A DNA stretch of 64,000 nucleotides from Octopus sinensis (GCF_006345805.1 NC_043006.1:33976001-34040000), one strand, 5' to 3'; shown: positions 1 to 64,000, counted from the stretch's first letter. The notes: generated by a model not told the origin, from the letters alone. A program made the numbers and translations.

Positions 1-259
1 AGACAACATGAACCGATACGTTTTTATTGTATATTTTTGACTTTTTAAACCTCTCATTTTGCCAACGTTTAATGATTGTTATTTCTGACATGTGTCATGA
101 TGTACAGTTTCGATGCGTTGTGATCGACTTATCTTCTCTGTTAGTAAATACAAGTATCTCTCTGTTACAGTTCATCAATTATAACATTTTACAACGCTCG
201 TACCTTTTTTTTTTTTTTTACATAATTCAACAACAAACACCATAGAACTCACTACGTGT

Positions 260-630
260 ATACAAACGTACATACATACATACATACATACCTCAGTGTG
301 TGTACATATGTATGTATGTTTGTGTGTATGTATAAGCAAATATGTGTGTTCGTATATATATATATATATATATATACGAACACACATATTTGCTTATACA
401 CATATGTGTGTGTGTTTATACATGCATGAATATATATATATGTGTGAGTATGTATGTATTTATGTATACAACAAAAACTATATATATGTGTGTATGTGAG
501 TGAGTGTATTTATACATACACGAATACATACATGCATTCATATATATATATATAATGCATGTATGTATAAATACACACACTCACATACACACACATATAT
601 AGTTTTGTGCGTATACATATATACATACAT

Positions 631-691
<61 letters not shown>

Positions 692-781
692 TGCATGTAT
701 AAACACACACACACACACACACACATACATACATACATACATACATACATACATACATACATACATACATACATACATACA

Positions 782-813
<32 letters not shown>

Positions 814-830
814 CACACACACACGCGCAT
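260..830. repeat. Compound microsatellite (CATA)n/(TA)n/(CA)n/(TG)n
   Basis: Direct inspection; explains the low-complexity ORFs in the track. Confidence 0.95.
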
Positions 831-1253
831 CATAAAATATTCACGTAAGAACCAACTTGCGTTAGAAAAGAAAGGACGGTTCACTGGCTGGACTTGAGCC
901 ACGTATTTATCGATTACCAGGCAGCTGTGTTACCGATTACTGCCACAGCCATTCCATCGATCTCAAATAATGTACTTGAATTTATTTTCTACTTGTTCAT
1001 TTTGCTTTGTTTTCTTATATTTTATTTTATTTTATTTTATTTTCATCCCTGCAAGATAATTAGCATAACGGGACATATGCAACGCCACCTATAAATATTA
1101 TATATTCTTGTCTCCGCTACAGTAAGGCGCCCCACTTCGATTCGATGTTTGCTGTGAAAAATAACCCCATAAAACAAATTATGAATTTATGAATGAACAT
1201 GTGTATGTGTGTGAGAGAGAGAGAGAGAGAGAGGGGTGGGTGGGTAAAGAGAG

Positions 1254-1480
1254 AAGGCGAGTGGCTTAGTGGCTAAAGAATTCGTCTCACAGTCGTAAGG
1301 TCGGGAGTTCGATTCCCGGTGGTGCGTGCTGTCCTTGAGCAAGATACTTTATTTCACGTTGCTCCAGTCCACACAGCTGGCAAAAAATGAGTTGTACTTG
1401 TAATTCTCAAGGATCAGCCTTGTCACAATCTGTGTCACGCTGAACCTCCCTGAGACCAATGTCAAGGGTACGCATGTCAG
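1254..1480 (+). mobile_element. tRNA-derived SINE with Meta/CORE-like central motif
   Basis: A-box TGGCTTAGTGG, B-box GAGTTCGATTCCC, then GTCCTTGAGCAAGATACTT and GCTCCAGTCCAC. Confidence 0.75.
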
Positions 1481-1595
1481 CTTCTTGCACGTTAATTTCA
1501 CGAGGAGGCTGTTCCGTTGAACAAGTTTAATTCGCTTCGTCGAAACCGACGGAGAGCTTGCGCTCGTGTGTGGTGTGTATTGAAAGATAAATGTG

Positions 1596-3120
1596 CAGGG
1601 TATCCCCCCAAAACGTATACAGACTTTAACAGCTGACAACTCACTAAATTTTCATCCTTTTTAAAAAAAAGATTTAACCCATTGAAAATAATGAGGGAAG
1701 ACAAACTAAGCTTTGAACAATGAAAATTCAGAATAAAGTGCAACTGGAATTTTGAAACACAATCAAAATGTCAAGACAATTTAGGATGCGTTTCGAACAG
1801 ATCCATCAACACGACATACCCTTAGCCGAATTAGAGATAAGTTTGAAGTAGATGGAATTGTTCCGAATATTCGCAAGGAATATTCCATAAGACAGCGGGT
1901 TTTGCTGAGCCCATAAAAAGTAAGAATGGCTAATAGAAACGTATTGCCAGCGCGTTGTGAGATGCGAATTTCAAAATCAAGCGCCCGTCGCATTTTCAAG
2001 CGCTGTCATTGAAAAGTTACATTCCAAGAATAGTCCTTGATCTTAATGATGATCATCCGGACCGAAGAGTGGAGTTTTGCGAGTTGTACTTGGCAAGATA
2101 TGTAGAAAATGTAGATCTTTTCGGTTTGAACGACAGTTTTTTCTAGCGGTGTCATATGAAATTGTCACCCATAATTATGACCCTAGTATCGATCTATTGC
2201 ATTTCAATCTGTTTTAGGGGTGGGGGTAAAAGTATCTTTTTTCTTCAGAAATGTAAATAAACCCAATCTGTTTCTTAAACGAGGAACATATTCATACAGC
2301 ACAGAATGTTTTTACCTCAATAGACGGTCATTGATTAGTTGAAATTGCAGAAATTGAAGAAAAAACAACAAATATCTTACAAACTACAGAATTTTCTCAA
2401 TAAAGCCAAGAGAAAAAGATGTTTTATAAACACATTCTACCAGTATACGAAGTTTAAAATTTTTTAGTTACCTAGAAATTATGTTAAAAACTGCCGTTCA
2501 AACCGAAAAGATCCGAAGATGCACTCTTTCCAGCGCGGATCCTTTGGAGTGATGAGGCAACATTTAAATGGCTCGTTTAACTGTCACAGTTGCATCTACT
2601 CAGGATCTATGAATATGCATATTACGAAGGAATATCATGTTCATTTACCAGGAGTTACAGTAGGGTCCGGTTTATCATGAAACGGATTAAATGGACCTTT
2701 TTTTTTTACGGTATTGTGACTGGTCTCATTTACTTGAACTTGCTGCAACAATCTGTCATGCCAAACATTTAAGAGGACTTTGAAGAAACAGAATTTTATT
2801 TCCTGCAAGATGGTATCCCCACCACCACCACCACCACGTTACCATAGTAATGTAAGGACCTACCTTGATGTGATTTTTTCATACAGGGGAATTAGACGAA
2901 GAGATTTAGTAGAATACCCTCTGCGTTCACCGAACCTACTACCACCAAACTTTTTTTTATGCGGATGCTTATGGTACAAAACCGGCAACACACGACAAAT
3001 TAAGGGCAGCCATTGAACGTTACAAAGAACCAGAATGGTCGTTAGTTTGAAAACAGGCATTCATAAAACAATGAAATTCTTTCTGTAGATTCTATTAAAT
3101 TTTGAAAATGAAATGCATTG
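1596..3120 (+). mobile_element. Degenerate Tc1/mariner transposon, probably DD41D (rosa-like)
   Basis: TIR-like CAGGGTATCCCCCCAAAACGTATAC; broken transposase from ATG 1691 with DPDRRVEFCE-like, ILWSDEATF (2539), QDG (D at 2809) and SPNLLPPNFFLCG (for SPDLTPxDFFLWG). Spacing between the 2nd and 3rd D reconstructs to 41 if a CCA expansion is removed. Confidence 0.85.
2114..2513. mobile_element. About 400-bp MITE inserted in the mariner transposase
   Basis: TIRs GATCTTTTCGGTTTGAACGACAGTTTT and AAAAACTGCCGTTCAAACCGAAAAGATC; host reading frame resumes after it; related copy at 57985-58176. Confidence 0.85.
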
Positions 3121-3435
3121 TGTGTGTGTGTGTGTGTGTGTAAACTAACAGTGAAACATGCGATAGATTTGTAAACAAAGTTACTATCATGTTTGATAAA
3201 CATAAAAATGACCCTTTGGTTTTACCAAGGGACTCCAAATAACAAAGGAGTGGATGGGAAAACTAGAGACGACTAATCGATGACTTTCAGCTGTTAGAGC
3301 CCCACTTAATTAATGTGCGTTACCATCTTTGCACCGCTGTATAATTAAAGTCTAGCCTTACTTGATCCCGTTTACATTTTTAAAAAAATAATCATGTTCC
3401 CTTGTTCTTTCAACAACCAGTGGGGAAAAATAATT

Positions 3436-3487
3436 GAATCCTGACGAAGGTTTTAACGCAAGCTGAAACTAATAAATTGGTCGACTC
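3436..3487 (+). ncRNA. Candidate type I hammerhead ribozyme (monomeric fold)
   Basis: CTGACGA 3441-3447; extra A; stem II GGTTT/AAGCT; GAAA 3465-3468; stem III ACTAA/TTGGT; GTC site ending 3482; stem I GAATC/GACTC with 1 mismatch. Confidence 0.6.
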
Positions 3488-3793
3488 CATCTCCTTCACT
3501 TTCCCTACGGAAACTCCGAAAGATTAGCCATGCTGTCTATTTTGACGTCTAGACTAAAATGGCTTATTAAACATGATTGAAACTTTGTTTAAAATTGTGT
3601 TTGTGTTTTATGTAAAAACAGACATAAAGGCAATCAAATATTTACTGAAAGACCATTTGATGCATTTAAGTAAATTATTGATTTTATTTTTAACAATGGA
3701 AAGGTCAGCTTATCATCAACCATTCCCCCCACACACATACATACATACATACATACATACATACATACATACATACATACATACATACATACA

Positions 3794-4107
3794 TAGTGGT
3801 GGACTGGCCAGGTTGCCAGCTTGCCAGCTTGCCCGATGGCAAGTGGGCCCCTGCGCTATTAGAATCCATATATGGGGGCCCGTGTTAGTATTTAAGGGGC
3901 CCATCTCCTCGAGTTTGAGAATTTTTTAATTCACTCTTGGAAGAATACATTAATTATTTCAGCCTGGCTGTGTTTGTAGACAGTTGAAAAGAATACTTTT
4001 AACAAAAAATAAAACAAAATAAAATAAAATAAATGATAGCATTGTAGTTGCGGGTGAGCCCCCTTAGTCTCCTGGCAACCAATATTTTGAGACCCAGTCC
4101 GCCACTG
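3794..4107. mobile_element. hAT-like MITE embedded in a (CATA)n array
   Basis: TIRs TAGTGGTGGACTGG and CCAGTCCGCCACTG; (CATA)n on both flanks. Confidence 0.7.
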
Positions 4108-4157
4108 TATACATACATACATACATACATACATACATACATACATACATACATACA

Positions 4158-4191
<34 letters not shown>

Positions 4192-5543
4192 CGTTTGGCT
4201 TTTGTCAAAGTAGTGCTTATTTATTTCTTGCTAATCAGATTCTCGTTACGTACGCTCCCTTTTGTCGCTAGAAAGGTTGAAAATGGCATGGAACTCAGAT
4301 GAGAGGATCGTATAGAAAACATGGATGTGGAAATATAACAACAATTTTCTGCATACTACAAGAAGTGTAGATCTCTTCCGACCTGGTGGTGTTATAATTA
4401 AATAGATAGTTAAATAGCACCAGTTATTTCAATGGTTGGTGAAGTATGGAGCTGGATAAGACAGCAATGCATTCAAAGGAAATAAAACGTTCAAACCATG
4501 ATTTAAATGAAACTAGATTTGCATAATTTTTCTGTAGAAAATGTAAATACATAATTTCGTTTTCGTAAAATGAAATGATTATATCGATGTTGAAGAAATA
4601 GCGTTATAAATGTAATTTTGAATTAAAGTTTCTTTTGAGTGGCATGTGTGGCGAGAGTGGATAATGTGATTTAGATTAACGGAAAAGAAAATAGCATATG
4701 CGGAACAAGAACTCCAGGGAATTGTGGATACAGTGAATTGATCTCTTGTTCAGCTTAAATGCATCTTTATTATAGAAGTCCGGTTACAATAAGATTTCTT
4801 TACGAGAGACAAATAGATTTTGTTGGTTCCAGTGATATTGACCTGTCAAGGAAAAGAATAGCGACACTTCGCTACCATCGTTTCAAAGCCAAGTTCTTTT
4901 GTGTTCCACTTGATATAACCAATACTGCTGTCTGAATACCGTTTTCTCATTGGTCAGTAAATCCAGACCCATCTTTTTTTTTTACTCTCGCTATTAGTAG
5001 TACTAACTAATATTTGTGGATCTTTTTCTGATGTTCCTATGACAACTGTTTCGTTGATGCTTTGTTCTCCTATCTGCATACGTGTTAGAAGTTCAACAGA
5101 TAGCGTTATTATATCACGGTATAATGAAAACAGTCATAGCAATAGCAGACACTCGTGCCATACTCCTCGCTTAATATTCTTATTTTATTTCATTTCATTT
5201 CTAGTTCTGATTACAACTGTTGTCAAAATCTGGTTTACGTAGTGGAGGTAGTATTAAGTTAAAATAGCCATCTATGCATCATACTTAATGCATAAACATT
5301 GTCGATAGACCTGGTACTGCGATATTCGTCCCGAGATAACATCTCTTATGGATGTTGCTGTGCTAAATACATAAAAATTATCAGAACACTACACCTGATT
5401 TTCTCCCCTCCATACACACACAAGCATGTATCTGACTCATACACTGTTCACTTTCCAGACATTTGTACATTACTGCATATGCTTTATACGCACTTTTGAC
5501 AAGTTGTGGTGCTCCTGAGTACTGTATACAATAATCTCATTAC

Positions 5544-5585
<42 letters not shown>

Positions 5586-6439
5586 AAATTTGTCCCAGCA
5601 ACGACTAGAGTGAACGCCGGGTGCATTTCAGCCTTTTGAGCATTTTCAATGTCGCGTACACGCAACCAGCCAAATGACTGATATTTATTGTGTCACCTCT
5701 GGACAAACATTGCAGTAAATGGCCTATCAAGGATGCACACATTAAGCATGACATAATTGCCAATTCAAAATTTTAATTATTCGTAAGCACCACCCTTAAT
5801 CCCGATTTCTATATTCTAACATTGTACTCGAGCAATAAATGCCAGTTGTTGTTTAAGCTCACATTGGCCCAAGCTTAGGAAACCTTCGCCGATGACCAAC
5901 TCATCTTTTTTCTGGTATAATGTACCAAAACTACAACACCAGTACTCTTTTTTTTCAAGGTGATAGAGAGTGGTTTAAGAGAGATTTGGCTACTGTTTCA
6001 AGCAGGTTGAACGGGAAAATCGATGCTCGGCTCCGTAGAATATTTATTTATTGACTGCAAACCACAACATACATCGGTCAAAATTGGATCCCTAGACCCG
6101 TGAGGCTCCTGGACAACTGCCCAATACGCTCGTGCCTTAAGACGACATTGGCTACCAGTCTGTGAGATGCTGAAAAAAGGGTAATGGTCACTGCCTCTCC
6201 TCTCCTGACTAAACCATCAAAAGAGTAAAGATAGATAAAAACAAAACAACATGATTTCATCGAATATTTCAAACTCTGGAGACGAAGCCAGTCAGAGAGC
6301 CTCAAAGCGATTGCTTCACATGCAAGAAATAACACCCAAACCTCCCTCAAATCAATTCCTTCTATTGTTAAGAAAAAATAAAGGGTACATTAGATATTGT
6401 AATTCCATATACACAGGGCCTCCGAGAAAAATTTAGTAA

Positions 6440-6562
6440 AACAGACAGACAGGCATACAGACAGACTGATAGATAGATATATAGATAGATAGAGAGATAA
6501 ACAGATAGATAGATATATAAACAGATAGAAAGACAGATAGATATATAGACAAAGAGGCAGAC

Positions 6563-6625
<63 letters not shown>

Positions 6626-6630
6626 CAGAT
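6440..6630. repeat. (AGAT)n/(AGAC)n microsatellite
   Basis: Direct inspection. Confidence 0.95.
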
Positions 6631-7517
6631 TGGGTGGGTGGGTAGACAGATGGCGAGAGCAGGAGAGGGAGAGAGGGAGTATGATATATCAGCCATTGCA
6701 GGGCAGAAATGCCGAGATGGTCAAGTTATTTACTGATAATTAACAAAACAATATTAATGGCTTCTAACAAATCGAGAAAGCCACACGTTTACAGAGGAGA
6801 GAACAATCAACTCCATCGATTCCAGTGTTTAAATGATACTTATTTTACCGATCCAGGAAGAATGAAAGGTCAAGTCTTCAAAAATAATAATTTAGCCCTC
6901 TGATATCTACAAACATTTAAGCCAATGCAAAAGTGGTAGAGCTTCGAATAAAATGTTTTCTAAGGTTTTGTTACGTTTTCTTTACTTTCTCAGTTCAAAC
7001 CCCACCGATTCTGATTTTTCTGTTCATCCCTCTATGATCAGAAGAATCGATAATAAATTGTAGTCATAGTATGGCCTTGTTTTGTGTTAGATTGTGTTTC
7101 TAGTCAAGAGTTCTTTTGTTAACCTAGTAAACACAATTTTATATATATATATAGCAATAAGAAAATGGAGGGATCATGAGGTGGTATTCATCAACTTTTA
7201 GACATTATATTATGTCTATTTATTTATTTTTTAAAAAGACAATTATAACAATATACATACATGTATAACATATGCTTTACATATATAAAATATAAAGTAC
7301 AAAAATACCAGTAATTATTAAAATATTTAACGAAGAGCATAGAAAGTAGATATTATCCAACTTTCTAAGCTCTACGTTATACATATAATTCACGCACATT
7401 TTTCTCCCTCCATTTTTTTCTCCACCTTTCTCTTGATATCTTCCAGTTTTCCTGAGCGTCAAACTGATATACTTCGTTTGTTGTTACCTGTCTCTGTATA
7501 TTGTTTTGGTATAATTT

Positions 7518-7522
<5 letters not shown>

Positions 7523-7583
<61 letters not shown>

Positions 7584-7864
7584 AAAGTAAGATAGGGGTT
7601 ATGGGTGTAACCCACTATGGGATATCATTTTGACCATAGGCTGAAACAGCCGTAAGAAGTAATTTCTGGATTTCAATAATTTATAATATGACTTTTAAAA
7701 TCTGTATTTGTATTATTATCTTATCTATTGATTTATATAATATTTTGTATGCTTTTGATGTCCTCATTTGTAAAATGAATAAATAATCTAACATTATAAT
7801 ATCCGTAAGTTGATGAACAAACTAAATTTGTTTCTCCATTTTCTTATTTGTATTATATATATAC

Positions 7865-7955
<91 letters not shown>
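7523..7955. repeat. (TA)n tract 7523-7578 and (TG)n(AG)n tract 7874-7955
   Basis: Direct inspection. Confidence 0.95.
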
Positions 7956-7961
<6 letters not shown>

Positions 7962-8399
7962 ATATGATGACACACTTCTCGATACACAGACACACACACA
8001 TATATATTGAGAAGTGTGTCATATTTCTTTATAAAAAGAACAAAAGTATTAGATAAATGAAAGTAAATCGATGGGACCCCTAATGTACAGTAGTGTCAAG
8101 ACCGCATTTAACAACGACAAAGTGATGGCTACTAAAATCGGCCCAGTTATTGAATTATGATGTATCTATGTACACATTATATTGATGTAGGCGTAATAAT
8201 TAAACAGGTTTTTGTTGTAACTGATGAGAAGCTTGTAACCGTCTTATACAGAGAGTTTTGTATAAAATAAACAATTTGAAAGACCACATTCGGAATAGTC
8301 TTGTACCTCAGCCATTGGTACAATAGCTTATACATAACAAGTCTGCTTGTCTGCCCTCCCTCTCTCATACACACACACATATATATAAATGTGTGTGTA

Positions 8400-8790
8400 T
8401 GTAAGGGTTGAACAATTACATCATTTTTCAACATAGTCTCTTTGCTTTTTGATACACTTCTTCTAGCGGTCCACAGGTTTGTTTATTTCATCTGAGGAGA
8501 AGGTTTTCGACTTGTACAGCCATTTATGGACCACTTCCTGCGCTTCTTAGTCCTCAGCAAATCGACCACCTCGTAAAGGATGTTTGAGCGGTCCAAAGAT
8601 GTGACAGGGCCAGATCAGGATCTGTTTGCAGACTGTTCTAGCAACTGGAAACCCAATTTCTTAATGGTTTCAACGGTGCAAACGACCGTATGTGAGCGTG
8701 CATTGCTGTGCAACAATCACACTTGCTTTGACAATAGACTCCGGCGTATGGTGCAAATTTCTGGTTCCAGTTAACAACGACAAAATTTTG
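8400..8790 (-). mobile_element. Mariner (DD34D-type) transposase C-terminal remnant
   Basis: Minus-strand translation gives LLHSNARSHT..TVETIKKLGF, HIFGPLK..LRGGRF and KCIKK.RDYVEK*, matching mariner motifs. Confidence 0.85.
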
Positions 8791-8884
8791 TTTAGAACAT
8801 CTTCAACCTACCGTCTCTAATATTATAAATAGTTTCTTCTTAATAGTAGCTTAATATCTTTATAAAGAGAGATTATCATCCTGC

Positions 8885-8985
8885 TTCCAGTGTTGCTGCC
8901 AGGATTTGAAAATATATATATACAGCGTATTTAGAGAGAATAGTTACAGGAAATGAGACTTGGGTCCATCACTTTGAGCCAAATT
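8885..8985 (+). mobile_element. Mariner fragment (first catalytic D region), opposite orientation to 8400-8790
   Basis: RIVTGNETWVHHFEP resembles VTGDETWVHHYEP. Confidence 0.65.
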
Positions 8986-8989
8986 TTAA

Positions 8990-9340
8990 AAACGATATTA
9001 AAATACGAAATAAGAATATAACGTATTGTCAATTCAAAAGTTTTGTAACTCGCTTAAAATCTAGGTATATAAAAATAAATCCATTTAGAAGTATAACATC
9101 CAGGGGTTCACATCCGACGGCCGTTTCTGAGGGAACAACTGTGCAAAATTAACTTAAGTTCACTCAATACCACCGTCTCCTTCGTTAAGGATCATTCAAT
9201 TTGTACGATTACATTTATTTTGGGTAATGGGCGATCCGTTTCTGACAATCTTTATAAAGATATTAAGCTACTATTAAGAAAAAACTATTTATAATATTAG
9301 AGATAGAACAAAATTTTGTATTTCATAGTTATTGGACACA
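8990..9340 (-). repeat. Inverted copy of the Penelope-like 3' terminal repeat (pLTR-like)
   Basis: Reverse complement matches 9650-9710 joined to 14923-15112; a further direct partial copy lies at 8779-8875. Confidence 0.7.
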
Positions 9341-9643
9341 TTTGAATGTCGGGCACATTTGAATTCTTTTATTAACATTAGAACCAGATTTTCTACTTCT
9401 TTAGCTACACATCTCCACAATTTTAAAATGCAGAACATACAGTATGAATTATCCTGGTCAATAGTAACAGAAACCTCCCCTTATAATTCATACACACGTA
9501 AATGTAATTTTTGTATTAGGGAATCCCTGACTATTCTGCATACGTATAACTCCCTAATGTTGAATAGGTTTTCGGACGCCATTGTTTCTGGTAGACGTAG
9601 GTACTATTCGATCCTTAAACATCTAGTTAACTCCACACAATAA
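9332..9643 (+). pseudogene. Penelope-like element GIY-YIG endonuclease C-terminal remnant
   Basis: STSLATHLHNFKMQNIQYELSWSIV..TSPYNSYTRKCNFCIRESL..LN resembles the PLE pattern T.LS..IW.LK....Y..KW.I....PYN....CNLC..EK. Confidence 0.7.
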
Positions 9644-9977
9644 AATAATAATTCCAATAGATATGAAATACAAAATTTGGGTTGGACCATCTTCAACTTA
9701 CCATCTCTAAGGGTGAACGATGAATAAGTATATTCATCGATACTCAAAAACTGAACTTTCACCAACGTCATAGTGTATAGTGAGTTATTATATTTTTGCC
9801 TTGTGTATATTTTCTCCGTTGTGAACTACTGTGTGTCTAGCTGTCTTTCTGTATTGTTGTACAACTATTGAAGTCGGCCTTCGTGCGAGGGCTTCGTGTT
9901 GGTGTTCCCCCCTCCGTGGGGGAAAAACTATCATTATCTTGGTTGTGCCAAGGGCTTGTTAAAGCCAGTTATCGGAG

Positions 9978-11300
9978 ATGGAATCCCCCATCTCTTATTC
10001 ACCTGTGACTAGTGATGCAGGATCACCGGCGGTGTCGCCAAAGAAAAAAGAGGCGGGGTCGCCAAAGAAAAAAGATATTCCAGAACCAGCGAAAAAATTT
10101 TCGGAAGTAGCTGGCAAGAAAATTTAAAAAATTAATGTGGAAAACCTAAAGAAACATGCAGACTGTGTGTCAAAAGAGGGCACGGAAGTAACCGTGGCTT
10201 CAAACGCCCAAAAACAGGAGGAAATTACAAATAGAAGAATAATTTATAAGACCTTCAATACAACAAGCAGATCAATACAAAAAATAGAGGAGAAAAAAAT
10301 CGAAAATTGCTTAAAGCCGATAATGGATAAAATCACATATATCAATCGAGGGAAGAAATACGGCACAGTGGAGGTGAGATTCACAACAGAGGAGGTAGCT
10401 AAGAAGCTATCCATGGAACCAATAAAAGCGGAGGATATTGTTCTCCTACCCCTGTATAAAGGCAAAAGAACATCAAAGATCACAATGAATGATATTCCGC
10501 CAGAAGCGGATGCCGAAGTTCTGGTGGCAGCAGTTATGGTAGGCCTGGAGGAAAAAATAAACTTCCTCCAGGCCACTGTAGAGGAGGAAGAATTCTGGAA
10601 AGGGCAACGGATAATAATAGCCATCCAGGCAGAAATACAAACCCTGGAGGAGATTCCAGAGACTCTAAAGATAAGCGAAGAAGATAGAGTCAGAGTCTTC
10701 GTAGAGGGCAGAAAGCCGAGGTGCTTCGGCTGCGGTAAGAAAGGGCATGTAAGGGCAGAATGCCAACCCCAACCCAAACCGCAGGAAGCAGCTCAGCCAA
10801 GCGGAAAAGCAGAAGAGGTGTCATCAGAAACAGCGCTGGTCGGCCCAGGAGGGACGGCTGAAGGTGTGGAGGTGACAGAGGCAGCGGAACCAACGGCGGA
10901 GGAAAAAAAGAGCGAGGAAACGAAAAAGGAGGAGGGGTGGTCAAAAATCACTAGAAAAAAAAGAAAAACTGAAACCACCCCTCCCAAAGTAAACCAAAAG
11001 AAAAAAAGAGAGTCGTTGAACTCATTTATGGCCGTTAAGGCCACGAACAATAGACTCGGTAATGTGTTGGCAGCGATGGCCAAAGTAGAAAAAATAGGGA
11101 GGAAAAATGACTATGTATTGTACAGAATAGGCCGGAAGGATTACGGACGGATAAAGTCCGAATTTTTTCATGACGTAGGCCCGCTCAGAATGGATATAAC
11201 ATCTCCATATATATTCGAGGGCCTGCGTCAGACTCCCCCACGAGGCCCAGAAAAAGAGACAAACAAAGAAGAAAAGGAAAAAACCGAACCACTGATATAA
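9978..11300 (+). pseudogene. LINE ORF1 (nucleic-acid-binding, zinc knuckle); one premature stop at 10125-10127
   Basis: ATG 9978 is in frame with the track ORF at 10137 (MESPISYSP...KKFSEVAGKKI*KINVENL); CCHC knuckle CFGCGKKGHVRAEC. Confidence 0.88.
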
Positions 11301-11308
11301 GGTAAGTA

Positions 11309-14300
11309 ATGGATTACATTTATGTTGGTTGTTTGAATGTGCGCGGCCTGGGAGCAGGCTGGAAGCAAGGTCGCTTCCTGCATGATATCAGGTCGCGTAA
11401 TTTAGATGTTATTGTTGCTACAGAAACCTGGTTAGAGGGGCCAAGAGGTCTACTCCCGCTGTTTGACGGCTACGAGAGTTTTTTCTCTCCTGGCAGTCCT
11501 ACAGGCGGGAGAGGGGTGTTGGTCCTATTAAAAAGAAACCGGGTTTCTGAGAAAAAGTTAATTTTTGCAGATCCAGAAGGTAGGCTGGTCGTCATGGATT
11601 TGACGTTCAGTAATGGTAAAGTTATCAGACTGGTTGCAATTTACGCACCCAACAGTAAAAAAGGGCAAAGTGATTATTTTCGTGATCTAGAAAAATTTCT
11701 TGGTACTTCGCATTCATTAGTGGTGCTAGGAGACTTTAACACAATTTGCAAAGCGGATGTAGATTGTGTTGGCTCGTGTCCAGATAGGAGAGGTAACAGT
11801 GGCTTCATGGAAATGCTAAGCCGCTTTGAGCTAGCAGATCCGTATAGGCGGGAATTTCCGAACGCTCCATTGTGGACATGGTAAAACAGCGACGGATCTT
11901 CCAGGTCATATATAGATAGAATTCTAATTAGAAAAGTAGACAGTAAAATAGCTAAGTGTCCACAGTTTTACCCGATCAGCTACAGTGATCATAAAATGGT
12001 CACTTGTAAGCTTGACATAGATAAGGTTAGAAATAGAGGAGTACAAAGACCGGATTAGGAACATAATTCAGAGGGCACTATCCGGTACCATCATTAATAA
12101 CAAATGGTGGTACGCCCTCAAACGAGCCATCAAGTTTGAGTCTATTAGATATAGCATAGGAGTAGTGGCTAGAGAGGCTAGAGGGGATAATACTCTAGTT
12201 AAGGAATTAGAGGAAGCCATGAAAACTGGCTCTGCGGCTCAGGTGGCGTCCAAGAGACTGGTGTTAAACCAGCACCTCGAGGCCAAACACATGGGCTGCA
12301 TTGTCAGGGCTAGAATCCGCCATATGGGATGTGAAGGAATCAACGCCGTGAGATGGGCCCGAGTGGTGGAAGCTCAGCATGGTAACGGTGCCACGATTCG
12401 ATCTTTGACGAACCAACAAGGTGAGTTGATAAACGAACCCGAGGAGATGTGTGAGGCCTTCCAGGAGCACTTCTCTCAGCTTTTCGGTGAGTGCGGCGGA
12501 CTGGATAGGAGGAGGGCCTTTACGGACCTACTCGACGGGCTGCCGCGCTTATCGGGGCGAGATGCGGAGGGCTGTGAAGGGCCAATCACGCCTGAGGAGG
12601 TGTTTGAGGCAATGGCGGACTGCGGCGCAGGCAAGGCGCCGGGTTTGGATGGTCTACCCTATGAGTTATATAAGAGTATGCCAGACTTGTTCGGGCACCT
12701 ACTGGCGGAGGTCTATGCGACTGGCAGCAGAACGGGCTTATACCCAGATCTGTGCGCCGGGGAGTAGTGACTCTCGTCAGAAAGGACCCGAGCAAGGGGG
12801 AGTGCATTGATAATTTCAGGCCCATCACTCTGCTAAACACAGAGTTGAAGATTTTGGCCAAAGTGTTATCGAAAAGATTGGCGCGTGTCGCGGATGGTCT
12901 GATCGGAGAGGCACAGACATGTGCCGTTCCGGGCAGATCCATTCAGGATAATCTCCATCTAATGCGGTACACTATAGAGGGGTTTAATAGTGATTCTGGC
13001 AAGGGTGGGGTACTGGTCCATTTAGACCAATCTAAAGCCTTTGATAGGGTCGACCATCGTTACCTGGTATCTGCCCTGGCACAGTTCGGGCTGAGCCTTG
13101 GCTTCCTCAGGTGGATTATCCAAATTTATGATAACATCGACTCGGTAGTTCGGGTGAACGGCTTCTTGTCCAAGCCGTTCAAAATCAAACGCTCGGTTCG
13201 TCAAGGGTGTCCGCTCTCCCCGCTTTTGTACGTGATGGCTCTAGAGCCATTACTGCGAAAACTGAGCGGCATCCCGAGACAGCCGGGTAATGGAAAATCA
13301 GTGTCAGCGTACGCGGATGACATCACCATCATCGTAACCGAAATGGACCACCTATTTAAAGTAAGCAAGGCCATAGAGGTTTACGAGACGGTGACAGGAG
13401 CAAAAGTTAATCGCGAAAAGTCAGTCGGCTTGCAACTCGGCACCTGGAGAGGCAAGTCGATGCCTCCTGACAGCGTCGTGGGACGTTGGACGGAGGGTCC
13501 GATTAAATTGCTAGGGGTCTGGTTCGGTCCAGACCTCCAAATAGAGAAGAATTGGGGCGAGGTAACGAGCAAGGTGGCTGCAGTAGCCAAGACCTGGTCT
13601 TGGCGGTGGCTATCCTTGAAAGGGAGGGCGGAGGTGGCCAATGTGTTTATCGCATCGGTTATCACCTACCGCCTTTCCGTCGTTCCTTGCCCCGATTCGT
13701 GGTTGACCAAGTTGGAAAGACAGCTCTTCTACTTCTTGTGGAAGGGTAGGAAACCACTTGTGAAACGCTCTACTTGCTGTCAACAACCGTTAAAGGGTGG
13801 GCTAGGGATGCCTTGGCTGATGATGCGCAGACAAGCGCTGAGGTTAAGACATCTGTGGCTCTACCTTGATGGTGAACGGGTGTGGTCTCCGTTAGCAAAA
13901 CTGATGTTTCCCAAGTTCACTAGTTTCGGTGGACGGGAAACCTGGCTGAATCGTAGATCGAAACTCGGTACTTGGTACACGGAGTGTCGCAAGGCTCTCC
14001 TGCCATTCCGTCGCTCGGGCAACGCCTGCGGTGGGGGTTCCACCACATTCTTCTATAGAGGGTTGGTAGAGGCGGAATGTGAAGATACCTTGGGGGAAAC
14101 CCTAGGTCTCGACGATAATCAGCTGGCCAGTCTGTTCCGACGTACGTTCAAGCCGAGGACACTGGACAACTTCCAGAAGTCTCTGGCATGGCAATGCTAC
14201 AGAGGAGCTCTACCTGTTCGGGATAAACTCGCAAGGCACGGTGGCCGAGACAGTCCGATATGTCCAAGATGCGGGCGGGATAGGGAAACCGTCCCGCACG

Positions 14301-14662
14301 CTATTGTTCATTGTCCGGACGTGTCTGAGGTGTGGGTTTATGCCGAACAGCTGTTGTCAGGTACACGAAGAGTACAGCTGTCGACTGAGTCGATTACAAA
14401 AATTGACCCACCGGATTTCCTCGTGAATGAAGGTAAGTTTCGTTTTCTCGTTGTAGTAGCAATTGCGAAAGAGGTGATATGGAAGACGAGAGTGAAAGGT
14501 TTACAGTCAGGCAAGTTCATCTCTGGCCCTGGTTTGATGAATTATTTCATCTTCCACCTGAAAAGGAAGATAGGGCTGGAGAGAATATGCCTGACTAGGA
14601 GAGTGTATGAAGAACGATGGAAAGATGTGGCACGGAAGTTGCGAGTGAAAGATACAACATAA
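11309..14662 (+). pseudogene. LINE ORF2: AP endonuclease, reverse transcriptase and C-terminal CCHC finger
   Basis: LNVRGL, ETWL, IYAPN, GDFN, YIDRI, YSDHK; FRPITLLNT, LDQSKAFDRVDH, RQGCPLSPLLY, YADD; CPRC..ETVPHAIVHC. Lesions: TAA at 11882, frameshifting deletion near 12040, 1-nt deletion near 12720. Confidence 0.95.
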
Positions 14663-14922
14663 ATGTAATACCAAGCGCAACCAAAAGTATCAGTGGGGAG
14701 GCGGGGCTCGTGGGGTCCGAGCTAAACCCGCACCCACTCCACCTGTAATGTCTTCCGGTCTATTCCATCATTCGATTTTGTGTATATTCTTGTAATTTCA
14801 TGTTATTTTTAAATCCGATTTTTTGTAAAAACCATCCGTATGTCTGACCCCACATCAGATTGTATTGTCCCCTCTATGTTCGCCCCTTGTGGGTAGTAAT
14901 AAAATCAACTTACCATCTCTAA

Positions 14923-15112
14923 TATTATAAATAGCTTCTTCTTAAGAGTAGCTCCTTATCCTTATCAGAAACCCGCCATAACTCAAAAGAACTGTAATCG
15001 TACAAATTGATTCAGCCATTTTTATATACCTACATTTTAAGCGAGATACAAAACTTTTGGATTGACAATACGTTATATTTTTATTTCGTATTTTAATATC
15101 GTTTTTAAAAGT
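14923..15112 (+). repeat. Continuation of the Penelope-like terminal repeat interrupted by the LINE
   Basis: Joins to 9645-9710; uninterrupted homologue at 8802-8870. Confidence 0.7.
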
Positions 15113-15309
15113 AAGTGTGATTTTATATTTTCGTACAGTTTCGATATATTTTAAAAAATATATTTATATCTATATATTTTTAATGTATTTTAAATATGTT
15201 TTGAGCATATTTTCATATATTTTTTCAGTCTTAGCATATAATCTAGTGCATATGATTTTAAAACAATATATGTTGATAACTTATCCTTTGTCTCACTTAA
15301 GTTATCTGT

Positions 15310-15490
15310 ATATTTGCCTATCTATTTGCCTGCCTGTCTGTTTGTCTGCCTGCCTGTCTGCCTATCTGTTTGTCTGTCTGTCTGTTTGTTTATCTGTCTG
15401 TCTATCTGTTTGTCTGTCTATTTGCCTGTCTGTCTGTGTGTCTGTCTGTTTGCCTGCCTGTGTGTCTGTCTGTCTCTTTATTTGTCTATA
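15310..15490. repeat. Degenerate (TGTC/TATC)n microsatellite
   Basis: Direct inspection. Confidence 0.9.
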
Positions 15491-16148
15491 CGGTGGACTC
15501 TCCTGTCGTGAACGAGAGATAAGGGGTTCTACAATGTTTTCTTGAACAACCTGCACACACGAGTTGTTTATAGGGATCAGATGTTTGTCCCTCACACCAA
15601 CAAATCGATGTTGCCTGAACAGGTACATTGTGTTCCATATGTCAGATGTCAAAATGAACGCAGAATAACAGGAGACGAGGTCTTTAGTTCACAAGGCGCT
15701 GCCCAATCCGGAAATCAAAACTTCACTCACGCAATCGTGAGTACAACACTCTAATACAGTCATGGACAACCAGCCTCTAGTGTGACCTTCTGGATGGCAC
15801 GCCAATCAAAAATTACTTTGAATTTCTTTTTGCAGTGCGGCCCGTCTGATAATGAGCGATGTCTCATGCAGCTCGCTTCTTGGAAACGGTGACTCATGCC
15901 TACCCTAACCACTAGGTCACACACACCCTATTCTCTAACAAAAAAAATAGTGCTTACAATGGCTTCGAAGTATCGGCAAGCTTAACCTTGTTCAGACTCT
16001 GCATTGAAGACCAAGGAGGCCGAAACTTCAGAGTCACTGTCAACACTATTCGTGTAAATGCGATAAGAATCTACTCTACGAAAGTGCTGCTTAATCCTTT
16101 AGTTTAATGTAAAATTGGTTTTAGATATAACTTGACATACAATAAAGA

Positions 16149-16151
<3 letters not shown>

Positions 16152-16213
<62 letters not shown>

Positions 16214-16379
16214 TGGCCTGCTCGCCTAGCCAACGGGATGATGTCATTCGAAGGCTAAAATAATGCAAAGCGTATTGTAACCAGCAATGTGAAACGACTT
16301 CTGATTGTCTGGTCGGTAATGTCATATCGTGAGATATCTGCAATTTATATGTATGTAATATATATATAGTTAACATACC

Positions 16380-16454
<75 letters not shown>

Positions 16455-16870
16455 AAAATACCTTAATAAAAAACGCTAAAACCAGTCTGTGTTTTAACTT
16501 TATTCAACTGATATGCTATTTTTATACGCAGTTGAGCATAGAAAAATGCCCCTGGGGGCCGGCCGCCCTCCAGCCTGCAAACATCTTCCACTCAGTGCAG
16601 CTGTGATAAGGTAATGAGCGCCTCCACACTGATTGCGCCAGCGCGAAGCAGGGCCTCTACATCAGTAATGCGATCCTGCCATCTGATATGCAAGATGGTG
16701 CGCTGTGACGAAGTTGGACTCGCGTCAAGGCCTTGATGTGCCAACGGAATGCATAAGTGATGTTTAGTGTGACTGACGTATAAGAGTACATTTGGTATTC
16801 AATACGCCAGTCGTGACGTTTAGCTGTCATCTCGTCTTGTTCAGGAAATTTAACAGGTTTTAAGGTAGTG

Positions 16871-16955
<85 letters not shown>
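16152..16955. repeat. (CA)n 16152-16201, (TA)n 16383-16450 and (TA)n 16874-16955
   Basis: Direct inspection. Confidence 0.95.
16530..16850 (-). mobile_element. RTE-clade LINE ORF C-terminal remnant
   Basis: Minus frame QRTILHIRWQDRITDVEALLRAGAISVEALI...QLH*V..VCRLEGGRPP..FFYAQL resembles RTE L..IL.I.WQD.I...EVL.RA...SIE.....QLRW.GHV.RM...R.PK...YGEL. Confidence 0.8.
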
Positions 16956-16958
<3 letters not shown>

Positions 16959-17939
16959 TGTGTGTGTGTGTGCATATCTGTCTGCACGAACACACATTTC
17001 GATGATAATTATGTTCAGTTTTGATCTAGCAGACCACTTACGTTCAACAATATGTCGACCGTGGCCATCCCGCCTTTTATTTAGACACTGTGTGAATGTG
17101 AAATGTTTTTTTTTTCTTTGTTTTAAACGGTGATATGTCATTTGTAAAAGATTTGGCTGATATTTCTAGCTGGTGTAATGACCACTTAAGAAGCTCCTTT
17201 GTTGGTTCAATGCCTATGAGTATAGATGTGTATGTTCGTATGTTTTTTTTTGTATATATGTACGTGCGTATGTATATGTGTATTAATACATGTGTGTGCG
17301 CGTACTCATGTATATGCATGTGTGTATTTTTATATGAATGTGTGTGTGTGTTTGCGCGTCTGTATGTATATGCATGTGTGCATTATTATATGTATGCGCG
17401 TGTGTATGTGTCAGCGTGTTTATATGTATGTGTTCTATGTCTGTACGTATTTATGTATGTGTGTATATGTATGCATGGCTGTTCTATGACGTATTATCGT
17501 AAATGTTTCATGTCGTTCGTCTTTCCGACGTACTTTTGAACGAACCTTTTGCAAAATTTGCCATTTTCCAATATGCACTATAAAATCAATGAAGCTGTAT
17601 CACTTTTGATATCCCTCTCATATATTTTCTTCTTTCTGCTCCCCATGTCTCATCAAATATCGTATTCTATCTCTGATCTAGCGCATGTTTTCTCTTCGAT
17701 GCATTTTTCAATCATTTTTTGCTAGAGGCCTACATTATTATGGAAAAATACTTTTGATGTAAAATACTTGCCTCTTTAACTGAACTTCGAACTCTGATCC
17801 AACCGACCTTTTCACCCAGCGATATCATGTGAATTAAGCGTAGTGTTATTATTGTTTTATAACAGAAGTGTTGCACGAGTTTAGCATGACGACGTCATGT
17901 GACACGAACTGGTGGCCATGGGAAGAAAAGTGGAAGACA

Positions 17940-19800
17940 TAACAATGGCGCTATCGACCAGCTGTGGAGAACTAATGCTGTCTGATTCCGATTTGATTAA
18001 ATCCTTGTTACGATGTCTTTCAGCCAGTTCTAGAACAAAGTAACTCAAAGGCTCTGTTGATAAAAGAGAAATAAACGATCTTTTATTTCTTCGCCAAAGT
18101 AAGAATTGAGAATATTGTATCTGTGATGGTGTACCCTAAAGCGTTGGAAGAAATGAACTTCGCAGACATAAAGGAAACTATAATATCATACTATAAAATC
18201 AATGAAGCTGTTTATTGCTGAAAGGACATGAAAGTAGATGCCATCGGAACCAATACATCGATATGGATAAACTACTGATAGAAACCGTTTTTGGGAAGCT
18301 GATAACTTAGGGGCAGCAGGGAAATCTGCTGAAGATGACCTTATACAAATGCAACAAATTGATGGACTTCACAATTCTGCATATCGTTCTAGAATATTAG
18401 AACACTTGCAGTTTCAGGAAATGCTATTACCGAGTTGTTGGTAATAGCAATTTGAAACGATTAATGATTTTATTTTGGTTCCAACTAATTATAGTAATGG
18501 TTTCAAAATTTGGCATAAGGTTAGCAGTTTTAGGGGACAGGATAAGTCGGTTTCATTGACCGCTTAACTGGCACTTATTTTTTCGATACCGAAAGGATAA
18601 AAAAAGAAATAAGTCGATCTCGGCGGAATTCGAACTCAGAACCTAAAGACAGATGAAATGCTGCTGAGCATTTCCCCCGGCGTGCTAACGGTTCTGCCAG
18701 ATCTCCGCCGATGTGGGGATGGAGTTTAGACTGGAAAAATGCGCGAAAGCAACATTAAAAAAAGGCAGAAGGACAAACAGAAGTTCCATAATGATAGTGT
18801 GTTGATAGAATTGTCAGTGCACCAGCGAAGTAACTTGAGTGTGTGCCACCCGATGCGGCACTTGACTTTGTCTCTGCCTCCCTCCGAGCCCAGAAGTCTA
18901 TACATGCTTATGCAGCAGAACGATGGGGAGGACGGCCCCCTCGCCCTCCCCTAACTATGCTACTGAGTGCCACATGTTAAGACTTTGAGAAAAAAGCTTA
19001 CATGTAAGTCTTGCCCACAATATTAGAATGTGTCCCGTTTTTTTGCGGAAGATATGCTATATCTGTCAGGAGAAGAAGCAGTTTAAGCATGTCTGGTTAT
19101 CTCGAAAAGAATTTGAGAAATGCTCCCAGTTGATGCTGATGCAGATAGTGACCAAGGGTTGAGCAATGTCTTCAGATCTAGGGACAGTGACGCCAACTCA
19201 CCAACCTCCGTTAAATTAAACAATATTGAAAAACAGATGCAAGTAGATACGGTCAGCGACGTCACCATTATCTCAAAAATGTTTGGAGGAAACATGGCTC
19301 ACGATCTGGAATCTTGCATTGGCAGACTCAAGCAATTAAATGGCTCAGTTATCCAATTGCTTCGAAATTTTCAAACCATTTGGACGACGGAAATTACGAA
19401 CGATGTATCGTATTTGACGGCATAAAAGACGCCCGAACATATTTGATTCCTCACCATTTTAGCAGCGCATATTCAGGAAGACAGGCTTTTAGCGTATTAA
19501 AGTTTATAGGAGGCCCTATTTCGTATAGTATAGGACCCAGGTGATATTTTTCAGAATTTTTTTTTTATTTGGAAAGAAAGTGTATTTTGTATGTCATCAA
19601 ATACGATAATTTCCGTAACTGCCGTTGAATGATCATATTGGAAAGAATGGTGCCGACATGTAATAGCCTTTCACTTATTCATCACACACAATCTAAAGGG
19701 TGCTTAAAAGGTTTTAAAGCCGAAATAAAATTAAAAACTAACGCTGAACACTTACCGATCGTCGAGACAAATTTCTGTACATATTTATCTTCTTGTAGCA
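17940..19800 (+). mobile_element. Old Ty3/Gypsy gag-protease remnant, interrupted by a SINE at 18486-18709
   Basis: Gag-like YPKALEEMNFADIKETI..KLFIAER..LIQMQQIDGLHNSAYRSRILEHLQ; retropepsin-like VKLNNIEKQMQVDTVSDVTIIS (D at 19246); GCLKGFKAEIKLK linker. Confidence 0.7.
18486..18709 (-). mobile_element. tRNA-derived SINE, family 2 (Nin/Deu-like core)
   Basis: Head GGCGGAGATCTGGCAGAACCGTTAGC, B-box GAGTTCGAATTCC, core CCTTTCGGTATCGA. Confidence 0.8.
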
Positions 19801-20064
19801 AAATTGAAGTAAATACCAATCAATGGCTTAATGAAAAGAGCTGAATCAGAAAGAAGTAGGCTTCACCATTGGGCGCAAGCAATTTACATATTTGCATAGA
19901 TTACAACGTAGGAGTAAATTCTGACTGTTACCCTGACGGCATAATTCATGCTGGCAGATAAGAAGCTTGCCAATGATTTCAATTTCTGATGAAATTCAGA
20001 AAGTAACAACTGTGAGTACTCCCTTTATGTTATTACGTTCGACATGTGTGTCATGCAGGATATA

Positions 20065-20286
20065 TATTTCTTTATTGCCCACAAGGGGCTAAACATAGAG
20101 GGGACAGACAAAGGGATTAAGTCGATTACATCGTCCCCAGTGGGAAACTGGTACTTTATTTATCGACCCCGAAAGGATGAAAGGCAAAGTCGACCTCGGC
20201 GGAATTTGAACTCAGAACGTAACGACAGACGAAATACCGCTAAGCATTTCACCCGGCGCGCTAACGTGTCTGCCAGCTCACCGCCT
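20065..20286 (-). mobile_element. Young family-2 SINE carrying the LINE-matching tail (type 1)
   Basis: 11-bp TSD TGCAGGATATA (20054-20064 and 20287-20297); B-box GAGTTCAAATTCC; tail TGTCCCCTCTATGTTTAGCCCCTTGTGGGCAATAAAGAAAT. Confidence 0.92.
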
Positions 20287-20960
20287 TGCAGGATATAAGC
20301 GACAAGCGCCATATTTGAATGTTCTATGGAAAATATATTTGGCGATGTCAACGGGATTGTAGTGATCCTATAACGGTGCGCGCGCGCGCACCGTCCATTT
20401 TCTATTTCGCGCGTGTGGTGTTGGTGCCTTCACCAAGAGAGAGGAAGGGCCCTCTCGCGCATGCGCGAAGCACCGGAAGAAGAACCCTATTGCCTACGTA
20501 GCAGTTAGCGAGGCAAGGGGGTCGTAGAACGTTTGACCACTAGCAGCAGTCAGCGGGAACTTGGGACAGCTGCGACCGAAGGAGACGGACGTGTATTCTC
20601 GCTGTCCAGCTTTGATAGCAGTCGGCCGAAAAGCTTTTAACCAAATTGTTGCCGACCACATTCATCTTCTCTGTTCCGGACGCCATATTTAACCCGTTCT
20701 GTTTTTAGCGGCTGAACATTGTAAATATTACAATTCGATTAACTTTCAGCCTTGCGCGCCCAGAACCAAGGACATCAGATAACCACTTATTGTTACTGTT
20801 ACCAAGAAAGAGAATAAAGTAGTATATATATCTTTTACGTCTGCGTCTTGTTGTTTCTGACTGGTAGAATTCTGGATTTTAAAGCAACGACTAGTGATTG
20901 CTTTCTTGTACCCCGAAAGTACAAGAGAAGATATATTCGCTCACACTAAGTTCGTTACAG

Positions 20961-20980
20961 TGGTGACCTCCCGACGTGAT
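20961..20980 (+). promoter_or_regulatory. Primer-binding site complementary to the tRNA-Trp 3' end
   Basis: TGGTGACCTCCCGACGTGAT versus TGGTGACCCCGACGTGAT (2-nt insertion), 1 nt after the 5' LTR. Confidence 0.8.
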
Positions 20981-22443
20981 TCTGGTCTAAAACCAGAGAT
21001 CACTTATCAACAAAGAAATCCAGTTTTTCTGCGAAGTCGGAACACGATTTAACTCTACGCATTCATCTTTCGACGATTTGTTTCCGTCCACTCGGACCGT
21101 TATAGAAGGAGCCCTTTTCTTATTCTACAGCCATGATGACGAACGCCATCATATCAACGATGCCTTTTCTCCACCTTCGTCATCGCCATCGTCGTCTTTC
21201 TACTTCACGTCGTCGCCATCATCACTAAGAACGATGTTGTCTCAAGTCCACTACAGTCGCCTTCCTCCACCACCGTCGCCTTTCAACACCGTCGACCAAG
21301 ATGTACATAGCAACTCGCGGAACTTTAGCGTGCACGCTGTATGTGCATATTGCACACCAAGGAAAAACAGCACCGTCTATCTACGAGATTCTTCTGTTCC
21401 AGTTAACATGTCACAGCATCGAAGCTACAACCGCTACACATTGTGTTCAACCGGCATCTGCATTTTTGTGATTTCAACATTTCTGTTACAGAACGAACTG
21501 CTATTGTGCATCAGGCTATTACAGACTGGTAAATTAACTCTTGTCTGGAATAGCCTTGAGAGACAATTTTTTTCTATGCACTGTATTTATTTTTTTTGCT
21601 CGCATTCACCTTGTATGTATTTTTGTCGCACACACGTACACACACATGCTTTTCTCGCTTGTTTGTTCCATGCTAAATTTGCCTTTTTTGGACACCCCTC
21701 ATTTCTATAGACCCTAGGGGTCACGTATACATAGAGAGGGTTGTTTGTCCATTATAACGCGCCAGCATGTCATACTTTTGTTCCTGTACGAACGAGGCAT
21801 ATAATCGCTCAACCACAGCCATATTCATTTGCTGTTTTTCGGTCTGGCAAGCTCTATTGCATTTCATGCGCCTTTTGCTTCGCACGTGTACTTGCCTTGT
21901 TTTTGCAACACGTTTGCGTTTGGCTTAGTTCTTTTCCCGACTCATAGGACGTCGGATGTTCACATGCGCTGCGCCATGTTTAGGCGTAATTATTTTTCCC
22001 TGTTAGACCACTGTTGGTCACGTAATTAACAGAAAATTATCTGTGTCGCGCATCACACCAGCATGTTTGCACTTTTGCCTTTTGTGTTACTAGCGAGCTT
22101 CTGTCAATTCCATTTCCTCTCCTGCAGCAATTGATTTAACTGCTATTTTGCAGGAACAACTACCTTTAGAGGAGTTGGATTTAATTTCGCCTAGGTTCAT
22201 TGACTGTGAGTTTTGCTTTCCCTCCGCTCCCTACAGCGGAAGGCTCTATACTTTGTGACGTATAACCTTTCATGCATGCACTCTTGATTTTTGCTCATTG
22301 AGTATTTTTTCTCTTTTTCCTTTAGTAAATTTCTTGTGTATGTTATAAATTTTGCCATTTATTATATTGTGTGCTATTTGGTTATCTGGTGTCCACCTTG
22401 AGTTTAAAGTCACTACAAAGGATTTTGTGTCGTGCTACGCACT

Positions 22444-22452
22444 GGAGGGGAG
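22444..22452 (+). promoter_or_regulatory. Polypurine tract
   Basis: GGAGGGGAG, 3 nt before the 3' LTR. Confidence 0.75.
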
Positions 22453-23289
22453 CCTTGTAGTGATCCTATAACGGTGCGTGCGCGCGCACCGTCCATTTTC
22501 TATTTCGCGCGTGTGGTGTTGGTGCCTTCACCAAGAGAGAGGAAGGGCCCTCTCGCGCATGCGCGAAGCACCGGAAGAAGAACCCTATTGCCTACGTAGC
22601 AGTTAGCGAGGCAAGGGGGTCGTAGAACGTTTGACCACTAGCAGCAGTCAGCGGGGACTTGGGACAGTTGCGACCGAAGGAGACGGACGTGTATTCTCGC
22701 TGTCCAGCTTTGATAGCAGTCGGCCGAAAAGCTTTTAACCAAATTGTTGCCGACCACATTCATTTCCCTGTTCCGGACGCCATATTTAACCCGTTCTGGT
22801 TTTAGCGGCTGAACATTGTAAATATTACAATCGATTAACTTTCAGCCTTGCGCGCCCAGAACCAAGGACATCAGATAACCACTTATTGTTACTGTTACCA
22901 AGAAAGAGAATAAAGTAGTATATATATCTTTTACGTCTGCGTCTTGTTGTTTCTGACTGGTAGAGAACTGGATTATTAAAGCAACGGCTAGTGATTGCTT
23001 TCTTGTACCCCGAAAGTACAAGAGAAGATATTCACTCACATTGAAGTTCTTTACAGGATAATAATTTATTAGGACGACATTTTCACTAGTGGCCGCACTA
23101 CTGCTAAACTGGAGCAGAAAATAAAGGCAGTTACTCAGCACCTATAGCATTGCTGATACCGAAAAGAAGTGTCTTTCGTGCAGATAAGCTGATCTTCCGA
23201 GGCTATGAAATCTGCAGACAAGGTATCCGGCTAGACAATACGTTAGTGAAGACCTGCAACTTAAACAACCCAACATCCACGTAGAATAG

Positions 23290-23487
23290 TTAGCACGCCG
23301 TGCAAAATGCTTAGCGGCATTTCGTCCGTCTTTACGTTCTTGAGTTCAAAATGCCGCCGAGGTCGACTTTGCGTTTCATCCTTTTGGAGTCGTTAAAATA
23401 AGTATCAGTCAAGTACTGGTGTCGATGTAATCGACCTAATCTCCTCCATCCAAAATTTCAGGCCTTGTGCCTACAGTAGAAAGGATA
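23290..23487 (+). mobile_element. Family-2 SINE with tail type 2
   Basis: Same head and core as 20065-20286; tail AAATTTCAGGCCTTGTGCCTACAGTAGAAAGGAT. Confidence 0.85.
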
Positions 23488-24194
23488 TTAAAGAAAGATT
23501 TGGCTAAACCATCCGTTGTACAGATATTTGAGAGAAGAGGTCGCAGTTGCTACAGCTGCCATCTACCATATACTATCTCGCGAACTGTGTAGGGCGGAGT
23601 GTTTCCAACCCTGTACTTACCACGATTTCTATCCGAAGCTGCAACTATTTTGATGTTGACAGACGAGATTTGGCGATTGTCTGGACTATGCAAAGAACTC
23701 GACACTTTTTATTAAGGGGAACTGACCATATGCCATGAGAGTTCATATTTAATCCCAGAAGGGAGTTGCCTAAAAATAATATCTGATAGCATGTCATTGT
23801 GAGCAATCCATGACCACATCTAAAGAAGGGATACCCGACTGATTGGCATAATGTCATTCACAGGCATACTTCAGCCTGTGGCCCACAAGCATGTTGTGTC
23901 TCCACTTTCTGCCTTCCCCACGGCTTCTATAATAGTTTCTGCTATCTGGAACTAGCTGAGCCCATGTTCCCTCCACTTGAGCACGCCTATCTCACTCTTT
24001 TCTCCCCCTTCCATTATACTTGTTGTAGCCAGCGTACTAGATTCAGCCCTTCTTTCTCTAGAATGTCATCCCACTGGAATTCTCTCATCGCTCATGTCTT
24101 TCCCCGTATATGTTCAAGAAGAACATTAATGGCGTTAGTCTCATCAGTCAAAGAACGCCTGCAAACACCATGGCTACTCTCCTTCCCTTTATTT

Positions 24195-24550
24195 TATACT
24201 GTTTTCAATCATTAGACTGCGGCCAAACTGGAGCACTGCCTTTAAAGATTAGACTAACAAGTAAACACAAGTACTTTCGTTTTTTTTCCTTAAGTCTGGT
24301 ACTTATTTTATCTGTCTTTTTTTTTTGCCGAACCGCTAAATTACGGGGATGTAAACAAACCATTACCGATTCTCAAACATACGCACACACACACACGACG
24401 AGATTCCGCACAGTTTCTGTGTACGAAATTCACTGACGAGGCATTGGTCGGCCTGGAGTTATTGCAGACAACACTTGACCAAAGTGCCGTGCAGTAGATA
24501 GCTTAACCCGAAACCATGTAGTTGTGAAGCGAGTTTCTTAACTATGCAGC
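24195..24550 (-). mobile_element. Family-1 (CORE-like) tRNA SINE with internal microsatellite
   Basis: Reverse-complement match to 30792-31160; related copies at 25450-25680 and 28975-29290. Confidence 0.8.
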
Positions 24551-24924
24551 TATACAGGGGACGTAAGCAAACCAACACCGGTTGTCAAGCAGTGGTTGGG
24601 TACAAACATAACACACACTCACAGAAAGGGAGAGAGAGAGAGAGAAATGTGGCATTTTTTTCCCCGTTTGGCTGCCAATTTTCAATCTCTTCAATTTCTG
24701 TTCGAATTGATTTCGGTTATTTTTTATAGTTGACAACTCGTACTTTCACGCACAAAATGACATTTTCAAAAATCCTGTTTTCTGACTAGGTGAAAATTAT
24801 CATCAAATTTTAAACCTCTATAACTTTTTCTAAAAAAATTCCTGAAAAATGTTAAATATCTCAGGAGATTCAACTGAATTACATTAATGTACCGAATTTT
24901 AAAATCTTCAATAAACTTTGAATT

Positions 24925-25083
24925 TATTTACATTATTTTACATTTGACGGATATTTGTCCTCATCTTGTTTGTTGTTAACACAACATTTCCGCTGATAAC
25001 CCGCCCACCTTCATCAGGTGTCTTGGGGAAATTTCGAACCTGGGTTCTCATTACTAAGGTATTTTTCGATGTTATTATTATTG
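24925..25083 (-). mobile_element. Hammerhead-bearing repeat (family A), decayed copy
   Basis: Minus strand GACAC-CTGATGA-A-GGTGG..CAGCG-GAAAT-GTT-GTGTT; close match to 39558-39699. Confidence 0.75.
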
Positions 25084-26127
25084 AATTTTCGAAAATTGGT
25101 AACCAAACTGAAAAGATCCAAAATGTGAGTATTTGTGAGTAACGTATGAAGTGGATACGTAAGCAGGGCAAGTTTCACAATTTCTCCGTAGATTAAAAAA
25201 ATCGATAAACATCCGTTATCGATTTTCAGTCAATATTGGGTTCTCATGAGAGGTGTTTACATCACTTGACCAATCTCAAAGAATCAAGCAACCAAACTAT
25301 TCAGATACACGACGAATCCAGTAGCTTCAAGGAACTGGAGTGATTACACGCAGGCGCGGTCCCAGGAATTTTTCGAAGGAGAAGTCAGAAGGGAATACAA
25401 TTGCAGGAGAAAAGGGCGCTTTTTTTTTTTTTCTTGAAGTGGGTACGTGCCCATCATCACTCCACTTGGGTTCGCTCCTGATACAGCGGAGCTTCTTTCA
25501 ATTTCTGTCTATCAAATCCCCTTACAAGGCTTCGTGCGGCCCAGGGCTATAGTAGGAGATACTTCACCCGGGTGTCACGCAGTACGACTGACGCAGACAT
25601 GCGTGGGACGTAAACAAACTAACACTTGTTGAAACCATATCGGAAGGCGAACTTCATGCCAAACAACCACGCCTGCACCCGTGGCACATATTTGTGCCAA
25701 CGTATTTGTAGTAATTATGTTTGTCTATGTGGTATACATGTGTATGTGTGTGTGTATGTGAGTAAATATTTGCATGGATGCACAACTAAACAGCTGAATA
25801 ATATTTTAGATAATCAATCACTTTAGATGATGTTTTCACTAAACACCGCTACCATCACCACTACAACCAACACCACCATCACCATCACAATACCAACAAG
25901 CCTGGTCATTCGATCTGCTAGAAAGAACAGCCAAATCTCCTTCAGATCATATCCCCCGCTATTTCATGTAAAAAAAAATTAGACAAAATGAAAGGAAAAG
26001 AAAACAAAGAAAGAAGATATTAGATGATGTAGTCTTAGATAGACTATACCTGAATAAAAGACTCATTGGTTATGTTTAAACTATTTTTGATCCTTGGTTT
26101 GTTGGATCAGAGCTAAGCAAGACTGAA

Positions 26128-26375
26128 TCACACACACACACACACACGCGCGCTCTAACACACACACACGCGCGCGCTCTAACACACACACACGCGCGCT
26201 CTAACACACACACGCGCGCGCTCTAACACACACACACACGCACGCTCTACCACACACACGCTCTACCACACACACGCTCTAACACACACACGCACACGCT
26301 CTACCACACACACACACACACACACACACGCTCTAACACTCGCACACTATCACACTCACACGTACACACGCACAC
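26128..26375. repeat. Minisatellite of about 20-26 bp, (CACACACACGCGCGCTCTAA)n
   Basis: About 10 degenerate units; mostly alternating purine-pyrimidine. Confidence 0.9.
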
Positions 26376-26629
26376 GGCCTTCGTATTTCCCAAACGCCCT
26401 TCACAAGACGTTTTGTGAGAGAATCATTTTTTGCATGGGCGATATCGACGCAGAATTGTGGGCGTTGTGCCGGTGGAATCGATAACCAAACGAAATTCGC
26501 TGAAGTAACCAGCCTTGGAATCACCACCAACAAACGTCACCGCCATCAGGAAACTACCAAGAACACCTGTTCGCAACAACACCCGAAAATCATCAATCAT
26601 GTTTGTTACGACTACACCGAGCTAATGAT

Positions 26630-26880
26630 GGAGTCTCTACGCGTGGCCTTGCCGCATGTTAGAAATAGCAGCCAAATCGCTTTAAATCATATCCTACCTT
26701 TGTCTAAAGACGATAAGGTTGATGTAGGACTTAAACGATAACGACCTACACCTGAACACACGCCGGATAAGGTGACCTTGTTTCCTTGTTCATAGGAAAA
26801 AAGACAGGATAGCCACGGCTGGAATACATATGATCGTTGATCTGTTTGACCAGGGTCGACCTGGGGTTAAATAATAACAA
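26630..26880 (+). mobile_element. Family-D interspersed repeat with (AAC)n-type tail
   Basis: Motif TAGAAATAGCAGCCAAATC...GACCTGGGGTTAAA; related copies at 25880-26115, 36330-36480, 63410-63610 (+) and 5830-6040 (-). Confidence 0.65.
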
Positions 26881-27531
26881 TGATCACTACTGCATCGTTG
26901 ACTTCAGCAAACAGCATTGTTAACATCATTATTACAACCACCACCACCACCACCGCAACAACAACATTAACTAACATCACTGCCAACGTTGCTGGCTCTG
27001 ATTGAGCAGACTTATGATCAAAAACGTTCCATCCACGACAGTCCCGCAGGATTACGTTATAGAACGTGTTCCGTCTTTTTCAAAATGGTAAGGTGTGATT
27101 TGAAGGAATTTGGCTGCTATTTCTTGCAAGTCGAAATTTCCTTCTTCGGCTCGTAAAAATGAAAACTACCTCCACCACCACCACCACCTACTACTATTAC
27201 TACTAATACTACTACCACTGCTACTGTTACTACTAGTGTCGCTGCTGCTACTACTACGACCTTAACAGCAACAACGAGAGCACCACCAATAAGCATCACC
27301 ACTACATCAACAAAAATACCATTGATCCCTCAACTACCTCTACTACAAAAATAAAATTCATAGCCACCATCAAATCTCAACCATCCATCGTATGATCATC
27401 GCCACCCCCACCACCATCTCGTTGAGATCATCATTAAATGTTACGGTCAGATCAACAACACGAGCAAATCACCCCCACCCCCCTCCACCACTAACACCAT
27501 CGCCACCAAATTGTAAACACGATCAGTCCAA

Positions 27532-27902
27532 CGCCAACACCATCATCATCATCAGGTAACCATTACCGTCTTACAACCTTAAGCGCTGCCACTACCAAAA
27601 GCGCCGCTGCCGCCACTACCAATAACAAATCAGACGATCACCACCGACACCATGATCAGGTCACCACCACCCCACCCCCACCTCCATCACCAGCCATCGA
27701 CACAACCGCCGCCACCACGTCCACCGCCAACACCATCATCATCATTACCGTCTTACAACCTTAAGCGCTGCCACCACCAAAAGCGCCGCTGCCGCCACTA
27801 CCAATAACAAATCAGACGATCACCACCGACACCATGATCAGGTCACCACCACCACCCCCACCTCCATCACCAGCCATCGACACAACCGCCGCCATCACGT
27901 CC
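27532..27902 (+). repeat. Tandem duplication, units 27532-27724 (193 bp) and 27725-27902 (about 178 bp)
   Basis: Near-identical units beginning CGCCAACACCATCATCATC. Confidence 0.9.
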
Positions 27903-28700
27903 GTCCGCCGGCGCCGCCGCCGTCCTCACTGCAATCACAAGTTGAATATTTTCTCGGTTCTATTTTTAGCTGTGATTTTGGGCGAAGTCATTCTACTTAT
28001 AGGTCTGTCTTTCTATATATAGAACAGAGCGTAAAAAGCTGATTTGGGGAAGGTGAGTGTCATGATAATGGTGGTGGTGTTCACAGTGGTGGTGATGGTG
28101 ACGTTGGCAGTGAAATAATTAAGATTATGGTGGTGGTGGTGGTGAGGGAGGTAGTTGTGGACATGATGATAGTGATGGTAGTAGTAGTTGTGGTGGTTAT
28201 TGTGAAATTGTTACGGTGGTGGTGGTTGCAGTTATGACAGTGATAATTGTAGTGTTGGTCATAGTACGGTGACGGTGGATTGGAGTGGAGCGTGTAGCAG
28301 CGATGGTATTTGAGATTGTCGTAGTGGTGGCGGGGGTGGTTGGAGCGGTGTTCGAATTCAAGCTGCAGCACCTGACTAGCATTTTGTTTTTTTTTTTGTG
28401 TGTGTGTGTGTGTTAAGAAGAGAGAGAGACTAGACTTACTTAAGCTTAGCTAAACAGATCGATATATGGTGTGTGTGTGTGTGTGTGTGTGTATGATTAT
28501 GTTTGACGTGCATTCAGTGGCGGGGGTAGATTCGGGGTGGGGGTGGTTAAAAAGAAAACGCGGCTGGTCGGCTGGTTAGATGGCTGGCGAAAGTAGCTCG
28601 CTGGCTGGTTTTCCGGCTGGTCGTTCAGCTGACTTGGTCGACTTCAAAGAGAACTGATTACAGGTGGCGATGTTGATACCTTCGTTATCATCGTCGTCAT
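27900..28700 (+). promoter_or_regulatory. Putative CpG-rich promoter / first-exon region
   Basis: CpG-rich; C-rich to G-rich skew flip; consensus donor AAG|GTGAGT at 28052/28053; CpG depletion starts downstream. Confidence 0.35.
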
Positions 28701-29298
28701 CGTCACCTCCAACTTATCCTACATTACACTGACCTTGACAATATCGATCTATTCGTTTATTTGTTTCTTTATTTACACGAAATACTTGGCCGCGAAATTA
28801 TAGAGTTGTTGTTGTTGTGGTGGTGGTGGTGGTAGTAGGGGGAACCTGGGAATACAAATTATGTGACATCCATCCATGCCCATCTATAGAGAGAAATAAT
28901 TAGTTCAAGGAAGGGTCGTAATGGAATTGGGTTGGAATAAAAAAAATTGGGTCATTCTCTCTGCTATACATAAAAATGTGTTTCAGTCGTTGAACTGCGG
29001 CCATGCTGGAGCACTGCATTGAATTTATTCCACCAGCTTTTTTATGTCAAACTCCTAAGTTAAGGGGATGTAAACAAACCAACACCAGTTGTCCAGCAAC
29101 GGTGAGGAACAAAAACAGACGTGTATGTGTGTGTGTGTGAAAGATGGTCTTTCAGTTTCCGTCTACCAAATCCTCTCAGAAGGATTTGGTTGGCCTAAGG
29201 CTATAGTAGAAGACACTTGCACAAGGTGCCACACAGTGGGACTGAACTCAGAACCATGTGGTTGGAAGCAAACTTCTCACCACCCAGTCACTCCTGCT

Positions 29299-29348
<50 letters not shown>

Positions 29349-29546
29349 TAATCCAAACATGAAAACACAAAGAGAAAACACAGCAACGGGAGGACATGGA
29401 ACAAATATAGTATTATTGGACGCTCAGGAAGGAAGGGAAGAAGGAGGGTTTAACGTTTCAAGCGGAGCTCTTCGTCGGAAACATAGGAGAAGGGAAGACA
29501 GAGGAAAAAAAAATCACCAACGGTACACATGCGGTCACATTTATAC

Positions 29547-29579
<33 letters not shown>

Positions 29580-29809
29580 TACATACACACATATATATAT
29601 ATATATATATCTTCATTTTATCACAGGTACTGATGTGACAGTGATAAATATATTCCTCTATTCCACCCTCTTCTTGTGGTCAGAAGCATCCATTTAAATT
29701 AATAATATCAGGCTTGGTTGTGTGGTAAGAAGTTCGCTTTCTGCCCATATGGCTTTGGGTTCAGTCTCACTATGTGGCACCTTTGGCAAGTATCTTCTAT
29801 ACCTCTAGG

Positions 29810-29975
29810 CAGGGCTGACTCAAGGTGCCAGCAACTCAGACAGCCACCTGGGATACCATGTGCTAGGAGGTGCAAAGGAGGGCATGACAAAGACAAGGAA
29901 ATTTCCATGACTGTCACCTTGTACATGCCGAAGTTAAGCTTGCCCAGGGCACCAGCAACCCTAGGGCCAGCCCTG
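29810..29975. mobile_element. 166-bp hAT-like MITE inserted in a family-1 SINE (29708-30040)
   Basis: TIRs CAGGGCTGAC and GGCCAGCCCTG; imperfect 8-bp TSD CCTCTAGG/CCCCCAGG. Confidence 0.8.
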
Positions 29976-30611
29976 CCCCCAGGCTGACCAAAGCATTAGA
30001 AATGGATTTGGTAAAAAGAAACTGAAAGAAACCTGTCGTGTGTGTAGTCCTATTTCTTTACCTTAACATTGTGTGATTATTATACATGAGTGCTACTATT
30101 ATGCAGGTGGTGGCCTTCATTATCAATCTTTCCTGAAAACCTGTCTGGTTAAGGGGGAAATATTACCTTACTTGAAAACAGGTTAGGGTTGGTGACAGGA
30201 AGGGTATCCAGCTGCAGAAAATCCACATCAATAAATTCCATCTGACCCATTCCAACATGGAAAAGTAGACATTAAGCACAGGCGTGGCTGTATGGTAAGC
30301 AGCTTCCTTCCCAATCACATGGTTATGGGTTCAGTCCCACTGTGTGACACCTTGGGCAAGTGTCTTCAACTATAGCCTCAGCCAGCCAAAGCCTTGTGAG
30401 TGGATTTTGTAGACAGAAACTGAAAGAAGTCTGTTGTGTGTGTGTGTTAGTGTATGTATGTATGTATGTATGTATGTATTTATATATATTATTATGGTTA
30501 TTTCTACAGATATTCCATAGAGGTTATAGCCAGCGCTGAATTTTGCTACAACATTTCAAGATGTCAGAAGTAAACAATCATTATAAAAAGTATATATATA
30601 GTTGGAATTTA

Positions 30612-30780
30612 CAAAAGAGAAACAAAACAAAAGATAAAGATGGGTGTGTAAACGACAAAAAGGTGTATTAGTTTAATGCTTGGGAAGTGAGAAAGTCTTT
30701 TATGTTTTGAGCATACGCTCTTCAACAGAAAGGAACACAGAAATAAGCATAGAGAGAAAATAAAAATAAAATAATGGCTG
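30612..30780 (-). mobile_element. Hammerhead-like repeat family B, CpG-decayed copy
   Basis: Minus strand CTTT-CTGTTGA-A-GAGC-GTAT-GCTC-AAAAC-ATA-AAAG; homologous to 37880-38050. Confidence 0.6.
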
Positions 30781-30791
30781 TGTGGTGAGTA

Positions 30792-31160
30792 GGTACAGGA
30801 GTGGCTGTGTAGTAAGTAGCTTGCTAACCAACTACATGGTTCCAGGTTCAGTCCTACTGCATAGCACCTTGGGCGAGTGTCTTCTACTATAGCCTCGGGT
30901 TGACCAAAGCCTTGTGAGTGGATTTGGTAGATGGAAACTGAAAGAAGCCTGTCATATATATGTGTGTGTGTTTGTCCCCCCACCATTGCTTGACAACCGA
31001 TGCTGGTGTGTTTATGTCCCCATAACTTAGTGGTTCGGCAAAAGAGACCGATAGAATAAGTACTAGGTTTACAAAGAATAAGTTCTGGGGTTGATCTGTT
31101 TGACTAAAGGCAGTGCTCCAGCACCGCTGCAGTCAAATGACTGAAACAAATAAAAGAATA
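30792..31160 (+). mobile_element. Near full-length family-1 (CORE-like) tRNA SINE
   Basis: A-box TGGCTGTGTAG, B-box GGTTCAGTCC, core GCACCTTGGGCGAGTGTCTTCTACTATAGC, internal (TA)/(TG) tract, tail ending GACTGAAACAAATAAAAGAATA. Other copies: 30277-30436, 31607-31765, 32508-32670, 38350-38735 (-), 51188-52075, 61362-61720, 61922-62070. Confidence 0.85.
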
Positions 31161-31764
31161 TATATATATATATGATAAAATAACATAAAGTAAAAATAAC
31201 AACAGAATATTATTTGAAATATGTTCAGCTGCTATTTCTAGCTGGCTGAGCTACCATGTAGAGGCTCTCATGTCTTGTGATACTGTTAGTTATGGTGGAA
31301 GAAATGAGCTGTGAATTATGCATTTTCAAATAGCTTCTGTCTTTGAGTTAATCCACAGCAATACTTTGAGGAAATGCTTGTCAAAATATTGATTTCTTGT
31401 GTGTGTGTGAGGAAACTTTAAACTTGCATTAAGCAAGCTGGTTCTGCTTTGTATATCTTGGAAGTGAAACTGGATCTTGTGGGACATAAGTGCCATCATA
31501 GTCGAACGATTTAGTTGGTAGTTTCTAATGTTTTGGCATTGGAACACAATTTTGGAAAATCAATAATCTTCTGTGATCCTTTCTTTTAATAAGTGAATTA
31601 GATACAGCCACAGGCATGGCTGTGTGGTTAAGAAGCTTGCTGTGTGACTACAGGATTTCAGGTTTGATCTAACTGCATGGACCTTGGGTAAATATCTTTC
31701 ACTATAGCCCTGTGTTGGCCAAACCTTGTGAGTGGATTTAGCAGACAAAAACCTAAAGGACCCC

Positions 31765-32170
31765 AGTGCATGCATGCATGCATGTGTGTATGTCTGTGTG
31801 TGTGTGTGTGCATATGTGTGTGTGTGTGTGTACATGCCTGCATGTGTCTGTGTGTGCGTGTGCTTGTGTGCATGCACATGTCTGTGTGTGCACATGTCTG
31901 TGTGTGCACATGTCTGTGTGTGCACATGCCTGTGTGTGCATGTGACTGTTTGTGTGTGCATGCATGTGCGTGTGTGTACATACATGGTGCATGTGCGTAT
32001 GTTTGCATGCATTGTCTGTGCATGTGCATATACCTGTCTGTGTGTGCTTGTGCCTGTGTGCGTGCATGCATGTGCCTGTGTTTGTGTGCATATATATGTG
32101 CGTGTGCGCCTGTGTTTGTATATATATATATATATGTGTGTGTGTGTATATGTGTGCGTGTATATATGTG
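31765..32170. repeat. Degenerate (TG)n/(TGCA)n microsatellite
   Basis: Direct inspection. Confidence 0.9.
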
Positions 32171-32939
32171 TTTCCGTATACTCTCATTTAGACATCACGT
32201 TATGGTCGTAACCAAGCATTATCATCATACGAGGGAAGTTGGTCATGGGTAACCCTTACTGTAGTTGTAAACAGATGAAAGTTAGCAACAGGAAGGGCAT
32301 CCAGCCATAGAAAATCTGCCTCAACCAAATTCTTTCTGGACCATGCCAGCATGGAAAAGAGGATGTTAAATGAGGATGAGACATTTAACATGAGACAGTT
32401 TTTGTCAGGGAAATATTATTCGATTTTTTTGTTTTGTTTTAAATGTGGTGTTGTGGCTTTTATGCCTATACTTTATTGCAGAACGTTTTCAAGAATGCTT
32501 TATATAAGCACAGGTGTGGCTGCTGTGGTAAGAAGCTTGCTTGCCAACCACATGATTTGGTGTTCAGTCCCACTGCATGGCACCTTGAGCAAGTGTCTTC
32601 TACTATGGCCGAGGACCAACCAAAGCCCTGTGAATGGATTTGGTAGAGAGAAACTGAAAGAAATCCATCTGTGTGTGTATATATACACCTCTACTCTTTT
32701 ATTTGTTTCACTTAGTTGACTGCAGCCATGCTGTACACCGCTTTTAGTCAACCCCAGAACTTATTCATTGTAAGCCTAGTACTTATTCTATCTGTCTCTT
32801 TTGCTGAACTGCTAAGTTATGGGGGTACATAGACACACCAACATGGGTTGTCAAGCGATGATGGTGGGGTGGCAAACACAGACACAGAAAGATGTACACA
32901 TATGTATATACGACAAGTTTCTTTCAGTTTCCATTTCAG

Positions 32940-33050
32940 GCCCAAAGTTTGAAGGATGTGCTTCACCACCTCACTCCATGTCCTCCTGGGTGTACCTCTT
33001 CCACAAGTTCCCTCCACTGTTAGGGTGTGACACTTCTTCACACAGCTGCC
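32940..33050 (-). mobile_element. RTE LINE C-terminal fragment
   Basis: CVKKCHTLTVEGTCGRGTPRRTWSEVVK; same family as 46960-47150. Confidence 0.7.
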
Positions 33051-34379
33051 CAGCTACAGGAAACTTGAATTGCTAATTTACATACTGTAAATGTTGGGGG
33101 ATTTCTCAATGGGAATCTTCGTTCACACAGTATCAAGGTATGATATGATTTATACAATATATATAGCACCTTTATAAACAGGGCTAACTAGGTTGCGAGT
33201 CCCTGTCCTACAAGCAAATATCTTGCATACTGGGGTAGCCTTTGTTTTGTGTATTTTGAATAAGTAATGAACAACCTTAATCAATTTTCAAATCTTACTG
33301 GATTCTTATCAGAGATGCCTACATATGTTTGACCAAACTAGGGGAAAACAGTCAGTCGATCTGGTTCTGTACTCAACAATAACTGTAACCCTTTCTAAAG
33401 ACAACAGCACAATGGCGGAATGTATTAAATGGTTACATTTCAGTGAATGGAAATTGGGTCACACACCTGCTTCATTAAATGTTTAATTTTTTTTATGCAA
33501 TTAATTGGAGAATAGGAAGTGTCCATGACCTTTGTAAACTCTCAGAAATGATATTGGCTGCTACTGTGTCTGAATATCTGTGAGTCAATGTATGTAGAGA
33601 GAATAGGGGCAGAGTAGGAACCCAGACTCTGGTCTAAATGCATGCGACAGAGAGAACTTGTTAAACTCACCCGAGGACCAGGTGAATGTATGGTTGTTGT
33701 TGAGTCCCAGAACAACTCTGACTGAGTAGATCTATCATCAAAGGTATTCCAATCCCCTCTCTTTTTAAAGTGTATCTAGGACTGGGTTATTCAATAAATC
33801 CCTATATTTCAGAGATAATATGGTGTGATTTGAGGGTAAAACTGAACAGCAATCAATTTCTGGAAACCACTAGGGATGCATACAAAGAGAAACAAGTTTT
33901 ACACATTGAAGAATCAAAATTAGGTTGCATGTCCCCACCCTACAAGCAAATATCTTGCATGCTGGGGGTGGTCCTTTTGGGTCCCAATGCAAGGGACATA
34001 ACTCCAATGAACTAAATATTTTTCTCTCTGCATTTAACTTGGGTGATTTCTCCTAAGAATTTTGTTCCAATTTTTTACAGTGGTCATAAGACCTACAAAC
34101 TGGAAGTGTCATTTCCAAGACTCTTGTGACTAAGAGCCCATGTCATATTATTCCTTTCAGCTATTTCTGGTGAGGGCTGAGACTGGTTCTCGACTTCTAG
34201 TATGAAATCAACTGGAAATTTGGTTATTATAAATAATTTCTATTATCGAAAGGAAAAGTTTTGTTTTGAGATCAATTTTGCCTGTCATCCTTTAGGGGTT
34301 GATAAAATAAGTACCTGTTGTCTAGCCTCCTTCCCCTATAATTTTAGGCTTTGTGCAAGTTGTGGAAAAGAATGATATC

Positions 34380-35089
34380 AAATTTTAGCACAAGGCCAGC
34401 AATTTCAAGGGTCGGGTAAGTCAGTTGCATCATTCCCGGTATTAAACTGGAACCACTTTTATCAACCCTGAAATAATAAAGGGCAAAGTTGACATCTATA
34501 GAATTTGAATTTAGAACATGAAGATAGATGAAATGCCACTAAGCATTTTTGTCCAAAGTGCTAACAATTCTGTCAGCTTACTATCTTCCTTGAAAGGAAT
34601 GATAATAATAATAATCCTTCCTACTGGAGGCACAAAGCCTCAAATTTGTGGGGAGGGGACCAGTTGATTACATAGACCCCAGTGTTTTACTGGTAGTTAA
34701 TTTATCGACTCCGAAAGGATAAAAGGCAAAGTTGACCTTGGTGGAATTTGAACTCAGAACATGAAGACAAACGAAATACCACTAAGCATTTCACCCAGCA
34801 TGCTAATGATTCTGCCAGCTCACTACTTTAATAATAATAATGATAATGATGATGCTTTTGAATTTTGGCACAAGGCCAGCAGTTTTGGGGCAGGGGGCAA
34901 GTCGATTAAATCAACCCCTGTGCTCAACTGGTACTTATTTTATCAATCCCAGAATGATGAAGTGCAAAGTCAACCTTGGCAGAATTCAAACTCGGATCAA
35001 AAAAACAGAAGACATACCATTGAGCATCTTACCCAGTTGGCTAATTATTCAGCCAGCTCATCACCTTAATAATAGCAATGATGATGATA

Positions 35090-35120
<31 letters not shown>

Positions 35121-35338
35121 CCTTTCTGCTATAGGCACAAGGCCTGAAATTTGGGGATGGGGGATGAGTCGATTACATTGACCCCCCAGTACTTAACAGG
35201 TGCTTATTTTTATCAACCCCCCCAAAACGATGAAAGGCAAAGTCAATCTCAGTGGAATTTGAACTCAGAATGTAGTGGCAGAAAAAATACTGCTAAGCAT
35301 TTCGGCTGGCATGCTAACAATTCTGCCAACTCACCGCC

Positions 35339-35414
<76 letters not shown>

Positions 35415-35660
35415 TAATAATATAATAATAATAGTAGTAGTAGTAGTAGCTCTTTATAGTTTTTGTATGAGACCAATTGTTTTAGGGGCTGAGAGCTAGT
35501 CAATACCATCAATTTAAGTATTTGACTTGTTCTTCATTTTATTGACCCCACAAGGATGAAAGAGAAAGTTGACCTCAGCAGTATTTGAACTTGGATCATA
35601 AAAAGCCAGAAGAAGTACCATGAAGCATTTTATCTGACGATCTAATGATTCTGTCCATCC
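34380..35660 (-). mobile_element. Head-to-tail cluster of five family-2 SINEs separated by (AAT)n
   Basis: Copies at about 34380-34590, 34615-34828, 34850-35068, 35120-35339 and 35480-35660; (AAT)n at 35339-35430. Confidence 0.85.
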
Positions 35661-35769
35661 ACCCACCCACCCTATTAACAACAACAACAGCAATAATTAT
35701 TATTAATATTATGTGTGTGTGTCTGTCCATCCACTCTGCTGTCCATTTGCTGCTCACTCAGTCTCTATC

Positions 35770-35971
35770 AGTTTATCTGTTTCTCTCTTTCTTTCTCTCT
35801 CTCTCTCTTTCTTTCTCTCTCTCTTTCCTTCTCTCTCTCTCTTCCACCCCCTCCCTCCCTCTCTCCCTCTCCATATCTCTATAAAATGAAAGCTGATAGA
35901 CAGACTGATAAGTGAAAAACCAATATGTAGGATCACTTGCTAAAATAGATTAATCAGAAGTAATATATAAC

Positions 35972-36010
<39 letters not shown>

Positions 36011-36029
36011 GTATATTTCACCCTCCTCC

Positions 36030-36069
<40 letters not shown>

Positions 36070-36166
36070 ACTTGCCTATTCTCTCTCTCTCTCTCTCTCT
36101 CTCACTTGCCTATCTCTCTCTCTCTCTCTCTCACTTGCCTATTCTCTCTCTCTCTCACTTGCCTAT

Positions 36167-36208
<42 letters not shown>

Positions 36209-36210
36209 AT
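35770..36210. repeat. (CT)n/(CA)n microsatellites with repeated CACTTGCCTATT spacers
   Basis: Direct inspection. Confidence 0.9.
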
Positions 36211-37222
36211 ACATAAAATATATTGATATTCATATAAATGTTTCACCTTCTCACTTTTTTTTCTTCCTTTTCTTCCTCTCATTCATTCTCTCTGTCTGTC
36301 TCTCTTCTTTATTTTTCTCCAATGTTCACACATACCAATGTGGTTGCTCGACCTGTTAGAAAGTCTCCCTTAAGTCCCTTTCAATGACCTTTAAAGGACA
36401 CATTGGATTTGGATAATGTGGTGTTGGGTAGTTTACATATAGTTAACTGACAGGATGGTCACAGCTGGAAAGCCTTTGTTCATAATAACTGCCCAACATA
36501 CACACACAATATATTTCTTCTTCAGACTCTTTCTCCCCTCTTCTTTTCACTGTCTCTTATTTACACACACACACATACACACACACACGCACACACATAC
36601 AGATACAGACACACATTGATATATTTCTACATCACTTGCTTTCCTCTCTGTCTTCCTTTCCCTTCTTTCTCTTTCTCATTTATTCACACAGACACAGAAA
36701 CCACACACACACATACACACACAGTCTTCACTCTTCACCTTTGTTCTTTTCGTCCCTTTTTTTGTTTATTCACACACTTACATACATCTACACACCCACA
36801 TACATGCCAACATATACACATATAGAAACAAGAACATATAAACCCATGCAACTTACACACACACACACACGCCCACACCCATCCACACAGGTGATATTTT
36901 TCTTTTACCCTCTCTCTTTATGGACACCACCCACCAATCTATACAAACACACATCTATCTGTCTGTCTGTACACACATACACACATACAATTAAACACAT
37001 AGAAACCCACAGTTTATATCCATCCATTCAATCTCATCAATTCATTCTTGGATGAAGCCTAACCATATGTTGTCAGCAATTCTATGCTGATTGGAAGACC
37101 CACCTGTCGATGTTAGCCAGTTGCAGGTGGGATGGTTGCATGGAATGCTTTTCTTGTCAGGTCATTTTGGCTTGGTTGACCATTTTAGCATTCTCTCTCT
37201 CTCTCTTTCTCTCTCTCTCTTT

Positions 37223-37266
<44 letters not shown>

Positions 37267-37267
<1 letters not shown>

Positions 37268-37562
37268 GAGGTGCAATGGCCCAGTGGTTAAGGCAGCGGA
37301 CTTGCGGTCGTAGGATTGCGGTTTTGATTCCCAGACTGGGCGTTGTGTTTATTGAGCAAAAACACCTAAAGCTCTACGAGGTTCTGGCAGGGGGTGGTGG
37401 CGACCCCTGCTGTACTCTTTCACCGCAACTTTCTCTCACTGTTTCTTCTGTTGGCCTGCTCGCTTAGCCAGCAGGGTGGCATCATTTGAAGGCTAAAACA
37501 ATGCGAAGCGCATTGTGACCAGCAATGTGTAGCAACATCTGATAGCCTTGTCGATCACGTGA
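37267..37562 (+). mobile_element. tRNA-derived SINE (third head type)
   Basis: A-box TGGCCCAGTGG, B-box GGTTTTGATTCCC; 3' part matches 16213-16330. Confidence 0.8.
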
Positions 37563-37879
37563 TATATATATATATATATAGATATATATATATATATATA
37601 TATTGGTACCACATAAAAAGCACTTGGTCTACTTTGTAAGGTGGTTGGGGTTAGGAAGGGCATCCAGCAGTAAAAACCGTGTCAAAACAGACACTGAAGC
37701 TTGGTGCAGTCTTCTGCATAGCCAGCCTCTGTCAAATGGTCCAACCCATGTTAACATGGAAAACGAGCATTAAGTGATGATGATGTGTATTTATATATAT
37801 ATATATTAAGGTAACAAGTTAGGGGTTCAATTCTTCAACGTGGTATTCCAGCATGGCCACAATCTAATGACTGAAACAA

Positions 37880-38049
37880 GTCATCGCTAGCCACTATACC
37901 TTTTTCTATTTTCTCTCCCTGTTTATTTCTGTGTTCCTCTCTGTTGAAGAGCGTAAGCTCGAAACGTAAAAGACTTTCTCACTTCCCGAGCGTTAAACTA
38001 ATACATCTGTTGTTTACACACCTGTTTTGTTTGTTTTGTAAATCATCAC

Positions 38050-38050
<1 letters not shown>
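37880..38050 (+). mobile_element. Hammerhead-like repeat family B
   Basis: CTGTTGA 37941-37947, A, GAGC-GTAA-GCTC, GAAAC-GTA, AAAG. Confidence 0.6.
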
Positions 38051-38107
<57 letters not shown>

Positions 38108-39305
38108 TATAATCTGTTTATGCATAGCACAGTGTGAATTAGAAAAGCAGAATTGAATTTAAAGAACACACACACACACACAAATATGTCCTATATCATT
38201 ACACAAGGACACAGAAGTGGGTTGCTGATAAACGAAGTACAATACATTGTTAGGTTCATACACATACACATTTACGCATACATGTATATATTGATATATA
38301 CAAAATGCACACACTTGCATATAAAAACAAACGTGTGTGTGTGTGTAAATGTTATTACATCAAGTTCTTTTATCTTTTACTTGTTTCAGTCAAGTGGCCT
38401 TGCTGGAGCACCACCTTGACGAATTTTTAGTTGAATGAATTGAACCCCTAACTTATTACCTTAAGCCTGGTACTTATTCTATCATTCCATTTTCTTGAAC
38501 TGCTAAGTTACAGGCACACAAAGGTACCAAAACTAGTTGTGAAGCGGTAGTGATGATACACACACACACACACATGATGGGCTTCTTTCAGTTTCCATCA
38601 ACCAAATCCACTCACAAAGCTATAGTTGGCCTGATGCTATAGTAGAAGACACTTGCCCAAGGTGCCACACAGTGGGACTGAACCCTGAACCATGTGGTTG
38701 GAACACAAGCTTCTAACCACACAACCATGCCTGTGTTGAAACGATTCACCATTAAACTGAAGAATCACTCAATATTTTGCAGTAGAGCCCATGTTTATTA
38801 AACTCTTACAAGAAGAGCAAAGTTGGCTTTGAAATTTCTGCCTGTTGGCATTCGTCAGACAGACATATGTTTCAATTACTCTTTTACTCATTTCAGCGGT
38901 CATGCTGGAGCACCACCATTGTATATACATTATATATATGCTTTCTTTTTCCCTCCTTCTTCCCCTAAGAAATCTTTTACGTTTATTAGGAAGGCATGCC
39001 CCCGTTCAAACTTATCAACTCGTGAATGTTACATATTTTCCTAAATCTCGAGGATGCCTAAGTTTACCTGTATTAGTTAATGGGTTAATTATGAAACTCT
39101 TATTGAGCATTTTTTTTCCTCTCTTTACATTCTGAGTTCACATTTTTTCCAGGTTGACTTTAACTTCCATTCTTTCAGCGGTCAATAAAATAAGTCCCAA
39201 TTGAAGACTGGACTTGATGTAATTGACTACAACCTTCAAAGATAACCAACTTACTGCTAAAATTGGAAATATTAATTATTTGTTTGCTAATATTATCATC
39301 GTCAT

Positions 39306-39699
39306 CCAGTTCTATATTTAAGAGATGAGGAATTATTTACATTATTTACATTAGACGGATATTTGTCCTCATCTTGATTGTTGCTAACACAACATTTTGG
39401 CTGATATACCATCCAGCCTTCATCAGGTGTCTTGGGGAAATTTCAAACCTGGGTTCTCATTCCTAAGGTATTTTCCGTTGTTGTTGTTATTATTATTATT
39501 ATTATTATTTAGGTCATTGCTTAGAATCGAACTCGGAATCTTGGGGTTAGTAGCCCTAATACCTTAGGAATGAGAACCCAGGTTTGAAATTTCCCCAAGA
39601 CACCTGATGAAGGCTGGAGGGTGTATCAGCCGAAACGTTGTATTAACAACAAACAAGATGAGGACAAATATCCGTCAAATGTAAATAATGTAAATAATG
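39306..39699. mobile_element. Inverted pair of hammerhead-bearing family-A repeats; minus copy 39307-39556 has a tRNA-like head, plus copy 39558-39699
   Basis: About 140-bp shared arms; flanked by ATCATCGTCAT (39295-39305) and ATCATCGTTAT (39700-39710). Confidence 0.85.
39599..39644 (+). ncRNA. Candidate minimal (dimer-type) hammerhead ribozyme
   Basis: GACAC, CTGATGA 39604-39610, extra A, stem II GGCTG/CAGCC, GAAA 39632-39635, palindromic ACGT stem III, GTT site, stem I partner GTATT (GTGTT in the other two copies). Confidence 0.6.
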
Positions 39700-39989
39700 A
39701 TCATCGTTATTATTATTAAGGCAGAATCGTTAGTACACTGGACAAAATGCTTAACGCTATTTCATCCATCTTCATGTTCTGAGTTCAAATTCTGCTGAGG
39801 TCAGCTGTACCTTTCATCCTTTCGGGGTCGATAAATTAAGTGCCAGTTACGCACTGAGTTTGATGTAATAGGCTCATCCCCTCCTCCCAAAATGGCTACC
39901 TTTGTGGCAAAATTTGAAACCATTATTATTAATGGGTGTGGGGGCTAGCAGAAACATTACCATGCTGAGATAAATGTATAGCAGCATTT

Positions 39990-40262
39990 CTTCCAACCCA
40001 CCCTGACTGGCCTCCGTGCCGGTGGCACGTAAAAAGCACCATCCGATCATGGCCGTTTGCCAGCCTTGTCTGGCACCTGTGCTGGTGGCATGTAAAAAGC
40101 ACCCACTACACTCACAGAGTGGTTGGCGTTAGGAAGGGCGTCCAGCTGTATAAACACTGCCAGATCAGACTGGGTCTGGTGCAGCCTTCTGGCTTCCCAG
40201 ACCCCAGTTGAACCGTCCAACCCATGCTAGCATGGAAAGCAGATGTTAAACGATGATGATGT
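39990..40262 (+). mobile_element. Family-C RTE-type non-autonomous repeat with (GAT)n tail
   Basis: GGTTGGCGTTAGGAAGGGC..CCAGC motif and tail CATGGAAAGCAGATGTTAAACGATGATGAT. Copies: 43885-44232, 47925-48300, 51427-51592, 52490-52770 (-); 53000-53270, 57575-57810 (+). Confidence 0.75.
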
Positions 40263-41109
40263 GCTGAGTTCAAATTCTGCTCAGGCCAATTTTTCCTTTC
40301 ATCCTTTTGGGGTTGATAAAATAAGGACCAGTTGAGCACTAAGACTGATGCAATCGATTTACCTTTCTCCCAGAAATTCTGGCCTTGTGCCAACATTTCA
40401 AATCATTATTATTATCATTATTTTATTATTGATATTATTGTTGTTTGTAACTATTGTTCTTACTAGTGATACAATGTTGTTTGGAGTTCACCCCCCCCCC
40501 CGCACCTCATGTTGCTCTTCTTTCCCTTCTTACTATATAAGTCCAATAAGCCTATGTGTACCTTTGCAAGCATGTGCAAGAGTGTATTGGTCCACCAGAG
40601 TACAAGTGAGTGAAGGCTTAGACCTTGACAACCTTTTTATCTCCAACCTATCTCATTTCTGTCTTGTACATCGTTACCCTCTCACTTCCTCCATCTGCCG
40701 TTCTGTTACATTAACCAAACAGCACTCAATTTGCATATTGATATTATAATTTGCATACAAGGCATTACAATTTTTTTTGTGTTGTATTTTTGATGATAAT
40801 GCTGAAGAAGTGTGTTAACTGTTATTGCATAATATGGCCAACCAGCTTGTGTAATAACAATTAGCTTACTGAAACATGTATACATTCCACAAAGCATAAA
40901 ATACAGTTATATTTCTTTTATATGATAGCTTGGATTCTGCACAGCAGCTTTTCTAGAGATATAATAATGTGTTGAGGATAGGAATGGAGTGTAGAGTATT
41001 TCAGTCATACCTAATTTCTTAAGTAATGTCACACCTTTCTGTGTACCCATTTAAAGTATCTGTCTGTCTGTTTGTCAATACATACACCCCCACCATATGC
41101 ATATGCATG

Positions 41110-41169
<60 letters not shown>

Positions 41170-42999
41170 CATGATAGTAAATGATGCTATATATGTATAC
41201 ATACACATGAGTGTGTGTGTGTGTACATGTATGTATGTATATTTATATATATGTATATATAGTTAGGCATGCATGCACCCACACACACACGTCTATAGGC
41301 TCAGACATACTCTGCCCATGCCTCACTCTCCATGCACCTGAATATAAATACGTGTTACTCATTAACTTTTAGTTTCATACACACTCACACACATGTGCAC
41401 GTACAAAGATACATACACTTACACACACACACACACAAATGCATGCACACAGATCAATATACAAATAGATCATATCTTTTTATTTTCTCTCCCCCCCCTC
41501 TCTTATAGATGAACACATGTGACTGTGCATGCACACACACACACACACACACACACACAGTCATGGAGTAATCCGAATTAATCTAATCTATAAGTGTTAG
41601 AATTCAGAGTTTATTAATTTTTAATTTCATGTTAATTATTTATTTATCTATCACTTCATTTAATTGCTTATCTCTTCAATAAATTATTTATAACTTGATA
41701 GATAATTTTATTTGAAACTAGAGTGATATTATAATAAATCAACCTTTCTCTTCAAAGCTTGCTGGCCTTGTGCCTAAATTAGAAATTGTTATCACCACCA
41801 CCACTCTCTCCACCATCATCATCCTTGCTGCAGCTACCATCATCATCACTACAGCCATCATCATCTCAACTGCTGCTGCCTCCACCCCACCCCTGCTGCC
41901 AATTCCATACCCGCCGCTATCATCACAACTAACTACAGTATCATCCTCGTTACTACCACTACTGCCATGACCACCACCATCACTATCACCACCATGGCCA
42001 TTATCCTCATCATTAATGGAAGATGGATTGCCAGAATCATGAGACAAAATACCACGTGGTATTTCCTACAACTATTTATATGTTAAATTCATTCCTCACT
42101 AGGATGAAATGACTGCACACACACACACACACACATGCATGCAATGTGCGTTTGTGTGTGTGTGTGTGTGTGTGCATGTATCTGTGTGTGTGTGTGCATT
42201 TATCTGTGTATGTGTGGTGGACTAGAACAATTCTGAGGCGTACCTTTTGAAAATAAGTATCCTCTGTAACGTAGATATGATGGTATTTTCAATAGGAATA
42301 TCATTAAGTTATACTACTCCACTACGCTCAATGTAGCTACCATTATAACAGCTAATAAGAGGATAACTTGGAAGATACAGCTTTGCCTTTCATTCTTCTG
42401 GAGTTGATAAAATAAAGTACCAGTCAATCAACAGGTTAATGTTATAAGTTAATGCCCACCCCTCAAATTTACTGGCTTTCATTGTTAGTTCTGAATTCTG
42501 TAGAATTGGCATACCATGATGTGCTTGGGCTGATGAAAGACAGATAAAAATGAAATTGTTTATTGACCCAGAATTTTCATCACCATTGCTGCTCCTCTCA
42601 TCACACAATGTTCTAAACTACCCATCACTCTCCACCATCCTACATGTTGCCCTTAATGAGTGAATAAATGGGATAGCTGGTGAACATATGAAATTCTTAA
42701 TAAATGTCTAGTTGTATCAGAGAGATGTGTATGTGTGTGCACAAATCTATGCATCTATATGTGTGTGTACATATCTGTGTGTACATATTTGTGTATATTT
42801 GTTTTTAAGTGTATATATGCATCTATATATGTGTCTGCACACAGACCTGTAGGTTTTTATACGACTGTGTATGTTTCAGTTTAAGAATGTATATTTTTAT
42901 GTGGTATGTGTGTGTATGTCAGTGGTGGTGGTGGTGGGGGGTGCAATATATAATGGCATTAACTAGAATGAAGAACAGCACATCTTTAAAACAGGATTA

Positions 43000-43430
43000 C
43001 ACCATACCAAAAGCCAACACGTGTTTCGATTATGTAAGCATCTTTAAAAATAATTCAATGGCACAAGTTTACAAATTAGTCCATATCAAATCAATTGTTT
43101 TATAAGATATATCCAAAAATTTATGCTAGCATAAAATTTTTTTCAAAGCAACCCACTTGCATGGAAATCAAACAACGACTGGAATTTTAGCATCAATATA
43201 TATTTGATTAGTTCCCTGTATTGATACTAAAATTTCAGATTTCATTTGATTTCCATGTGAGTGGGTTGCCTTTAACAGTTTTTGTTAGCATAAATTTTTG
43301 TGAAAAATCTGATATCACAATTGATTCGATATGGATTGATTTGTATTTTGTACCAATGAATTATTATATCCAAAGATACTTACATAGCAGAAACACGTGT
43401 TGGCTTTTTTTTTTTTTTTTTTTTACAGTG
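43000..43430. mobile_element. 431-bp foldback (palindromic) MITE
   Basis: Arms of about 200 bp (AAAAGCCAACACGTGTTTC...ATGGAAATCAAA and its complement); CAC..-/-CAGTG ends flanked by TA. Confidence 0.8.
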
Positions 43431-44231
43431 TAATCATGTATTGAAAATTTATTGTTATTCTTTCTAGTTAATGTCTTTCTAATATGCTCTGGAATTTTGG
43501 AGCTTTTCCTAAGTGAACTTTGGATTTACTAAACAAACTAGGAGCACAACGACAGATGTAAATTATATTTGGATTTTATGAACTCCACCTCATCATCATT
43601 TAATGTCAGTTTTCCATGCTAGCATGGGTTGGACAGTTTGACAGGAGCTGGCTAGGCCAGGGGTTGCACCATGCTCCAGTTGTCTGTTTTGACATGGCTT
43701 CTATAGTTGGATGCTCTTCCTAATGCTAAACACTTTACAGTGTGTACTGGGTGCTTTTTGTGTAGTGCTACACCTGTTGATCGATATAGTTAGCCAAGTT
43801 TGGATAGCTTCAGAGTGCTGATAAGATATCTGCCTGTATTTGTAAATCCCTATTACATGTATACATTCATAATCACCATCATCATCATTTAATGTCCACT
43901 TTCCATGCTAGCATGGGTTGGACGATTTGACTGAGGACTGGCAAACCAGATGGCTGCACCAGGCTCCAGTCTGATCTGGCAGTGTTTCTACAGCTGGATG
44001 CCCTTCCTAATGCCAACCACTCGAGAGTGTAGTGGGTGCTTTTACGTGCCACCAGCATGAGAGCCATTCAGGCGGTACTGGCAATGACCACGCTCAAATG
44101 GTGTTTTTTTACATGTCACCTGTACAGGAGTCAGTCCGGCGGTACTGGCAATGACTTCGCTTGAATGTTTTTTCATGTGCCACCAGCACAAGTGCCAGTA
44201 AGGCGACGCTGGTAATGATCATGCTCGAATG

Positions 44232-44264
<33 letters not shown>

Positions 44265-44486
44265 ATTTGACGATCTGTGGTCCTGTATGTGTGTATGACA
44301 TTATCAACTGACTATTAATACTATCCATTCCACATCATATCTTTCTTAGAAACACAATGAAAATACCTGCTGAGAACATCAACTCACAAATTCTATGTTC
44401 TCAGCCATTTAACCTGTATTTATGTACATATGTATATCTATGTATGCCTGTGTACATCCATCCATCCATCCATATATGTATATATG

Positions 44487-44561
<75 letters not shown>

Positions 44562-46179
44562 TCCACATATGTATGCATATATACACACACATACATGTGG
44601 GTTCTAGGATTGCTTTTTCTCTGATAATTTTATTTTGTTTAGGAACCATTTTTATTTTTCCAACTTTTAATGGGTAATGATTTCCCTATTCACAGCCTCA
44701 CTCTCTCTCTCCCCCTCTCTCCCCCTCTCTCCCTGCAAATATATATATATATATTATGCTGCCAACAGATTAAGAATTATTTTTGTCCAGGTATGGATTT
44801 TATTTTTCTTGCTATAATCAGACAATTGCTTCAGAATTTATCCTTCATCAATATATTTTGGCAGTGTTCAAAGTTAAATTTAAATTTAAAAGCAACTCTC
44901 TCATGACTGTTACTAATGAAATGATCTGAAAGACCATTGTTCTTGCTTTCAAACCAGTTCCCTGATTAATAAGATAGACAACAAATTGGAAGAAACATCA
45001 GATGAAGCACTTTGCAGTATTTCAACTGGCTTTTGAAATCCGAGTTCAAATCTTGTCACGGTCAGCTTTATCATCTTTCTGGATTGGATAACGTACCTTT
45101 GTTGGGTAGCTGACAAAGGGCCCATAGTCTAATAATTTGGACATTGGGGTCCAGATTGTTGGGTCATGGGTTTGTTGTCTAACAGACATCGAGATTATTA
45201 CCCCCATTGGGAAGCGTGTTTGCAAGTGGGAAAAAGTTTGTTTTCCTACACACTCATTTGATCCATTGGTCCATGCAAGCACGGAAAAAGCTACAAGCAT
45301 TAAAATGATGATGATACATACACACACATGTATGTGTGTTTGTGTGTGCGTGTGCATTTGCATGTATGTGTTTATATCTGAACGTCTTTGCATTGCCAAT
45401 CTCTGACTAATATTGATACACTATTTATGTCTTCCATAACCAGTATGTCCTGTTCAATGATTGAAACAGTAAAAAAAAAAATAAAGATTTAATCTTAAGT
45501 CATGTTTTTTAATTTCCAGTTTCTCACAAAAGATAGAAAACCACTGCCCTAGCGACTTAAACCATAAAGTGGAGAGATGCGGCAGGGAATGATTTATTGG
45601 ATATTGGTGGTCATGGTTGGAGCTATATCCTACCTGAGAACAAAAAGACATCATAGATGTGTCTTGAATATTTTTGATCTTATTAACCAGGGGCTAAACA
45701 ACAACGACAGCAGCAACAACAACATCTCCGACCACAAAGGCATCTCACATAACAACTTCAAGGAAAACAGCACAAATTAGCAAAAGATAATGGTTATGAC
45801 CAAAAATAGCGAAAATCCCACCAGCTGCTTCAGATGGGTCAAAAATAGAAAGAAAACTGGAAAACATTCCAAATGGAAAACAAAATTAAATTCTTTGAAT
45901 TCCATCCAAAAGTATTAATCAAAATTTATATCTAAGAGTGTGTGTGGGTGTGCATCTCCAGGTGTATGTGCAAGTGCATGCAAATACACATACATGCACA
46001 TACCAACAAACATACACATGCACACATACATTCATACATACATACATACATACATACATACAGAAGCACATGCATATATCAAATATATATATATATATAT
46101 TTACAGACATACATACAAGTATCTCATAAAACGTGTATGTATATATGTATGAATGTATATATGTATTAATCCATTACTT

Positions 46180-47200
46180 CTGGCTTTCATTGATTTGGAG
46201 AAGATGTTTGACAGGGTCCCATGTTCTGTAATTTGATAGTTACTATGAAAACTAGGAGTGGATCAGTAGCTCCTGAAGACTGTACAAGCTATGTACAAAA
46301 ATGCAGTAAGTAAAATGGGAGTCAACAATGTCAGTGACAAATCTAGCACGAAGTTAGTTCACCAAGGTTCAATCCTCAGTCATTACTTGTAGGTTGCTAA
46401 AGTTAGTCGATAGCTTTTGTTACCTACGTGACATAACGAGTAAGGTGATAGTTCTAAAAGTAAGGTAGCCAGAGTAAGAACAGGCTAGAAAAAGTTCAGG
46501 GAGCTTTAACTCCTACTAGCAACAAAGATCTTTTCCATGAGAGTGAAGGACAGATTGTATGATGCTTGTGTTAGGATTGTAATGCTGCATGGTAGTGAGA
46601 TACATGGGCTTTAACCCATTAAGTCCCATTGTCCTATAAATAGGACACTAAATGAAAACCTTAAATAAGCTATATCACATTGTCTCAGTGTCCTATTTAT
46701 AGGGACACCGAGTATTTCCATTTCTACTTGAAGTAAAGGAGTTTCAATAATTATTTTTTTCCATTTTAACCTATTTTCAATCATCTGTAAAAATTAAAAG
46801 TAATATTCAGAAATTTAAGTACTCTGGGACTTAATAGGTCAAATGCAGTGGACTTGAAAAGACTGGAAAGAATCGAAGCCAGCATGCTCCATTGGATGTG
46901 CAGTGCAAGTGTGACTGAAAGACATAGTGCTGAGAGAAAAACTGAACTTGAGAGGAATCAGATGTAGTATGCAGGAAAGAAGATTGTGTTGGTTTGGATA
47001 GGGGTGTGTATGGATGGAGACAGTTATATAAAGAAGTGGTGATCACTTAATGTGAATGGAGCTTGCAGAATAGGGAGAAGAGGGAAGATTTGGGATGATG
47101 GAATGGCAACCAAACTTAGGACATTGAATCTTGCAGAGGTGATGACAAAGGATGTGGATGACTGGCAAGATGCACTCTTCAAAAGGACCAACTTGGCAAA
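46180..47200 (+). mobile_element. Old RTE LINE RT remnant with internal deletion
   Basis: FIDLEKMFDRVP, HQGSILS, VDSFCYL, MLHGSETWALN, ERRLCWFG; many stops. Confidence 0.85.
46615..46838. mobile_element. piggyBac-like MITE inserted in the RTE remnant
   Basis: TIRs CCCATTAAGTCCCA and TGGGACTTAATAGG; TSD TTAA/TCAA; removing it restores W-A-L-N-A. Confidence 0.85.
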
Positions 47201-47812
47201 ACTAGATTTGGTTGTGCTCTGTTTATGTATGTGTGCATGCATGCATGTGTACAGGTGTGTGTGTACATATATATATATATTTATGTGTGTGTGTATTACT
47301 ATACCCTTTGCTTAATCTCTCCCTTAAAACACCCCACCACCCTTTATCTCTCAGCTTTTCCTTGATACCACTAGTCTTTCTCACTACCCGGTTCCATTTC
47401 ACTTAATATGCAACCCTCATCATTAATATTATTCTCTCCATCCATATTTCACATCCCCCACCAGCCACCATACGCCTCTTACTCTCGCCATGCACTACAC
47501 TTGCATCTCCCCTCCCATCATTTTTGCAATATACCCAACTTTCCTGCACCCTTGGTCACCCCCAACTTATTATCGACCATGCATTACATCCACCCCTAAG
47601 CCTTATCCAATCTCTACAGTTGTCACCTACTCTTCTCCCACTTTCCCTATGTATCATCAATCAACACTTCTTTCACTCTATTCTTTCCTTCATCCATTCC
47701 TCATATCTCATGCTCCAATTCACTCTTGGAACCTCTACTCATGTACACTCACCCTCTCCCATTCACTTCTACTCACTTTGTACTTTGAGAGTCCATACAC
47801 ACACCTCATCAC

Positions 47813-47864
<52 letters not shown>

Positions 47865-49812
47865 CTATATGTACATACATGTGTACATCCATTATTCATG
47901 TGTATATGGACATTATATATTTATCATCATCATCATCATTTAACATCCGTTATCCATGCTGGCATGGATTGGACACTTTGACTGGGCTGGCACACTGGAA
48001 GACTGCACCAGACTCCACTCTGATTTCACATGGTTTCTATGGCTGGATGCCCTTCCTAACACCAACCACTCCGAGAGTGTAATGGGTGCTTTTACGTGCC
48101 ACTGGCACAGGTGCCATTTGTGTGATACCGGAGTGCTTTTACGTGCCACCAGCACAGTGCCAATTGCATGATACCAGTATCTGCCACAACTGCAATTTTG
48201 CTCGGCTTGAAGTGTCTTCTCAAGCAGGACATAATGCCAAAGGTTTTGGTTGTTGCCTCTGTGAGGCCCAACACTCAAAAGGAACTCAGCCACCACACCT
48301 AATAATTGTGGAAAAATTATGAGAAAAACCATTTCTGTTCATCTTTTTCAAATATTTTATAGTGTACCAAGGACTTTCTATACATAATATACATACTTAT
48401 ACATAATTTACACACACACACACACATATACACATGCACACATACACAAATTTATTCCTTATTACTACCTTATCATGTTACCTTGACATTTTATGAATGA
48501 CTAAGTCTTTTTTCAGTGTGATCCAATTGTCAGGATATTTCCAATATACCTTAATTCCAATACTTGCAAGCTACCAATTCCACTTGAGTAATTCTTCTAC
48601 GCTTGCCTTCAACTTTTTTTGAATGACTGAATGTTTAAGGTTGATCAAATTCTTCACATTGATTCCAACATCCAATACACTTTTAATTAAAGGATTTACA
48701 ATAATCAAATGGAATGGTAAAAGTAAACTTGCAGATTTACTTCAGTTTTCTCACTGACTAATTAGGAAACTTATTCTGTTTTTTTTAGTTTTTTTTTATT
48801 TCAGTGCATTGAACTTGTTGTAATAGATGAAGAATCGTTATTCTCATAATTAAGATTGGCTGAATGAATCTGAATCAAAGGCATCATTAAACCAAGCAGC
48901 TTCCATTAAATGAAGTTTGGATTTTTAAACAGTTAAGAAAAATGCTTATTTTATACAGACTCTACATTTAATTTGATACAGTTAAGCAAAACTATTGCAT
49001 GTATGAATATCAAATTGAAATTAATTTATTCATTTTTGTATTTGGTTTGCAAATCAACACATGATATGAATTCATCTGTTGATGCAGATTTTGTTGACTT
49101 TTGGAAGGGTCATTTTGCCAATAATAAATACACACTGGTTCTGTTTCACTTCATTTATCATTATTTGTTTATTGATGAATTATTTAATCAGTTAAGTAGT
49201 CGATTGTTTAATTAATCTTTCAGTCAATCAATGATTTAGGTTTGTGAAAGAAATTCCATTGGTGTTTGCAACCGTATCAATAGCATTCTCCCTCTCTACT
49301 CCCAGTCATGAATGATGACAGAAGGCCTTTGACAAACCTGATTGATTGATTGATTGACCAAACAATTAATCTGTCAATTAGTTAATTGGCTAAATAGTTA
49401 ACCATTTGTCAAAGAAAATGATGAAGAAGTGAAACAGAATCAGTGCATGTGTTTATTTTTGGCATAATGACCTCCTGAGACACAAGTAAAAAATATATTC
49501 ACATTTACAGTATCAAACCACAAATACAAATCTATGTGACTAAAATAATCTTCTGTACATTTGTTGGTCATGCTTTGAAGTTGTTTTAGCAATAATTTGC
49601 TAAAACAGTTCATCCGACACCACATTACAACAAAGTGTGTTTATGTGTGTATGAACTGGAAAGAGAGTTTCTAAATAGCAAATGATCTGCTTTAATACCT
49701 CCTTTGTCAGAATGATTCTTCAGTTTTATTGAATCTGCTTTGCACTGGGCTTGGGCTTGGGAAGGTTCGTTTTACATAGAGATGTTCTGATATGGATTTC
49801 ATATTCATTTCA

Positions 49813-50062
49813 TAGTTCTCTGTGCAGCAACACACTGTGGGCATGGAGCTTCACCACTAATAGTCGTTAAATTTCAGCATCATTCTCATCAAACCAGTCT
49901 CTGTGTCTGGCAGTAACATACCCCAGTGTTTCGGCTGCACTTTGAGCAACCTGGTCTTGAAAATCTTCCCATCCTGCAGCAGTTTCAATGCTGGACAAGC
50001 AAGTCTGAAGTTCTTTCCTAACCACAACGTCATATACCTTGACATGCAAATACTCATGAATT
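49813..50062 (-). mobile_element. Inverted RTE segment (endonuclease-RT linker)
   Basis: WEDFQDQVAQSAAETLGYVTARHRDWFDENDAEI resembles the RTE/BovB HQDWFDEND motif. Confidence 0.85.
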
Positions 50063-51003
50063 GCATTTGGACTCAGCATTAGCCTGGACAAGACTGTTGT
50101 AATGTTCCAGCCTGCACCAGGAAATCCATATATAGAACCAGCTATCTTGGTTGAAGGAACGATTCTGAAGCTAGTAGACAAATTTGTCTACCTGGGCAGC
50201 ACACTCAGCCGTTCTTGCTCCCTGGATGAGGAAATATCTTTCAGGTTGCAGAGAGCAACTAATTCCTTCCGGTCTCTTCAGTCTCGTGTCTGGTCCCAAC
50301 ATGGCATTGCAAGGAGAACAAAAGTTGCTGTGTACCGTGCTTGTGTACTGACATCGCTTCTCTACTCATGTGAGACATGGACTCTGTACAAATGTCAGGT
50401 CAGGGTCCTTGAACGTTTTCATCAGAGATGTCTCAGACACATTCTCAATGTTGGCTGGACCTCAAAAATTCCAGACACACAGATCCTGAGGACAGCTGAT
50501 ATCTTGAGTATTGAGGCGATGGTACACAAGCATCGGTTGCGTTGGATTGGACACCTTATTAGAATGGAGGATAGAAGGATTCCTAAGCAGATGCTCTATG
50601 GAGAACTTGTGAATGGAAGGAGACTCCGGCAGAAACCAAGGCTGCGATTTAAGGACTGTGTCAAGTCCTCGTTAAAGGCCTTTGATATGCAGGACACTGA
50701 CTGGGAGAACAATGCCTGTCATCGCCACAGATGGAGGAAGCAGGTTAAGGAGGGAATCGACACTTTTGAGAGAGCACGTATCCAGCATGAAGAACTTAAG
50801 CGAGCTGCGCGAAAGCGCACGGCTCGTATAGTGAATGGGGAAAGCTTGGTCTGCAATGTTTGCAGTCATGTATGCTTGTCAAGAGCAGGGCTCATTAGCC
50901 ACCAACGGAGCTGCAAATGCAAAATATAAGTTAGTCTTAGAGCGCACAATGTTCCTGAAGGTCGGCAATGGTCTTCCTCGGTCACGAGTGGATGGCCATC
51001 ATA
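50063..51003 (+). mobile_element. RTE (BovB-like) LINE 3' portion with open frame 50102-50929
   Basis: AFGLSISLDKT, FVYLGST, LLYSCETW, RFHQRCLR, RLRWIGHLIRMEDRRIPKQMLYGEL, C2H2 CNVC..SRAGLISHQRSC; 3' end GGATGGCCATCAT. Confidence 0.92.
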
Positions 51004-51350
51004 ATGCATGTGTGAGGGTGTGTGTGTATATATACATTTGTGCATGAAGATATGCATATATGAATATATATGTGTATGAGCATGTATGTATCTATGTACG
51101 TATGCAGGTTTCTCTCTTTTTTCTTAATAGCTGGAAACAAGGAAACATAATCCTATTGCTAGAATTTGGACAGGAAAATCAATAAAGCGCAGGTGTGGCT
51201 GTGTGGTAAGGAGCTTGCTTACCAACCACATGGTTCCTGGTTCAGTCCCACTGTGTAGCACTTTGGGCAAGTGTCTTCTACTATAGCCTCAGGCTGACCA
51301 AAGCCTTGTGAGTGGATTTGGTAGACGGAAACTGAAAGAAGCCCGTTGTG

Positions 51351-51429
<79 letters not shown>

Positions 51430-51816
51430 TCATCATCATTATCATCATCATTTAGCGTCCGCTTTCCATGCTAGCATGGGTTGGACGGGTCAACTGGGGT
51501 CTGTGAAGCTGGAAGGCTTCGTCAGGCCCAGTCAGATCTGGCAGTGTTTCTACGGCTGGATGCCCTTCCTAACGCCAACCACTCCGCGAGTGTATATATA
51601 TATATATATATATATATGATGGGCTTCTTTAAGTCTCCCTCTACCTTCTTTTGTTGTTTGTATTGTTTTCCATTTATGTCTTTCGTTGTTCGAAAAATTA
51701 GTTCTTATTCCATGTACTCACATTTTGTATTTTTCTGTTGTACATGTTTCATGACATCCTATTCCCACATATGCATATATATACATATAGCTGTATGTAC
51801 ATATGCATATATATAT

Positions 51817-51868
<52 letters not shown>

Positions 51869-52792
51869 TATATATATAATGTGTGTGTGTCTGTATTTGT
51901 CCCCACTACTATTGCTTGACAATTGATGTTGGTGTGTTTATGTCCCCAAAACTTAGCAGTTCAGCAAAAGAGACCAATAGAATAAGTACTAGACATACAA
52001 AGAAAAAGTCCTGGGGTCAATTTGTTCAACTAAAGGCAGTGCTCCAGCATGGCTGCAGTCAAATGACTGAAACGTGTAAAAATGTGCCACTTGTTAAAAT
52101 TTAGAAAAGTCTTGCATATTTTTATTGTTCCTTTTACAGAATTTATTTACAAAGTGTGTTTTACCTGGTTACTTTCCTTCCTAGCTTTTTGAATTTGTCA
52201 CTGAAACATTTTGTAACATAGTCAAGTGCACCACTTATTATTGGTGTTTATGAGAATTTGAAATTCCTCTTTGAAGCTGCAGCTATTGAAGTAGCTGTGT
52301 ATAAATATTCTTCTCATTGATTTTGGAAGAAATATTCACATCTGCTGGGCAGCTGACCTCTGTGACTGTTTATAGATTTTCTTTTCTGTCCCAAACAATT
52401 ATATTGAACCTATTGTAATGTCACGAGGTGGAAGTCTTGATAGGAATGTTTTACCAGTATTCCTTGTGTCGACATGTATGAATATCATCATCATCATCGT
52501 TGAACTTCTGTTTTTCATGCTGGCATGGGTTGGATGGTTTGACTGAGGTCTGGATAGCCAGCGGCTGTACCCAGGCTCCAATCTGATCTGGCAATGTTTC
52601 TACAGCTGGATGCCCTTCCTAGTGCCAACCACTCCGAGAGCATAGTGGGTGCTTTTTACGTGCCACCAGCACAGGAGCCCAGTCAGGTGAACCTGTCATT
52701 GATCACGTTCTGATAGTGCTTTTTATGTGCCACTGGCACAGGGAGGGGGGCATTCAGGGGGTACTGGCATCAGCTAGTATCTATATAGATAC

Positions 52793-52861
<69 letters not shown>

Positions 52862-53739
52862 TGCCTGTGTATATATACACATACACAGAGGCAAAGTGGC
52901 TGAGGTCCTTTCAAGTGTTGGGCCTCACAGAGGCAATGATCGAGTCGTTTGGCATTATGTCCTGCTTGAGAAGACGACCCATCAACCCAAGCAAAATCGC
53001 AGTCATGGCAGATACCAGTGTCACACAAATTGACACTTGTGGTGGCATGTAAAAGTACTCCGGTGTCATGCAAATGGCACTCGTGCTGGTGGCACATAAA
53101 AGCACCCATTACACTCTCAGAGTGGTTGGCATTAGGAAAGGCATGTAGCCATAGAAAACCATGCGAAATCAGACTGGAGTCTGGTGGAGCCTTTCAGCAT
53201 GCCAGCCTTGGTCAAACCGTCCAACCCATGCCAGCATAGACAATAGACGTTAAATGACGATGATGATGATATATATGTATTTGTGTATTGGTCACTTCTA
53301 ATAGATTATCTCTGTGACTCTAATCATTTATCTTGACTCTCGTTCATAAACAGTGTCTGCATTTCTGAGTGGAGATCTCAAATTGGCATTGTTATTATGA
53401 TCAAAACTAAGGGTGGATGATGCAGATGAGAGGATGTGTGTTGGGGATGGGGAAGGGGTAGGAGTAGGGGTAGTTGAGAGGATGACTTGTTAGTTTCTGG
53501 TTTATTCTTTAAAATGTTGGAATTAGCTTGTTAATCTAAAAGTCTGTTGAATGTGGAAGTTTGGTCCATTTTAATTAATGAGGAAAAAAAAAATTCTAAA
53601 ACGAAAAATATAATCAAAGAATGGACCAATAACCAACACAACAGCAACAATAACAACATGACTGCAACATTATGAAAAGTAAAATAAAATGATACAAAGC
53701 TAGACTTTCGTTAAAGTAATTAATTGAATGATAACTAAC

Positions 53740-54470
53740 CATAGCTCACAAACATACAGATACACATACAGATGCACACACATGTATACACACATATACA
53801 CACACACACACATACTCACACACACACACACATACACATACGCAGACGCGGACCTACGCACATGCAGACTCACACACATGCGGGATCATGCACATGCAGG
53901 CTTGTGTGCATGCACACTCATGCAATCGCATGATCCCGCTTGTGCACACACATGCTCAAACACTCTCACTCTCACACACTCTCACACACACACTCACTCA
54001 CACACACACTCACCCACACACACACTCACCCACACACACACACTCACCCACACCCACACACTCACCCACACACACACTCACCCACACACACACTCACCCA
54101 CACACACACTCACCCACACACACACTCACCCACACACACACTCACCCACACACACACTCACCCACACACACACTCACACACACACACCACACACACACAC
54201 TCACCCACACACACACTCACACACACACACACTCACACACACACACACTCACACACACACACACTCACACACACACACTCACACACACACACACTCACAC
54301 ACACACACACTCACACACACACACTCACACACACACTCACATTACACACATATACACACATACTTATATATACACACATATACATACACACACACACACA
54401 CACATACACACACATACATACACATACATACACACTCTCACTCTCACACACAAACACACACACACACATG
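53740..54470. repeat. CA-rich microsatellite/minisatellite, including (CACACACACTCACC)n
   Basis: Direct inspection; explains three His/Thr-rich ORFs. Confidence 0.95.
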
Positions 54471-56679
54471 CTTGCATATATTTAGTACAATTCGGGTGAA
54501 GGCCTCGTAACATGCCTACATGAGCTCTTATGTTATTATATGGCTACCACATGATATCCTACAGTGCAAATATTCCAGGAATGGATACTCAAGTGCAATT
54601 CCTCTTTGCATAAGATTAATACAACACAAGGATGGAGGATATTGGACTTTAATAGTAGATCGCAACATTTGTTTCTGCACTCCACACCAGCTTTAAGTTG
54701 CTGAGTTTATATTCAAAAGCCATTATAGAAGGTTGTTCATTATAATTATTATAGATTGATTGTGTACAAAACTGTGTGTGATGTGTAGTTGTGTCTATGC
54801 ATGTGTGTGTAGATAATTAACTGTGTAGATGTAATAACAAAGAAATTTTCCGTAATGAGCAACTCAATAACAACTGCAACAAAAATAAATAAAAGGCAAA
54901 AAAACAGTTAAAAATGCTACATGTTGTTAATGTGTTTATTAGTGAATGTTTGAGCATACACGTTTGTTTGCTTCCCTAATTAAAAATAAACTGAATAAAA
55001 TTTTTGTAAAACACCAACACTCTAGATTTCTTCAAATTTTCATTTTTGCAGAATTCCAGTCACTTATCAAAATCAAGTAAAAAAGAGAATCCAAATTAAA
55101 AAGTAAGTAAACAATGTCTAGTTGTTAATTTTATGCTGTAAGGAAGAAAAAAAGTGAATGCACTTGACATTTCAGACAGTAACCCTTCAACAGAGGGGAA
55201 AGAGAACATTTATTTTTAACATGAAGAGAAAATGTATGTGTTTAATATTTCAAAATTTTAAAAAAGTAGAATATTTATTTGCAACTGAAATTTTATGTTC
55301 TGAGATGGTTGTCAAGTAATTTATTTTATTATATTTAAAGAATCTTCTTTTTAATAATGTTGTCTGCATATTTTTCAATAACACAGCTAGATGCCTCCTC
55401 CTAACCTTTCATATTCTAACCTCTTGTCACCAAATATGTTTGTACGTCTAATTCATGTAAAAAAAAATTTTGTGAATACTGAAGAATAACAATATCAAAC
55501 TTTCTGACAGACCTAAAATGGACACACCTATATTCATACTTACTTCCACATTGGACCGAACTCTGAACAATAACACAACTCCAACTTTGAACAAACAAAA
55601 CCTTCCAACAATAACTTTCTACCAGCCCACACCTTACAAACCTACTTTCTTCCTATCCTTTTCTCTCCTCCTTCCTACACTTCTACTTCCTGTATCTACA
55701 TACACAAAGCCTACATAACTCCATTTACCCCAGAAAAACAACTTGCTAAAGATTATATAAAGCCAAAAGAAGCTCAAGTGTATTATAGTACACTGAAGTC
55801 TAGCAGACTAAAACTTGAAACACACTGTTACCCCTCTACATGTAAATGTTTAATAAATACATGCACACTCACATCTGTATGTGCATACACACACACACAC
55901 ACATATATATTGCTGTTAAGGACATCATATTTTGTTTAGCAACCATGACATATTCTACCAAGTATATTAAAGGTTTATAAGTCAGTATTGTGCTACCTTT
56001 TCATGTAATACATTTTTCTATTATTGATCACATATTTTTTACATAGATGTATTCATATACAAATCATAACTTTCAGTGCCAGCTCTAAATTCTATAGACT
56101 ATCTGTAGAGATAACTCAAAAGTGACAAACACACACACAAATTAGTAAGTGTGCAAATATATATGTGTATATATATATATATATGCTGATGCACTGAAAT
56201 TTTTAAAAACAAAATGATTCCTGTTTTAACAGTTTCCTTCAGAAAAGTCTTCCCCACTGCTTTAGATGTGTGTATGCGTGTCCATAAATATTGTTCTTCT
56301 GGAACTATATTGAAGTTCTTAACGGAATAAAAGCCTGTCACTAACAAAGTGACAAGACTTTCTTGTTTGAATTTAGTTCCAGACATTTGTGTATACACAT
56401 TTGTGTGTGTCTGTGTAGTTGCAGGTATGGAAAGGATGCATATATGTATGGTGTCTTAGTGCAATATTTTGGACTTTTTAAAAGAATAAAAGCTGATCAC
56501 TTACAAAATGTCAGAACTTTCTTGTTTGAATCAAAACAGAGATTTCTCTGCAATGTGTGTGTGTGTGTGTGTGTGCATGGTTGAATGTATGCAAGGAATT
56601 TGTATGTCTATCTCTCTAGTTGGCAGCTTGGCAGTTATTTACACAAATGCATATGCATACAATTATATATATATATATA

Positions 56680-57549
56680 TCTACTACATATGTGGGAAAT
56701 TCTGTCTGTGGGTGCGTTTGCTTGCGGAGTTGTTAGCTAACTCCTTCTACATTGTTTTATCAATTTTGATGAAACTTGACACAGGAGTAGAACTCATATC
56801 TGGAAACCTAATGGCTTACTCAGATTGTTGAAATAAAATCAATAATAGGGTCCCTGGAAGGGATCCTTATATATAACTAATATATTTTATTTTAACAGCC
56901 AAGGGAAATAAACCATTCATTTTCCTAAATCATTTGGTATAAATCAAATTGAGTATGCGTATTTTTTAGTATTTGAAATGTTAGTTATTTTCACAATTTA
57001 TCCAGTAGGACCCTTAAACAAGTAAATAGTATTTTTCTAAACAATAGATCCTCTTATTTCGGTTAGTGACTTATTCACGAATATACCAACACTAGCGCCC
57101 CTGAGGGTAATATTCTCTGGGAACGCACAAAAGCCCTTTTCAGAGTTATTTACTTTGAATTGTTATTATCTCATATCTGATTGGCATGTTATTACGCAAC
57201 ATGCTTCAGGATTTTAGTATACATACCTTACTAGTATTTCCTCATATTTTCTATATATTCTGAGAATGCATTAAAGCCCTTTACAGGGCAACTTTATTTG
57301 AATTCTTACTATTGGGTAACTAATTTCATGTTATTACATAACTGACCTCACAATTTGGGTATTCATAATTTATTGGGAATTCTTAAAAACAAGATCCTTT
57401 GTAAGACAGTTCGGTATTCTCCGTAAATGCTCAAAAACCATTTTAAGGGCTACATACTTTGTATTGTTGTTATTGCATTAGCGAAATAATTGAGAATGGA
57501 ACCAAGGGATAATCCCGCTTTTCCAGGAATTACTGGGTACGTCAGCTAG
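56680..57549 (+). mobile_element. Non-autonomous Helitron-like element, 870 bp
   Basis: Starts TC after A, ends CTAG before T, no TSD; weak subterminal hairpin CCAG-GAATTA-CTGG at 57523-57536. Confidence 0.65.
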
Positions 57550-57984
57550 TATATATATATATATATATATATAAAGCACCATCCGACCATGGCCGTTTGC
57601 CAGACTTGTCTCGCACCTGTGCAGGTGGCACGTAAAAAGCACCCACTACACTCATGGAGTGGTTGGCGTTAGGAAGGGCATTCAGCCGTAGAAACATTGC
57701 CAGATCAGACTGGGCCTGGTGCAGCCTTCTAGCTTCCCAGACCCCAGTTGCACCGTCCAACCCATGCCAGCATGGAAAGCGGACGCTAAACAATGATGAT
57801 GATGATGATATATATATATACTATTATGGTGATGCGGTGAAGTAAACATGCTTCAGATACACTTGTTTATTCATACAAACGTAACTAAGATGAAATATAT
57901 CATAAATAACAGTGACAAACGAAATATACACTGCTGATAGTTGTTGTTGACAAACAATGGCAGTAATTTTATTCAGCGGAATAC

Positions 57985-58176
57985 ACGTCATTGATTGGTT
58001 GAAATTACCGAAATACCTTAACTTTAACAAGAAATAACTTGCAAAATACAGAATTTTCTCAACAACGCCAAGAGTAAAAGGTGTTTTATGTGACACATTC
58101 TACCAGTATACGAAGTTTGAAAGTGTTTTGTTACAAAAAAATGTTTTCAAATCTGTCGGTCAAAAGGTAAAGATCC
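57985..58176. mobile_element. Diverged 3' part of the 2114-2513 MITE family
   Basis: Shared CAGAATTTTCTCAA..GCCAAGAG and CACATTCTACCAGTATACGAAGTTT; ends AAAGATCC. Confidence 0.7.
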
Positions 58177-58189
58177 GCAAAACACAGTT

Positions 58190-58853
58190 GCGTTAATATT
58201 CCACAACCATCAGATCTAAAACTGAGACTTATTGTAACAGGCCCATTATGTGAAACACATTGCTTAATTAATTTCCTAGACATTCTACTAAAAGCGCTCC
58301 TCAAATATATAAAGAGCTTTTTACAAGATAATTTGGACATATTCAACCATCTACCTAACAAAATAAATAAAAACACCTATTTGATCACATTTGATTTTGT
58401 GAACCTATATAGCAACATCCTTCACAGTTAGGGAATTGAAGCTGTAGAATATTGGCTAGGCTCATTTCCATATAAAACACCAGGGTGCATAGACAGAAAA
58501 TTTATTATTGAATGCTTCCAATTCATCTTAGAGAACAGCTGCTTCATATTTGATAACATAGCCTATCAACAAAAGTTCAGAATAGCCATGGGAACAAGTT
58601 TCCCCTACATATGCCAACTTAACCATCTGGTATCACAAAATAAAACTCTATGAAAAATCTTCTGAAACTTTTGGTGAAAATTTCAGCTGATATTTGAAAG
58701 AAAACTGGAAGAGGTTTCTAGATGATTGTTACATTTTATGGAGGAAACATTTTTATAACCTGAAACAATTCCAGTCTTTTATAAACAACATAAATCCTCA
58801 CATTCAAATCACTATAGAATTCAGCATGATAAACTCCCCTTCTTAGACCATTC
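58190..58853 (+). pseudogene. Penelope-like reverse transcriptase remnant
   Basis: PSDLKLRLIVTGPLCETH..NFLDILLK, LITFDFVNLYSNI, IAMGT, YANL, WKRFLDDCY, KLPFLD. Confidence 0.85.
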
Positions 58854-60435
58854 TATATGTGTATATGTATGGCATGTTATTGCTATTCATGTTGCCCTGA
58901 CAGTATGCTAGTTTTGTTTAATCATGTGTCAGCCATGTATCAGTAGATATATAATCAAAAATTTTCCATCTGAAATATTACCACTTTTGTTGTGTGTGTA
59001 TTAGATATATTATCTAGGGCTACAACATCAACTATCATCTCCTTTGCATGATATTAGAGTGTGATTTGGTTGTTACTTTTATCAGTCATATAAGTATAGA
59101 GACGTTCCTTCTAATGATTAGATGTCCTAATACAGTGTTTTGATCTCAGTTATCCAAGTATCTGCTGCTGACCAGCCTTGTTTTTTGTTTTCCCAGTTGG
59201 AGTCATTTCACTGCCCTTAAATCAATAATATCATTTAGAAAGGCATAACCATCACAAATTCTCAGTCTTTTTCTTTAAAATTATCAAATGTTTTAGTCTT
59301 TTAAAGAATAGCCCTAAATTAATAACAGGCTGGAGGTTGGTAATCAATACATTATTTATCTGCATCTGGATGCATGTAGGTTCGTTTTTGATAACATGCT
59401 CATATACTGTTTATAACAAAAAAAAAAAAAAAGAATCGAAAAAAAGGAAGCTGCACATATAATGCGTAACTTAGAAGCAGCACTATGGATTTGCCAGCAC
59501 ACGTGAGATTGAGACATGGCTGACCTCACGCACTTCTCATGAGGAATTCCGGAAGGAGATTCATGAGACCAATGCTGAGACGCTTCCGCAAAAAAAAAAA
59601 AGGAAACCCATTAGAAAACCAATTATAGCAGTGACTCCAGCAATTCCTAGGGATATCTGAGGAAGGAATTTTATTCTGAAATATCATCAGACTATGCATA
59701 GTTAAATTACAACAGGTATATAGCCCATTGTTTGTATTATAGTGCATTGTTGTACCATTCAAAGCATTTTATATTTTAAAGAATACGTTGCTTGTTTATT
59801 ATTGTTGTTGATATTTTCTTCCATTTCTAGACACATCCAAGCACTCATACACTCACTCTGCTACTACCAACACACATGCAGTTTTCCAGTCAAATACACA
59901 GCATACATGCTCTTCAGCTGCCACACTCATACAGGCTTTGGGTAACACACACACACTCATACTCTTCCTAATTACTTGCAATCTTATGCTGCTGACAAGC
60001 CTCTTAACATCCATGCATGATCATCCATACACATCATGTTAGATCTCAACAAAGATCTTGAAAGCAGCATCCAGTTAACCCCCAAAAGGGATCTGTCAAA
60101 GGCTGGTGAGACAGGCAATGAGGAAGAAAACACAATTTATAGTTTATCCGCAAACAAGAGACCTGCTCCATATGCAGGCAGCAGAAGAGACTTTAGTAAA
60201 AAAAAAAAAAATACTCAAGAATTGTGCTAAACCAAGAAATATATTAAGCCTGTCTCTTATCAATGATTGTATACAATGGTCATTCAAAAGGCTTCTATGC
60301 ATTCTGTGTCCTTTGTGTTCACCCATTTCCACTTGTGAAGAGTATTTTGGATTGATCTGCATGTATAGTAGAAGACACTTGCTAGAAACTACATAAAAAA
60401 GAAAGAGATCATCTTAACCAGATATAACTGTTACG

Positions 60436-60648
60436 GCAATCTGTGTATCTTACTAAATGTGGAGATACTGCAAGAAAGCCACAGAACTGGAGTATTTGTC
60501 TCAAGACAGCATCTTGTATAGATGTATAGTGCTAAAAATACACAGAACTTTTTTAGTACTTTACATCTATATGAGATGCTTTCTCAAGACAAAACCCACT
60601 GTTTTGTGACTTTCTTACAGTATGTCAACAATAAGATATACAGATTAC
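60436..60648. mobile_element. About 213-bp foldback element
   Basis: Two arms of about 100 bp, about 80% complementary, around the loop TACACAGAAC. Confidence 0.75.
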
Positions 60649-61733
60649 TGTTCTGAACTAAAACTGCTTCCATTGCTCATCACAAATATATAACCATGTT
60701 ATTGCCCTTTCACTTTCATGTGCTTATGATATCTTTTTGGCCATTTTAGACATGGGTAAATAAGTACAGAGATGCAGTTGTACTGGTGCAATCACATAGT
60801 GTATTTTTGTTTGTGTTGTCAAACAGTGTATTTAGAAGTACATCATCCAGTAGGTTCTTGATCAGGATGTGATTCAAGGGGGATTTGGCTGTTATTTCTT
60901 GTAGGTCATGAAACTACATACTGGCTTCACCATTGCCTGTTACAGTGATATTTTCTGTTGTTACCTTTATAATTATTTATTTATTTATTATCATACCTGG
61001 ACGACAAGTGACTAAATAACTCAACATCGTCTACCAATGTTTCTATGTTAAATCATGTCATTTTATATTTTTGTCCTTTTGATGGAGAAATACAACAAAG
61101 TCTCTTGGTCTAAAAAATAAACAACAACCAAAAACTTGGGTAAAAAAAAAAATTGCCTTTAGCCTTCGTCTGTTGTGAAATGACAACGAAAGGTCGAAGC
61201 AAGATAGCTAAAAGTCAACAACATTTTATAGAGATTTCTGGAGAAGAATTCTGTCCATCAAAGAATTCTTATTTTAGTCACTGAATAAGTCTTTGATTCC
61301 TTTTGAAGTGATTCGGCCATAAAGCGATAAATAGAAAAATGTAGAAATATCTCAACATAGGTGCTGGTAAGGCTGTGTGGTTGAGAAGCTCACTTTGTGA
61401 CCATGTGGTATCAGGTTCAGTCCCATTAAACAGCTCTTAGGGCAAGTGTCTTCTATTATAACCCCAGGATGAGCAATGCATTGGGAATGAATTTGGTTGA
61501 TGGAAACTCTGAAAAACCTGTCATATATATATATGTACATATGTTTATGCATGTATGTCATTGTTGGTTTGTTTCCATTCCCATAACTTAGCAGTTTGGC
61601 AAAATAGATTGATAGAATAAATACCAGTCTTAAAAAAAGTATATAAGTACCAGGGTTGATTTGTTTGGCTAAAACCCTTCAATGAGGTGCTGCAGCATAG
61701 CTGCAGTCCAAGGGCTGAAATCTGTATACATCT

Positions 61734-61764
<31 letters not shown>

Positions 61765-62711
61765 ATTCATATATAACCCATGAAAAAATTTCAAACTGGC
61801 ATAGGTTGGATAGTTTGACTAGATCTGATAGGCTGGGAAAGCTGGACCAGGTTCCAGTCTGATATGGCTAGATGCCCTTCTTGACACCTACCCATTTTGA
61901 TATTTAATGACACACTCTTTATAGGTGTGGCTGTGTGGTTAAGAAGCTTGCTTCCAAAGTATGTGATCTTGGGTTCAGTCCCATTGTATGGCATCTTGGG
62001 TATGTGTCTTCTTCTATAGCACCAAAGCTTAGTAAATGGATTTGGTGGATGGGAACTGAAAGAAGCATATAGTATACACACAAACACATGTTTTGCAAAC
62101 AACTTGTACATTCAAGTGCTACCAGTCAAGAACTCCACATAGTGGAATCCAGCAAATGTATGGGGTCATTAGGAGAGAATGCACGCCATTTTGGGGCCTA
62201 CCTCTCAATGGCATCATTGCACACCGGCACCCCACTCACTGATATTAGGCCCCACTTGCTAGATCAACTGGTTACCAAATAAAGCTCAATATACTTCCAG
62301 CCTTCATTCATCATCTCTTTATAACCAAAGCCAGTGTCTTGCCTTTTCCACTGCAGCTTGCCTAGTGTTCATGGTGGTATTTACTTTATGATGAGTTAGG
62401 CCTAATGATAACAACAGTCACCTCATATTGCATCCAATGAATCCTCTATATCTTCAATTGGAAAATGCTCTGCTTTCCAACATATGTTAATGTTTGTTTT
62501 TGTGTTCAGTGATAATAGAAACAATTTTACATTAACCTGATGGGTCACTCTATACTTTTGTAGAGTCCAAATTCATTATTCTTTAATAATTATCTTGTTG
62601 ACTGTGACTGGAAGTTTTGGCCAGTGATTCCATCATCAGACTGCAGTCTGATAATGGCTTAACTGGCCAAGATTTCGAAGTCACTGTCAATAATATTCTT
62701 GTTTAAGAATA

Positions 62712-63123
62712 AGATGGTGAGCTGGCAGAAACTTTAGCACACCGGGTGAAATGCTTAGTGGTATTTCGTCTGCCATTACATTCTGAGTTCAAATTCCGCC
62801 GAGGTCGACTTTGCCTTTCGTCCTTTCGGGGTCGATAAATTAAGTACCAGTTACGCACTGGGGTCGATGTAATCAACTTAATCCCTTTGTCTGTCCTTGT
62901 TTGTCCCCTCTAAGTTTAGCCCCTTGTGGGTAGTAAAGAAATAGGTATTTCCTCTGTTACGCTCTGAGTTCAAATTCAGCTGAGGTTGCTTTTTGCTTTT
63001 CATCCTTTCAGGGTTGATAAATTAAGTACCAGTGGCATACTGGAGTCAATCTAATCGACTGCCCTTCCCCCTCCCAAAACATTTTAGGCCTTGTGTCTAG
63101 AGCAGAAAAGATTCTATTCATTA
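62712..63123 (+). mobile_element. Family-2 SINE dimer: tail-1 copy followed by a 5'-truncated tail-2 copy
   Basis: 10-bp TSD TTTAAGAATA at 62702-62711 and 63124-63133; junction AAAGAAATA|GGTATTTC at about 62943. Confidence 0.85.
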
Positions 63124-64000
63124 TTTAAGAATAATGCATGTGTGTGTGCGTGTATACACCTTTGTCTTGACAGCATGTGATGATTGTGAATGAGCATCAT
63201 CATCATACTAGTGATGCTGTTAATTTCCGGTCTTCCATGGAAAAACATGTCTGGCCATGAGGAAATATTACCCTGTTTGGAAACAGGTGAAGGTTGGTGA
63301 CAGGAAGGGCATCTGGCTGCAGAAAATCTGCCTCAAATCATTTTGCCTGTCCCATTGCAAGCATGGAAAAGTGGACACTGAAACAATGGCAACAACACTT
63401 TAAAGTGAGCCAACAAGAGAACCTCCTCAATGTGGTAACATGATTGCTAGAAATAGCAACCACATTTTCCTCAAATCATATCTGACATAATGCTTAATGT
63501 AGTTTGATGTACGAAAGACTTGAAATAATAGACAGAAAGGTCATGGTTGGAATACTTCTGAACATAGGTCTGTCTGTTCAGTCAGGACTGAGATGGAGCT
63601 AAGCTACAATAACATTGTACAAACATTAAATGTTTTTTCTCTGACCCCAGCAGTTGGTAGTTTTGCAATGGTTAATTTCTAAAGCTCTGTTTGTAGAGCC
63701 CCGATTTGCTGCCAGCAGAACTGACAATGGCCATTGTATTTAACTTATTGCAGATACAAATTGTTTTAACTCAATACCGTCAGTGTTGTCTCTCAGTCTT
63801 CTCTCTCTGTGCTGAGGACATTGCGAAGAATAATTATTATAATATGGCTGAAACTTGTTCATTCATTGTTGATGCAAATACTCTGGTTTGTAAAGAAGAG
63901 ACTGTTGTTGTTGCCATCTGTTGGTTTATATTTCCTGAATTGTGCAATAGATGCTATATATATATATGTATATGTATATGGTGTTATATATATATATATA

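What the first reader, a model, noticed from the sequence alone, without database searches (positions are those of the whole stretch)
23460..23472. Covarying 3' hairpin with a constant CUUGU pentaloop across three SINE tail types and the LINE
One SINE head carries three different tails, and each folds a 4-bp stem around CTTGT. GCCC/GGG(C/T): LINE 14882-14894, 20077-20089, 62919-62931. AGGC/GCCT: 23460-23472, 35133-35145, and 63086-63098 with a G-U. TGGC/GCCA: 34866-34878, 40380-40392, and 34386-34398 with a G-U. Compensatory stem changes around a fixed loop indicate selection on RNA structure. Inference: the hairpin is the ORF2 recognition signal, and the SINE has swapped tails among related LINE lineages. 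I do not know of a description of this motif.
Basis: partly seen in the sequence, partly recalled or inferred. Interest (0 to 1): 0.88.

Follow-up and report, generated by a model that had tools for sequence, protein, structure and literature searches.

The report
Shared 3' hairpin of cephalopod LINEs/SINEs
A 13-base RNA hairpin (4-bp stem whose letters change in pairs, around a nearly fixed CUUGU loop) sits at the 3' end of a family of L1-like jumping genes and the short parasitic SINEs that borrow their machinery in a cephalopod genome; it is a good new example of a mechanism already known from fish and plant elements, not a new kind of thing.

Summary

The window is cephalopod DNA. It carries a tRNA-like SINE with a CORE-like middle domain, and a broken L1-like LINE (ORF1 10137-11300, ORF2 11309-14662). 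The LINE's last ~46 nt are shared with the "type 1" SINE tail.

The same hairpin sits near the 3' end of related LINEs elsewhere:
- Argonauta SINE tails have GGCC/GGCU.
- A JGI LINE has GGCC/GGCC followed by (ATT)n.
- A cuttlefish LINE has UGGC/GCCG.
- An ENA LINE has AGGC/GCCU, the window's type 2 stem.

Across nine lineages the flanks are ~35% identical, while the loop plus closing pair is 97% identical. Of the outer stem pairs, 25 of 27 form (arm-swap permutation P=0.0002). RNAalifold recovers the hairpin on its own.

Best reading: this is the cis signal by which a "stringent" LINE's proteins pick their template, and the SINE has copied it. One insertion (62713-63123, single target-site duplication) is a type-1/type-2 chimera, which shows how tails get exchanged.

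Binding by ORF2p is inferred, not shown. The principle is already published for L2, CR1 and plant L1 elements. I found no description of this particular motif.

The parts
10137..11300 (+). LINE ORF1 (387 aa), with an RRM-like stretch and one CCHC zinc knuckle (CFGCGKKGHVRAEC)
   Evidence: ORF and translation. One search gives only weak nucleocapsid-knuckle matches. One search finds no Pfam family.
11309..14662 (+). LINE ORF2 in three pieces: AP-endonuclease 11309-11884, linker 12165-12767, and RT plus C-terminal CCHC (zf-RVT) 12752-14662. The pieces lie in different frames, so this copy is broken.
   Evidence: ORFs in frames 2/0/2. Exo_endo_phos 3.4e-11, RVT_1 5.9e-32, zf-RVT 1.7e-08; best solved-structure matches are human L1 ORF2p (1.8e-34) and L1 endonuclease (1.4e-05).
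14663..14906 (+). LINE 3' UTR. The last ~46 nt (14860-14905) form the tail shared with type 1 SINEs.
   Evidence: sequence; 14860-14905 matches 62897-62942 at 87% and 20106-20066 at 85%.
14882..14894 (+). Hairpin in the LINE tail: GCCC-CUUGU-GGGU, followed by AGUAAUAAAAUC
   Evidence: covariance-model hit of 38.5 bits
20065..20286 (-). Full-length SINE with type 1 tail; hairpin GCCC-CUUGU-GGGC at 20077-20089. Flanked by the 11-bp target-site duplication TATATCCTGCA (20054-20064 and 20287-20297).
62713..62942 (+). Full-length SINE with type 1 tail (hairpin 62919-62931). It is the 5' half of a chimeric insertion.
62943..63123 (+). 5'-truncated SINE with type 2 tail (hairpin 63086-63098, AGGC-CUUGU-GUCU). 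It is the 3' half of the chimera. The single target-site duplication TTTAAGAATAA (62702-62712 and 63124-63134) brackets both halves.
   Evidence: the 11-mer occurs only at these two places in the window, chance P~0.003, and neither half has a duplication of its own..
23283..23490 (+). SINE copy, slightly 5'-truncated, with type 2 tail. The hairpin AGGC-CUUGU-GCCU at 23460-23472 is the site named in the finding.
34368..35412 (-). Four SINE copies head to tail, each sitting in the (ATT)n tail of the next. Hairpins at 35133-35145 (type 2), 34866-34878 (type 3), 34628-34640 (type 2, loop UUUGU) and 34386-34398 (type 3).
40259..40438 (+). 5'-truncated SINE (starts at the B-box) with type 3 tail; hairpin 40380-40392. 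It is inserted after the (GAT)n tail of a different SINE family.
39691..39931 (+). SINE copy with type 3 flanks but stem UACC-UUUGU-GGCA (39897-39909). The third pair is flipped to C-G and the second pair is broken.
18497..18709 (-). Old SINE copy with a decayed type 3 hairpin, UAAC-CUUAU-GCCA (18511-18523)
39247..39259 (+). Degenerate type 3 hairpin remnant (CAAC-UUACU-GCUA) of the old SINE copy at 39115-39273
41763..41775 (+). Extra tail found only by the covariance model: UGGC-CUUGU-GCCU. No recognisable SINE body lies upstream.
   Evidence: (32.8 bits)
34346..34358 (+). Decayed type 2 tail (AGGC-UUUGU-GCAA) of a short SINE fragment at 34268-34372

Best explanation
The 13-nt hairpin is the core of the 3' tail by which a group of related 'stringent' L1-like LINEs of cephalopods recognise their own RNA as the template for target-primed reverse transcription. 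It has a 4-bp stem of free sequence, a C-G closing pair and a CUUGU loop.

The proposed steps are:
1. A LINE-encoded protein binds the hairpin. This is most likely ORF2p, reading the loop bases and the stem shape.
2. Twelve to 13 nt further on, the RNA ends, either directly or in (AUU)n repeats that can anneal to the nicked AT-rich target.
3. cDNA synthesis starts there.

The CORE-type SINE carries a copy of this tail and so gets mobilised in trans. Its three tail types come from three related LINE lineages and were acquired by RT template switching between RNAs.

Shown here: shared LINE/SINE tail; covarying stem with conserved loop across lineages; constant spacer and repeat; a chimeric insertion.

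Inferred: which protein binds, and that binding is needed for mobility.
For: 1. LINE and SINE share the tail: 14860-14905 matches 62897-62942 at 87% (sequences).

2. One SINE body carries three tails. Bodies of type 1, 2 and 3 copies are 73-86% identical.

3. The motif sits near the 3' end of related LINEs fetched through their ORF2 proteins, so the stem played no part in selecting them:
- L010: GGCC-CTTGT-GGCC, then 13 nt, then (ATT)n
- L009, Acanthosepion pharaonis: TGGC-CTTGT-GCCG
- L004 and L006: GGC-CT(T/C)GT-GCC
- L014: AGGC-CTCGT-GCCT, the type 2 stem
- L003: GGGC-CTTGT-GACC
Ten or more Argonauta hians SINE/LINE tails have GGCC-CTTGT-GGCY.

4. Covariation over 30 tails: 89.2% of cells pair, against 66.4% after shuffling (0 of 500 shuffles reach it). 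The covariation score is 0.56 against 0.19. Slid controls pair at 17-43%. Three of the four pairs show changes on both sides.

5. RNAalifold predicts the same four pairs without being told.

6. Lineage-level test with 9 representatives: flank identity 0.34-0.36, loop plus closing pair 0.97, 25 of 27 outer pairs formed, arm-swap permutation P=0.0002.

7. The hairpin appears in the minimum-energy fold of 7 of 10 tail contexts.

8. The spacer from hairpin to (ATT)n or to the element end is 12-13 nt in types 1-3 and in L010.

9. The chimera 62713-63123 has a single target-site duplication.

10. Precedent: ORF2p of zebrafish L2 LINEs binds its 3' stem-loop, with the loop giving specificity and the stem read as structure (PMC4176376). 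A plant L1 lineage has a tail hairpin with conserved loop and compensatory stem changes, shared with SINEs (PMC3472496).
Against: - No binding or mobilisation data exist.
- A 4-bp stem is thermodynamically marginal, and fold z-scores of the tails are not significant (-1.25 to +0.43).
- In the window's own LINE, the minimum-energy fold pairs UGUGGG with an upstream CCCACA instead.
- The sense strand is only modestly better paired than the antisense (89% against 82%).
- The sequences are related, so cell counts overstate the number of independent events. I count about 3-4 independent double changes.
- One Argonauta LINE copy keeps the stem but has a different 4-nt loop, AGCC-AGGU-GGCU. One A-family copy (L005) has a broken 5' arm.
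- No type 2 or 3 LINE was found in this genome, because only 64 kb of it is available.
- The organism of the ENA LINE contigs is unknown.
Confidence: 0.7

Rival explanations
1. The signal is real but is read by ORF1p (an RRM plus a CCHC zinc knuckle) or by a host RNA-binding protein. It would then serve RNP packaging, RNA stability or localisation rather than template choice by ORF2p.
For: - The LINE encodes an ORF1 with a CCHC knuckle.
- From general knowledge, knuckle proteins bind exposed G or U in small loops.
- Nothing here discriminates between the proteins.
- LINE families B and C carry a second covarying hairpin just downstream. That shows the tail has more than one structured element, with possibly divided roles.
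Against: - SINEs keep only the last ~45 nt of the LINE and are still mobilised. In every tested stringent system, the tail works through the RT-containing protein (PMC4176376, PMC1636434).
- The fixed 12-13 nt distance to the 3' repeat or end fits positioning of the RT at the priming site.
Confidence: 0.13
2. The conserved element is the linear word CCUUGUG, read as single-stranded sequence. The flanking complementarity is incidental.
For: - The 7-nt word is 97% conserved across lineages, while the outer stem is only 48% identical.
- The stem is short, and the folds are not more stable than shuffles.
Against: - 25 of 27 outer pairs form across nine lineages that use five different stems, with arm-swap P=0.0002.
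- 0 of 500 shuffles reach the observed pairing, and slid controls collapse to 17-43%.
Confidence: 0.08
3. The hairpin is a 3'-end formation or termination signal. It would act with the AAUAAA that follows it in type 1 and in LINE tails, or it would act on the DNA or cDNA strand, for example in second-strand priming.
For: AATAAA or AATAAAT follows the hairpin within 2-30 nt in the LINE tails and in type 1 SINEs.
Against: - Type 2 and 3 SINE tails have no AAUAAA but keep the hairpin.
- SINEs (Pol III) and LINEs (Pol II) use different 3'-end machineries.
- G-U pairs are frequent on the sense strand (12.5% of cells), and pairing is lower on the antisense.
Confidence: 0.05
4. There is no function. 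The tails are simply inherited from a common ancestor, and the palindromy is chance plus copy number.
For: - Most instances in the window are copies of a few source genes.
- Related sequences can beat column shuffles without any structure (caveat stated).
Against: - Flanks have diverged to ~35% identity while the loop stays at 97%. The stem changed letters at three positions yet stays paired in lineages whose ORF2 is only 42-60% identical.
- Dead copies do decay (18511, 39247, 34346), which shows what neutrality looks like.
Confidence: 0.04

Closest known systems
Eel UnaL2 / UnaSINE1 and zebrafish ZfL2-1/ZfL2-2 3' tails (L2 clade, 'stringent' LINEs; PMC1636434, PMC4176376)
   Same: - LINE and SINE share a ~45-60 nt 3' tail.
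- The tail has a stem-loop with a sequence-conserved loop and a stem read as structure.
- The tail is followed by short 3' tandem repeats: (TGTAA)n there (my recollection, not checked), (ATT)n here.
- SINEs are mobilised in trans.
   Different: - Different LINE clade: here the LINE is L1-like, with an ORF1 carrying a CCHC knuckle and a C-terminal CCHC in ORF2.
- The hairpin is much smaller (4 bp plus a pentaloop, no bulge or internal loop).
- The loop sequence is unrelated.
- Nothing has been tested experimentally here.
Monocot L1-clade LINE1-1_ZM lineage and its maize/sorghum SINEs (Ohshima 2012, PMC3472496)
   Same: - An L1-clade LINE with a conserved ~50-nt 3' end shared with SINEs.
- A hairpin with compensatory stem mutations and a conserved loop (UCU) and flank.
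- It is taken as evidence that stringent recognition exists, and may be ancestral, in the L1 clade.
   Different: - Plant rather than animal.
- Different loop and stem.
- Those elements end in poly(A); here they end in (ATT)n or directly.
SINE superfamilies with conserved central domains and exchangeable LINE-derived tails: CORE-SINEs, MetaSINEs and bivalve HCD SINEs (PMC4824008, PMC11481361, PMC4758252). This includes the octopus OR1/OR2 SINEs of Ohshima and Okada 1994.
   Same: - A tRNA-type head plus a conserved core, with a tail that differs between subfamilies and matches different LINEs.
- Template switching is the proposed route.
- CR1- and L2-type tail stem-loops with compensatory changes are drawn for bivalve SINEs.
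   Different: - Here the three tails come from related LINE lineages that all keep one hairpin motif, not from different LINE clades.
- A single-TSD chimeric insertion catches the exchange directly.
- Whether this SINE is OR1 or OR2 itself could not be checked, because no reference sequence was available.
Microsatellite-targeting Tx1-group LINEs (Kibi, Koshi; Kojima and Fujiwara 2004, from memory, not checked here)
   Same: An L1/Tx1-like LINE whose copies and SINE partners end in, and pile up within, a trinucleotide microsatellite.
   Different: - Target specificity is not established here. Only 4 of 8 full-length SINE copies sit in (ATT)n, mostly in the tails of earlier copies.
- The clade has not been placed by phylogeny.

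Membership tests
Stringent-type LINE/SINE pair with shared 3' tail (Okada/Ohshima model) | SINE 3' end is homologous to the 3' end of a LINE in the same genome | tested here: met
   Met for type 1: 14860-14905 (LINE) matches 62897-62942 at 87% and 20106-20066 at 85%. For types 2 and 3, only LINEs from other organisms match.
Stringent-type LINE/SINE pair with shared 3' tail (Okada/Ohshima model) | Tail folds into a stem-loop supported by compensatory changes, with conserved loop nucleotides | tested here: met
   3 of 4 pairs covary, loop plus closing pair is 97% identical across 9 lineages, arm-swap P=0.0002
Stringent-type LINE/SINE pair with shared 3' tail (Okada/Ohshima model) | Short tandem repeat at the very 3' end, downstream of the stem-loop | tested here: inconclusive
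   (ATT)n follows the 12-13 nt spacer in type 2 and 3 SINEs and in LINE L010. The type 1 SINE at 20065-20286 and the window LINE end without repeats. LINE families B and C end in AAUAAAUAA.
Stringent-type LINE/SINE pair with shared 3' tail (Okada/Ohshima model) | Stem-loop is required for retrotransposition and is bound by the LINE ORF2 protein | not testable with these tools
   Needs a retrotransposition assay and RNA-binding assays.
CORE-SINE superfamily | [quoted passage not shown] | tested here: inconclusive
   A B-box-like GAGTTCAAATTCC and an A-box-like TTAGCACGCC are seen in the alignment. ARAGORN finds no tRNA, and Rfam gives no tRNA hit even at E<=1.
CORE-SINE superfamily | Conserved ~60-nt CORE central domain | tested here: inconclusive
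   The central block CTTTCATCCTTTCGGGGTCGATAAA..AAGTACCAGT is kept in Argonauta SINEs that have a different head, and in SINE-like repeats of an unrelated metagenome organism (L012, L013). So it behaves as a superfamily core. Its likeness to the MIR/CORE consensus is from memory, with no reference sequence compared.
L1 / Tx1 group of non-LTR retrotransposons | AP-type endonuclease, RT and C-terminal CCHC motif in ORF2; ORF1 with RNA-binding modules | tested here: met
   Exo_endo_phos, RVT_1 and zf-RVT. Best solved-structure matches are human L1 ORF2p (1.8e-34) and L1 EN (1.4e-05). ORF1 has a CCHC knuckle.
L1 / Tx1 group of non-LTR retrotransposons | Placement inside the clade in an RT phylogeny with reference elements of all clades | not tested
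   No reference set of CR1, L2, RTE, Tx1 or L1 RTs was available. The PDB holds no CR1, L2 or RTE protein, so 'best hit is L1' is weak.

The most novel reading that the evidence does not exclude
A single minimal RNA tag (any 4-bp stem closing on C-CUUGU-G, 12-13 nt from the 3' end) is the common template-recognition code of a whole, ancient group of L1/Tx1-like LINEs in cephalopods and perhaps in other lophotrochozoans.

Because the code is shared, several LINE lineages could cross-mobilise several SINE families. Here, different heads in Octopus-like and Argonauta genomes carry the same tail. That would help explain the very large SINE load of octopus genomes. It would also give an animal L1-group element with stringent, hairpin-based template choice that can be dissected experimentally.
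Probability: 0.3. Interest if true: 0.6.

Novelty: new member of a known kind. Interest (0 to 1): 0.4.

Why it matters
How LINE reverse transcriptases choose their template is understood in detail for only a few elements: eel and zebrafish L2, silkworm R1/R2 types, and human L1 through poly(A). This hairpin would add three things:
- An animal L1-like lineage that uses a very small, easily mutated RNA signal.
- A natural series of stem variants with one loop, spread across LINE lineages whose ORF2 is 42-60% identical.
- SINEs that have moved between those lineages.

It gives a concrete handle on which LINEs drove the SINE expansion in octopod genomes, and a simple marker for annotating these tails. 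It does not change the accepted model; it extends it.

Tried and rejected
- **tRNA and Rfam searches.** ARAGORN on the window and Rfam at gathering threshold and at E<=1 on a SINE found nothing, so the head could not be assigned to a tRNA.
- **Thermodynamics.** Dinucleotide-shuffle z-scores for ten tail contexts were not significant. The case rests on covariation, not on stability.
- **Metagenome scan with a protein alignment of the ORF2 C-terminus.** The peptide patterns were poor and no relative was found.
- **Second metagenome scan with a SINE-core DNA pattern.** It returned only two contigs, from another organism that shares the core but not the tail.
- **Genome-contig scan with P0008.** Nothing found.
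- **Naming the organism of ENA sample ERZ21867824 (loci L003, L006, L014).** I tried a lysyl-tRNA synthetase exon. The exon is too conserved, so this was inconclusive.
- **Literature search for the literal motif GGCCTTGTGCC.** It returned only unrelated primer-type hits.
- **The 49-bp repeat next to the LINE end (14905-14953 = 8803-8851).** I considered it as a giant target-site duplication and rejected that. It is a terminal inverted repeat of a MITE-like element, with an inverted copy at 9250-9306.
- **A longer outer helix around the hairpin (UUUC/GAAA).** I considered it and dropped it. It appears in some folds, but the sequences are low-complexity A/U runs and RNAalifold does not support it.
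- **L007 and L011.** These contigs end too soon after the ORF2 stop codon to show a tail.

Full report
**1. Is the observation there?**

Yes.
- GCCC-CTTGT-GGG(T/C) at 14882(+), 20077(-), 62919(+)
- AGGC-CTTGT-G(C/T)CT at 23460(+), 35133(-), 63086(+)
- TGGC-CTTGT-GC(C/T)A at 34866(-), 40380(+), 34386(-)

CTTGT itself is not enriched in the window: 159 occurrences against 175 expected. CTTGT flanked by a 4-bp stem occurs 13 times against about 3 in shuffles, and 9 of those 13 are these sites. The excess is due to copies of repeats. It cannot be read as nine independent events.

**2. What the elements are**

A self-comparison and a multiple alignment show one SINE family with about 16 copies or fragments in the 64 kb. 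Each copy has:
- a ~95-nt head with a B-box-like GAGTTCAAATTCC,
- a conserved middle block (TTTGCCTTTCATCCTTTCGGGGTCGATAAAATAAGTACCAGTT...GGGGTCGATGTAATCGACTTA),
- a tail.

Bodies of copies with different tails are 73-86% identical, so "one SINE body, three tails" holds. ARAGORN and Rfam do not recognise the head as a tRNA.

The middle block recurs in two other settings. It appears with a different head in Argonauta hians SINEs, and with a different remainder in two metagenome contigs of another organism. It therefore behaves like a superfamily core. It looks like the CORE domain, and octopus CORE-SINEs (OR1/OR2) are known (PMC4824008, PMC4758252). I could not compare it with a reference sequence.

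The site at 14882 lies in the 3' UTR of a LINE:
- ORF1 at 10137-11300, with a CCHC knuckle.
- ORF2 in three frame-shifted pieces: AP endonuclease 11309-11884, linker 12165-12767, and RT plus C-terminal CCHC 12752-14662.
- The best solved-structure matches are human L1 ORF2p (1.8e-34) and L1 endonuclease (1.4e-05).

I therefore call it L1/Tx1-like, without a phylogeny to place it. Its closest protein relatives are from Argonauta hians (57% identity) and from unnamed contigs (about 60%), with weaker matches in the cuttlefish Acanthosepion pharaonis. The window is therefore cephalopod, probably octopod, though the species was not determined. The last ~46 nt of the LINE match the type 1 SINE tail at 85-87%. 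That is the classical LINE/SINE shared tail.

**3. More copies in the window**

- 34628-34640(-) AGGC-TTTGT-GCCT
- 39897-39909(+) TACC-TTTGT-GGCA
- 18511-18523(-) TAAC-CTTAT-GCCA
- 39247-39259(+), degenerate
- 41763-41775(+) TGGC-CTTGT-GCCT
- 34346-34358(+) AGGC-TTTGT-GCAA

These show what post-insertion decay looks like: broken pairs and loop changes. They should not be counted as evidence for selection.

**4. Relatives elsewhere**

I fetched DNA around ORF2 relatives through their proteins, so the stem played no part in choosing them.

*Family A (57-60% identical to the window ORF2)*
- L010, a JGI contig, has a 270-nt 3' UTR ending ...TTTCCG-GGCC-CTTGT-GGCC-AATAAAAGAAATC-(ATT)n.
- L005 has a damaged 5' arm.
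- The Argonauta LINE copy itself reads AGCC-AGGT-GGCT: the stem is kept and the loop differs.
- Around that LINE, at least ten Argonauta SINE or truncated-LINE tails read GGCC-CTTGT-GGC(T/C/A)-AATAGAGAAATCTA. This is plainly the homologue of the window's type 1 tail (GCCC-CTTGT-GGGC-AATAAAGAAATA), with the second stem pair flipped from C-G to G-C.

*Families B and C (42-44% identical)*

| Locus | Source | Hairpin |
|---|---|---|
| L014 | ENA | CCCCCCAAAACTCA-AGGC-CTCGT-GCCT (the window's type 2 stem) |
| L003 | ENA | GGGC-CTTGT-GACC |
| L004 | ENA, two tandem copies | CGGC-CTTGT-GCCA |
| L006 | ENA | AGGC-CTCGT-GCCA |
| L009 | Acanthosepion pharaonis | TGGC-CTTGT-GCCG |

In families B and C the hairpin lies about 650-730 nt after the stop codon and 30-45 nt before the point where copies stop being alike. 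It is followed by a second hairpin that also covaries, then by AAUAAAUAA.

So LINEs with type 2-like and type 3-like stems exist, though I could only find them in other organisms.

**5. Is the stem under selection?**

On 30 tails aligned without gaps (A2), the four proposed pairs behave as follows:
- They are formed in 89.2% of cells, against 66.4 +/- 3.0% when 3' letters are shuffled (0 of 500 shuffles reach the observed value).
- The covariation score is 0.56 against 0.19.
- Sliding the 3' arm by 1-3 columns drops pairing to 17-43%.
- Three of the four pairs show changes on both sides: pair 1 is GU, GC, AU or UA; pair 2 is GC (21 sequences) or CG (3); pair 3 is CG (15) or GC (9). The closing pair is C-G in 28 of 30.

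RNAalifold, given no structure, returns exactly these four pairs.

Copies are not independent, so I repeated the test on nine lineage representatives:
- Pairwise identity is 0.36 in the 5' flank and 0.34 in the 3' flank.
- It is 0.48 in the outer stem and 0.97 in the closing pair plus loop.
- 25 of 27 outer pairs form.
- Swapping 3' arms among lineages reaches that number in 0.02% of permutations.

By my count there are 3-4 independent double changes: pair 2 between octopus and Argonauta type 1, pair 1 between types 2 and 3, pair 3 between type 1 and types 2/3, and perhaps pair 3 again in copy 39897. That is few, but it is coherent.

Thermodynamics adds little. The hairpin is in the minimum-energy fold of 7 of 10 contexts, but z-scores are not significant. 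Pairing is somewhat better on the sense strand (89% against 82%), which fits an RNA-level element.

**6. Architecture of the tail, and how tails move**

From the hairpin to the (ATT)n repeat, or to the element's end, is 12-13 nt in types 1, 2 and 3 and in LINE L010. A GAAA sits at the same place in that spacer.

Target-site duplications define the ends:
- TATATCCTGCA flanks the type 1 copy at 20065-20286.
- TTTAAGAATAA occurs only twice in the window, at 62702 and 63124. It brackets a composite made of a full SINE with type 1 tail (62713-62942) directly joined to a 5'-truncated SINE with type 2 tail (62943-63123). Neither half has a duplication of its own. The chance of such an 11-mer match is about 0.003.

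This composite was inserted as one piece. It is what a reverse transcriptase would make if it began on a type-2-tailed RNA and switched to the 3' end of a type-1-tailed RNA. A dimeric source gene could also produce it.

At 34368-35412, four copies lie head to tail, each in the (ATT)n tail of the next. This suggests that the 3' repeat pairs with AT-rich or (AAT)n targets during priming.

**7. Mechanism**

The best-supported reading is that the hairpin is the recognition core of a stringent-type 3' tail. A LINE protein binds it, reading the loop by sequence and the stem by shape. That places the RT at the 3' end or repeat 12-13 nt downstream, and SINE RNAs carrying the tail are copied in trans.

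The pattern "loop conserved, stem free to covary" is what the zebrafish L2 experiments found functionally: loop swaps kill activity, stem swaps are tolerated, stem disruption kills it, and binding is by the EN-RT linker of ORF2p (PMC4176376). It is also what was described for a plant L1 lineage and its SINEs (PMC3472496).

ORF1p, with its zinc knuckle, or a host factor cannot be excluded. The rivals are ORF1p or host binding, a purely linear motif, a 3'-end formation signal, and no function. They are listed with their evidence in the rival explanations. Covariation argues against the linear-motif and no-function readings. The hairpin's presence in tails without AAUAAA argues against a polyadenylation role.

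**8. Comparison with what is known, and novelty**

In kind, this is the Okada/Ohshima shared-tail system. Two of its features are met here: a shared tail, and a covarying stem with a conserved loop. The 3' repeat is met for some tails only, and the functional requirement is untestable here.

SINE superfamilies that keep a core and change LINE-derived tails are also published, including in molluscs (PMC4824008, PMC11481361).

What seems new:
- the particular motif, for which no transposon paper contains the word (the octopus LINE literature I read deals with RTE and Dong elements, PMC9115989);
- its very small size;
- its retention across LINE lineages as far apart as 42% ORF2 identity, and across octopod and decapod cephalopods;
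- its occurrence in an L1-like animal LINE;
- the chimeric insertion.

I rate it a new member of a known kind, with interest 0.4.

**9. Limits**

- Only 64 kb of the source genome could be read.
- The source species, and the organism of the ENA contigs, are not identified.
- The LINE clade has not been placed by phylogeny.
- The number of independent compensatory events is small.
- One related LINE copy has a different loop.
- No experiment supports binding.

Noticed in passing
window 62702-63134: A full type-1-tailed SINE fused to a 5'-truncated type-2-tailed SINE, bracketed by one 11-bp target-site duplication (TTTAAGAATAA). It looks like a template-switch chimera or a copy of a dimeric source gene.
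   Followed up: yes
window 34368-35412 (- strand); also 39489-39509 and 5545-5583: Four SINE copies lie head to tail, each inserted in the (ATT)n tail of the next. Other (ATT)n/(AAT)n arrays in the window may be remnants of such tails. This suggests insertion into, or priming on, ATT repeats.
   Followed up: partly
window 37741-37763, 40217-40239, 43610-43632, 43899-43921, 47950-47972, 51462-51484, 52511-52533, 53221-53243, 57757-57779: A second, unrelated SINE family (about 9 copies) ends in (GAT)n. It has its own 3' palindrome, CCATGC(T/C)AGCATGG, about 15 nt before the repeat. One copy (37741) reads CCATGTTAACATGG, a two-sided change that keeps the pairing. It is probably the recognition hairpin of another LINE.
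   Followed up: partly
window 51190-51300 (+): A third SINE-like element with a tRNA-type B box (GGTTCAGTCCC), next to the end of another LINE fragment.
   Followed up: no
window 50102-50929 (+), ending near 51003: The C-terminal ORF (275 aa) of a different LINE. It ends in a C2H2-like motif (CNVCSHVCLSRAGLISHQRSC), and its 3' end lacks the CUUGU hairpin.
   Followed up: no
window 8803-8866, 9250-9306 (inverted), 14905-14953: A ~500-bp element with ~60-bp terminal inverted repeats (MITE-like). A third copy of the repeat abuts the 3' end of the LINE, so the LINE probably landed in or beside such an element.
   Followed up: partly
window 11884-12165 and 12752-12767: The LINE's ORF2 is split over three frames (2, 0, 2), so this copy is not coding-competent.
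   Followed up: partly
L004 6921-6950, L006 12274-12300, L009 13079-13100, L014 13086-13106: In LINE families B and C, a second hairpin follows the CUUGU hairpin. Examples are UUGUAC...GUACAA, UUGUAA...UUACAA and CAUUGUAA...UUACAAUG. Its stem also changes on both sides. AAUAAAUAA and the element end come next.
   Followed up: partly
L004 (ENA ERZ26052130), 1-16180: Two complete copies of the family C LINE lie in direct tandem with a ~7.5-kb period. This is unusual for dispersed LINEs and is compatible with insertion into a repeated target or into its own tail.
   Followed up: no
L008 12261-12272 (Argonauta hians): The LINE copy encoding P0002 has AGCC-AGGU-GGCU in place of the GGCC-CUUGU-GGCU found in the surrounding SINE tails. 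The stem is kept, and the loop is different and one base shorter.
   Followed up: partly
L012 1636-1689, L013 1355-1407 (JGI metagenome Ga0209782): The 38-nt SINE core CTTTCATCCTTTCGGGGTCGATAAATCAAGTACCAGTT is almost identical in repeats of an unrelated organism whose flanks and tail are entirely different.
   Followed up: partly
window 510-902, 15117-15545, 31560-32252, 53728-54510: Long 'ORFs' here are artefacts of (TG)n/(CA)n-type and (CTGT)n-type microsatellites, which are very abundant in this window.
   Followed up: no
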